Origin: Rhizophagus irregularis
Lineage: Eukaryota
Assembly (NCBI RefSeq): GCF_026210795.1
Contig: NC_089436.1
Location: forward strand, 62,001-126,000
Direction of reading: 5' to 3'
Length of the DNA: 64,000 nucleotides
A program made the position numbers and the translations under genes. A model generated the notes under the pieces. That model worked only from the letters and a program-made list of their open reading frames with translations. It was not told where the DNA came from and did not search any database. Shown piece by piece: positions 1 to 64,000 of this stretch (position 1 is the stretch's first letter; each line of letters opens with the position of its first letter).

Positions 1-322
1 AAATTGAAATCACGATTTTTTAAGAAAAATTCTTGTGAATTTTTCTTGATGCTGCTTATTTTAAAGTTTAAAGACCGATTAGCAAACTGAAATCACGATT
101 TCAAGAAAAATTCTCGCGAATTTTTCTTGATACTGCTTATTTTTAAAGTTTAAATAAATTGAAATCACGATTTTTTAAGAAAAATTCTCGCGAATTTTTC
201 TTGATGCTGCTTATTTTAAAGTTTAATGACCGATTAGTAAACTGAAATCACGATTTCAAGAAAAATTCTTGCGAATTTTTCTTGATACAGACTGATTAGT
301 AAATTGAAATCACGATTTTTAA
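1..322. repeat. Degenerate tandem repeat of ~80-bp units containing an internal palindrome
   Basis: Repeated AA(T/C)TGAAATCACGATTT...AAGAAAAATTCT(C/T)GCGAATTTTTCTTGAT units; TCAAGAAAAATTC pairs with GAATTTTTCTTGA. Confidence 0.75.
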
Positions 323-385
323 ATATGATTGTTTATATTTGACTAACTTTAATAAAGTAGTATGAAAACCCCAATTCTGGCTCAC

Positions 386-633
386 TCCCACCATATAATC
401 TAAAATACTACCACTTTATATAATCTAATTACCACCATCATATAACCTAATTACCACCACATAATCCACCTACCACTTTTACTATAATTTAACTACCACT
501 TTCATATAATCTAGCTTACCACCATCATATAATATAATTACCACCATATAATCCACCTACCACTTTTCATATAATCTAGTTACCATCATATAGTTTTATT
601 ACCACCATACAACTCTATTACCACCATATAATC
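386..633. repeat. Short degenerate tandem array (ACCACCATATAATCT-like units), probably subterminal repeat of the Polinton-like element
   Basis: More than 10 copies of ACCAC(C/T)...ATAAT. Confidence 0.75.
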
Positions 634-820
634 TGAAAAATATCAACCGAACAAGAAATAGGATTTCAAAGCTAACGGAGCTAAAAAAGGTAAGGAAATA
701 TTAACCCATCCAGGAAACCAGCCATGGAGTCAATAGAGTGGAATAGCAAGGCAAGCAATTACCCTTATACTGAGAAAAAATGTAATTGAATAAAAGATTC
801 ATATATAAAAGGTTTACAAG

Positions 821-2089
821 ATGTCACAATACAGACCATTACTAAGACGTATACTAGGCCAGTTTGAACTCAACATAGAAGAATGGGTAAAGGAAATAAT
901 GTGGTATTTAGATATAGCATATTTAAAAGCTTTAGATTCCGAATTTAGCAAAGAAAGTATGTTAGTATCTGGATTAGAAGAGCTAGTAGAAATATTTGAT
1001 GAGATGTTAGAAGGTGATGATATATGGATACATCCATCACTTTTATCACGAATAAGATATTCTATTCTACCAGATGAGATGGCAATATATGAAAGATTTT
1101 CAGATATCATTAAGAACTTCTCAGAGGATAAAGAATTAGCATATGCATTATTAGACTTAGTAGAAATATTATCAAAAAAGAAACCTACAACATTCAACAT
1201 TATAGATTACAATATACAAAGAATATTCACGAATCCTAATGATGAATATAGAAATGAATTCAGCATCTACCATATTAAAGGAGATGAAGATATGGACGAA
1301 GATACAGATAAAGACACAGATGAAGACATAGATGAAGTAGAGCAGTAGAGGTAGGCTCCGAATCTGGTCAATCCGGTCATCCTAGGATCAATCCGTCTAA
1401 TAGGCGGATTCGGATTGATCAGATGAATCCGTCAAATAGACCGGATGGATGACCGGATATCCGATCTATCCTATACGGGATCGACAAAAAAATTTCCTTT
1501 TTAGGAAATTTTATGTTACACGACCGGAAACTAAATTTAGAAAAACTGGTTTTTTGTGGAACGGGTATCGCCAAAAATGGAAACGATCGACATGCCCGTG
1601 CGTCACGTGACAACAATTAAATACCTAATCATAAATTCCGGCTGAAATTAAAAGATCGGCGAAAAATTTCCTTTTTAGGATTCTTGTGAAACCCAAAATT
1701 TCATTTTTGCTGGGAAACAAAATTGCCTTTTTTGGATTTGTGTAACGTTACTCGTACCCTAAAAAGGATAACTCTATGCCGATTACTTAATTCCGGCCGG
1801 AATTATAATCAATCCGGTCAATCCGCGGATAATCCGATGATCCGATTTTTTTAATCCGGATTGATCCGTCACGTGATCATCCGGATGACGGATTGACCAG
1901 ATTCATCCGGAGCGCACCTCTATAGAGCAGAATGAATTCAATGAATACTATCAGAATCTTGCACCGACCACCGAGAGTCAGCTGGATAGACTAAAAAATG
2001 AGTTGGCTATAACTCTATGTGACGAATGTCTTATGCCAACAAGAAGTCATGAATGCGATTGCTGGATTTTACAAATAGAGGGTTTCTAG
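821..2089 (+). pseudogene. Hypothetical acidic protein with C-terminal Cys/His cluster, interrupted by a hAT MITE
   Basis: The stop of ORF 821-1348 is supplied by the MITE's first TAG; removing the MITE and one TSD restores ...EVEQ-NEFNEYYQ...CDECLMPTRSHECDCWILQIEGF* ending at 2089. Confidence 0.7.
1346..1922. mobile_element. hAT-type MITE (577 bp)
   Basis: 8-bp TSD TAGAGCAG (1338-1345, 1923-1930); TIRs TAGAGGTAGGCTCCG / CGGAGCGCACCTCTA; subterminal ATCCG/CGGAT repeats. Confidence 0.92.
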
Positions 2090-2109
2090 TTTTCAGTGAA
2101 ACCATTTTT

Positions 2110-2904
2110 TTACCTTTCGCAATCTGGAATAGGTGCATCACAAATAAAATCCCCAAAATCATTCGGATTAGAAAACAACTTCTGTAAGAACTTATAAACC
2201 ATATCAGCATCCAATTCAGTCTATCTTAGTGCCAAATATATTAACCTTACCAGATTTAGGCCAGATATGTACCCGAATCTTTGAAGTAAAGATTATAGCA
2301 ATTTTAGAATGAATATCACCCGCATCATTCTTAATATATTTTATCGGAAAGGGAAGAATCTCACGAATACCATCTGTAGATTCTAAAGCATATGCTAAGG
2401 TAGAAAGATTAATAAACTTATCACCCCAATATTAATCACAAATTTATAATTGCGCAGGAGAGCCTTATTTTCACCCACAAGTTCTACAGAAGAAAATTCA
2501 GGTAGGGAACATTCAGAAAGGTAACGTAAGAAGATAGCAACAGGATCAAAAGACCCGAAAACTTGTATACTACCAGATTTAGGAAAATAACGAATAGTAT
2601 GTACAGTATCAGCTAAGATGATAACAAACTCAATGCATGCATTAAAAGTGCTACCATCCCCTGTATGTCGCCGTCTATTTAATGGATTGTCAGGTGTACT
2701 TCGTCTGCATCGCCTCTCACCTTTTGGTTTAGACAAGTACTGTTCATAACCCTCAAAAGCTTTATGAATAAAGTTGCTATTAATGGCAATAACATCCTTA
2801 GTAGGTTCAAGCTTATGACCAAGCACGGTGTAATCAAGCCCTTCAACATTGATCTTAAATTCAGTAACAGTAAGAGATGGAGTAAGTTCACTAAAAGTAA
2901 GCAT
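2110..2904 (-). pseudogene. Divergent TATA-box-binding-protein (TBP)-fold protein, frameshifted
   Basis: Two internal repeats HTIRYFPKSGSIQVFG and, after a frameshift near 2420, IRVHIWPKSGKVNIFG match the TBP repeat pattern (hydrophobic-F-x-SGK-x-x-x-G); intronless. Confidence 0.6.
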
Positions 2905-3008
2905 GTCTGATTTTTTCTATTAATAGAAAAGAAATGTTCAAATTATTTTATCCTAAGAAAAAATCTAATTAAATAAAACTTTTTCATCAATATCTCATAT
3001 GAGATACC

Positions 3009-3540
3009 ATGACAAACAATAGCTTACCTTTCGAACTTTTAGAAAAGATATTCAAAACTTCATATGAAGGTACTTACTCCCGTTGGCATTATCTTTGCAA
3101 TTATGCATTAGTGTGTCGAAAATGGGCTGTAGTAGCAAACTCTCTCCTATGGGGTGAAACAGACCTTTATAACCGCTATAATATTAAGGAGTTCCAAATG
3201 TACAAACATCTTACAAAACCAGGAACAGTATGCGGAAAATATATCAGAAAGCTTAATATGGATGAGGTAAAATTATGGCCCATTTGTATTGTAAAAATGC
3301 TACAAGCTTGTCCCAATATCCAGGAACTTAGCATAAAAGATTATCAATACTATGGTGGAAAAGGTGACGTTAGAGATTTGCTAAGTAAAATCCTGCATAT
3401 ATTACCAAACCTTCAAAAGCTAGATATCAGATGTAGTTAGAGATATTTTAACAAGGGAAATGCCATTGATAAACTTATAGAAACCCGTAAAGACCTAGAA
3501 ATCAGAGTAACACGTAAATGTAATATTTGCAAAGACTAGT
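3009..3540 (+). pseudogene. F-box/LRR-like protein with an internal stop
   Basis: LPFELLEKIF...ALVCRKW F-box motif; LRR-like units CPNIQELSI and LPNLQKLDI; reading continues past TAG at 3438-3440 (RYFNKGNAIDKLIE...). Confidence 0.75.
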
Positions 3541-3692
3541 AACTGCCAAAAATTTGGGCACTGCCCTGTTACTGCCCGTTACTATCAAAAAAATTTGGGC
3601 ACTGCCCTGTTACTACCCGTTACTGCCGAAAAAATTTGGGCACTGCTTGTTACTGCCCATCACTGTTCACCACTGCCGCAGAAGTTTGGGAA
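3537..3692. repeat. ~41-bp tandem repeat, about 4 copies
   Basis: ACTGCC(A/G)AAAAATTTGGGCACTGCCCTGTTACTGCCCGTT units. Confidence 0.8.
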
Positions 3693-3768
3693 ACACATGG
3701 ATTTTTCCTAGCAAGATGATGCTTTAACTTAGAGGGAAAGTCAAAACTTGCTCCACATAGATGACAGG

Positions 3769-6700
3769 TTAATCTTCCTCGAGAGTGTAAATTTTTTTTA
3801 AGTCGATAGTATCCATCTGCAAGGAAGTCACGTTAGTTTTCCGTTTATGTAGAGAAATTGGAATGGTAATTTTTTTACGTGATGATAGAGGGATAGTCAG
3901 TTGCCAATTTTGGAAATCTAGAATGACATTGGCACGATCAATCCAAGGTACACCTAGCAATAAAAAGTCCTTATCACTCTTAACAATCATGAAGTCATCT
4001 TCGATTTTTTTAGAGTTCTCCCCATCATATACAAGGATACCAAGACCATATACTGTTCCAATAGTATCAGATTTTGTCGCAACACCACTAAGGTCAGGAG
4101 CATTACTTCTATCAACATCAAGATTTAGGCGCTTTACAATATTGTTAGATATCAGAGAACTATCAGAACCAGTATCGAAAATTGTCGTAGGAATAACTAA
4201 AGATTTTTCACTCTCAGGTGCGACTACTTTGGTCTTAATAGTGACTACATCACTAGCAGACTTGCGGTTAACAATTCCAATACCTGCTATAGAAGACCAT
4301 AAGTCATTATTACATATAACATCATCATTTTTACAGATTAAATTTGCAGCCATACTATTAGTTACAACCGAAATCATAGGATGAAGGATAGATGTGAAAA
4401 GGTCCTTAACATTATCCCAAACTTTTTCACATGTTTTTATCGAGGGTTCTCCTTTAAGCTGACTGAGTACTGGTTCTTTATAATTAATGAATTCAGCATT
4501 CAGAGCATTGTAAGCAGATATAACAGTCTCTTTTGGTACAGCATTAACGAAGGATTGAACCAGAAGCTTTAAGAGTTGTATAAAAACCTCAAAGATAATA
4601 CGCTGCCTTTCAAGTTGTGATTTTTTCTTATCAGTAGGCTTTTTATCTACACGTTTCCTTTCTGTAGGCTTTTTTTTTAATCCATAGCAGGCATGTCCAG
4701 AGTCTGAATCACTATCAGAGGAGTCAGAGGAGTCATGTGCATAATTTGTTTTCCTCTTTCCCTTCTTAGATTTTGGACAGGAACTCTTAGTATGACCAGA
4801 TTTTCCACAACTTGAGCATTTCTTTGATTTCTTTGGTTTGCGTGTACCTGAACTTATACCAAATACCTGATTACCACGGTAAATATGGTCAGATGGTAAA
4901 TTTTTATTAAGTTCTGTATCAATAAATATTTCAAGATCACTAAGGTTACTTTACTTATATCGATATCTCTTGGAAGACCTAATTTATATGCTAAAGCAAG
5001 TAATCTCTGAAATGATGTATCATTTTGAGGACTTGAAAATGGACTAGAAGATGGTACTGGTACTGCAGATGATTTAGCCGTAGTCATAGGAATTTTAGAA
5101 TTTATAAGATTCTCAATATCCGCTAAAGTTGGACCCTGATATGTAACTATAGGAGTAGGTGGCATATCTGTCCTGTATTTCTCAACTTCTTCCAATTTAT
5201 TCAGAATAGATGCAACTGAATTTTCTAAACCAATACGTCGCGCATCCAACTTATTTTCACTGGAAAGACCATTTAAGAACTGTTGCCGTACTAATTCATT
5301 CTGATTTACCTCTGGAAGAGTTGGATATGCAAGTCTAACCATTCTTTGTAATTTAGAATAGAATCGGCTTACAGTATCACTACCCTGAACAATAGCATTA
5401 AATGCAAGCTTAGACTTTTCAGATGTTATAGTAGGGAAGTAATGCTTAAAACAATATATTAATTGTCCAATACGTATTCCAGGAGCCACAATTGTACCTC
5501 CATTATTAGCATTAGGATTATTAACAGCTATATCAGTAGGATGACCCTCGACTATTGACCAATCTTCATCCCATACAGTATGATCAGGTATAAAATTAGC
5601 ACCAGTAATAGTATTATCTGCAGCTGCTTGTCCATGTAATACACCAGCCCCTCCACGAAATTGATTCGCCGCTACAGCCTGTATAGCGCCATTATTCAAA
5701 GCATTAAAAGCAGCAAGATTGGCCACACCAGTATTATCCAAAAGATTTACACATTCCCAATTTTTTCCTTTCGATATGTGTTTCATACCAATCTCTAGCA
5801 TCATCTTCAAGTAAAGTTTCAAAGATCCCATGAATCCTAACACGAGTCCTAGCATTAGCAGCAGGATCAAGTCCAGCAGACTCACACCATTGCCTGAATT
5901 CTTGAAGCCAAAGTTCTGGATCTTCACCAGATGCTTCTCTAAATTTTTTAGGTGCATATCCTGCCATTATAGGTTGTTGTATTACCAGAGGGTTATTTTG
6001 TAATGCTAGAATCTGTTGATTCAAATTATTGACCTGATTTTGCAAATTTTGACCATGATTGTGATAGTTTAAAAATTGCCCTCTCCATGCTCGAGCTTGC
6101 TGAATGATACCATTAGCCCGCCTTCTACTTCGCTCTGTTTCAGTATTATAGCGCTGTAATAATCTATGAGCATTTATTCTACTCTCATTACGTTCTCTCT
6201 GGACATTAGCTAGTTGGATTTGACTGTTAGCAAATTGAGCCTGGATGTTAGCCAATTGGATCTGAGTATTTTGTGCAAGGCCTTCCCAATGTTGGCGATG
6301 ACGCACTTCATTTGCATATGCATCCTCATAGGTACGTCTTGTTCTTAGTATAGTAGCACGTGTATTATTAAGTTCTTGTCTAAGATATTCTTCACGGTTA
6401 TGTGCATCATCTAACAAACCTTCAAGTCTATCCTCCATATTATCTTGATCTTCTATAATATTTCGCAACTCATTAGCATATCGGATAATGGCATCAAGAC
6501 TATCATTTGCAGTGTTAAATAAATGATTTATATGAGGGTGTGCTGCTATAGTTGTACGATCAAGGTGAATACGAATACCAGCTACACTATTTGCTATAGT
6601 TGTCCGATTATTTAAGATTTCTGTAATAGGGTCAGGAGGAATTGCTGCCATGTTTTTCCGTTGTCTATTAGCAAGTTCTTTTATTCGATCTTTGAGTTGA

Positions 6701-6942
6701 ATATTTAGAGTATCAACTTCAATCAGCTGACGTTCTAATGCTTGAAGCCCTTCCTCCTTTAGTGATGCCGTTTTTAATGCTTTCTTAAGCTTTGCACGCA
6801 ACTCAGCATTTTTTTGCCTAAGTTCTTCTATTTCAGATTCATGACCCTCAATTACACCATACAGGTATTTTATATATTGCTCTTGTGATTGCAATGTATG
6901 TGCAAGCTTTGTAATCTGTGTCTTTAATGATGTATCTTCCAT
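3769..6942 (-). pseudogene. Gag-like polyprotein: coiled coil, retrotransposon Gag/capsid-like domain, CCHC zinc knuckle, retropepsin; broken by frameshifts
   Basis: PKKFREASGEDPELWLQEF...LEDDARDWY; IVQGSDTVSRFYSKL...QFLNGL (Gag major-homology-like); CSSCGKSGHTKSSC near 4780-4820; FDTGSDSSLIS...LLLGVPWI (aspartic protease); ORF pieces 5734-6954, 4854-5957 and 3769-4377 join across frameshifts. Confidence 0.8.
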
Positions 6943-7988
6943 TGCCAGTTCCACAGATTTTTATAGACCCTACATTTAATAAACAAATCGAACAAAATTA
7001 TATCCTTCAACAAATCTATTACCATCCATGTGGATATTATCGTACTCCTGAAAAACTTTGGGCTAAAGTGCAAGCTGAAGGCCATGATTTTAACATATCT
7101 GATATTACAGAGTGGTTGCATAAACAGGCTATATGGCAAATACACTCACCTATACCCAAGTATGTTCCACAGGTTTCTTTTAATAAGATTACTCGACCAA
7201 ATATGTATCATCAAGCAGATATCTTATATATGCCCTATGATACTGTAGATAGAAAGCTGTATAAATACTGTCTGAATATTGTAGATGTTGCTAGCCGATA
7301 TAAAGCTTCAGTACCTCTAGAAGATCGCAGCTCTGCACGTGTTGCTAAGGCATTTAAAAAGATTTATGGTAAAGCAGACTGCCCGCTTATTTGGCCAAGA
7401 GTTTTACAAGTAGATGGGGGATCAGAATTTAAGGATGAAGTTATCCGATTAATGGATGAAAAAGGTGTGCGTATTCGGGTGGGTACTACTCATAAGAGTC
7501 AGGCTATTGTTGAACGGTATAATCGAACTTTAGCAGAGAGGCTATTTAAAATACAGGATGCAAAGGAACTCCTTACAGAAGGTGTGAATACTGCCTGGGT
7601 TAAGAACCTTTCTGATATTGTGAATGAGCTAAATAATTCTAATACTCGTCTGCTAGGTATGTCTCCAGTTGAGGCAATCCAGAAAGATCAAGTGTATGCA
7701 CTACCTTCAAAAATTCGGAAGGATAGACCTGTAGGTGCAGAAGAAATACGTTTACCAGCTGGTTCTCTTGTGAGATACTTACTTGATAATTCAGATTACC
7801 AAGGTAGGAGACGTGCAACTGATCCAATATGGTCTACTAAAGTTTATACAATTGAATCTTCCACAGTTGTTGATGGGCAGCCGGTTATATATAGGTTATC
7901 TGATGGACCTAAAAAAATATTTACTCGGGAAGAATTATTAGTTGTGCCATCTGATACTATGCTGCCTCCTACTCATATATTATATTAA
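6927..7988 (+). CDS. Polinton-type retroviral-like (rve) DDE integrase, ORF intact
   Basis: QADILY (D), VDVASRY, QVDGGSEF (D), IVERYNRTL (E); C-terminal WSTKVYTI...YRL...FTREELL; no chromodomain seen. Confidence 0.92.
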   Translation: MMYLPLPVPQIFIDPTFNKQIEQNYILQQIYYHPCGYYRTPEKLWAKVQAEGHDFNISDITEWLHKQAIWQIHSPIPKYVPQVSFNKITRPNMYHQADILYMPYDTVDRKLYKYCLNIVDVASRYKASVPLEDRSSARVAKAFKKIYGKADCPLIWPRVLQVDGGSEFKDEVIRLMDEKGVRIRVGTTHKSQAIVERYNRTLAERLFKIQDAKELLTEGVNTAWVKNLSDIVNELNNSNTRLLGMSPVEAIQKDQVYALPSKIRKDRPVGAEEIRLPAGSLVRYLLDNSDYQGRRRATDPIWSTKVYTIESSTVVDGQPVIYRLSDGPKKIFTREELLVVPSDTMLPPTHILY

Positions 7989-10900
7989 TTTTCAAGTTGT
8001 GGTATCCTATAATCTCCATGTGCATACATTGTGATATTATCTTGTGCAATCCATTTTTTATCATCCATAGGGGATAACCCCACCTTCGACATTTCTATAA
8101 CATTTATAGCATATCTATCAGATCGGATTGCTCTAAAGGTGACTGTATCATTATGTTTAGGATCAAAGAGTGCGCTTATTATACCGCTCATGGTGGAACT
8201 CTTTTTTAACTACCTTTGAGGGGACACCTTTAGCCTTACGGATACCATGTTTTGGATTGGTGGTCTCATCCCCTACCTTGAGAATGGAGTACATTTTGGG
8301 GCGGAGGCCAATAAATTCTGCTATAACTGCTCCATTACATTCATCCTTAAATTTCCCTGGGATTTTCATATTTATGTCAGTCTTATCACCTAATGCTTTT
8401 CGTACAGGATGATCTTTAGGATAATCACTGAAGTCAAATTGGTCTGCCATATCTATGAGGTCTGCATTAATATCCTCAGTTTGGATTTGTACAAGAAGTG
8501 AGTCTGTGTCTGTATAACATAACTGGATTTTTTCACCATATCGTACTTTAAGAAAGATTATATAGTAGTAATTCCGATACATACAGAGCTTCGAGAGGTC
8601 AAGCACACTCATACCCACATATGTTGGACGGTTAAGCATTACCTCCACTTTTCGTCGGTGGATTGCAACAAGATTTTCTGAGAATATTTTACGACCCTTG
8701 AATGCAAGATCTGAGGTAAGCTTTTTATATTTCTTGGGATGGGTTTGGGGTTGTACTACTGAGACACGTACATGTTTCCTGAGATTTTCCATAGTTTTAC
8801 CAAATACACTATTATTCATGAGTAAAGCTCCGAACGGGTCGGTTCGGTTCGGTTTTTTTGTGGTTCGGGTAGAACCGAAAACCGAAATGGAACCGAACCG
8901 GAACTGTCCGGTTCGGTTCAGTTCTATCCGAAATTAAGAAAAATGCGAAAAAACGAATACACGACCATCCAGTGATCGTACAAGGACGAGCCATAGCTTG
9001 TTGGAATCCTCTCATCGAGACGCGTCGAATGGTGGTAAAATCAAGTCTCTAGCATAGATAGATCACGAGATAGAACATGGTGAGTGTTTCTTAAAAAATT
9101 TGCATTAGAAAACGATCCATTGATGCTAGAGACATGAATTTACCACCATTCGACGCATCTCGACGAGACGAATCTAATGAGCTATAATTCGTCTTTTTAC
9201 AATCATTGGATGGTCGTGTATTCGTTTTTTCGCATTTTTTTTTAAATTTTCGAACGTAAAAATTAAAATTCCGATACAAGCGATTAAACGCCATCTATTG
9301 CTCACACAAAGACGAATTTTAGCTCATTGGATTAGCCTCACTGAGACGAGTCGAATGGTGGTAAAATCAAGTCTCTAGCATCGATAGATCGTGAGATAGC
9401 CCATGGTGAGTGTTTTTTAAACAATTCGCATTAGAAAACGATCTATCGATGCTAGTGACATCATTTTACCACCATTCGACTCGTCTCAGTGAGGCTAATC
9501 CAATGAGCTAAAATTCGTCTTTGTGTGAGCAATAGATGGCGTTTAATCGCTTGTATCGGAATTTTAATTTTTTACGTTCGAAAATTTAAAAAAAAAATGC
9601 GAAAAAACGAATACACGACCATCCAGTGATTGTAAAAAGACGAATTATAGCTCATTAGATTCGTCTCGTCGAGATGCGTCGAATGGTGGTAAATTCATGT
9701 CTCTAGCATCAATGGATCGTTTTCTAATGCAAATTTTTTAAGAAACACTCACCATGTTCTATCTCGTGATCTATCTATGCTAGAGACTTGATTTTACCAC
9801 CATTCGACGCGTCTCGATGAGAGGATTCCAACAAGCTATGGCTCGTCCTTGTACGATCACTGGATGGTCGTGTATTCGTTTTTTCGCATTTTTCTTAATT
9901 TCGGATAGAACCGAACCGAACCGGACGGTTTCAAGTCCAAAACCGAACCGAGAACCGAACCGAATTTTTTGCCGGTTCCGGATCGGTTCCCGGTTCAAAC
10001 CGGAACTGTTCGGAGCTTTATTCATGAGTTTATAGAAGTCCTTCTCAAAATCATTCTTAGCCTTAGCACGTTCGGCGGTGTTAAATTCTATATATGGTTT
10101 CATCTATGGAGCCTGCTCGAATTTTATAGCTTCATAGACCTTCTTGATTACTAAGCCCTGGCTAACATAATACTGGAGATTTCTATAATGAACTACATAT
10201 TCATCCTTATCAAATAGGTTAGGGATGAGCTTATCTGTGGGTGTATATCGTTGTCCTGAGCGTGCTATTATTTCCTGCTGCTTTTTACTAAGCCATTCCT
10301 TCTTAACCTTCATTCGTTCTGGTGCAAGGGGGTAATCTGTGTGTTGTGAATGGAGGGCTTGGGGATATTCCAGTTTAACTTTAAGGATATATCCTTCAGA
10401 AGAATCGTCTGGTATTTCATTACTTTCTATTTGCCTTTGAATGTTAGATAACTCGTTTTCCTCCTTTATCCAGTGGAAGTTACCTGTAGGTAAGTATTGC
10501 AACATGGCCCATCCATATAGGTTATTTGCGTCTAAGTATAGAATAGATGACTTGGGCTTATCTGCGGTCCATTTACCTTCTCCCATACCTGGATTATTTG
10601 CACGAGCATATCGTTTACTTACCATAGAGATTCCACCACGTAATCCTTGTTCTACCATCATGTACATGTCCTGGTCAGTTATAAGATCCAATCTTTGCCC
10701 TGTCATTAAGAATAGTGCATCCCATGCGAAGCCTGGTGTTGAATAGTACCAGAGAGGATCTAACCCATATTTTTTTAAGGCCATTTCTCGGAAATTCTGA
10801 AATATATCGGCTAGTAGGAGGACGTCAGTTTTGAGATAAATGTCATGATAATCTTGCATTGTTTTACATCCTGCTTTTTCCCATACATACTGTGCATATT

Positions 10901-11685
10901 CGTGTTCTTTATCACTAATGTGAGTTTTATTAAGTTTGCTATAAAATGCTCCTTTAGGTGGTAAACTAGTTTTCTCGAACTTTTTCCAGTCATCCATGTA
11001 TTCATACGGGTAGACACCTTTCTTAAGATAAATCTCGAGTAATTCAGGTGGTATTTGACTTCGTGTTATCTTAAAGTTTTTGGGATGTGCAAAGCATCTA
11101 CCTGCATCAATTCGCCATAAGTGTTGTGGATTACTACATTCTTGTGCTTTCTACATTTTTCTGCACCTAGATTGGATGCTAATTTGTCGAAACTTGATTT
11201 CATGAATTGTAAGCTGTCTATAAATCGGAGGGAACCTAACTTGAATGCCATATACTTTTCCATGTTATAAGGGATAGGATCAATATCATCCTCACATTCC
11301 ATTGCACCAATTCCTTGCATAATTATGTGTCCATCATATCCTGATAAATTGTGAAAGATTACTGAGATATGCATTTCACGAGGTTTTATGGATAAGTCAA
11401 GATTACATCCTCTATGTGCTGCACCTCGATACCTTCCTGTAATATGGCAGTGGTCTCTTACTTTATTTCCATCTAAAGGGTTACGACATATCTAGCAGTT
11501 TATTGCATTATCATAACTTGCTTGCTCTTGGGTTGTTAATGGCATCATTTCCATTGGGTTTCTGAATTCATTACGGATTGCTTTAGCCTCATTTAGCATT
11601 TCGATTACAAATTTTTGTGCTGCATTTTCTCCTGTAAATATCTTCTGTGATCACTTACACCATCATATTTTACCTTAATATATAA
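7985..11685 (-). pseudogene. Protein-primed family B DNA polymerase with HNH/endonuclease VII-like insertion; stops, frameshifts, MITE insertion, N-terminus missing
   Basis: FHNLSGYDGH (ExoII), YLKTDVLLL (ExoIII), YLDANNLYGWAM (A), KLMNNSVFGK (B, rejoined across the MITE), YTDTDS (C), KMYS, KAKGV; C*IC...DHCHITGRYRGAAHRGCN at ~11400-11500. Confidence 0.93.
8823..10020. mobile_element. hAT-type fold-back MITE (1198 bp) inserted in polB motif B
   Basis: 8-bp TSD TTCATGAG (8815-8822, 10021-10028); 13-bp TIR TAAAGCTCCGAAC; AACCG/CGGTT subterminal repeats; long internal inverted repeat. Confidence 0.95.
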
Positions 11686-14600
11686 CGGATCAAACTTGAT
11701 AACGGAACATAAGAAAAACATCCTTCAGAGGGACATCGTTTAAGTAAAGTCTTAGAGGTAGAGGATCGCGAGATAGCAGAGGCACAACCTTGGCATGCAG
11801 TAAATTCAGAAAGCATATCATCAACAAATGACGCAATCCAATGTGAAATAAGAGCTTCATTACGTGGAGCAGGATAAGTAGTAATCACACGGCCAACGAG
11901 GAAAGAGTTAGTATTGCGATTAAAAGAAATAGCCCATTGAGGGTTAAACCAATAATTTCGACTAATATCTATAAAAGAAATAGAAGCTACAATATGAGAA
12001 ATAAGAATTCTAAATTGTGGTAAAACAAATAAAGAAAGAGAATTAGGAATAACAATAAGATTAAATAAATAATTAAACCAAGCAGGCACAGATCCTTTGT
12101 TCGATACTCGTTTAAGGAACCGTAAATCTTTCCATGACAAAAGTTGAGAGTCACACGGTGTAATCAGTTGAGCCAGATAATGAGTGCAGAAATTATTCTG
12201 AACATTTTTCATGGAAGTAAATAAATCTTTTGGTAAAATAGACCGAAGTGGAATCGCCGGACATAAATCTTTCCTCGGAAGTCGGAACAATAAAGACCAC
12301 ATGATATTCAATCGAGAAGAGAACAATAAAGAATTGAATAAAGAATGTGTTCGCAAGGAAAAGGTATGGGACCATGGTTCCAGATCAATAATAGAAGGGC
12401 AGGCATCACAATCCAAAAAACCTTGAAGATAAGTAATTATATAATTGGCAAAGAGCTTATATAAAGGGTGAGAAAAAATTTTCTGCCATGAAGCCACATG
12501 GGACGAAAAAAATCGACCAAATGCTTGTTGGATTGAGAATGGTAACAGTGTGAAAAGCGTAGAAAGAGAAGTGACTGAGGCAAAACCAGCCTTCTGTCGA
12601 ATAAGGGAAAGTATTGGAGAAACTATGCGATTAATGGTAGATTTAGCAAATAATGTAATTTGTAGGCGAAATTCTAGCCTCAGAAGTAAAACAATATTAT
12701 AAAGATAAGCCACATGTTGTACCAAAAGTTTTTAGAACTAAGCAAAGCAGCCATATCTTTGACCATGGAAACAGTTTGGTTGTGAACAAAACGAGAAGAA
12801 GCTAAAAGATTAAACCAAACACCTAAAAAACGAAAGGATGTAGATAAGGCTAACGCCTTTAAAGTAAGGGTATGAGATGTAATTAAAGGAGAAGGAGAAA
12901 GATCAAACACAATAGTTTGAGAAAATTGATCAGAAGAAAGAAGGATATATTTTGCTGAGTTTGCTTGAGTATTATTTAAAGTATAGAATTCAGCAGTGAT
13001 GGAAAGGCGATCTTCAATTCCTCGTTTAGATGAAGCAATCAAAGTAGAATCATCCATAAATGTAATATGTGAAACAGGTAAATTATGTTGTTCATATTCA
13101 ATCGGAGAATAATTCATTAATGCAGAAGATTTCAAAATAAAAGGATCACAAGCTTCTCGATTAAGTGTGGTAAGTAAAGGATCCAAATAAATAACCCATA
13201 ATAGCGGAGAAATGATTTCACCCTGGTCAATACCAATTCTAACTCTATATCCAGAAGTATCACCATGATGGGTAATAATTTTATTATTACGTCGCGTAAA
13301 AAGATTAATGATAAATTTAATCAATAAAGACGGTATATGCAGACGAATTAGAACTAGTCTAAGCATATTCAAATCAATTGAGTCAAAAGCTTTAGAAATG
13401 TCTTGAGAAACAATCCATAACTCTTAGTCATCACTTTTGTCAAAGCGTCGTTGATGAATAATAGCATCAAGCATCTTAATAGGAATGTCAGTAGAACCGC
13501 CTGGTAATCCAGCAAAATTACCACCTTGAAGCACTTGATTGTCAGCTAAAATTTTTGAAAGTTGAGTTATAATGACCTTAACTACACATTTCCGTACAGT
13601 TTCCAGCAAAGTGATAGGCCGCGTATTTTTTAATTGGGCATCAAATTCATGAGGCTTTGGAATGGGATAAACGAGTGCTTCACGCCAATCAGCAGGAATA
13701 TCACCTTGGTTAAGATAGGCATTAGCTAAAATAAGAGACAAATTAAAAGCTTCGCCAGTTAAATGTTTGAGCATCTCATAAGAGATTTTGGAAGGACCAG
13801 AGGCTTTATTACTAGGCATAGAATTGAGAGTGCTCTTCCATTCATCTTCCAAAATAGGAGACATGACCGAGTTATATAAAGACGAATCAATATCAGAAAG
13901 AGGAGTATATGCTCTTTGCCAACGTGGAGGAAATGAATTGGTAGAAGAATACTGGACCAAAGGAGGAGTAACAACCGATTGGAAGTGTTTAATAGCAGCT
14001 TGTTTGATATTTGAAGGATCAGTAAGAAGAGTGGGTTTGGAATCAATTACAACCAAAACTCTGTCTAGAACGATAGAACGATGTTCCACTGACAGGGCTG
14101 AAGAAATAAAAGATCCCGGTGTCGTAGAAAATGTTCATCTTTAAGAGCAGTATAATATTCAATGGAGTCTGTACGATGTTAATGGAATTGTGTGGATAGA
14201 TATGCAGAGACCAAAGCTTTTTGCGAACGCAAAAATTTGATAAAAGCAGGAAGTGATGTCGTACTATAAATAGGTATAGTATAATTTTTTAAAAGAGATT
14301 TGAGAAGAGTTAATTGCGTAGGCAAAGAATTAATCATCTGTGAAATTTGAGCTAGACAACTAAGTCGAGACGTGGTCAATTTGAACAATAATCTATCCAA
14401 GAATTTGTTGATAGCAATAAGCATCGTAAGCTCAGGAGGATACTTATGGTGATGGGTATTAAATACATGTTGAAATGGTAGAGAGTCAATGGCACCACCA
14501 AGAATAGAGCGTTTAAGAGCGTGCCAAAGTTTATCCAAAGAAAGAGCTGAAAATGAAGATATGAAGAGATAATGCGTGGCCAGATACAACTCAAGACGTG

Positions 14601-16262
14601 AGTTTACTTCATTGGAAAATGTCTCCCAAGAATCCTCTTTGATATTTTTATAGAGAAAAATTGTGCGTTGTTCACTTTTTTGTTTTAATCTAGCTTTAGC
14701 AAGAGTAGCGAAACAAGAGCTGAAATTAAAGGCCGTTATAAGTATACGGTGATCAGTAAATTGATTATCATTTAACTTAGGACAAGATTCAACATAAGAG
14801 AAAAGACTGGGAGCAGGAAATCCAGGGGATGACCAAATATAATCAAGTATTGAAGAACCATTCTGATAATAAAAGGTAGGACTAGGACCTGAAATTGAAG
14901 AAATATGGGATTGATGATCCGTAAAATATCGAGAAGAAAGTGATCGTAAAATTTTCAAATGATGTTGAGGAAAATGCGAATGTGAAATTTCATCTGCATT
15001 AAAATCACCAAGGATTACTACATGGTAGTTATTAGAACGGACTTTATCAAGCCATAAATTAAGTTGGGCAAAAATAGCATCACGTTCTTTGTAATGAATA
15101 GAATGATAAGGAGGAATATAAACAGAAATAATAGAAATTTTTGTTTGATGAAAAAAAAGATCTAATTTTAAAAGACGACCTTTCCAAAGATCAATCTTCT
15201 GAACATGTTTATGTAAAGGATGACGAAGTAAAAGACCAACACCATCATGAGGTCGTGAATTAGAAGGGGAAGGGGCCCAATACAGTGTGGTACCTCTATA
15301 ATAGGTACCCCTTATATCTTGTGATCTAATGGTCAGAATTTCATAAAATTTTAAAATTAGATAGCTTTTAAAAAGATAAATACATTAAGCAAATAAAAAA
15401 ATTTTCTCAATTTTTTTTTGCTGACATAATACAAAATCACATGACTTAAAATAAATTTGATTGGCTGATGCAATACCTAATGTTAATTAGAATTATGCAT
15501 AATTTTTTATATATAATTTATTATTCATTATAATTATTTAAAGTAATTTGATTAAGTATATTATCAGGAACTTTTCTATGGGATTTATATTTTTTTTAGC
15601 AAGTTCTCCCATGATTCCTTTTTGAGAAATAGATATAATATAATTTGTAATAAATAAAAACTACCAAAATTTTTTTTGAATTTTTTTTCAAAATTTTTTT
15701 AACAAAGTATGGGTAAGTTTATAAGCTAAAATAATTTATTTGAATAAGCACTATCAAATGATTATTTTTTTTATGTTACACAAAAATCACTTATTCTCAA
15801 ATTTTTCCCATCATAATAAATTACCCGAACTTCAAACTTATGTAGCACTAGCAAAATTTATTATTTTTTAATCTAACCCGATAAGTTTAAAAGCTCTTGA
15901 TATGCTTTATTAAAATTATTGGTTAGAATTTTAAAATATTATTTTTTGCTAATGTGACATCTTTTTGAAAATGTCACATTATGACTATAAAATTGGGTTG
16001 GTTATAGAGGTACCGCACTGTAAGACTTAAAATTATGTTGGGAATGTTCATTTTGGTAAATAAATTTAGCACCAGAAGAAGTAAGACGAGTATCATTTAA
16101 AGATAAAACGCCGAAAGAAGAATGAAGGAAATAATTTAACAAATGTAATTGTCGAACAGAAGAACACAAACCATTAACATTGATTTGTCCAAAGTTAATA
16201 AGAGGGGAAGAAAAAGAGGGAGAGGAAGAATTATTAAGACTATTATTATCAGGTTTTGCACT
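11686..16262 (-). pseudogene. LINE ORF2: APE endonuclease plus reverse transcriptase
   Basis: QINVNGL, GDFN, LDYIW, FTDH (APE); KASGPS, RPITLLE, QDISKAFD, GIDQGEIISPLLW, FMDD, FRFLGVWF (RT). Confidence 0.92.
15283..16020 (-). mobile_element. Tc1/mariner(pogo)-type MITE, copy 1 (738 bp), inserted in the APE domain
   Basis: TA TSD; TIR CAGTG(C/T)GGTACCTCTATAA; removal restores FKSY-WAPSPSNSRPHDGVG. Confidence 0.93.
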
Positions 16263-16308
16263 ATTAGGGGGGTGAAATCCCTGTAAATCACCCAAATTAA
16301 GTTGGTGT

Positions 16309-18433
16309 TCAATCATTAGAAGGGGAGGGTTTTGAGGGGGAGAAGGAGTCCAATTTTTCCATAATCGAACCAAGTTGGGCAGAAAGATTTTTTTGTGTAT
16401 TAGTAACACTAAAAATTTCTGATTGTAGACAGGAAGCGTTAGCATTGGGGGTAATATTAATAGGTCGGGAGACAGGTAAGGGGACATGTCTTCTTGATAG
16501 GACGGAGTTAGGATCCAGAGCTGAGAAGGAAGCATCAGGAGAAGTATCCATAAGAGAAGAGGAAGTATGGGGAGGAAGATTGAATCCAGAATTTGTGTCT
16601 TGGGTTGGAGCATCATCCCATCCATTATCATAAGAATGAGTATAATTTTCATGATCATCCTGAGGCGAATACAATTCAGAGTCGCCAGAGGCATCATAAT
16701 TCCTCATTGATTCCAGCTTAGATAGCCTATACTCATGAGTCGTGATAGTATCATTCATCCAAGAGACAGTTTCCTCTAAAGTACGGAGAGTGTTAGCGAT
16801 CTCTTTGATCTGCGCCTTTAATTCATTAATAACATGTTGAGGACGGAAGTGTAGGGGCAGGATTATCAGATGAAGAAGTAGGTGGTGTAGAAATGATAGG
16901 ATGAGGTCTGTGCGGAGGTTGAGTAGGTCCGGAAGAATTTTCATTGTTCCTGGAATTACTATTATTATTGTTGGTCCGGTTGCTACTTCGAGAAGTATTG
17001 GGACGAGAAGTGTTAGAATTATTATTGCTGTTGTTAGAGCGGGATGAAGAGGAATTATTATTGCGAGATCGAGAATTGGAACGCAATATTGAATGGGAAT
17101 TGGAATTGTCACGTGATTGTCGTGAATCCTAACGGCCACGTCTAGGGCCAGCATTGAAGTGAGAGTAAAGTTTGTTAAGATGATCGTCTACTTTTCGTGT
17201 GGTACGGGGATTGCATACAGAGGGAGAACAACCAGGATGCCCACAAATGTGATATAAAGTTTGTGCTTCATTGGGAGGGTGCCATGTTAATCCTTTGCCG
17301 TAGAAAGCCACAGTCATTTCTTTGGCAGCTTCAAGAGATTCAAATGAGGAGAAATTCAAATATACATAGGGTTTAGGCTTGTAGGAGCTGATAGATAAAG
17401 GAACGTTAAGGGCCTTAGCGTTGACTTGAGTAGCAATTTCTAATAGATCAGCTTCTTTAATATTCTTAGGAATGCTGGCAAGGATAGCGACATGTTCTCT
17501 GCGGCTATCACGTTAGGATTTCGAAAAAGATGCCGGGCAGACACGTAAAGAATTACCAAGGCAAATGATCGCCCAAATATCATTAAATTGGGTAACTGCA
17601 TCCGCAGAGGAAAACTGGATATGCCTATTATAATAATGTTTCCTAGGAGTAAGTTTGCACTTGATTACAGTGCCATATCGGGAAAATGCCTGACGGACTT
17701 GAGTCTCAGTTAGGAAAAGAGGGATGTCGGTAACAAACAAAGATTTTGCTTCATCATTGAGTTTGGTATCTGCAGGGGAATAATGAAGGAAGACTAAATT
17801 GAGAAGATCTGCACGTGGGGAGCTGACATAATCGGTAAAATCATGCTGATCATTGAAGAAGACAAGGATTTTCTTGTTATCGCCTGATCTATCGCAGCGT
17901 GCGCGGGCACTATAGGAGGAATATCGGGAGAGTGAGCAATCCACTTCGTCACACATAGAGCGATTGGTGGTGAATGCAGTTTTGAATGCGTCAGGCACGT
18001 CGCGTAAATATGCCGCAGCATAATAATGAGATGGAGCAGATTTTATAGCGGCAGCATTACCATCGGAGGATGGTCATCGTTCAGGGACATCGAAGGCAAT
18101 AGCTTTGCCTTTACCATTGGTGTTAGTGAGAGCATGGATAGAAGCGTCGACAGTTTCAACAGGAGTAGTAGTATTATGAGGAGAGGTAATCACTTGGACT
18201 TTGTTGACAGGAAGACCAGAAGGAACGGTAGAAATAAGAGTGGGAGCAGGAGCAGAGGGCGAAGTTATATCAACATTCATAGCGTCATCAGAGACAATAC
18301 GTGTACGTTTATTAGGTGTGCCAGCGGTACTAGTGGGAGATAAAGGTCAGTCTCCAGAGGGAGTAGAAACAACAGGACGTGGTGACGGTGGAATATCTGG
18401 GTTAATAACAGAAGGAGCTGGAGATGTAGTCAT
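16309..18433 (-). pseudogene. LINE ORF1 (Pro/Ser-rich N-terminus, RRM-like domains, knuckle, coiled coil)
   Basis: LFVTDIPLFLTETQVRQAFSRYGTV (RRM-like), YHICGHPGC, Ser/Arg/Asn-rich linker, coiled coil; several stops and frameshifts. Confidence 0.8.
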
Positions 18434-18605
18434 GGTTTAGAGCTCAGTAAAGAGGAAAGCAACTGGGAAATTATTAGTATTTTGAACGAGCACTTAGAAA
18501 TTTTCTAACGAAAATTTCAAAAATAAATTTTATTAGTATTTTCAAAAATTCAGGAAAGAGTTGCAATGATCCTCCATATTTGGTGATTATAAAGAGATGT
18601 GACTA

Positions 18606-19346
18606 CAGTGCGGTACCTCTATAACCAACCCAATTTTATAGTCATAATGTGATATTTTCAAAAAGATGTCACATTAGCAAAAAATAATATTTTAAAATTC
18701 TAACCAATAATTTTAATAAAGCATATCAAGAGCTTTTAAACTTATCGAGTTAGATTAAAAAATAATAAATTATGCTAGTACTACATAAGTTTGAAGTTCA
18801 GATAATTTATTATGATGGGAAAAATTTGAGAATAAGTAATTTTTGTGTAACATAAAAAAAAAATAATCATTTGATAGTGCTTATTCAAATAAATTATTTT
18901 AGCTTATAAACTTACCTATGCTTTATTAAAAAAATTTTGAAAAAAAAATTTAAAAAAATTTTTAGTAGTTTTTATTTATTACAAATTATATTATATCTAT
19001 TTCTCAAAAAGGAATCACAGGAAAACTTGTTAAAAAAAATATAAATCCCACAGAAAAGTTTCTGATAATATACTTAATCAAATTACTTTAAATAATTATA
19101 ATAAATAATAAATTATATATAAAAAATTATGCATAATTCTAATTAACATTAGGTATTGCATTAGCCAATCAAATTTATTTTAAGTCATGTGATTTTGTAT
19201 TATGTCAGCAAAAAAAAATTGAGAAAATTTTTTTATTTGCTTAATGTATTTATCTTTTTAAAAGCTATATAATTTTAAAATTTTATAAAATTCTGACCAT
19301 TAGATCACAAGATATAAGGGGTATCTATTATAGAGGTACTGCATTG
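18606..19346 (+). mobile_element. Tc1/mariner(pogo)-type MITE, copy 2, inverted relative to copy 1
   Basis: TA TSD (18604-05, 19347-48); same TIR and body as 15283-16020. Confidence 0.93.
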
Positions 19347-19351
19347 TAATA

Positions 19352-19503
19352 CTCCATTTAATAAATAAAGTTGTATCCAGAATATTATATTATAAATAAG
19401 TATTTATACTCCAGGTATTTTACAAATTTTAAGATTTTAAATTGAAAATTTCTATATAAAATATCTGGATACTTTAAAATTTTGATAAATTTTTTTAAAG
19501 GAG
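19352..19503. mobile_element. Possible small Stowaway-like MITE
   Basis: TA|CTCC...GGAG|TA ends; inner GTATCCAGA / TCTGGATAC inverted repeat. Confidence 0.4.
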
Positions 19504-19551
19504 TACTGTGTATAGGAGAAGGTATTGTAGCTCGCGATATACAGTAGTTCT

Positions 19552-19889
19552 AGCGTTTTTTTTGATTTTACATGTAAAAACTTAAAGAAACATTTTCGCA
19601 ACTTCTTTAATAAATAATAAAAAAAAAAGTTGTAAAACGTTTTGTTTATGCATGCATTATTATATAAAAATGTTTTGCAACATTTTTTGTATAATAGCTT
19701 ATTTGGCTCGTGAGCCAGCTCGAGCTTTTTGAGCTAAATCTGTTACAACCTTAAGCTTTTTAAACTGAGTCTAATAACTGGCTTGAGCTCTTCCAAGCTG
19801 ACTCGTAAGCCACTAAGCCAATTTAATCATGACTTGGCTTGAAAAGCTTGAGCTAGCTCATGAGCCAGCTCAGCTCGTGTAGAACACTA
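19552..19889. mobile_element. One end of a hAT-like element (GAGCT/GGCTC subterminal repeats), copy 1
   Basis: Ends ...GTAGAACACTA; aligns by eye with 29230-29464; partner end not found. Confidence 0.6.
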
Positions 19890-20046
19890 CTCTTTATGTC
19901 AAAAAACATTTGAACGAAAATGGAATGAACTTATTAAAGAATTTCCAGCCTGTGATGAACAATACCTTACAAGAGTTGTAAAAATAGTTAAGCTTGTTAT
20001 CAATCGTAATTTTAGCACTGGAATATAAAGCATGTAATGGGTAGAG

Positions 20047-20290
20047 TAAGGTTGCTTGTCTAAACTTCTTCAAAATCCTACGATTAGTTTTGTCAAAATT
20101 TTACTATAGATTTATTATAGTTTTGGCAGAATTTCGGCAGTTTCGGCATTTATAATAAGTTTCAGCAGTTTCGCCTTTCTCCAAAGTTTCGCCAGTTTTT
20201 TAATATAACTTTAATATAGTTTCGGCAGAATTTCGCTTTTTGGCGAAACGCCATCTCGCCTAAACCCCTAGGTTTCGGCAAGCAACCTTA
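20047..20290. mobile_element. hAT-type MITE (244 bp)
   Basis: 8-bp TSD GGGTAGAG; TIR TAAGGTTGCTTG; TTTCG(G/C) subterminal repeats. Confidence 0.9.
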
Positions 20291-20680
20291 GGGTAGAGGC
20301 TACTAATAAAATAATTAAGGATAAATTAAATAGATCCTCATGTCTAACTAATATTGTTGGAGAAATTCAAAAAATATTTGATCAACAATCAAAAAAAGTG
20401 ATATTAAATGAATATAAAAATGAAATTCTTACTAGAGAAATACTTTCAGTAATGGACGAATATTTTCCAGAATTCGATAAAATTCTGTGAGAATATTTAA
20501 CATTGCAAATTCTTCAAAAACAACATGATCAAATAGCGCAATCATTATGCTATAATATGGTATTAATTGAAGATTGGTTACTACTTTTAGATATAAATAT
20601 TTTATTACTAATAATTAACAAAAGAGGAATTTGTAACTAAAAAAAATACTTTCCCTATTTTTTGTTTTTTTTTAATAGAT

Positions 20681-20976
20681 AGGACCCCGGATATCTCCAA
20701 AACAGGTCATAAGTCACACTTTCGGCAGATTGGCACATTTTTCGAAATCAAAAAAATCGTTTTTTGTAAATATCTCGGCATCTAGTGGTCCAATTTTGAT
20801 GAACTTTTTTTTAAATTGTAGAGCTAAATGAGGGATACAAAATAAAAAATAGTTCATTAAAATTGAATAACTGGATGCTGAGATATTTACAAAAAACGAT
20901 TTTTTGAGTTTCAGCAAAAAGAGGTGTTTTTGGCCAAAAGTCCATTATGACCTTTATATTAGATATCCGGGGTCCT
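20681..20976. mobile_element. MITE with AGGACC termini, family A copy 1 (296 bp)
   Basis: TIR AGGACCCCGGATATCT; 8-bp TSD TAATAGAT. Confidence 0.92.
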
Positions 20977-21233
20977 TAATAGATAGTAGACGATTTTTAT
21001 CAGCAAGAAATGACCAGAGAAGATGATTATGACCAACCTCAATCATTATTCTCTTTTTTAATTGAAAATATAGCTCATAATAGTATTCAATAAGTATGGA
21101 AAGTAACTAGATATTGTAGACAAAAATCAGAATCACAATATGTCATTTTACTTGATGATGATTCACATTTATATATCTGTATCAACAGAGAAATAGTGTG
21201 TAGGCACTTCTTTCGAATAATGTCTTATTCAAA

Positions 21234-21930
21234 TTTTTTTTTTTTTTTTTTTTTATGTTTTAGGAAACATCAGCATAGCCGGCTCACCAAAGCTACGTGG
21301 AGGGAGCATTACAACACCAGTTGCAGTAATATACTCCTACCGTTGAGCAACAGATAACCAAGCAACCTACTCTAATTATTTAGAAGTAACTGGATGTTCA
21401 TCCCCCCTACCCCTTATATACCACACTAGGAAAACGACCCAAGTTTATACCCACACAAGGATGGATCGTAGTGCAGCAGGATTTCTGACACAGTTATGCT
21501 ACTCACTAGCGCCCGTCAGAAGTGAGCAACCACCCACGTATGGCAGATATAATGGAGCAGACATCTAGAAGTCCTTCCATGATGGTTAGTTTAGAGGTAC
21601 TGCAATACTAAGACTACTAATATGGCCTCACTCAAAGCCCACTACAGGCTGCAATTACCATACCAGCCCATCACAGTTGTAGATCCCCCGGTAGTAATAG
21701 CAGTGACTACTAGGACAGTAAGCTGCTAAGGGTACTGGGATCACCCCTTTATTATAAGTAACCAACCCAGTTATCCAGGGATCACCCACCAGTACGTCAA
21801 ATTCACTGAGGAATCGAATCTCACCTTAGAACCTTATATACCTGTGAGCCTATGAACGTCTCCAATCAGCCTAAACCTATTAGAAGATAAACTACTGCTA
21901 AAACATCACAGGTCGAAGGGGCACCATTGT
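21234..21930 (-). mobile_element. Candidate tRNA-derived SINE (~0.7 kb) with poly(A) tail
   Basis: 21-nt T run at 21234-21254; GC-richer non-coding body; on the minus strand an A-box-like TAGGCTGATTGG (~21862-21873) and a B-box/T-arm-like TGAGATTCGATTCCTCA (~21807-21823). Confidence 0.55.
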
Positions 21931-22089
21931 TCAAAATTCAAAAAATGCAAATTCCCCATTTTTCTGGAAAATGGTAGGAAATTGTGGAAAATGCTACATT
22001 ACGCTGAGCAATTTTTTGGAATAGCATTGTTACAATATTGTCCGATTTAGCAAATCTTATGAAATTTTGGGAAAATGCTACATTACACC

Positions 22090-24500
22090 TCAAATGTAAC
22101 ATTTCATAACATTGTTATAACATTGTCAATTAAATCAAATTTTGCTTTTTTTTTGTCAAATGGTGCATTTTTATGAAAATTCCGCATTTTGCCATCAATG
22201 TAATATCATTGTAACAACATTTCATAACATTGTTATAACATTGTCAAATAAAATCAAATTTTGCTTTTTTTTTGTCAAATGGTGCATTTTTATGAAAATT
22301 CCGCATTTTGCCATCAATGTAATATCATTGTAACAACATTTCATAACATTGTTATAACATTGTCAAATAAAATCAAATTTTGCTTTTTTTTTGTCAAATG
22401 GTGCATTTTTATGAAAATTCCGCATTTTGCCATCAATGTAATATCATTGTAACAACATTTCATAACATTGTTATAACATTGTCAAATAAAATCAAATTTT
22501 GCTTTTTTTTGTTAAATATTCCGATTTTCTGCCAAATAGTACATTTTTTATGAAAATTCCACATTTTGCCACCAATGTAATATCATTGTAACAACATTTC
22601 ATAACATTGTTATAACATTGTCAATTAAAATCTAATTTTGCTTTTTTTTTGTCAAATATTCCGATTTTCTGCCAAATGGTACATTTTTTATGAAAATTCC
22701 ACATTTTGCCACCAATGTAATATCATTGTAACAACATTTCATGACATTGTTATAACATTGTCAAATAAAATCAAATTTTGCTTTTTTTTTGTCAAATATT
22801 CCGATTTTCTGCCAAATGGTACATTTTTTATGAAAATTCCGCATTTTGCCATCAATGTAATATCATTGTAACAACATTTCATAACATTGTTATAACATTC
22901 AAGTTCAAATAAAATCTAATTTTCGCTTTTTTTATCAAATATTCCGATTTTCTGCCAAATGGTACATTTTTTACGAAAATTCCACATTTCGCCACCAATG
23001 TAATATCATTGTAACAACATTTCATAACATTGTTATAACATTGTCAATTAAAATCTAATTTTGCTTTTTTTTTGTCAAATATTCCGATTTTCTGCCAATT
23101 TTATGAAAATTCCACATTTTGTCACAAATGTAATATCATTGTAACAACATTTCATAACATTGTTATAACATTGTCAAATAAAATCAAATTTTGCTTTTTT
23201 TTGTCAAATATTCTGATTTTCTGCCAAATGGTACATTTTTTATGAAAATTCTGCATTTTTCCATCAATGTAATATCATTGTAACAATATTTCATAACATT
23301 GTTATAACATTGTCAAATAAAATCTAATTTTGCTTTTTTTTTGTCAAATATTTCGATTTTCTGCCAAATAATACATTTTTTATGAAAATTTCACATTTTG
23401 CCACCAATGTAATATCATTGTAACAACATTTCATAACATTGTTATAACATTGTCAATTAAAATCTAATTTTGCTTTTTTTTTGTCAAATATTCCGATTTT
23501 CTGCCAATTTTATGAAAATTCCACATTTTGTCACAAATGTAATATCATTGTAACAACATTTCATAACATTGTTATAACATTGTCAAATAAAATCAAATTT
23601 TGCTTTTTTTTGTCAAATATTCCGATTTTCTGCCAAATGGTACATTTTTTATGAAAATTCCGCATTTTGCCATCAATGTAATATCATTGTAACAACATTT
23701 CATAACATTGTTATAACATTGTCAAATAAAATCTAATTTTGCTTTTTTTTTATCAAATATTCCGATTTTCTGCCAAATGGTACATTTTTTATGAAAATTC
23801 CACATTTTGCCACCAATGTAATATCATTGTAACAACATTTCATAACATTGTTATAACATTGTCAATTAAAATCTAATTTTGCTTTTTTTTTGTCAAATAT
23901 TCCGATTTTCTGCCAATTTTATGAAAATTCCACATTTTGTCACAAATGTAATATCATTGTAACAACATTTCATAACATTGTTATAACATTGTCAAATAAA
24001 ATCAAATTTTGCTTTTTTTTGTCAAATATTCTGATTTTCTGCCAAATGGTACATTTTTTATGAAAATTCTGCATTTTTCCATCAATGTAATATCATTGTA
24101 ACAATATTTCATAACATTGTTATAACATTGTCAAATAAAATCTAATTTTGCTTTTTTTTGTCAAATATTTCGATTTTCTGCCAAATAATACATTTTTTAT
24201 GAAAATTTCACATTTTGCCACCAATGTAATATCATTGTAACAACATTTCATAACATTGTTATAACATTGTCAATTAAAATCTAATTTTGCTTTTTTTTTG
24301 TCAAATATTCCGATTTTCTGCCAAATGGTACATTTTTTATGAAAATTCCACATTTTGCTACCAATGTAATATCATTGTAACAACATTTCATAACATTGTT
24401 ATAACATTGTCAATTAAAATCAAATTTTGCTTTTTTTTTGTCAAATATTCCGATTTTCTGCCAAATGGTACATTTTTTATGAAAATTCCGCATTTTTTAG
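22090..24500. repeat. Satellite-like tandem array, about 18 units of ~119-140 bp
   Basis: Core AATGTAATATCATTGTAACAACATTTCATAACATTGTTATAACATTGTCAA repeated throughout. Confidence 0.97.
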
Positions 24501-24759
24501 CAAATTTCATGCAAATTTCATGTTTTTTGGTCAAATGTTACATTTTTCGTTAGAATGTTATTTTTTTTCAACACTTTTTTTGCAAAATGTACATTTGTTG
24601 ACATTTTCTAGAAAAATGTAACATTTTATCAAAAAATTAGATCATTTACTAAAAAAATGCGACATTATTTACTGAATATTGAATAATTTGATATAATAAT
24701 CGGATAATTTCACAAAAAAAAAAAAATTATTTATTATGGTAAATTTAAATGTGAAATCT

Positions 24760-26556
24760 TCTATTTAACGGTAAAATGGCCAAGTATTCAATACATTTGT
24801 ATTTAAATTTTGCTAGAACAAATCTACCTAATATGTGATGAACCGGAATTATACTATCAACCGAAGAATTAAAAAACTCCTTTTTCCAAAGTTCCGGATT
24901 ATTCGTAAAATCATCAGAATCTTCGCTGGAAAAAAAATCTGATGTTTGCGGTCGCAGCGGGTTTATACTAATTCACAAAAGCCAAATAATGTTCCGTCAG
25001 ACCATTCAGAAGATGAACTGTATGTTTGAAATAGAATTGTACCTGGCCGGGATATGTGTCTATATGATCATTTCCACGTTGTTCTATAAAACGTGCTAAA
25101 ATATAAGAGCTTCTAATATACCTTTTGGATAATATTGACCCAAAATATTCTGCACCGATGCGCAATCTGCCACATTGTGTGATATTTCCAGTTACAGCAA
25201 TGTAATTTTCGGTTGATGAAGAAGGATCTAACCGTGGTCAGCTAAAATTATATTCTTCATAAGCGCAATTGTAGTAATCAACTAGTAAATCCAAAATATC
25301 ATCCGGTAATATGACATTCAATTTTATTGGACTTAAAAGTTCTCCAGGATATTCCTCCATTCCTGTTGCCCCGCCAGAAACCAGCTTTTCAGATATGTCT
25401 AAAAATGCCTGTAATTCCTTACTTTCGAAAGATTCATTTTCGTTATTGTCAGTTGTATCATCATTTAAATCAAGTATTTGAAAAATGGCCTGATGATTTA
25501 GAGCCAATGTATTGAATCTTCGTTCAATTTGAGAACTCTGCATCATAAATCGCATAATTTCCGGTTCAATTTTTCGTCTACTATTAGGTAAACTTTCTGT
25601 ATAATTGTAAAATCGTAAGTAATAATTCTGAATAATTTGAATAATATTATTGTAAATACCAACCAAAAATTCCATTCATCTTTTCAAAGGAGAAACACCA
25701 AAATGAGTAAAGAGGACCGTAATCTTTACAACATTTGTTCAAGTGTAATGAAAGATGTAAATTTGGTGTTATTGAAACTTCTCCGTAATTCATTTTGATA
25801 AGTTTCAAAATTTCATGTGCGTCATCTAAATTTTTGATTGTAACAATCCTTCGGACTAATATAGAACAAGCTTGGCTGAAATGTACTAAGATTTTCCGAT
25901 CTTCTTGGTCCAAAAAATCCCAAAGAACGACTCTGACATAAATCAGGAAAAAATTTTTCCATTCGTTAGCCGTTAAATTGGAAAATCCTTCCCCAATATC
26001 TATTTTATGAGAAATTCGACCGATTTCTGATGGTGAATGAATATTGTTCATGTTTTTTTGAATTTTCGTCAGATCATCCATATTTATTTTACCATGTCCT
26101 AACCAAAGCCGTTTTACGATAAATGATGCAATTCCTATAAATAAATTATGTATCAGGTCCACAGGTAAAAATCGTATCGGATTGAAATAAGACAAACGGA
26201 GTATTTCTAACCATCTCGCGTGATATTGCTTCGCATGTCTTTTTCTAGCTTCGTTGCTTTTACATTTTCTCCATTCCAAAGCCATTTCTCGATGACTATT
26301 CACGCTTTTAGCAACAAACCACTCGTCAATATCATCCATGCCACTAAAATTTCTATTTCTTGCAACCTTTAAGCATCTGTGACAGCTGAATAATGGCCAC
26401 ATAATTTTCTAGTAGCTGGTATATCGTAGCAACAAGCAATTACTACGCATTTTATCAATCTTCTGGATAAATGTTCAGAAGTTTTGTCTAATCCCACTCC
26501 TTCCCAAAAAGTTTGAAATTGATCAACAATTGGCGCCAAGTAATGATTTATCTGAT
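24760..26556 (-). pseudogene. CACTA/EnSpm-like (Tnp2-type) transposase relic
   Basis: QINHYLAPIVDQF, CCYDIPATRK, CHRC, VDLIHNLFIG, LTANEWK, TPNLHLSLHL...YGPLYSFWCFSFEKMNG. Confidence 0.8.
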
Positions 26557-26679
26557 ATACTTCAGTATAAGTACGGGTGTTGATTAATATTGTAAAACGC
26601 GTTAAACAACTAGCTAGTGTTGATCAACACGTATACTGGTGTGAATCAACACTTTTCAAACTTGCTGATGTTCTATACA

Positions 26680-28718
26680 AGTAATGAATTAGGAGAATTT
26701 TCAGTATATTCATGTTTATCTTTATGGCCATCATCAACCAGGGCAAAAATAGTAGCTATTTTCTTGGCATTGTTGACAGCACCAGAAAATTCTAATATAA
26801 CTATTTATACAGACAGCTTAGGTGCTATTAATTCAATTAATTCAGCTTTTAATTCAACAACTAGAACATGGCTTAAAAAGACCAATAATCTAATCATTAT
26901 TAAAATAATTATGCTGATCAGAGAAGCATTTATAAATTTAAAGTTGGTTAAAATAAAGGGTCATAGTGGCATAATAGGTAATGATATAGCTGATAAATTA
27001 GCAAAGAAAGGACGATGTGGAAACAATTTATTCAGGAATAATGTAGATTTTATTAATAATATATTATCTTATTTTCCTGTTTTTATAGATAAACCTATTG
27101 AAGTTAATATTAGAAGATTTATTTTGAAAATATTAGCTACAGGTGAAGCTACTGAATGGTCATTGTTAAAAAATAATCAGGAATTATGTTATGGAGATGT
27201 TAATCAGATAGACTGGAAAATTACTTGGCTTATTTTCCATTATTGCAAGGGATTTCACTGCAATAGTATGAGAATCAACTATTTATGGACTTTTATAGCA
27301 AAATTATTTTATAAAATCCTTCCATTAGGATCAATTTTAGCAATAAGAAAACCAAAACTCTATAAGGAAATGAAATGTATTATAAAATATAGGACCCCGG
27401 ATATCTAATATAAAGGTCATAATGGACTTTTAGCCAAAAACACCCCTTTTTGCTGAAACTCAAAAAATCGTTTTTTGTAAATATCTCAGCATCCAGTAAT
27501 TCAATTTTAATGAACTTTTTTTTATTTTGTAGCCCTCATTTAGCTCTACAATTTAAAAAAAAGTTCATCAAAATTGGACCACTGGATGCCGAGATATTTA
27601 CAAAAAACGATTTTTTGAGCCCTGAAAAATGGGCCAATCTGCCAAAAGTGTGACTTATGACCTGTTTTGGAGATATCCGGGGTCCTTAAAATATAATAAG
27701 AAAGAAAATTGGAACCATTTATTTGAATATCAGGCATATGAGGTAGCTTGGCAAAAAATATTAGAAATTACAACAAAAGAATCTATAATTATATGTTTGA
27801 AACAAAAACAAATTAGATGTCAAGGTGAAGATTTTATTAGAAAAGTATTACAAAACATATTAGGAATTACAGCAAAGTCAGAAAAATTTCAAAAGTTCCA
27901 ACATTTGGCATTAGAAGTAAAAGTTGAAACTTGTCTATCAATAAGATTACAAAAAGACTTCAAGATATCTCTTGCTAAGGCACAGACATTTATGGCCAAC
28001 ATTTTAATTCAATTCATTCTAGCATTTAAAGAATTAATATGAAAACCAAGATGTAAACAAGTTATTTTATGGGAAAAAAGAGAAGGTATTTCTCGAACAG
28101 ATAAAATTACTTCAGAATCCAAAGCAAAAGACAATTCAAATCAACTTTCAGAATTCAAAGTAAAGAACAATTCAAATCAACTTACAAATAAAGTTAAAGA
28201 TTTACAAATGAGAAAAGTAGATCGATTACAAAAATCAGTCTCTTTGGTAAAGAAATCTATAGATACCTTTGTAAGGAAATACATATGTGAGAATTGGATT
28301 CCAATAAAAAAGAAAGTTGATAAAATTACGTTATACATGAGCAAAAAATTATTGGATTAATAGATACAAAAATAATATTTTTATTCTTTTCTTATTTATA
28401 TTTATTTTTATTTATAATTTTAGACATATAATTTATTAATTATTGTTAATTTTATTTTTAATTTTAATTTTGTTTTTGTTTTTCTTTTAATGTTTTATTT
28501 TTGTTTATACTTTTAGATTATGGTATATTATTTTGCTATGCTTTTTGATTACTTTTATTCTTAATTTTAATTTTATTGGTAATATAATATCTAATGGTTG
28601 ATCGGACTGGCCTGGAGCTGAAAGTATCATTTATAGAATATTTGTGATTATTATGTAGTCCAAATATATTCTAATAAAATGGTACATGATTCAACATTTT
28701 AAAAAAAAAAAAAAAAAA
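26680..28718 (+). mobile_element. 5'-truncated LINE fragment: RNase H domain, C-terminus, 3' UTR and poly(A)
   Basis: SSTRAK, IYTDSLGAI, KIKGHSGIIGNDIADKLAK (RNase H); A18 tail at 28701-28718. Confidence 0.85.
27391..27686. mobile_element. MITE with AGGACC termini, family A copy 2, opposite orientation
   Basis: Same TIR and body as 20681-20976; 8-bp TSD TAAAATAT; removal restores KCIIKYNKKENW. Confidence 0.92.
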
Positions 28719-29464
28719 TGTAAAAATAATGTTTTTGCAATGTTTTTACATTAAATTATTAAAAAATATTGCAAAATATTATTTTTTAATTAAATAAATA
28801 TTTTCACAATATTTTTACTTCAAATTATTAAAAATAACGTTGCAAAAATGCTATTTTTAATTAAATTAATGTAAAAATAACATTTTTGCAATATTTTTAC
28901 ATTAAATTATTAAAAAAATGATGTGAAACATTATTTTTTAATTAAATAACCATTTTTGCAATGTTCTTACTTCAAATATTAAAAATAACGTTATGAAATA
29001 TTATTTTTAATTAAATTAATGTAAAAATAATGTTTTCGTAACGTTTTTACATTAAAATTATTAAAAAATGTTGCAAAATGTTATTTTTAATTAAATTAAT
29101 GTAAAAATAACATTTGTGCAATGTTTTTACATTAAAATTATTAAAAAGAACATTGCAAAACATTATTTTTTAATTAAATAAACATTTTCGTAATGTTCTT
29201 TATTAAATATTGAAAAAAATATTGTGAAAACGTTTTGCAATGTTTTTTATATAATAGCTCGTTTGGCTTGTAAATCAGCTTAAGATTTTTGAGCTAAGTT
29301 TGTTACAGGCTCAAGTTTTTTAAGCTGAGCCTAATAACTGGCTCAAGCTCTTTTAAGCCGGCTCGTAAGCTACCAAACCAATTTAATTATGGCTTGGCTT
29401 TAGTTGGCTCAGCTTGAAAAGCTTGAGCTAGCTTATGAGCTGGCTCGGCTCATGTAGAGCACTA
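28719..29464. mobile_element. One end of a hAT-like element, copy 2, with an internal AT-rich ~60-bp tandem array
   Basis: Ends ...GTAGAGCACTA; repeated TTTTGCAA...TTTTTACATTAAA units at 28720-29240. Confidence 0.6.
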
Positions 29465-29912
29465 GTTTCAAATAACTAAAAAAAATATAAAAATACATTA
29501 GATATATCAAATAAAATGAAAAATAACAAATATGAATATAGCTTACATTAGCTGTTTGGACACATTTATTACTGTTTTGTGACATTTCTTTAATATACTT
29601 TAAAAAAAGAAAAATGAAATAATTTGTAAAACTAAAATGTGAAAAGTTCATTTAATAGTCTAAATGAAAATTTAATTTTGTAAAGTCAGAACGTGTAGAA
29701 GTTTAATAAACTAAAAACATGTAAAAGTTTTAACTAAAACAATAAAAGCTTATTTAAACTTATTCAAACGCAACTAAAACAATAAAAGCTTATTTAAACT
29801 TATTTGAATACGTAAAAGTTTTAACTAAAATAATAAAAGCTTATTTTATAAAAATCAGACATGATCTTTGAAGTCTTAACTATAATATATAATTAAAGGC
29901 TATTAAATTTAT

Positions 29913-30894
29913 TTATTTATTTATTTTTTTTTTTAAAACTTTATTATAGATGCGATTATGTCCTATTATAATCACGCTTACTTACATATATAAACTTACA
30001 AAATATAAGATAAACAAATACATATAAGAATTAAGCATTATGAAACAAGACTACTTTTCATAAAGAACAAGTCGACCTATCACCTAAACGATCACATCAT
30101 TGTTAAAAACCATGATGCAACCTCAAATTCAAAGGTGACTGTCATGATCTACCTAAAAATTTGCCTAATGACCGCCATGATGGAATGCCAAATCATTCCA
30201 TTTATTCCAATTACTTTCTAACATATTACAGCCAACATTTTTAACATCCACTTCAGTGCGTTTACTATGTGACTTAGCTTTTTTATCTTTAACGCTAATA
30301 CCGCACCACTTTTCTTCCTTTATTTGTAACTTGTTCTTTGGTTCCCAAATAAGCACTTTGAATTCTAATAAAACTCTCCCAGTTATTTATTTCAGTACCT
30401 TATACAACAATTTTTCTTCAGTTATTTTATAGCACCTTAATAATTCTATTAACTGACAACTAACTTGATTCTTTATTAAAAATGTAAAATCATATAAGCG
30501 TTCAATATCCCACATACTAAGCTCATTAATTTTAACATTTAATTCTTGTATATCTATATCATTTCTTGAATACTCCTGTATAATTTTAGCTAAAAAAATT
30601 TTTAATCGTATGACTACACGTTATAAATAACGTGCATGTATGATTCTTTCTTTATTTAAAAAAAAAGCTGTATGTACATACTATTTAATACAGAATGATG
30701 AACTCATTTATAATTAATTTGATAAAACTACTAAAAGAAGTCTATATATTTTTCTTTCAAATAAAATTTGCCATATGTAAATATAATCAAATATGGAATG
30801 GTGTGAAACTAAAAATAAATTCAATAGACAATCTGTCTATATATTTTTCTTTCTAACCTAATAGCCTTATGTAAATATTATTAAATAAGGAATG
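29913..30894 (-). mobile_element. 5'-truncated LINE copy with TSD
   Basis: 18-bp TSD AAAGGCTATTAAATTTAT (29895-29912, 30895-30912); A/(TAAA)n tail; decayed ORF2-like C-terminus LIWEP...WNKW. Confidence 0.8.
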
Positions 30895-32888
30895 AAAGGC
30901 TATTAAATTTATAAAATAAATTATTTGTAAATATCAAATTTACATTGAAATTATATTATACAAATATCAGAAATTATACTATATATATATCGGAAATACA
31001 TTGTGCATTTATCAAAATGCTGATACTTCCTAATATGTTTAATAAAAATATCTGATATAAATATTACCAATCTGCTTGAATTTCATTCAGATCGGAATCA
31101 ATAGGACTATCAGATATATAAAATTTGTTCTGATAACTCTTTATTGACCAGTGTGTGTTTTAATAATCTTTATGGTTTTAATTATTTCATTTCATTCAAT
31201 TAGCTGGGGATATCAACAATAATAATGGTATTTATAGTGATATTAATAAACAAGCATTGGATTTAACAGAGACTAGCAAGTATAACCTTTATGGTAATCG
31301 AGATGGGCCAGTTAATTCAAACTATTGATATATTAATTTAAGGAAATGATGTTTTAGTTTATATTATCATTATATTAATAAATATTACAAAAAATTCACA
31401 TATGGTACACATACTGTATGTATAAAATGTATGAGAAATGGTGCTTTAATATATATTAATATATACAATCTCATAAATCCATTGTATTTTTATATTTTAT
31501 CAATTACCAATGGTATAATTTCACAAAACCCTGTTTAAATAGATAGATTGAAAGTTGACGTGTCTTATGAGCCAATTTTAAAATTGTTTGATGATGAGAT
31601 TCAACAAAGAAAAAATGAAAATCTAACAAGTGTATCCAGAAACTTAAATATCTAAAAGGTAATATAACATCCATTTATATCAAATGTTAAAATGAAATTA
31701 TATGTTTATTAACTTGTACATTTCACGTAAACTTTAAATACAAAAAATAAACTTAACTAGGTAAAGGAGTTATTCGTAATTGTCTTTCTTATTTTGGAGA
31801 ATATATTGTGTCCAAGAAATTTCTAAATATGTTAACACTACGTCATTACCATTTTATTTGCCAGATACTTAGTCATTCTGATGTTATACCGAAATTATTG
31901 TACAATAAGTTTGAGCATTCAATCTATGATCATTAATTTGTAATTACAAATTCTCAACTACGAGACTATGATCTGAAGTCACAATTGCTATAGTGAAACT
32001 GCATGTATATACATAGTGCAAAAATTGTATGAACACATAAATTATATTATTAATAATACTACTATTACTAGTGTCTTATTCCCTGCACTTAAACGAATCA
32101 CTTTGGAATTCCATCTAAAACTGGAGATTAAGAACTTCATTCCTAAAGAATTTTGTAACATATGTTATTTTTTGGAAATACATAATTCATGTCTACAAAA
32201 AAAATATGTATGATTTTCTGGATACCACATCCCCTCGAAGAGGTGAATGAAGAAAAATAGGGGTCTCTATCAAAGAGGCGGTTTACTTTTCACTTCAATA
32301 ATAGTAAGTATTTATTGATTCAATAATTAGTTGGGTATGTGTCCAAGAAATTTTCAAATACGCTAACATTATGTCTATTATTCTATGCCAAAAGCAAGAA
32401 GCGAAAAAATAATTAACATACTTTTATTGCAAAACAGAAATAACCAAAGGAGGACCACCAGCTAATGACCACTAGTACTACAATTTTGGCATTCAACATA
32501 GAAAGAAGATAATATATTGGGAGAAGTGGGTATAAATTGATGTTGGAAGGAAACAAAGTATTATTGACAAATCTGTTTGTTATATTTGATGATAGGAAGA
32601 AAATAATTGTAAATGCTCATGCAAGTAAACAAAAAAACCCCCAATAATTATAAGCACAACCATAATTTAATGCAAATGTACATAACATTTTATACTTTAC
32701 ACATAATTCAATTTAAAATTAATACTTGTGCATTAAATTTATTATAGCAATAAAACTAATCATTCTTACATTAAAAGATTTTTTTTTTTGTTATACTTTA
32801 AAACGTTGATATAAAGCCTAAAGCAAACATAACACCTACAAGAAGACTAAAAAGCTTGATTCTTTCAGAGCATATCCCTAATTTTCGA

Positions 32889-35666
32889 TTAAATGATGGG
32901 TGCATATATTTCAGTGCCTTGTACATCAAATGGGAAAAGGTCTAATTTTTGTTTTTTAACCGCCCTTGGGTTCACACTATAAAAATGATCCTCACTAATA
33001 TATGGCCGTTTTGCAGCAACATTATAAATAGAAGCATTACCAATTCCCATAAGAGTATTTTTTAACCTATTTATATCCCAAAAATTGGGATTGATATCCC
33101 TAGTAAGAGAAAATGTGGCTCGTGCTGAAAAAACGGGGCCAAAGTAGCTCTTAAAATTTTCTTTTGAGACGATCAGAATTTCTGGTAGATTTTTATTCCC
33201 CTTGTATGGTTGTGTAGTAAATATGATCGTTTTGGTTTCATACCCTTCAAGGTTAGAACGTTTGATGCTCTTAACATTCTTCTTGTTTTCATCACTAACA
33301 TTTTCCTCTTTTATCTCCTCTGAGCCATAATCCCATTTGTTTTGAACCATTATGATATAAAAAAATCCAGATACACCTTCCATAACATAAATCATGTCTG
33401 AAGATTCAGCAGAAGTACCAACACAATGCCCATTATCCCAGGGGATCTTTGAACCATCAGAATTATCCGTCACTATTAAATTTAATGGAAATTGCTCTCT
33501 CGACCTATATATACCGAGCCTTTTCAATTTCATAACAATATCCAAGTCTTCTTTCGTTCCATAAGCACCAGGATGTAGATTTCGAAGAGATAGCTCATTT
33601 TTCCCCATTTTAATGGCCAGATTGACGCGAAAGGAAATGTGATGTGCTACAAATAATTCCCATTCTTGCCAATACATATAATTATTATTTACACTAAAGG
33701 CCTTCTTCATAAGTTCTACATCAACAATCTTTAACTTATCATTATAAATGCAAACAAAAAGAAATGGCATTTCAATAAGGAACAAATCTCGACCGTCATA
33801 TGAAGAGAGAGCAAAATGCCCGTCGGTTTGCAGATCTTTGACTGTTGTCCCTTTATTATCTTCTTTATTATCTTTTTTATTATCTAAGCGCTTATTTTCT
33901 TCAACAGGGATCCCCTCAACGCAATGGTACAAAAGATTCATGTAAAGTTCCATTTCATCGTCAACCTTTCTATAAATGTCGTACATTTTTTCAAGATCAT
34001 TCTTAACGATTGAGAAAATATTATCATAATCATACTCTAGGTCCTCAAAGAATTTTTTTCCATTACCACCTATTGTCTTAAAACATACGTCAAAGAGTTT
34101 TTCAAGTGCACGAGGCAAACCTCCAGTATCTATCAGAAGTTGTAAAAGTGGAGCACAAAGCTTCCACTTATATACGTATTTTGTTGTTGGTGGTGCTACG
34201 CCTTTTTTTTTGTTTGCTGCGTCTTTTTTAGTTGGTGCTTCTGGTGCTTCAAAGTCTAATAATGTTGTTGGTGCTTTAAATTTTGTCGCAAAATGGTCCA
34301 TAATTCGAATCATCGATTTAATGTCCAATAATGGACAATCAACAAACTGAAATGAGATATCCGTAGCTTGTTTTTGTTGAGCAATAGCTCGTGGTGTTGT
34401 TCCTGAGAGGAATGGTTGTATAAAAGTAGGATAATCACCAGTCATGAATTTTGCAATGCCACGGATCATATTCTTAAAGAATTGTTTTGTTTTATTGTAT
34501 GCATCCCATTCATCAATCATTTGAAATTCATCAATATGAAGATACAAGAATAATTTTTGATTGTTGGAGAACTTCAGAGATTCATAGTAATAATAAATGA
34601 CGGAATCAAATTTGAAAATACTTTTGTCGTATACAAGAGCTTTAACACAGAATATATCGAAAGTGATGGCATATTTTTTTTCAATGAAGAATGCATAAGC
34701 AGCCCGCAATCCAAGGATTACCTCTGGTATAAGTTCGCTGTCATCTTCTTTAAGGTAAAGACCATTCCTAAAATTCATATAGAGATATTCAAAATGTACA
34801 TCACCCCATTGTTTTGGAGGATTCCAATTTTTTTTGATGTAATCAAAAAGCTCTATTCCAAATCGAGTTTTTCCTATTCAAGGAATTTCAGATACAGATG
34901 GCAATCTATATAAATCATTTAGAAAAGACATAAGAAACTAAGAAACTTACCTATCCCGGGGGCTCCTGCGCTGACGATACACCAATAATTCGAATTGCCT
35001 ATCTTTCTCTCAATATTAGCTACTGCGGTTGCTTCAATTTTATTCGTTGCCTCGCCAAAGTCACGTTGTTGCAGTGGCATGTCATTTGATTCGTAAGATG
35101 ATTTAGGCTTACGCTCTTTCAAATCCTTCGTAATTTCTTTAATAATTTCTCCAACTAAGGAGAGGCGGTAAATTTACATTAAAATCGGTATTAGAATAGT
35201 TCAAGCAATAAAGATTGGCGCGCTTACTGGTTTTCCCGGGTTCTAATTGTTTGAAAAAAAAAAATCATGATTGGGGAATGTGAGACCAAACTCGATATTT
35301 TGTTACTGCAATTTCCTTGTTCGAGAGGTAAAAAATTGGGAGACACTTACCAGTAGTGGCGGGCAGAAGCGGTTGGACGATGATACGGATGTTAGTGCTA
35401 AGGGGTACATTTTGAAAATGAGTTCCAACAGATTCGAATGAATGCAACTCTACTCCTTTGTGTTCTTTTATTATCATTTCTTGATTTTCCTTGGTTTGTA
35501 CAATATCGACTCTCCATAATGTCAGTTTGTCTGCGTCAATGCCAATAAAGGCATTTTGTTTCTCGTCCTTTATAGCTTTTTTTAGATGCCCAACGGTCGT
35601 GTGACTACTAATATCAATCGGAAAAGAGTTTTTAATAGCGTCACCTTGAACGAGACAAAATACCAT
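32889..35666 (-). CDS. Crinkler (CRN) family protein: ubiquitin-like N-terminus, P-loop NTPase, PD-(D/E)XK-like nuclease; 4 predicted exons
   Basis: FCLVQG...TVGHLKKAIK...DADKLTLWRV...IRIIVQP (CRN N-terminus); exons ~35666-35351, 15-nt micro-exon near 35228-35242, 35154-34951, 34873-32889; Walker A GAPGIG|KT spans an intron; Walker B LHIDEFQ; SD...VQNK. Confidence 0.88.
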
Positions 35667-36827
35667 GATGTCGGTATATCTGCAAACGCGAAAATCGAGA
35701 GTTAGAAACAAAGTTCAAAAAAGTAATAATACAAATAAAACATTTTGGATAAAACGTTAAACCTAGCGGGTGGGGTTTTTTCCTCATTTAGTTTGTACCT
35801 GGAATGGCAAAAGTACTCGAGATAGCGAAGAATAGCTTGACATTTTGATTATATGTCATATATATATATATTTTCATAAATGGTTGTTGACTAATTACTA
35901 CGAACTGTGAGTCAGTAATATTACGAACAGAGTCAGCAATGTGTCAAGGACCAAATACAAAATCGAAAAAAATTAAAAAATTTATCAATCAAAAATCAGC
36001 CACATGTCATGATGTCACATGAGAGTACCAATCAAAATAATTCCCAGTTGGGAAGACATTACGCAAACAAAGATACTGTATGTTATGACTGTACATTTAC
36101 AAGGAAGCGACTCAGAGCTTACAAAGCTAATATCTATTTTTTTTGTTAGGGGAATATAAACTTTTGGTGAGTTCTACTAAGGTCAATACTGTTAATTTAT
36201 TTCTGGCTCTGCATAACTGATGACCATTTTTGTTCTATCTAGAATATCGATGTTAAGGACAAATGAAATCGGATTAATGTTGAGATATTATATTAGTATA
36301 GATAGTTCGGATGATGGTGTGGGTCTGTAGGCATTAGTATAGAAATGCCCACCATTTCACATTGTAAAACAAGTCTATGTATTATCAAATCATGTAATTT
36401 ATTTACTGCATCAATAAAGAATTCAAGCTGAAAATGTTATACATTATATTAAGTATATTTTTTATGGAATATAGAGATGTATTAGTAAATAAAAAAAGGT
36501 GAGACCTAAAGTCCCACTTAGGTAAAAATGCATTTTAAATAATCGTGTTCTATATAAAAGTTATTATTGAACATGCAATTTGAACTTGATTTATTAAAAC
36601 AACGCGTATCAAGCTTCTAGTTGAGAATGCTGAGATTAAGGCTGAAAATGCCAAGGTTAAAGTTAAAAATGCTAAACTAAAGCAGGCTATAGAGGAGAAT
36701 GAGGCCAGACTTGCAAAATTAGAGCAGAGTGATAAAGAAAAAGCTAAACTCATTGCAGAACTCAATTGTAATGTCAGAAAAATCAAGCAGGAGCAAATTA
36801 TTGTTGACGTTACAACACAGCCTAGTA

Positions 36828-39672
36828 CAGGGTTGGGAATTGTACTAGTACAGTACTAGTACAGTATAGTAGAGTACTAAGTACTGTACTTGTACTTGAA
36901 AATTTAGTACAAATACAATTTTAGTACATACTATTAATTTTTTTTTTTTATTTTTTAAAACTGTAATGCATCTTTATTAGAATCTTGATAAAAATTTATA
37001 CTACTCTAATATAAAAGATACCTAGAGCCAACCGTGTCAAGCACGTGCCAACCCTATAACAGAGTAATTTTCGAACAAAAAAAATACATTACAGAAAAAT
37101 TATAAAATAAAATAAATATTATACCGAATAAAACAGGCAAACTAAGCTATTTGTGAAACCTAACTATTTATAATCACTTTAATGTGCAGGAAAAAGGATG
37201 AAATATGTAATAATGTTGAGTACTGTGCATATGACAGCCTCTAAAAGATGAGTTCTAATGACCCCACACTCAACTAAATTTATTCCACCTAATCTTCCTT
37301 ATCCTACAAAAATAAAAGTTAGTATTCTACCCTACTATTACTAAAAGAAAAAGTTATATATATTTTTATTTTTGTTATCGGGATAAATTTTTTACGTGAA
37401 TCATGTGACTTCGATTAAAAATATATTTCCTTCCCTTTTGTTCATTCTTCTATCATTTCTAATTCTTCTTGTTGCCCTTTTTCTTCTTCTTTTTTCTGCT
37501 TTTTTTCTTTGGTGATGATGTTGATGCTATGGCTTCTTCCTCTTCTTTCTCATCTTCTTCTCTAATCTCATCTTTCATCGTAAACTGGATTTCCTGATTC
37601 TGAGAATTTTGCAGATTAGTTACCCAGCATTCCGAGGGAGATGTATTCTCTTCATCAACGTAGTCATTATTCTCTGTTTCACTCTCTTTCTTCAGAGATT
37701 CCAGTAATAGTCTCTTTTCTCCAGTTTTATTATTATTTTGGTAGCGATTTTCAATTTCCATTCTTTGTTTGAAATTATCGTTTAGGGTTGTATATTCTGT
37801 GAATATTTGCGTTTGTTCCGCTAAACCTATAATTTTTTGTCCTAATCGGAAAAAATTGTTTTTTGTCAAAACCCAAGCCTTTGCTTCCTCCCAAGTCCTT
37901 ATATTATTCTCCTTGCGTAGTTCGTCCACAACCTCAATATTGATTTTTTCCCATTCCATTTCGTTGGACGTTTGAATGAAAATATCTTTCACTTTCTTTA
38001 ATTTGTCGACCAGAGATCCATCGAAGGTTGATTCTTGATACTGAACATAATTAATTTTATTTGTTGTTCTGTGATCTTTTATGATTTCAACCACCTCTTC
38101 TGGTGCTACGTTATCTTTCTTCAGGTGAGATTGCATTCTTTTATTTTCTGATTTGTCATTATGGTCTGGAATATCCTCTTCTCTAACTCTCCAATTTTTG
38201 ATCATATCAACTACTTTTTCTTCGTCTGGCGTTTTGTTTGTCCTTATTGGCTTTTCTTCCTTTGATGGATGCAACAAGCTATCTTTTTGTGAAGCGAAAT
38301 TTCCTAGTTCTCTATAAATTCTCTCTGGTGGTGTCATGGGTGTCATCGGTTCACTAGCCGGTCGTAGAAGCGATCCCAACCCTGGTTTCATTGCTGTCTC
38401 CTTATCCTGAATTACCTTCTCATTCAGTTTCTTTATTCTCGACTTGTCATCACCATCTTTGTATATCGTCTTCTTATTTTTCACTAACCAAATAAACTCT
38501 ATTGATATTTTCTTGAGTGTATGAATCCTCAACTGCTTCTTCCATTTCTTTGAGATTCTTGAAATATCCTATCACTTTCCAATTTTTTGTGATCTTGATA
38601 ATTTTGATGAATGCTGTCTTGGAAGTTTGCTGCAGTTGTTTCGTAAAGTCGTATATATTTCCCTTCTTTATCAATTCTATTTCTTCGTTAGTTAGGTCTC
38701 TCACAGTCTGCCATTAATCCCGTTCTTGACGTCCTTTTAACCCTAGTATCACGTCATACTATCTGATGAAATTTTTGCTAATACAAATCCCAAAATGTCC
38801 ATCTTTGAAAGTTTATTCAAAATTTGCATTCAAAGATATTTTTGCCTTAACGGTTTTGTATTTGTATTATCCTCTTACTTGCAGTCTAAAAACCGTTCCT
38901 ATTTTCATTAGATTCGTTCTTACGTCTTCTTCGCTCCAATATTTTGGTATATCATAGAAAAATATGTCACGTGCTTTCTTGGCCTATAGGTATTTTCTGG
39001 TAAAACTGGTATTTCTACAATTTCTTCCTGTTTTCTCCTATTTGATGTCGATCTTCCTTTTTTAGATTTCTTCAGCTGATCGATTTCTTTGTTGACGCCA
39101 GTCTTAACCTTTTTAGTTCTGATCTCGTTTTCTCTACTTCTTGCGAAATTTTTCTTATTTGTTCATTTTTCTGCGATATTATTCGTTCTTGTATTTTCTC
39201 CATCTTGCCTTTCCTGTCTATCATGTGATCTTTCTGCCGCAACTTTGAATTTTCCCATGAGAGTCTTTTTATTTCATCTATGTAAACGTCGAAAGACGTT
39301 GCTGAACACTTTAAAACTATTTCTTTTATAGCTTCTTTTCTGCGTACAGCGTTATTATTCTGTATCGACTCCAGGAAGTTCTGTTCAGTTTTGCTGAGAC
39401 TACTGTCTCTTCGTACTCTTTCTTGGTCTTTTGTTGTAGTTCTCGAGTTCATACTGAAAAAATTATTTGTAGTACATACTATTAATAAATTTTATTGGTT
39501 AATTTTATAAATATAAACAATATTGATCACATGATATCTACCTAAAATGGTTAAATTATATCCTAAAAAGTAATAATTGTATTAGTACAGTGTACTTAGT
39601 ACTTGTACGAAATTTTTACTAGTACAGTACGTACTAGAATTTTGCTAGTACAGGTATATTACCACAACCCTG
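36828..39672. mobile_element. hAT-type MITE (~300 bp of own sequence) carrying a nested retroposon
   Basis: 8-bp TSD GCCTAGTA (36820-27, 39673-80); TIR CAGGGTTG; AGTAC subterminal repeats. Confidence 0.9.
36939..39469 (-). mobile_element. Non-autonomous poly(A) retroposon encoding only a LINE ORF1-like protein
   Basis: 17-bp TSD TAGTACATACTATTAAT (36922-38, 39470-86); poly(A) tail; ATG at 39452; frameshifted ORF ending at 37459 with RRM-like RDIFFYDIPKYWSEEDVRTNLMKIGTV; no RT or endonuclease motifs. Confidence 0.8.
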
Positions 39673-39901
39673 GCCTAGTATATTTAATAAATCGTTAGAA
39701 AATAGGAAGACTGATGAATTCTTAGTCTTAGTGAGTAAGAAAAAGGTAAGTGATATGATGAGACAGAGAAACAGGGAGAAGAAGTTTTTGCATAAGTCAG
39801 CACTTTTATGCCAAAATCAGAACAAGCATTCAACTTCTCAAAATACTTCTAATATATTCCTTGAAGACCCCAATGATTTGTAAAAACTGAAGCTAACAAA
39901 A

Positions 39902-40193
39902 TAGTGTTTGGAATTATGTAACAGTTATTCGAATAACTCGAGTATATTCGAGTATTCGAATAAGCATAGTGGTTATTCGAGTATTCATTTAGCCATATAT
40001 AGTATAGTTAAAATTCTAATTGGGCATTAAATCCTTAAATTTAACTGCGGGGTTAAAATCATAATTCAGGCTAAAAATTATGTAAATCATTACTATAAAA
40101 GGAAATTTAACTTATTCGAATATTATTCGAATACACTTTATAAATTTAAATGAATACTCGAGTATATTCGAATATATTCGATTCCAAACACTA
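39902..40193. mobile_element. hAT-type MITE (292 bp)
   Basis: TIR TAGTGTTTGGAAT; TSD TAACAAA(A/G), 7 of 8 matching; ATTCGAAT subterminal repeats. Confidence 0.85.
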
Positions 40194-40623
40194 TAACAAA
40201 GCAATTCACAATCATTGGGAGAAACGATACCAGAAGTAACATTTCAAATACTACCCAAAGAAACTAAGGTTTCCCACAATTATATAATAGCCCAAGATTT
40301 TATACAAGATGTGACTTCGAAGTTGATAGATGAAGATGATATACAAATTATTATGAGAATCAGAAGCTTACAACTAACATGACAATAGAAGTTGAGCTTG
40401 CTCATTTATTTCTAAAAGTAAATATTGAAGGAAAGAACATTACGCAGGCTAAACAAAAAGAGATTTTATGTTGCCAACCAATTTGATCTACTATTAATAA
40501 ACAAGTTAAATTTTAAATGTACTTTTACTAAATACAATAGCCTTTAGTCATTTATTATCAAAACTCTTCATAATCAACTACTTATAGCCACGTGTTTAAA
40601 GCAAAAAAAACCTATTCTATATA

Positions 40624-41423
40624 CAGTGCAGTACCTCTATAACCAACCCAATTTTATAGTCATAATGTGACATTTTCAAAAAGATGTCCACATTAGCAAA
40701 AAAATAATATTTTAAAATTTACATATTTTACGGTGCAGTATACATAACCAACCCAATTTTATAGTCGTAATGTGACGTTTTCGAAAAAGATGTCGCATTA
40801 GCAAAAAATAATATTTTAAAATTCTAACCAATAATTTTAATAAAGCATATCAAGAGCTTTTAAACTTATCGGGTTAGATTAAAAAATAATAAATTTTGCT
40901 AGTGCTACATAAGTTTGAAGTTCGGGTAATTTATTATAATGGGAAAAATTTGAGAATAAGTGATTTTTGTATAACATAAAAAAAAATAATCATTTGATAG
41001 TGCTTATTCAAATAAATCATTTTAGCTTATAAACTTACCCATACTTTGTTAAAAAAATTTTGAAAAAAAATTCAAAAAAAATTTTGGTAGTTTTTATTTA
41101 TTACAAATTATATTATATCTATTTCTCAAAAAGGAATCATGGGAAAACTTGCTAAAAAAAATATAAATCCCATAGAAAAGTTCCTGATAATATACTTAAT
41201 CAAATTACTTTAAATAATTATAATGAATAATAAATTATATATAAAAAATTATGCATAATTCTAATTAACATTAGGTATTGCATCAGCCAATCAAATTTAT
41301 TTTAAGTCATGTGATTTTGTATTATATCAGCAAAAAAAATTGAGAAAATTTTTAAAATTTTATAAAATTCTGACCATTAGATCACAAGATATAAGAGGTA
41401 CCTATTATAGAGGTACCGCACTG
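40624..41423 (+). mobile_element. Tc1/mariner(pogo)-type MITE, copy 3, with duplicated left end
   Basis: TA TSD; the first ~100 bp repeat from ~40731; short internal deletion near 41350. Confidence 0.9.
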
Positions 41424-42461
41424 TATCAACCTTAAATGCCAATTTTATTTTATATATGAGGAAACCACACATCATTTATCAACTTGTACACAGATAGTGG
41501 ATTTTAGAACTTATTTTAGATCTGAACTTATTCATTTCCTTAATAATACTAATGAATTTCAAAAACTATCTCCTTATATTAGATCACGCATTATATACTT
41601 ACTTCTTGGTATTTCACTGGACTTATTTGAATATACTAGCTTACTTTTTAACGTCATACAGGCAAAGATCAATATAGCAGCAATCTCCCACTTGAAGATA
41701 AATCTTAAACTATCACGAGCTGATAGTGTAAATTATTAGAATTTAAAATTCTAATGCAAACCATTATTTTTTTCAAAAACTATTTATGAAAAGACAGATG
41801 TAAATGTATTATCAAATGGAAATAAGTGTGTAATATTACAGTTCAAGACAAACATTCTCTTAATCATAATTGAAACTTTAAAACCTGCTATACTAATAGA
41901 TCTGTAATCACAGAGGATGAAATTATTGTTTTAGATGGCCTTAATCCTACTACACAAATGATATATACTCCCATTTACATTTCTCCTTAATAATATTTTC
42001 AAGACTCTTTAGTCCTCATCTTTAATTGTATATCAAAAAGTACATTTTATTTATAAACCTTTATCATCACTTTATTATTTTAATATAGGAATTTGATTTG
42101 GGTAATGATTAATTGATTTAATATAATATTTATATGATTATTTATTTTATGTTAGAATTTTTGGTAGGTTTACTTTTATTATTATTATTATTTTAAATTA
42201 TTTAATTTTATTGATTTTATTTTATGATTATATTGTATATAGCTTATAATTTATTGGAAACATTTGCTATAAATAAAAAAAAAAAGTATTAAAAAATATT
42301 TAAATCTATTAAATGTTACAGAAAATATATTACATATATGGAATATTAGTCTATTCTATATTAATATAAAACTATTAAATTATGATTCTATTTATGCAAT
42401 ATAAGTCATATTTATTTAATAAAATACTTTTTTATTATATACAGTTTATAATTTTTTGTAA

Positions 42462-43579
42462 GGGGCGTGCCAGAAATTATGTGATTTAGTGGGTGGGTGG
42501 GGTCAGGTCCTGCAATCAGGTGTCACAATATACTTTTTATGGGGGTCGTCTAAAGCGGAGTCAAATCACGTGATTCGATATAATATGAGTGAACTAATTT
42601 TTTTATGAATCAAGTTTAACATAAACTTGAAAATCATAAAATAAGTGTATTTTAGCCTGCTCTACAAGTTTACTTAAGGTTAAAAGGTAGATTTTGAATA
42701 CTGGTTTTCACTTTATATATTAGCAAAAGCTTTTTTGCCGATCATATCCAAAAATGGATAGACAAAAATGAAAAGTCAAATAAATCGAAAACGGCATTCA
42801 AAACTCATTTTGTCATTCTAAGTAAACTTGCAGAGCAGGCCAAAATACACTCACTATATATGTTTAAAAGGTCGTATATATATTGCGAAAAATTTTATTT
42901 AGAAAATAATTTTTTTTCGAAGTCACGTGATTTGACTCCGCTTTAGACGTCCCCTTTTTATGGTAATAGTATATTTTTTATAAATAATATATAATTTGTT
43001 TATTAAGAAGCTTTTTTTGCAATTATCTCACCATCTAAAAGTCCAATTTTAATAATTTTTTTTTGTTTTATAAAGTATAAAGAGAGCTACAAAATAAAAA
43101 AAAAGTTTATACAAATTGAATTATTGGATAGTAAAATAATTGTATTATAATATATATATTATATATAATATATAGTAATTTATTTATTAAAAAGTTTTTT
43201 TTGCAATTAACTTACTATATAGCAGTTCAATTTTAATGAATTTTTTTTTGTTTTGTAAAGCATAAAGAGGTCTACAAAACAAAAAAAAGTTTATTGTATT
43301 ATAATATATATATAATATATGCTAATTTATTTATTAATAAGCTTTTTTGCAATTATTTTATCATCTAGCAGTCAAATTTTTTTTTTATTTTATAAAGCAT
43401 AAATGGAGCTACAAAACAAAAAAAAGTTTATGCAAATTGGATTATTAAATAGCAAACTAATTGTATTTTAATATATATATTAATATTATACTGTATGTAT
43501 TTTTTTAGCCAATCAGAATTCAATCACATAGTGGGTAAGGGGATCATTGAGCATAATCACGTGATTTCTGGTATGCCCC
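42462..43579. mobile_element. PIF/Harbinger (Tourist-like) MITE with internal ~170-bp triplicated unit
   Basis: TAA TSD; TIR GGGGCGTGCCAGAAAT / ATTTCTGGTATGCCCC. Confidence 0.8.
42542..42954. mobile_element. MULE-like MITE nested in the Harbinger MITE
   Basis: ~32-bp TIR GGGG(T/A)CGTCTAAAGCGGAGTCAAATCACGTGA; TSD TTTTTATG (8 bp; 10 bp CTTTTTATGG if the ends are trimmed by 1). Confidence 0.85.
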
Positions 43580-43833
43580 TAATAATGGGTCAGATTAACA
43601 AATATATTAAACTTTATAAATGTGAGTCATTATTTCACATGAGAAATTATGACAATAGAAACTTTAAACTTGGCATCTGATTGCATTAATTATATGTCTT
43701 ATGTTTAGGAACCGTAAAATTTTTAATCACATAATAATGATATACACAATCACATGCAGATTCATGTGATTAACACCATATAAGTTGTATATAAACCTTT
43801 TTCTTTGTTTTACATTCTCATTATATAGCCAAG

Positions 43834-44760
43834 ATGTATACTAATATAGAACGAAAAAATGATAACAACAAAAACAATAAAATCTGCTTTATCTGCAAAC
43901 AGTACAGACATTCCACGAGGTACTGTAGAGCACCAAGATTCAAACCACTCGCAACTAGAAAAAGCCAAAATACACGCATTTCTAAACGTACAGGTATTTA
44001 TCTAATTATAATTGTAACAAAATTTAAGTATATTTAATATGTTCGTCTTCAAATGCAAATAAAGGAAACCAAAGAAAGTACAAAAAGTAGCATGGAGTGA
44101 AGAAGATGAGGTAAGCAGTTCTTCAGTTGCCAAAGAAATCCACGTATCTAATCTTGCTTGAATCTTTCATCATTAAGACACATCACCAAGCACTCATCAA
44201 GTGTGCCAGGGCATACACTAAAGCTGAATAGGAAGTTCTCTCCATTCCAGATATTTCAGCCATCAGAAACATACAATATGCAGTGTCTCTCCTTAATGAA
44301 CAAAATAAAGCTGAAATCTGGCCAGATTAGTTCAAGCCAGAATACGATCTCTCACTTATAGAGTCTTCAGTAAAGTAAGTCAATTGTCCTCTTGCTTTTT
44401 CTTTTTACCTTTATTTCTAATTTTATATATTTAAAAAGAGGCCTTAGTTGCAGCCAAAATCCTGGGAGAACTCTCAGACTTAATAGCAAAATTAATTGAA
44501 GAGCTTAATTATGATTTTTATTGGGCTGTTAATGAAACCTCAAAAATTTTTTCAAAAGTTCAGGAAGATTCATACGATGGCGATGATCTTAAAGATTATG
44601 ACCTTGGAGAGCGTGATAACTCTATGGAAGGTTTGTACACCAAAAAGTGTATATCTATCGATTCTAACATTTAAATAACATATTAACAAGCTATTATATC
44701 AACAAATTAGTCGATGATACGTCATCACCTGTGCCTCCACAACATGAATAAGGATGTTGA
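43834..44760 (+). pseudogene. Small multi-exon hypothetical gene or relic with a degenerate zinc knuckle
   Basis: CFICKQYRHSTRYC; GT-AG intron-like AT-rich breaks; frame disruptions. Confidence 0.3.
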
Positions 44761-45557
44761 AAGAAGTATAAATACTATCTTTAACTTTTAATTGTTCGTA
44801 ATTAATTTAGAATAAATAAAAATTAATGGCAATTTACATAGTTTTTTACTTGTGTATTCTTGTATAAGTGTGTTTGTATAATAATATTTTCTGATTCAGA
44901 TTTTTCATTGCAACAAAAATTTTGTGATAAATGTGTATTACAGGATGCGATAGAACTATTAATTCAATATGTGAATCAAGTCAAAAGAAGTGCACCTTCA
45001 TAATGAACTGCAATATTAAGAAGTCATTTTATTTCATTTTTTTACTTAGCCATTCTAATGTATTATTTTACAAAAATATAATAAAGATTTTATTTGGAAT
45101 TTTTTAAATGTGTATATATTTTACAAGTGATAAATTTGAATATGATATTTATAATAGTATAAGTTCGTCATAAAGCAATAAACAGCTATAATTTACTAAA
45201 AACGCTAAATTCGCTATAAATCATTAAATCATTTAAAATAATTATGTCAGGATTTAAGATTAATATCATTTTTAATCGATTTAATAAGGCTATGCGCCTA
45301 TGTCTATTAATAATCAGCCTGGATCAGAATAACAATGATCGTAAAATGAGAATACAAATGCAAATAAAAAAGTTGAATATATTTGAACTGCTGAGCAGCT
45401 TGATAATATAACTGTCCGACCAAGAGTGAAAAATTTTGGTGCAGTGGATCTATTCATTATGCCGAATTATATGTTTCAATTTATGGTGCTTTAAAACCAC
45501 CTCATCAAACAAAAGAGCTAGTCAAAATAATTCCAAATATGCTAGCCTACAAAAGGG

Positions 45558-46358
45558 AGCATAGCGAACATGCTTATTATCACATGCTGATCATTTGCCG
45601 ATCATAATATATATGACATCACATTAACTTTGAAGCATTATTTCAAACCATAAATGTGTAAAAAAATCACATTAAATTATTTTATTTAATAGTTTAAAGT
45701 ATTAACAGTTTAATATAAAAATTTTGTGCCAAAATAAAATGTAATGCCAAAGTTAGTTTTAGGCCAAATTTTTCAATTAATTAATATATGCCAATCATCT
45801 TTTAATCAGACTTTGAAGCTTCGGGTGAAGCTACAGAAGTTTGGGCAAAACTTGAAATTTTTATGAGTTATAGATTAATGTCTTTAAAATTAATGGCCGA
45901 AGTAACACAACATAATTTTAGGTAACACAAAAGTTATGGCCAAATTAATATTTGCAATTATTAATACTAATAATATTACTATTTAATTTAGTACAAAATT
46001 TTAAAATGCAATAACTTCGCCAATATGGATCTGATGGCAATGATTTTACTACCATTCAAATCCTCTCACTGAGACCAATCTAATAGTATATAATTCATTA
46101 GAATATGTTTACTGGATCTTAAGATTATAAAATTTGAATTTTTATTTTATTTATTAATTATAAAAATTTACATTTATTGATATAATTTCTGTTAATATTG
46201 ATCAATTTTACCCTCAAAATTGTCAAATCAAACATCATTTCAGCTTTATATATTAACAAGATAGTATTTTTTTATGTGACAATATTGAAAAGATGATTAA
46301 TAAATGATCGGCAAATGATCGGCAATAATGTGACAATATAAGGGATGTTCGCTATGCT
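45558..46358. mobile_element. MULE-like MITE (~800 bp)
   Basis: TIR AGCATAGCGAACAT with inner TGATCATTTGCCGATCAT inverted repeat; 9-bp TSD ACAAAAGGG (45549-57, 46359-67). Confidence 0.8.
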
Positions 46359-46749
46359 ACAAAAGGGATGGTAATGCAAAATTCGACTTGTGTTTGTAGT
46401 TCCAGATGACATATATGATGGCTTCAAGCTAACGCCAAAGAAAAATATTGATGATTTTATTGATGTCGAACGATTATCTCCTTTTCTCAATAACGTGGAA
46501 CAGTGGGTATTGAAAATTGATTTGTCTATGCAACTATAAGTGGAATCATGAATTAATAATTGTTGGATGCTTATTTTAAGGGCTACGTTCCAATCCTATT
46601 TTTTGCATGTACAAATGTACAATTAAATTTGCGTAATCACATGTAATCTACTAATAATATAGAATAAAAAATAATAAAATTTAAATTTAATAAATTTACA
46701 ATAAAAAATATTTCAGAATAATATTCAACAATAATTTATTAAATTGAAC

Positions 46750-47663
46750 CTTTTTCAAAAAAAAAATTTGTACTGAATCAAGTTGATTATCATTTTTTTT
46801 TTGTAAATAGTCCAAACCGTTGGCTATTTGATCATAGCTAAATACCAATTCAGCCTTAAATTCCGGGTGCGGGATTGCTGTTTTAAAAGAAACCAACATT
46901 GAAAGTGCAGGCGAAGAAATTAATGTTCTGGTAAAACAATTGACATGAATTTCCTTTTTATTGACTAATCCATATATTTATTTTTATACATTATTAATAT
47001 ATCACTGCACTATGCTACAAACATATCGGGAAAGTAAATTTATAAAATTTAAAATATTTGCTGTAATTTATTTTTTTTATTCATCATTAACTAATTTATT
47101 GGTAATGACTAAATTTTCATCGATCCAATCAGCACACAAAAATTGTACCCAAAGTATAGACAATAAAAGAAAAGACCACATTGATAATAAATTAGCGGTT
47201 CTTATTTGACATGCTATTCTATTTTCTGCAAACATATATTCGTATGTTGATGGACAGAAAAATGGAATATTATTCATCTCATTCCACGTATAATGCGTGT
47301 ATAAGACTGTCATAAAAGAATGTATTTAAAAATTAAATCATTTTTTATAATTATTATAATTTTATAAATATGATAATTACTTGCAATAATTATCCATAGC
47401 AAAAGTAACCACCTATTTTAAAATAATAAATTTAGTAATTTCTTTTTTTAAAAAGTAAATCAATTTCAGATTTCAGAATAATATATTTCAATAATAAATA
47501 CATTAAAATTTTTTGTAATCCATGTTTCGATATCGTCGATCCAAAACAACAATTTGCTATAATTAGACTTATTAACAAAACTGAAATTCTGCAAAGTTAG
47601 AGATATGAATAATATTCGATCATTATAAATATCAAATCTTACATGGACCAAAAATCGCGACAA
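46750..47663 (-). CDS. Hypothetical multi-exon membrane protein, boundaries uncertain
   Basis: Coding-like segments (CPSTYEY...IACQIRTANLLSMWSFLLL; HPEFKAELVFSYDQI) separated by AT-rich introns. Confidence 0.4.
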
Positions 47664-48462
47664 CTAAATAACTAAACGGTCATATGTTAATATAATCTAA
47701 TTATCTTTTTATACGCAAATTAAAAATTTATGAACTTACGAAATTTCAAGGGCAAAGTATAACGGAAATTCTCCATTAGATCGTATAAAAAGTATGATTT
47801 TGGTAATCTCTAGTAAAATTTAAGGAAAACAAATACGTCGATAATCTACTAGACAACATAGAGAGATTAAAAACAAAGAAATTTTACTTAATTATAATTA
47901 AAAAAACTGACCGACCTAAAGCAGGACAAGCTAAAATCAAGATAAATAATGGAAGTCCTAATAAGATTCCCAAAAAATATTTACAAATTTTTTTTAATAT
48001 CATTGAATATTTTTTATGATTTATTTGATCTCTAGAATAATTTAATAACTTATAGTCCCCGGTTATTCTCGATAAAAAGGAAGTTGTACGATTGAAATTG
48101 AAAAATTAGGCTTATAAAAGGTTCTTTTTTCTTTGCGTAATTGGGGCTTAGACATTATTTGTCTAAGCCATAATATGTGCCGAATGTGCCGTGCCTCAAG
48201 ACAATTTATGCTGCGGAATTTCTTAATATTTTTTTATAGGTGGATTTTAATATACTAATACTATAATTACGTTTGCTTATTGCCCATTGTTCCGACAATA
48301 AAAGTCATAAATGACTCATTTTACCATATATTAGCCAAATATGTCAATTATTAATAAGTGGATTTGTCTTAATCTCGAAAACCTTTTTTTTTCTTTTCTT
48401 ATGATATTCTACGCCATTTTTCCATTTTTTGTAGATATTTCCAACTTTCTACAAACTAAATA

Positions 48463-49849
48463 ATGGCAAAAATTAAACAAATAAAACCATCTGATAGAAA
48501 GAAGTTGTATCCTTACATGGATGAAAAGGAAGTGAGACTTATAAAGTTATTTAATAACGTTTTCGTTCTTTTTTTTTTATCTCGTATTTTATTTACATAT
48601 AAATATATAAATATATACGTATTTATTTATTCAGCTACCAAACTGGGATCCGACATGGTGTTATCCAGATGATGATGAAAAAATGATGATCGCAGCTTGG
48701 GATTGTTGGGATATAAATCATAACACCTTCGAAAGATCATCAACTACTTCATTGATCGAATCAAGTTCAAAAACTGACATCCAGAAATATTTTGATCTTA
48801 CTAATTGCGACAATAAACCAATCACGAAATTTAATCAACCCAAAGTGTCAAAGCCTATTCAGGCGTCTAATGCTAAAGGTCTCGTTGATATGAAAATATC
48901 TTTTCCCAAAGATGATCTTATTCATTCCGATAATTATGAAAAAACATTAAAATATATTGAAACAAGTCAACGAGAAACTTTGATTAAGTCTGATGGAGAA
49001 AATCATCTTCATAAATTTTCTGCCAAAAATGATACAACTTTAATTTTCGAAGACTCGAAATCTTTAAATTTGACATCTGCACATGAGGAGTAGTGATTTT
49101 AATAATTTTTTCATTTGTTAATTTAAAAAAAAATTTTATCATTAATGAGTATATACGTTCATTTTTACATAGTACTAAAGTTGTGCCATTATTCTCCTCG
49201 AAGTTGGTTGAGTCAAGAAAAGAAGTTCGCTTCAATTTCGATGCTTTTAAATTTGAATTGCAGGAAAATAGGCAAATAAATAAAGAAATATTAATTTATT
49301 TTTATTTTATTATTTTTTTTATTTTGAAAAAAAAAAAAATTTTAATTCAATATTTTTAATTGCTGTCATTAGAAGTACAAATCCGATTAAGGAAATTTCT
49401 AATCCGTCAAACAATATGATGCAGCAAATGAAAATAGTTAAGGAACATAGGTTAGTTCATTTAGATGTACATACTTACTTAAAAATTTCAATTATATAAT
49501 AATAAATCCAAATCATTAAATAACAGAGAATACGAATATAACAAAAAGGAAGAGAACATTTCCTTTCAATCTCAACCTGTCAGCGTTTTGATCGATTTAA
49601 ATGGATTAGATGATTGGCTTAATAAGACTACTACTTCCAAAAATAATCAATTGGAGCAAAAATGGTATCAAACAGAAGCGGATAAAACAAGAAAAAATAA
49701 TTTTAATTTGAATGATAAGGTAAAAAACGATATAGTTTAAACCAATTATAATTTTAAATTTTTAAGTAACTAATATTTGTTTATTTTTTTTTTTATAATA
49801 GGTTAGTTATGAAGATTTGTTGGAATTTGACTTGTTGATGCAAAAATAA
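48463..49849 (+). CDS. Hypothetical multi-exon protein
   Basis: ATG at 48463; GT-AG introns; open exon 48634-49090; terminal exon ...VSYEDLLEFDLLMQK*. Confidence 0.55.
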
Positions 49850-50487
49850 TTATTTTTTCCTTTGATTACACTTGTTTTATTTATTTGTGCATACATATTT
49901 TATAATTAGCGTATTCTTCATTTACTTATTAAATGTAATATAGCAGAGTATATTTGTTATCAGCTTCATAAAATCATATTATCGGAGAATCTTCAACTGA
50001 ATTACTTTATTTGAGCATTGTATTTGCTACTTATTAGCTTCATTATAAATTTATTTCGATAAAAAATTGACCTATGATAATAAAGAGTCATTTCGTGTTG
50101 TTTAAAAACAGCACTTAAAGTATTTATTTGTTTTATTCCATAGTTTATTTTATTTTGATGATTTAAGATAAGCAGCAGAAAACTTTAAAACGTAATCTTA
50201 ATAATTATTACGACGCATTTAAAGGTACTTTGGTCCACAATAATTTCATTTAGTTTGGTCATTTTGCAAGTAAAAGAATGTAATAATCTTATACTTTCTA
50301 CCTTTTATCAATTAATAAATATCATAAATATCCCCACTCTGTAGGTTGTGCCGTTTCATTATGCAAATTATAGGGGGAACAAGAGTAATAATGAATGATT
50401 AGGATTAGGGTTAGGTTTAGGGTTTGTCCGGAGAAAATCTAATTGTCACCGTTATATGTCACGGCTTATGGTATACAGGGTTAAGAC

Positions 50488-50770
50488 AGGACCTGGAAAA
50501 CTATATAATTATAAAGGTTACCGCCAAAAAATCAAAAAAAAATAGGAGTGCGAACCATAATATGATTGGTTGTTTTGCTGTTTACTCACATGTTTCTATT
50601 TCAAATATAGTAATAGGGCCAAGAAAGGAAAGATTTTCACAAAAAAATTCTTATTGTTGCGAACCAACACGTGACTTTTACTAATTAATTTGGCGGTGAC
50701 CTTTTTGAAAATTAATTATAGCCTCGAATCATGTTTGGCGGTAACCCCTATTAGAAGTTTTCCAGGTCCT
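50488..50770. mobile_element. MITE with AGGACC termini, family B (283 bp)
   Basis: TIR AGGACCTGGAAAACT with inner GGTTACCGCCAAA inverted repeat; 8-bp TSD GTTAAGAC. Confidence 0.88.
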
Positions 50771-50955
50771 GTTAAGACTGATCATATTTTTTTAGGTTGC
50801 GATTTCCCCGTGTAAATGAGATTAACTGTTACACAGTATCTCAGAATTAAGGTTATATCGGGTTATAACTAAATCTTCATGTGAGAACATGTGCTTAAAT
50901 AACTAAATGCATCATTTTTTTTTCGTTATGCTTTTCATTTTTCTTCTCTGTTAAA

Positions 50956-52701
50956 ATGTTGAGTTTACATAAAATTGAAAATATTGCCAAATTAATGTTT
51001 GATTATTCTCTTGGAATTTTCTGGCTTATTTTCTTGGTATGTATTCCCCTTTTAAAAGATATAATTGTTAAACGGAAAGATGTTTTTACCGTAAAAGACA
51101 GAAGTAGTTGTAAGTATGCAGGTTATCCATAATATTAAGCATTCAAGAACTGTACGCTATGTAATGGACCAATTAATTAATTCTTCAAGAAATTTCTGCT
51201 AAAGAAAAAATCAACTACTTACTTTTATTTGTAGACGAGTCAAGATTATATACTGAATGTTCTGATTTTGTAAATCACCAAACACTAAAACTCGAAGGGA
51301 AAACTTTCCACTATGTTGAGGTTGGGGATGTATCTAAGCCCTTAATTTTATTTTTGCATGGATTTCCTCAGGTATATTGAAAACATTTGTATTATAACAT
51401 TTATTATTATTACTAATTTTACATTTACATAGTTTTGGTACGCATGGAGACATCAACTTCGAGGACTTCAAGATATGGATTATCATTTAGTGGCTATAGA
51501 CATGGTAAATAATAAATACGATTATTGTTCAGATTATCAGAAATTATGCTGATGACATTAAAATATTGATGCTTTGCATAGTTCTAAACTTCAAATGATA
51601 CTTTTATTAATCCGAATATATAGAGAAAGTCACATTTATCATATTTCATAACTTTTTATTTGATCTATAGAGGGGTGCGGGAGGGAGTTATAAACCATGT
51701 GAGGTGCGTCATTATAAGGCGAGTTTATTATTAACGGACATACGTGAAATTATACAAAAATTGTCTTCTAATGGACGTGCAGCATGTATAATTGGACATG
51801 ACTGGTAACTTAAAATATTAGTATAACATTGATGAGTTTATTAATGAATTTTTTAAAAAAATCAATTAAATCAATCCTGTTATTATTAATTATAGGGGTT
51901 CTTTAATTGCATGGCAGGCTGCAGCGCAAAGTTGGGAATGGGATCAATATCAGGATCAATCCGGATATGTTGACAGATTAATAATACTAAATGGCCCACA
52001 TATGGCTATATTTTACCAAAATTTTCATTCTCGATTAATCGATTTCATCCATTATCGCAACTTAAAATCTTTAATAAGAAATCCCATGTCTACATTTGCC
52101 CTTTCTTGGCAAAAATTTCGACCGTGTATAAATCAGCTCCTTGGAATATATTATACATATATATTTGGTTTATCAAGACCTATAGGAGAAACTTGGCTTT
52201 TATTAAGAGACCTTGAAATCTACGATGAAATATTCCGAACAATTCCAAAAGAGACGATGAGTGAAGAAGACATTAACATTTATAAAGCAATTTCTTGTGC
52301 AGATAATCATGCTAGTCTTACAGGCGGACTAAATTATTATAGAGGTGACGCTATAAATGGATTTTTCAAAGAACAAGAAAGACGCGGAATTAAACAACCT
52401 GGTTTCATTGGAATTCCTACTTTAGTCATATGGGTACGTACGTCTGTAATTTTAAACCGTTTCAATTATCTTTGCTGTTAAAACTTTTTTAACTTTGTAG
52501 GGAGACAAAGATCCAACGATGCATAAAGATCTAAGTTTATCTAATTTGGGAAAATTAGTGTCAAATCTGAAAATTGTAAACTTTCCTGAAGCTAACCATT
52601 TTATCCAAGAAGAATGTCCTGATAAAGTTAATGATTTAATTAGAAAGTTTATAACTAGTCAAGGAAATTTTCAGGACCTTGATGAAAACATAGAGTCATA
52701 A
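50956..52701 (+). CDS. Alpha/beta-hydrolase, epoxide hydrolase (EPHX3/4-like), multi-exon
   Basis: FLHGFPQ|FWYAWRHQ, AIDM|RG.GGS, GHDW|GS (Asp nucleophile), LNYYR, W|GDKD, ANHFIQEECP. Confidence 0.9.
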
Positions 52702-52976
52702 ATTACGTATTATTTTCAATTTGACCGGTTAAAGTTTTTTTAACGTCATAATAATTGGTCTTCTTTTCTTTTATAACTAAATTGTTACCAATTGCACTAT
52801 GAACTTTCTAAATGTTTATTAATTTAATTATCTATGGTGGATTAATACAATGATTGACAGCGCAAGCAATTATTTAAATGGTAGTAATTGTGATGATAAC
52901 TATGATGTCTATGATTGAATCGTTGAAATGTTTTTAATATATTAATACTAATCAAATAACAAATAAAAAGAGAAAT

Positions 52977-54902
52977 CTAATTTCTTCGATGAACTTTAAC
53001 TAATAAAGGATCTTTCATTGGTAAAGTTATAGAAACGCCAAAATCAGGCGGAGATTTTTGACCTGGTATTCTTTCAAATTTATATATTCTTAATAATGAA
53101 GTTGCCAATGTCATAGCTTCTATCGTAGCAAAATTCTGTCCGAGACTAATCGATTATTAAGAGAATATTAATAAAGTAATTAAATATACGCAGAGAATGT
53201 ATATGTAACTTACCATAATCTTGGACCACAATTGAAACTAGTGAATTTATATTGACTTGGCTTCAAACCATCTTCAGAGTTTAAGAATCGTTCAGGACTA
53301 AATATTTTTGCATTTTCACCCCATATTCTTTCATCTCTTCCAGTAGCCCAAGAAGACCAGTTCACTAATTCACCAGCATAAATTGGTGTACCATTTGGAA
53401 GCATATCATCTTTAAGGCATAACTATACAAACAGTTTTTAATGATTTAATTTTTATCATTTCGTATAAAAATATAAATTAGGATCTTTTCCCTACCTTTA
53501 TACTTATTGGTACTGCCGGATGTAATCTGAGTGTTTCATAAAATGTGGCTTGTGTATATTCGAATTGTTTAATATCGTCATATTTTGGAATTGGATTATC
53601 CTCGGAGAGTAAAGAATTTACTTCTTCTACTAATTTTCCTTCCACATTTGGATTTACCATTACATTATACATCATCCACGCGAGTTCTTGCGCGGTCGTA
53701 TCACGTCCTAAAATGTTATCATATAACAAATCATTATTTAAGCAAAGTCGACTAAAAAAAAAAATCCACATTTACCAGCAATGATTAAATTTATTATAAT
53801 GTCCTTTAATTCTTTATCGGTTAATTTTTCTCCATTTTCATATTCGGCATTCATGAAAAGATTAAGAATATCTTTGGGATTTTTCAAATATTCCGGGTTA
53901 CTTCGACGTTTCCTAATTATATCATAGGCAAAATCCGATAAATATTTACAAGCTTCACGAATCTTATGACCTTCATCTGTAAACATTTCATTACACCTCC
54001 ACAAGTAAGGATTTGTAACTCTTTTATTAGTTATTGTTTGTGCTAAATCAAATGCAACCGCAAATTTTACAGGATTTTTAATATTTGTTAAACAATCAAA
54101 GTCCAATCCAAATGTAATCTTCCCAAAAGAATTCAAGGTAAACCTATAAAATAATTCTTGTAAATCAAAAATTTCCCCACTATTCACTTTTTTTTCCATG
54201 ATTTTTAAAAAATTTTTGGTTTCTTCTTCAAATACAACACAAATAATTTCACGAAAATTTTTTCCGTAAAATAAATGACTAGCCAACTTTCGTTGAAATT
54301 TCCACATTTGTCTAAAAATAAAATAATCATGTTAATATATTAATAGCATATGTAATATATAATAAAGTATTGTTCTAAAAGCGTACCCATTAACGTTAAA
54401 TATACCATCACCTAACAAGTCAAGTAATCTTATTCTACTACCAGGAGTTTTTATGTAATTATCAAAATTTGCTGGAAAAAAAAGATATTAATTAGGATCT
54501 ACATAATTATTAAGAGAAATTTTATAAATTCCTTGAAGCTCACTTTTCATAACATATTCTATACTTTCAGGATCATTAATTGTAATAAATCTACCCAATC
54601 CTGGAAAAGTAAAAGTACTGTCCAAACATTATTAATAAATTTTCAATCCAATTTCATTTTATACTGACAGAATAACATTAAATTACTCACGCAATTGGAC
54701 CATAAATCATTAAAACATCATACATAAATTTTGTTAACCCTTTCTCTCTTATTTTGAAAAGATTTCCAATTAACGGTAAACCTTTTGGTCCCGTAAGATC
54801 TGGTCTTGCATTTGTACCTATACTTCTATCCGGATATTTTATTATTAGATAAAGAAGAATACCTAGGAGGATAATGAATATTGATGTTATAATGGATATC
54901 AT
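52977..54902 (-). CDS. Cytochrome P450 (fatty-acid-hydroxylase-like), multi-exon
   Basis: N-terminal TM plus GPKGLP; IAG|RDTT; ETLRLHP; PERF; FNCGPRLC|LG haem motif. Confidence 0.93.
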
Positions 54903-55469
54903 TTTCAAAAGTAAAGTATAAGAAATATATTTTTTTTAAAAAAAAAGAAAAAAAGAGCAAAAAAAAAAATTATAAAAAATAGGAAGGCAAAAAAGAAAAT
55001 AAAAATATAGAATTAAACAAAGAATTCGAACAAAGAATCTGAACAAAAAAAGAAATAAATGAATGATAAAGACTTCATTTCGTATTGATTTGAAAGAGAA
55101 ATTGTAGATCCATCTGATTGATGACAATTAGCAATTGTATCATTGGTTAATATCGCAAGTAAATCATTAATGTTTTTATTAAAATCGAATAAAAGAAATT
55201 ATATTGCTCCGATATTTTAAAAATTTAATTAACCTAAATTGTTATCTGTATTACTACATGTCAAATCCTATCCTGTATTGGACTTGTTGATGTGCAATGT
55301 AACCAATGTAACATCGTAATACTTGAAATAAACTAAATTTTTGTATCAATGACTTATTATACTTAAATATACTTAATTATACTTGAATTATACTGAAAAT
55401 CAATTTCGAGACGGCGCAATTAAGTAATACATTTATATTGATACTTGAAAAGTGAAAACTCACTTTTTA

Positions 55470-55735
55470 TAACGTATTCTACCAGGATCATTAATTGTAA
55501 TAAATCCATCCAATTCCGGAAAAGTAAAAGTACTATTCAAACATTTTTGGTTTTGTATCTATACTTCTATCCGGTTATTTTATTATTACCTAAGATAATA
55601 GGCGTAAAAAAAAACATAAAAAAAATCAAAACAAAAAGAGGTAAAAATATAAATTAAACAAAGAATTAAAACAAAAGAATTCAACCAAAAATTGTATTCC
55701 CAAGTATAAATGGATGATTTCACTTCGTATTGGGC
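55470..55735 (-). pseudogene. Collapsed remnant of a third P450 5' region
   Basis: 55481-55545 matches exon 2 of the minus-strand P450 (54568-54630); 55559-55585 matches 54819-54845; 5' UTR-like sequence follows. Confidence 0.6.
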
Positions 55736-56109
55736 TTGATTTTGAGAGATTATAATTGGGTTAAATTAACGGTATATGCTATTCTGAATCACTAAAGTCG
55801 CTTGAATATTTTTCCGGCCTTTTTTCGTTTATGTAGCTCGTAATTAAGGCCTATCCTTGTTTGTTTGATGTGCAATGTGAAAAATAATACGATGGCGCAC
55901 CGAACACAATTAAAGAAAGGTTAAATCTATATTTGGGAATTATGAATGTTGTGAATGTTTCAAATAAACTAATTAACCTTCTTCGTCTCATTGAAAACGT
56001 TTAAAAAAGCGAACTGAAACTGGTTTTATTTCATATTTTAATTAAATCACGGAAAACGAAATATATATACATATTTTTGTTCTCATCGTAAGCTAAAAAA
56101 ATAAAAAGG

Positions 56110-58217
56110 ATGACAATTATTATAACTATCCTCGTAGGATTCGTAGGAATTTTGATTTATCTTTTGATAAAATATCCGGATAGAAGTATTGGTACAAATC
56201 CAAGAAGAGATCTTAATGGTCCAAAAGGTTTACCGCTCTTTGGAAATCTTTTTGATGTTCTTAAACATGATAATAATGGATTTGTAATCTTCTTATATGA
56301 AACTTTAATGAAATACGGTCCAAATGCGTAAGTTATGAAAATTTTTTTTTTTAAAAAAAAAACAGTTTATAATAACAACAATAATTAACGATTAATTTAC
56401 TTAAATTTAGAACATATACTTTACCAGGATTTGGTAGATTTATAACTGTCAATAATCCCGAATGTTTAGAGCATGTTATGAAAGGTATTAAAAATTATAT
56501 AAATTATTATTGAAGAAAATAATAATTTCTGATAATATGAAACAATTTTTACAGCGAATTTCGAAGGTTATGTTAAGGGAGATAAGTTATATAAAATCCT
56601 TTACGATCTTCTAGGAGATGGAATTTTCAATACTTCCGGGTAAAAAGATGATTTTACTGCGCCACAACATAAACCTTTTCGTATTATCATTAACATAAAT
56701 TTTTTGATATATTAATAGGGATAATTGGAAAATGCAAAGAAAATTATTTAGTCAGTTATTTAATGTTAGAAATTTTCGTGAAATTATATGTGTCGTGTTT
56801 GAAGAACAAACCAAAATATTTTTAAAAATCATGGAAAAAAAAGTGAATAGTGGAGAAATTTTTGATTTACAAGAATTATTTTATAGGTTTACGTTGGATT
56901 CATTTGGAAAGTAAGTTTTAAAATTATCTTTTTTTTGAAAAAAAAAAAAATCTTTTATCTCATTTATCATTAAATTTAAGGATTATATTTGGATTGGACT
57001 TTAAATGCTTAACGAATACAGATAGTCCAGTAAAATTTGCTCAATCATTTGATTTCGTTCAAGGAGCATTAGGCAAACGATTACAAAATAGTTTCTGGAA
57101 TATTACAGAATTATTCACAGAAGAAGGTCGTAAATTGCGTGAAGATTGTAAATACTTAACAGAATTTGCATATCAAATAATTGAAAATCGTAGAAAGAAT
57201 CCAGAAACTCTAAGAGAAGCTACAGATGTTCTAAATCTTTTTATGGAAGCTAAATATGATAATGGAGAAAATATGTCAGATAAACAGTTAATAGATGTTG
57301 TTTTAAATTTCATCATTGCTGGTACGTTTTTTTTTAAAAAAAAACTTTTTATTTTGGTATTTTACACTCTCCTCATAACAATCTGTATAATTTAGGACGT
57401 GATTCGACCGCGCAGGTAATAACATAAATACATAAATACCGTATATATTAATATTATTAATATAAATATGTATATTTGATATTTTCCATTATTATTTAGA
57501 CCCTTTCTTGGATGATGTATAATGTTATGGTTAATCCTTCTATTGAAGAAAAATTAGTAAAAGAGGCGAATTCTTTACTCTCAGAAGAAGAACCAATTTC
57601 AGGTTATGAAAATATAAAACAGTTTCAATATACTCACGCAACATTATACGAAACTCTTCGATTACATCCAACAGTACCAAACAATTTTAGGGTAATAATC
57701 AAAATCTAATCAAAAATTATTTTTATAATAAGTTTATTCACAGGAAAAATACTTAAAAAATCATTATAGGTATGTCTTAAAGATGACGTACTTCCAAATG
57801 GTATACCAATTTATGCTGGTGAAATGGTAAATTGGTCCTCTTGGGCTGCTGGAAGAGACGAAAGAACGTGGGGCAAAGATGCAAAAATATTTAATCCTGA
57901 ACGATTCTTAAACTCCGAAGATGGATTAAAACCAAGTCCATACAAATTCACCAGTTTTAATTGTGGACCAAGAATATGGTATGTAAATATGCATTATTGG
58001 TATAGTGGGATAAAATATCGTGTCACTCAACATTGTCATTTCTGTTATTAGTCTTGGACAAAATTTCGCTACAACTGAAGTCATAATGTTGGCAACTGCT
58101 GTATTAAGACAATATAAATTTGAAATGGTACCAGGACAAAAATTACCACCTGATTTTGGCGTTTCTTTAACTTTACCTATGAAAAATCCTTTATTAGTCA
58201 AAGTTTATCATCGATGA
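56110..58217 (+). CDS. Cytochrome P450 paralogue, multi-exon
   Basis: KYPDRSIGTN; IAG|RDST; ETLRLHP; PERF; FNCGPRIC|LG. Confidence 0.93.
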
Positions 58218-58406
58218 TTTAAAATGCGAGTTGTGTAGTACAAGTACGAAACTGCGTATGAACTTTATAGGAACTTAATTACCTTTTAAAGAGGAAAAAA
58301 AAAAAGAAATACAATACATTTTACATATAATAAAATATAACAATTTAACTGACTACAAGTATACTGTACACTACATATTTATTTAACTATTTATATTTTA
58401 AAATGT

Positions 58407-58955
58407 TTAAAATAAACTATCTGATAAACTATCTGGCTCGGGGGCTAATTTTATTAAATTCATAGTTTGTTGATTATAAATTTTATTTATTTGATCCGAA
58501 ATTTTTTTATAATAGGCCTTAACGGTTATAGGTTCTCTTTTCCAATAATCACTTGATAACCTCGTGATCAATAATTGATGTAATTTAATTTCTAAACTTT
58601 CCAAATATTCAGAAAAATATTTTCTGTATATAATAAAAGAATTTCCCGTACGGTAAGTGATATTCTTTCTTTTCTCGAATTTTGGTACATAATCTTCAAC
58701 ATTTATATTTGGTGGAAAATTTGGTTTTAAGCATTCTTGATCTGTAATTAAACTTATTAAATAAGTAGTATAATTATGATATTCATGAGCTAAGTAATTA
58801 GGATTCGTACGAAGTTGTTCTGTGTCGTACGTTGTATTAATATAAACTAAATAATAATCTCGAAAAAATGGATTTTCTAAAGGGGGTAAAGGTTTGTCCA
58901 AATTTTCGTAATTTTTGAATAATATATTATATTTCTCATTTTCGTTTGTATCCAT
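58407..58955 (-). CDS. MATA-type HMG-box protein
   Basis: RTGNSFIIYRK...SSDYWKREPITVKAYYKKIS. Confidence 0.8.
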   Translation of the reverse strand: MDTNENEKYNILFKNYENLDKPLPPLENPFFRDYYLVYINTTYDTEQLRTNPNYLAHEYHNYTTYLISLITDQECLKPNFPPNINVEDYVPKFEKRKNITYRTGNSFIIYRKYFSEYLESLEIKLHQLLITRLSSDYWKREPITVKAYYKKISDQINKIYNQQTMNLIKLAPEPDSLSDSLF

Positions 58956-60247
58956 TTTTGTTTAGAGAGAAATTCGAAATTTTTTTCTTTTTTTTTTTTA
59001 TAAAACCTTTGCTTTTATATATAATTCTACCGCAGTTTTGTACTAATTTTGACTAAATTAAACAAAAAAAATTTTTTTTAGTCATCCGTTTACATAAATA
59101 GTAATAAATATATGAAACTAATAGGAAAATGGTTCCGATGAAACGGGTAGCTGCGTATTGCGAGTAAAGAAAGGAATACTGCGGCATTCATCGGCACTGT
59201 GTAAAAATAAATAAAGTACGCATTATATATTTATAATTTTCTTTCTACACATTTAAACCTTTTTAAAAAAAATTATTATTGAAAATTTTAGGAAATAAAG
59301 CATTCATTTTTAATGTCTTCTCGCAAATCACGGAATTACCTTTGACAAAACTTAATATATAAAGAAAATTCGTTAAATATAGCAAAATCGTAGTACATAT
59401 ATATAATATATATTTATATATATTCTGGTTGTGGAACAATATTTACGATCAACTTTGAAACTTTTTCCTGTAAAAAATGATGATTGATACCAAATTTGTT
59501 TAAGATATTAACATCCGAGCTTATTATATAGCTAAAATGATTTATTACAATAGTAAAATTTGATCAAAGAAACAATTCATAGATTTCATGAAAGAATAAC
59601 TCAAGACCCAAATATAAATTTTTAATTCTGGAAGATCACAACAATTTATAAGTATTATTAGGTCTTTCAATTCTTTTCATTATTGAAAGGGTTTTCTAAG
59701 TTAATAATAGGATTAACTAGAAATAAAATAATGAACCATCATGTTTTTTTAAAAAGGGATTGTTTATATAAAAGGAAATTATATTTCTTTGATTCCTCTT
59801 CAGGTGAGGAAACAATAGATTTGTTTCATTGCGGAGATTGTTGGAATGATGTGCAATGATAGAACCAATCGGCGGTATCATTGAGTGAAGCGGATAATGA
59901 ACTTTTTGTGTCACTTTGCGTAGTATTTCGTCATATGTTACGCTCAAGACTAATAAAAGAACCTTCTGGTACGCAAAAATCACATAATTGTCATAATTGT
60001 TAAAATTTTCTTGCCCACCGGTTTGAGTAGATTATTTTCGCGTGTAGTTTAGTTAGTATTTTTGTCAATTTTGACTTATATGTAATTTTCTACTTATAAT
60101 CGCGTCCATGTTAGGTTTCTAACTGGAACCCATTAATAAAAATAAAAATAAAAATAATTGTTAAAATTTTCTTTATTACAAAAAAAAAAATGTCTTAAAT
60201 TAAAAAAAAATCATATCATAAACTTTGATTTAAACTTATAATTAAAC

Positions 60248-60312
60248 TTATTCTAATTACTTATTCTAATTACTTATTCTAATTACTTATTCTGATTACT
60301 TATTCTAATTAA
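60248..60312. repeat. 13-bp minisatellite, about 5 copies
   Basis: (TTATTCTAATTAC)n. Confidence 0.85.
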
Positions 60313-60396
60313 ATAATTAAACTTATGATTAAAATTAAACTTATTAAACTTATACTAATTAAAACTTATGATAATATTAAACTTATGCTATGCTAA

Positions 60397-61041
60397 TCAA
60401 ATCTCAACAACTTGAAAAACTTCATAATCGTCTAAATTTAAATGAGACTCTTTTTTAATAAATTTATTGATTCCATTATATGAAAGAGAACCATAAGAAA
60501 CCATTTTGTTATTAATAATACCTAAATCATAACCACCACCAAAACAAGGACCACAAGTAGGATCATAATAAATAGCTTTTTTAGGATTTGTAACCTTAAT
60601 TAATTTAGATATTCTTGATTTAATTATAGATTTCTTATCAATATCTTTATCAGAATTTACTTTCTTTTCACCTTTACCAAAACAAAATAAAAAACTATTT
60701 TCTGTTTGATAAATATTTTTATCATCAATACTATCAGAATTTTGTTTCCAATCTAAAGGATTATAACCACCAATCAATAGATTCTTTTTAGATATTTTTG
60801 CAATTGTGATAGTTGGACCTTTATTATCACATAAAGTATGAAATTTTTTAGCATCAAAACCATCACGACTTGCTCTATAAAGTAATTTAAATGAATAAGG
60901 TAAATTTTTTGAAGAATAATAATTTTTCTTATCTCGTTGATCAATCCAACTTGATATATAAGTTAATTTCTTTGATGTTAATAAAAGAGAATTTAAAGGG
61001 GAACGGGAAGAAATTAATAAAGAATTTTTAATAATTGAATC

Positions 61042-61073
<32 letters not shown>

Positions 61074-61917
61074 TATTATGATGAAGGTTAAAAATTTCCA
61101 AACAAAAATCTTTTGGTAAAATATTAGAATAAGGGGCTACCTTATTTGTAATATCATTTAATGGAATATCTTTCCATCTAATTAATGGAATAAAATCATA
61201 TAAAATATCTTTTAAAGTATTTGTTTCTTCTTTTGACCAATTATTAATAGTTTTAAATATAAGTTGAGATGAAGGCATTTGAGCTATACCCCATTTTAAA
61301 ATATAATTCCAAATTTGAATTTCTTCTTTAACATTAAGAAAATTTTGATTTAAAATCAATAATAAAATAGATCTATCCAATAATAAAAATTCCGTGGAAT
61401 TGAATAAAAATTTCATGGGATTTTCACAAATAATATTAATACAATGTTCTTTTAAGGAAGAAAATATTTCATTATAATTATATAATAAAATATGAAGGAA
61501 TTTTAAAGGATTACGATATAAATGTTCTGATTGATTTTCTATCAAATATTGTAAAATGAAATCAATTAAACATGTTAATTCTAATTCATTTGAAGTGATC
61601 AACACTTGTAAAATGTCAAATGTATCTAAATTTTTTAAATCAATTTTTCCTGTATATAAATATTTTAAAATAATTTTAAATATTTTTGGTGAATAATTTC
61701 GTTTATCAAAAACAATTATTCCATTTTCTTTATAAAGTTTTTCAATATTTGTTAATTCATTCTGAAAATATCTACTTCTCACTCTTAAAATAAGTGAATG
61801 TGCTCTAAAATCTTTTTGTGATGTTCCTTCTCCTACTCTAATAATAATGTCATGTGTGTTACGACTATTTTCAAGTAATTTACCAATATCTCGAGAAAAA
61901 TCTTTTAATAGAAACAT
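60397..61917 (-). CDS. BTB/POZ-BACK-TLDc domain protein, single exon
   Basis: DIIIRVG...FRAHSLILRVRSRYF...ILKYLYTG (BTB); EIQIWNYILKW (BACK); FKLLYRASRDG...FHTLCDNKGPT...GGYNP...GPCFG...DYEVFQV (TLDc). Confidence 0.93.
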
Positions 61918-64000
61918 TTTTTAAAATTTTCTTGTGTAATAATTGTGTTTAATTTGTGTGATAAAAAAAATTCAAAATCTGTGTTATAAGAAGAGAAAAA
62001 TGAAAAAAAAGAGGAGTTTTTTTCGACAATTTTATAATAAAAATTTCTTACCCTTATTTAAATCTTAAAAGTCGAATAATATAGGTTACACCACATATTC
62101 TCTCCAATTTATCTTTCATTTCCTAAAATGCATGAACACACATTGTCGACGAAACGCCTAATGATGTAATAATGTCTACATGATACAACAGTCAGTGAAA
62201 TATATATTATATTAAAACAATGGTGTTATGCGTTAAAAGTGGCGCGGCCGAGGTTTATGTCCGACCTTATGATAATGTTTGATGCATGATGACCAATCAT
62301 AATAACTGATATTATAAGACATGCGTAATGTATGGCTTGAAAATGTGGCTTGAAACCAAATTAATTAACTAGTTTCGTCTCAATTGCATTTTACTGAGGT
62401 AATTTTCAACTTTCAAAATTGTTGGTATGATTTAATTTATACATCAATATATTAAAAAAATAAATATATTATACAAAGACAATACCAAATATATGAAAAT
62501 TATGAAATTTCATATGTTTCGCAACTATTCTACGTTTCAAGAAAAAAAAAGACCAAGACCGAAACGATTTTGAATCATAGTGAGTTGTATACATTTTATT
62601 AACTTCGTTAAAATCTACAAATAGAGTATTTATTGGACGGAAGGGTATAATATTAATTTACTAATTTAAAATTAGTATTATACCTATCTAAGTTAGTATA
62701 TGCTAAAGGTTATTTCTAGGTGTATGTGACATATCGTTATATCTTTGTTGTATTTTTTACATGAAAGAGCATAAATATACATTGTCATTATTATTATATT
62801 AATTTATTTCATACTTTGTTTGTTTTCTAAATATAGTTAGAATAAGTAATTTGTCTGAAACAAGAAATACATGTCATAAAATTTATAATTATTTCTCCGA
62901 CATTTTTTTGCGTTGTACTATTTGAAACATTTTAAATATAATTGGATTTACTACGCCACGCATCCATTTAATTTTTTCATTCAAATCTGCTTGGAATTTC
63001 TAGCTTGTAATCGTATCCAAAATACTGTATGTACAATATATTGTACGACGATAAGACGAAATTTACCTTAAAAAGAAACTTTGAATATTTGAGAACGGTT
63101 CACATGGTTAGTCGATAAACATTTTTTTATTCGTCAGAACTTTTAAAGAATACGGCATTTAAACCATATTGTTTTGTTTACTTATAATAATTTGTGAATA
63201 CATCAATTGAGTAACAACTTTAAAAAAATACCATAAATGTTAATTTTTACAACAAATTCTAGAATTTACGGCCATTATTATTCAATTTCCTAATTCCATG
63301 GTTTCGTGTTACTGAAATTATCGCGTGTATTATTATTTTGTATTCTATCCATTCACATAAATAAATTTTTGAATGTTTTTTTTTAAAAAAAAAATGTCGA
63401 GTTTTTTAAATTTTTTTTTCTTTCGTGATATTTTTTTTTTATTTATGTTATTCATTATTTAGGGTAAGTTTAACTTCATTTTTTTTTTAAAAAAAAAATC
63501 ATTATAATTTTTCCCGCATGATATTTATACTTTAAAAGTTAAACAGATAGATCGCCAGCAATTTCTTTTTTTTTCTTTTAAAGTAAATTTTGAAGAAAAT
63601 CTTTTTTACGTATCTTTTTAATTTTTTTTAAAAGATCAAATGATTTTTTTTTTTGTTTTCTTTACTAGTTTAGTTCCTTTTTTTTTTTTTTAATAATTTT
63701 TACTCGTTTAAATCTTTTTCATTAAGGTCGGATGGCGCCTTTTTTTTTAGCGAAAATTGTTTTCCGAAAATAACGGCCGAAAAAGATTTACTCTATTTTC
63801 TGCGCCATATCGAAATTTTTGTAAGTTATTTAAATCCATAAAATCCATAAATTACACGAAAAATCTAAAATAAGCGAAAAATAAAAAAAAAAATTATAAT
63901 CCAGTTCAAAATAATGAACAAAATAATATAACAATAAAAACTCCTAATGTACATTAACTTCTATGGATATATAAATATTACTAGATCATTCTTCTTTTCT

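What the first reader, a model, noticed from the sequence alone, without database searches (positions are those of the whole stretch)
356..11685. Polinton-like element pairing pPolB and integrase with a retrotransposon Gag-zinc knuckle-aspartic protease and no reverse transcriptase
Seen: six intronless genes on strictly alternating strands with almost no spacers (hypothetical +, TBP-like -, F-box +, Gag-CCHC-retropepsin -, DDE integrase +, pPolB -). The protease stops at 3769 with no RT/RNase H behind it, and I see no LTR, PBS or TSD around the gag-pro unit. Known: Polintons pair pPolB and rve integrase with double jelly-roll capsid, A32-like ATPase and adenain-like cysteine protease, while Gag plus retropepsin belongs to LTR retroelements. 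Inference: this may be a chimeric self-synthesising element whose particle/maturation module is retro-type, in effect a retrotransposon gene set with RT swapped for a protein-primed DNA polymerase. Caveat: everything beyond the polB 5' region is lost, so a canonical capsid module could have been there.
Basis: partly seen in the sequence, partly recalled or inferred. Interest (0 to 1): 0.92.

Follow-up and report, generated by a model that had tools for sequence, protein, structure and literature searches.

The report
Polinton with a retrotransposon-type capsid
A self-copying DNA transposon of mycorrhizal fungi carries a retrotransposon Gag capsid and protease in place of the usual DNA-virus capsid genes, so it likely packs its DNA in a retrovirus-like shell, and it probably borrows the transcription machinery of a giant virus.

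Summary
Confirmed and extended. The window holds a decayed copy of a multi-copy, about 11.3 kb Polinton-type family of Rhizophagus irregularis. The order TIR, pPolB, integrase, Gag-protease, F-box, TBP, unknown gene, TIR is conserved in soil-metagenome relatives with saturated silent sites. Both ends are closed by inverted repeats, and in R. irregularis the second repeat runs straight into the pPolB start (4 of 4 runs). Gag folds as a retroviral-type capsid; the protease is under purifying selection and is followed by the F-box gene, never by reverse transcriptase (17 of 17 informative loci). New here: the TBP's best structural match is an asfarvirus protein. Asfarvirus-like early promoter motifs precede pol, F-box and TBP but not gag or integrase, and T-runs follow the stops. 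This points to dependence on a giant-virus helper, and such a virus is known in this host. Particles and helper dependence are inferred, not shown. The gene set was probably drawn once before (Starrett 2021, Fig. 5 legend) but is not discussed in that text.

The parts
356..826 (.). Left terminal inverted repeat (471 bp, begins AGTAGT, internal ~20-bp tandem repeats); includes the promoter and start codon shared by the unknown gene and, at the other end, pPolB
   Evidence: Contigs break at 355/356; in 4 of 4 runs contigs leave the window at 826 into sequence matching the pPolB N-terminus of L002
821..2089 (+). Unknown gene (about 220 aa when whole; acidic linker, C-terminal four-Cys motif), split by MITE1
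   Evidence: Both halves match one 218-aa ORF in L005 and one in L014; no Pfam, PHROG or Atlas assignment
1346..1922 (.). MITE1, later insertion with 8-bp target duplication (hAT-like by TSD length and termini; label recalled)
   Evidence: TSD at 1338-1345 and 1923-1930; joints that skip it in 4 of 4 runs
2113..2904 (-). TBP-like gene of asfarvirus B263R type (263 aa when intact; one frameshift here)
   Evidence: Model pLDDT 85.9; best viral match B263R homologue of abalone asfa-like virus, E 1e-16, TM 0.70; cellular TBPs E 8e-8 or weaker
2905..3008 (.). Divergent promoter region of TBP and F-box; shares a 31-bp motif with the TIR promoter
   Evidence: 87% match of 765-795 to 2948-2978; TTGAA-core motif conserved across lineages
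3009..3540 (+). F-box gene (premature stop at 3438 in this copy)
   Evidence: Pfam F-box-like 6.6e-7; 207-aa intact orthologue in L005
5968..6942 (-). Gag-protease, N-terminal ~325-aa region, coiled-coil-like; function unknown
   Evidence: Conserved start across lineages; only weak coiled-coil Pfam hits; not folded
5140..5967 (-). Gag capsid (CA) domain, N- and C-terminal lobes with a ~100-aa insertion; lower boundary approximate; frameshift near 5760
   Evidence: Model of the L002 orthologue pLDDT 87.8; top 34 VIA rows are all retroelement capsid proteins, best Z 10.5, rmsd 2.4 over 85 residues to PEG10 CA-CTD
4777..4818 (-). CCHC zinc knuckle
   Evidence: C-x2-C-x4-H-x4-C in sequence, conserved in alignment A1
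4670..4678 (-). Poly-A tract at the Gag/protease junction; candidate slippage site (in frame in this copy)
   Evidence: Length 7-11 across 18 loci: 3 in frame, 8 at -1, 7 at +1
3769..4669 (-). Helical spacer plus retropepsin (DTG at 4176), ending at stop 3769; no RT follows
   Evidence: Pfam Asp_protease_2 below cut-off; profile hits to Ty3-G Gag-Pol 2.4e-4 and Ddi1; dN/dS 0.06-0.26
6930..7988 (+). Stand-alone rve integrase, intact, D-D-E at 7218/7413/7512; head to head with gag, overlapping by 13 nt
   Evidence: Pfam rve 8.2e-9; motifs; 99% to intact P0273
7985..11682 (-). [quoted passage not shown]
   Evidence: Pfam DNA_pol_B_2; intact 1317-aa orthologue in L002
8823..10020 (.). MITE2, later palindromic insertion in polB with 8-bp target duplication
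   Evidence: 349-nt arms 99% complementary; joint 8811-10018 in 3 of 4 runs
11683..18450 (-). Unrelated LINE that abuts the truncated polB (not part of the element; far end approximate)
   Evidence: RVT_1 1.8e-13 and endonuclease 2e-11; no further polB or TIR match in the window

Best explanation
This is a decayed copy of a multi-copy, TIR-bounded Polinton-type element whose jelly-roll capsid module is replaced by a Ty3/gypsy-type Gag-protease gene, which likely builds a retrovirus-like shell around the element's DNA, and whose genes are probably transcribed by the RNA polymerase of a co-resident asfarvirus-like giant virus. Shown: gene content and order, TIRs at both ends, CA fold, zinc knuckle, protease under purifying selection, absence of RT and of room for MCP or ATPase, TBP fold closest to an asfarvirus protein, promoter-motif enrichment. 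Inferred cycle: (1) helper infection or reactivation supplies RNA polymerase and early factors; (2) early genes (pPolB, F-box, TBP, unknown gene) fire from AAAATTGAAT-like promoters and end at T-runs; (3) pPolB copies the excised linear DNA by protein priming from the TIRs; (4) the element's own TBP turns on gag-pro and integrase late; (5) Gag co-assembles around DNA and integrase without a packaging motor, and the protease matures the shell, with slippage at the poly-A junction possibly setting the Gag to Gag-protease ratio; (6) the integrase inserts the DNA into a host nucleus. My odds by step: architecture 0.93; Gag particle carrying the element 0.65; helper-type transcription 0.65.
For: Synteny: F-box follows the protease in 17 of 17 loci with an intact protease end and at least 260 nt downstream, in five lineages; integrase precedes gag in 4 of 4 loci reaching the gag start, all one lineage. 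L002 and L005 overlap 99.9% over 6013 bp, span 11,249 bp and end in inverted repeats; genes fill 10,459 of 10,883 bp. In R. irregularis the TIR joins the pPolB start in 4 of 4 runs, and single contigs bridge gag-INT-pol. Neighbouring accession numbers pair Gag with INT four times and TBP with INT seven times in R. irregularis assemblies, and once in a family only 30-34% identical in Gag. CA fold. dN/dS: protease 0.06-0.26, gag 0.25-0.41. Protease and F-box distances correlate, Mantel rho 0.72. TBP closest to B263R-like. Motif in 7 of 17 upstream regions against 0.8 in shuffles and 4-6% of host windows; 0 of 4 gag/INT regions. The ASFV core early motif is AAAATTGAAT (PMC8906413); ASFV ends at about 7 U and its TBP is an early gene proposed to serve late promoters (PMC7163114). 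T5+ runs are depleted 2- to 3-fold in coding strands of three lineages, T6+ 0 observed against 3.8 expected, and T6+ lies within 75 nt of 10 of 17 stops. R. irregularis strain 4401 carries a 1.5-Mb asfarvirus-related region with RNA polymerase genes (PMC10640383).
Against: No particle, transcript or free linear DNA was observed. Five scans of viral contigs found no relative. Foldseek gave no PDB match at E <= 0.001 for Gag (best 0.037), and VIA Z of about 10 is below the tool's caution level for helical bundles, though the ranking is uniform. No retro-type capsid is known to me to package pre-made dsDNA (recalled). The promoter motif was first noticed in these same regions, the 17 regions are not independent, and they are 78% A+T. 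The window's own F-box and TBP promoters and two of three unknown-gene promoters miss the strict test. T6 depletion is not significant in any single lineage (P 0.10-0.50), the LINE control also shows T5 depletion (P 0.033), and one host control ORF was read on the wrong strand. The giant-virus region was found in 1 of 5 strains, whereas the element is widespread. One gag pair gave dN/dS 0.63-0.73 at very low divergence. Two truncated loci (L016, L031) lack the F-box neighbour. The 218-aa and 81-aa ORFs are unassigned. Target duplications were not seen.
Confidence: 0.55

Rival explanations
1. Gag-protease is an integral, selected gene but does not package the element's DNA. It acts as a scaffold, RNA binder, nuclear shuttle for the integration complex, or inhibitor of a rival element, and the element moves as a capsid-less transposon.
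For: No packaging motor; no hit in viral contigs; unusual 325-aa N-terminal region and 100-aa insertion in CA; capsid-less Polintons are described (PMC4028283 passages).
Against: Both CA lobes, the zinc knuckle and the catalytic protease are all retained under selection across lineages with near-saturated silent sites; gag and integrase share the same promoter class.
Confidence: 0.2
2. Gag forms the particle, but the element is helper-independent: host nuclear polymerase transcribes it, aided by its captured TBP, and the viral-looking signals are relics or AT-rich coincidence.
For: Recent Maverick expansion is reported in strain DAOM197198 (PMC8647823 passages), while the giant-virus region was found only in strain 4401; weak T6 statistics.
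Against: gag and INT start 10 nt apart or overlap, leaving no room for ordinary promoters; the motif is kept at -35 to -49 in diverged lineages; the TBP is closer to asfarvirus than to cellular TBPs.
Confidence: 0.15
3. The element is packaged in trans by a canonical jelly-roll Polinton or by the giant virus itself, as transpovirons are, and Gag is accessory.
For: A32-like ATPases related to Polintons are reported from fragmented Glomus and Rhizophagus assemblies (10.64898/2026.06.19.733378 passages).
Against: It does not explain why a complete Gag-protease is kept in every lineage seen.
Confidence: 0.07
4. gag-pro is a nested fragment of an LTR retrotransposon or passive cargo.
For: The protein is of Ty3/gypsy type.
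Against: Fixed position and orientation in five lineages, purifying selection, co-divergence with F-box, equal contig depth over gag, INT and pol, no RT or LTR.
Confidence: 0.03

Closest known systems
Polintons/Mavericks, including the capsid-less Polinton reported from Glomus intraradices (= R. irregularis)
   Same: pPolB, stand-alone rve integrase, long TIRs, AG terminus, multi-copy. PMC7805220 (passages) states that no MCP had been found in the G. intraradices Polinton; PMC8647823 (passages) lists Mavericks among recent expansions in this fungus.
   Different: No room for MCP or ATPase; Gag-protease, asfarvirus-type TBP and F-box instead; about 11.3 kb. Whether this is the same family as the 2006 element could not be checked (paper not held).
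Element implied by Fig. 5 of Starrett et al. 2021 (PMC8502044; preprint 10.1101/697771)
   Same: [quoted passage not shown] A member of this TBP cluster carries accession DAC81703.1, a third-party-annotation prefix by my recall. Probably this very family.
   Different: I saw the legend and section 3.4 in full, not the figure or Table S1. 'gag' occurs once in the main text, in that legend. No conservation, selection, structure, capsid-replacement or helper argument is made there.
Ty3/gypsy LTR retrotransposons (Metaviridae) and derived capsid genes (PEG10, Arc)
   Same: CA fold, CCHC knuckle and retropepsin in gag-pro order; possible slippage between gag and pro.
   Different: No RT, RNase H or LTR found; integrase is a separate opposite-strand gene; replication is by pPolB.
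Giant-virus-dependent satellites (virophages, Polinton-like viruses, transpovirons)
   Same: Small TIR-bounded linear DNA, no own RNA polymerase, helper-like promoter motifs (that virophages share helper promoters is recalled).
   Different: Those use jelly-roll capsids or the helper's virion; none known to me has Gag; helper dependence here is untested.
Cytoplasmic linear plasmids of yeasts (pGKL type)
   Same: pPolB, TIRs, dense intronless genes, no jelly-roll capsid (PMC11161782 passages); their promoters are related to the ASFV early motif.
   Different: They encode their own RNA polymerase (recalled) and do not integrate; this element has an integrase and Gag but no RNA polymerase.

Membership tests
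Polinton/Maverick (transposon definition) | [quoted passage not shown] | tested here: met
   Pfam DNA_pol_B_2 in window and L002 pieces; intact 1317-aa ORF with exonuclease and palm motifs (motif labels recalled)
Polinton/Maverick (transposon definition) | Stand-alone retrovirus-like (rve) integrase with DDE triad | tested here: met
   Pfam rve above cut-off; triad present
Polinton/Maverick (transposon definition) | Long terminal inverted repeats, terminus beginning AG | tested here: met
   L002/L005 inverted ends; window TIR 356-826 starting AGTAGT; AG rule recalled; outer tips of L002/L005 not assembled
Polinton/Maverick (transposon definition) | 6-bp target site duplication | not testable with these tools
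   Right end lost in the window; no genome held; contigs end inside the TIR
Polintoviricetes / adintoviruses (virus definition) | [quoted passage not shown] | tested here: not met
   Genes fill 96% of the span between TIRs, largest gap 200 nt; unassigned ORFs are only 218 and 81 aa; TIR abuts the pPolB start
Polintoviricetes / adintoviruses (virus definition) | A32/FtsK packaging ATPase | tested here: not met
   No Walker A pattern in any of six frames of L002 or L005; no Pfam hit
Polintoviricetes / adintoviruses (virus definition) | Adenain-like cysteine protease and penton | tested here: inconclusive
   No Pfam, PHROG or Atlas hit for the 218-aa ORF, but it was not folded
Ty3/gypsy LTR retrotransposons (Metaviridae) | Gag with CA fold and CCHC knuckle | tested here: met
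   Pfam alone is below cut-off
Ty3/gypsy LTR retrotransposons (Metaviridae) | Retropepsin after Gag | tested here: met
   DTG motif; profile hits to Ty3-G and Ddi1
Ty3/gypsy LTR retrotransposons (Metaviridae) | RT and RNase H in a pol gene | tested here: not met
   F-box follows the protease in 17 of 17 informative loci; no long fusion among 21 hits; no RT in 43 scanned
Ty3/gypsy LTR retrotransposons (Metaviridae) | LTRs and primer-binding site | tested here: not met
   No flanking direct repeat; gag starts 10 nt from the INT start in L002; the primer-binding site was not searched separately
Giant-virus-dependent satellites | Promoter and terminator signals of the helper type | tested here: inconclusive
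   Enriched motif and T-runs, but noticed post hoc and in AT-rich DNA
Giant-virus-dependent satellites | Expression or replication only with helper infection | not testable with these tools
   Needs transcript data from strains with and without giant-virus activity
Cytoplasmic linear plasmids (pGKL type) | Own RNA polymerase and capping enzyme | tested here: not met
   No ORF of suitable size or Pfam match between the TIRs

The most novel reading that the evidence does not exclude
A new kind of virus: a linear, protein-primed dsDNA genome of Polinton descent carried in a retrovirus-type Gag capsid and matured by a retropepsin, living as an integrating satellite of asfarvirus-like giant viruses in arbuscular mycorrhizal fungi, with several diverged families across Glomeromycota.
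Probability: 0.4. Interest if true: 0.95.

Novelty: new variant of a known kind. Interest (0 to 1): 0.8.

Why it matters
It offers an answer to a stated puzzle, the missing capsid gene of the Glomus/Rhizophagus Polinton (PMC7805220): the jelly-roll module appears to have been replaced by a retroelement capsid. If particles form, this is a capsid swap between a DNA-virus lineage and a reverse-transcribing lineage, and a Gag shell that packages pre-made dsDNA. It is directly testable, because intact natural 1069-aa Gag-protease copies exist in the reference strain. The asfarvirus-type TBP and promoters would make this abundant repeat a record of giant-virus infection across mycorrhizal fungi and a candidate route for DNA movement between nuclei of these symbionts.

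Tried and rejected
No genome of the window was available, so copies, target duplications and copy number could not be counted directly. Five scans of viral contigs and one of prokaryote genomes found no relative; this says little about virions. Five look-ups of earlier findings gave nothing relevant. Sequence searches of PDB found nothing for TBP or pPolB and only noise for the full Gag profile. PHROG and Atlas gave nothing for the unknown ORF. Complex prediction of CA self-assembly was not available. No strong RNA structure was predicted behind the poly-A junction (about -7 kcal/mol over 70 nt), and the stable control run is shorter (A8), so programmed slippage stays open. The integrase tree (34 rows, 33 chosen from the best 120 of 2881 hits) has no named Polinton or retrotransposon reference, so it does not place the integrase's origin. 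No donor LTR element for the Gag was found; only 150 of 710 hits were listed. RNA status of run X16 is a guess, so expression is not shown. In one search two queries were out of frame and were replaced. Rejected: a nested LTR fragment, and a capsid module beyond polB. Literature: ten searches found no text describing a Gag-bearing Polinton beyond the Starrett legend. Kapitonov and Jurka 2006 and the 2024 MMBR review were not held, Repbase was not available, and the Starrett supplement was cut in storage, so a fuller prior description may exist.

Full report
1. Observation. The six genes are present as described. The copy is decayed: gag-pro has two frameshifts, TBP one, F-box a premature stop, polB several breaks; two MITEs with 8-bp target duplications sit in the first gene and in polB; a LINE abuts polB at 11683. 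Contigs from public runs skip MITE1 in 4 of 4 runs and MITE2 in 3 of 4, show indels at several of the frameshift sites, and continue polB beyond 11682. The element is 36-37% G+C against 28% for the rest of the window.

2. Host and copy status. The protease region is up to 95% identical to a Rhizophagus irregularis protein family of 66 members that includes intact 1069-aa copies. None of the 21 hits of 689-2000 aa is longer than 1096 aa. In the partial member lists (15 shown of 66, 56 and 29), Gag and INT accessions lie within three numbers of each other four times, and TBP and INT within four numbers seven times, on different scaffolds or positions. This is indirect evidence of synteny. A second family (Gag 30-34%, INT 47-50% identical to the first) shows the same pairing once (GET52948, GET52951). 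Related Gag-protease proteins occur in R. clarus.

3. Gag-protease belongs to the element. One metagenome scan returned 31 loci. In 17 of them the protease end is intact with at least 260 nt behind it, and all 17 have the F-box gene there; 12 end too soon to tell; 2 are truncated inside the protease and lack it. The 17 fall into five lineages. All 4 loci that reach the gag start have the integrase head to head, but they are one lineage (at least 99% identical). That lineage is 67% (INT), 76% (pol) and 44% (best Gag segment) identical to the window, with silent sites saturated. Proteins on two further contigs, matched only by equal contig length (7818 and 6578 bp), again pair Gag with INT. dN/dS is 0.06-0.26 for the protease region and 0.25-0.41 for gag, with one near-identical pair at 0.63-0.73. 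Protease and F-box distances correlate across 14 loci (rho 0.72, P 0.0002); clade structure drives much of that.

4. No canonical capsid module. L002 and L005 overlap at 99.9% over 6013 bp and together span 11,249 bp. Their outer ends are inverted copies (about 99 nt identical, 87% over 153 nt). Seven genes fill 10,459 of 10,883 bp; the largest gap is 200 nt. No Walker A pattern occurs in any frame. The two contigs come from different samples and end inside the repeats, so the tips are unseen. Independently, in 4 of 4 runs holding the window's own family, contigs leave the window at 826 into sequence that, read in frame with the ATG at 821, matches 8 of the first 12 residues of the L002 polymerase (read by eye). 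So the TIR is 356-826 and its second copy leads directly into polB. Contigs also break at 355/356, and one run shows the flank continuing without the element.

5. What the proteins are. The Gag core of L002 folds at pLDDT 87.8. Against 48,161 solved chains the first 34 rows are all retroelement capsid proteins: PEG10 CA-CTD Z 10.5, rmsd 2.4 over 85 residues; HERV-K Gag Z 10.2, rmsd 6.4 over 185, covering both lobes. Foldseek ranks the same proteins first but at E 0.037 or weaker. A profile finds Ty3-G Gag-Pol at 2.4e-4. The TBP-like protein folds at pLDDT 85.9; its best viral match is the B263R homologue of abalone asfa-like virus (E 1e-16, TM 0.70), ahead of all cellular TBPs (E 8e-8; the two E-values come from different libraries). 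The 218-aa and 81-aa ORFs are unassigned.

6. Transcription signals. A motif with core TTGAA lies 35-49 nt upstream of several starts. Scored against AAAATTGAAT, the ASFV core early promoter motif (PMC8906413, passages), it occurs in 7 of 17 upstream regions against 0.8 in shuffles (0 of 5000 reached 7) and in 4-6% of host windows. It precedes pol, F-box and TBP and none of the four gag or INT regions. Sense strands hold no T6+ run in 20.9 kb of coding sequence (3.8 expected) and 2- to 3-fold fewer T5+ runs (P 0.012-0.020 in each of three lineages); host ORFs show no depletion, though one was read on the wrong strand, and the LINE shows some (P 0.033). A T6+ run follows 16 of 17 stops within 252 nt and 10 within 75 nt. 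ASFV terminates at about seven U, and its TBP is an early gene proposed to act on late promoters (PMC7163114, passages). R. irregularis strain 4401 has a 1.5-Mb asfarvirus-related region with RNA polymerase and capping genes, absent from four other strains (PMC10640383, passages; also PMC12455990, passages). These signals were noticed post hoc in AT-rich, non-independent regions; they are suggestive, not proof.

7. Gag/protease junction. A poly-A tract after the zinc-knuckle linker varies from 7 to 11 nt among the 18 loci that cover it: 3 in frame, 8 at -1, 7 at +1; an A8 run further on is constant in 15 of 16. In L002/L005 it is the only break in 10.4 kb of coding sequence. Among 50%-cluster representatives, about 14 Gag proteins end in a lysine run at or near this point, 13 protease proteins start just after it, and 19 span it. 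Programmed slippage and homopolymer decay both fit.

8. Mechanism. Best reading: a Polinton-type self-synthesising element that replaced its jelly-roll module with a Ty3/gypsy Gag-protease, likely packaging its linear DNA and integrase by co-assembly, and probably transcribed by a giant-virus helper in an early (pol, F-box, TBP) and late (gag, INT) programme. The architecture is shown; particle formation, packaging, timing and helper dependence are inferred. Rivals: Gag as a non-packaging accessory (0.2), host-transcribed particle (0.15), packaging in trans (0.07), nested cargo (0.03).

9. Prior knowledge. A Polinton without detectable MCP is known from this fungus (PMC7805220, passages), and Mavericks are among its recent expansions (PMC8647823, passages). 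Starrett et al. (PMC8502044: passages and section 3.4 whole; preprint: passages; figure unseen; supplement cut) define TBP and Gag/retropepsin labels in the Fig. 5 legend, so this gene set was probably drawn there; the text does not discuss it. A 2026 preprint reports Polinton-type ATPases in fragmented Rhizophagus assemblies (passages), so canonical Polintons may coexist. Passages of PMC4028283, PMC11161782, PMC11296320, PMC13533422 and PMC5751038 hold no account of a Gag-bearing Polinton.

10. Verdict. Real, conserved and selected; meets the transposon definition of a Polinton (target duplication untested), fails the virus definition of that class and fails membership of the LTR retrotransposons. 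New variant of a known kind, interest 0.8; categorically new if Gag particles carry the DNA.

Noticed in passing
protein P0317 (564 aa, contig 1934 bp): A retropepsin fused in frame to an integrase of this same family, suggesting a related element with gag-pro-INT in one direction and no RT between them. One sequence only.
   Followed up: partly
L002:6148-7269 model residues ~70-170; window ~5460-5760: The CA N-terminal lobe carries a confidently predicted ~100-aa insertion with short strands and helices; it may form a surface domain. Not searched alone.
   Followed up: no
proteins P0234, P0241, P0245, P0247: TBP homologues on metagenome contigs of 11.3-12.5 kb, about the length of a whole element; could be complete or free copies. 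DNA not obtained.
   Followed up: no
protein P0266: A distant TBP homologue (30% identity) on an 8-kb contig that may bridge to asfarvirus TBPs.
   Followed up: no
proteins P0076, P0087, P0090, P0094, P0109, P0110: A diverged Gag group that starts at the CA domain, with no long N-terminal region, and mostly ends in a lysine run; context unknown. Candidate donor retrotransposons or further families.
   Followed up: partly
L005:6255-6500: An extra 81-aa ORF between F-box and TBP in one lineage only.
   Followed up: partly
window 8823-10020: MITE2 is built from three ~327-bp palindromic units and forms a near-perfect 1.2-kb foldback.
   Followed up: partly
window 15281-16022, 18604-19348, 40728-41426: Three copies (89-96% identical) of a ~745-bp non-coding repeat; one interrupts the LINE.
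   Followed up: no
window 11683-18450 (-): Degraded LINE with an RRM-like ORF1, endonuclease and RT; it abuts the truncated polB.
   Followed up: partly
window 22098-24496: Tandem array of 119-140-bp units, about 2.4 kb.
   Followed up: no
window 32889-35714 (-): Host gene whose N-terminus looks like a Crinkler-type domain (recalled, not tested).
   Followed up: no
window 52988-58209: Inverted pair of cytochrome P450-like genes (label from sequence appearance, not tested).
   Followed up: no
L016:4235-8678: A copy cut inside the protease and joined to unrelated repeats and a transposase-like ORF, showing that this lineage is also chromosomal.
   Followed up: partly
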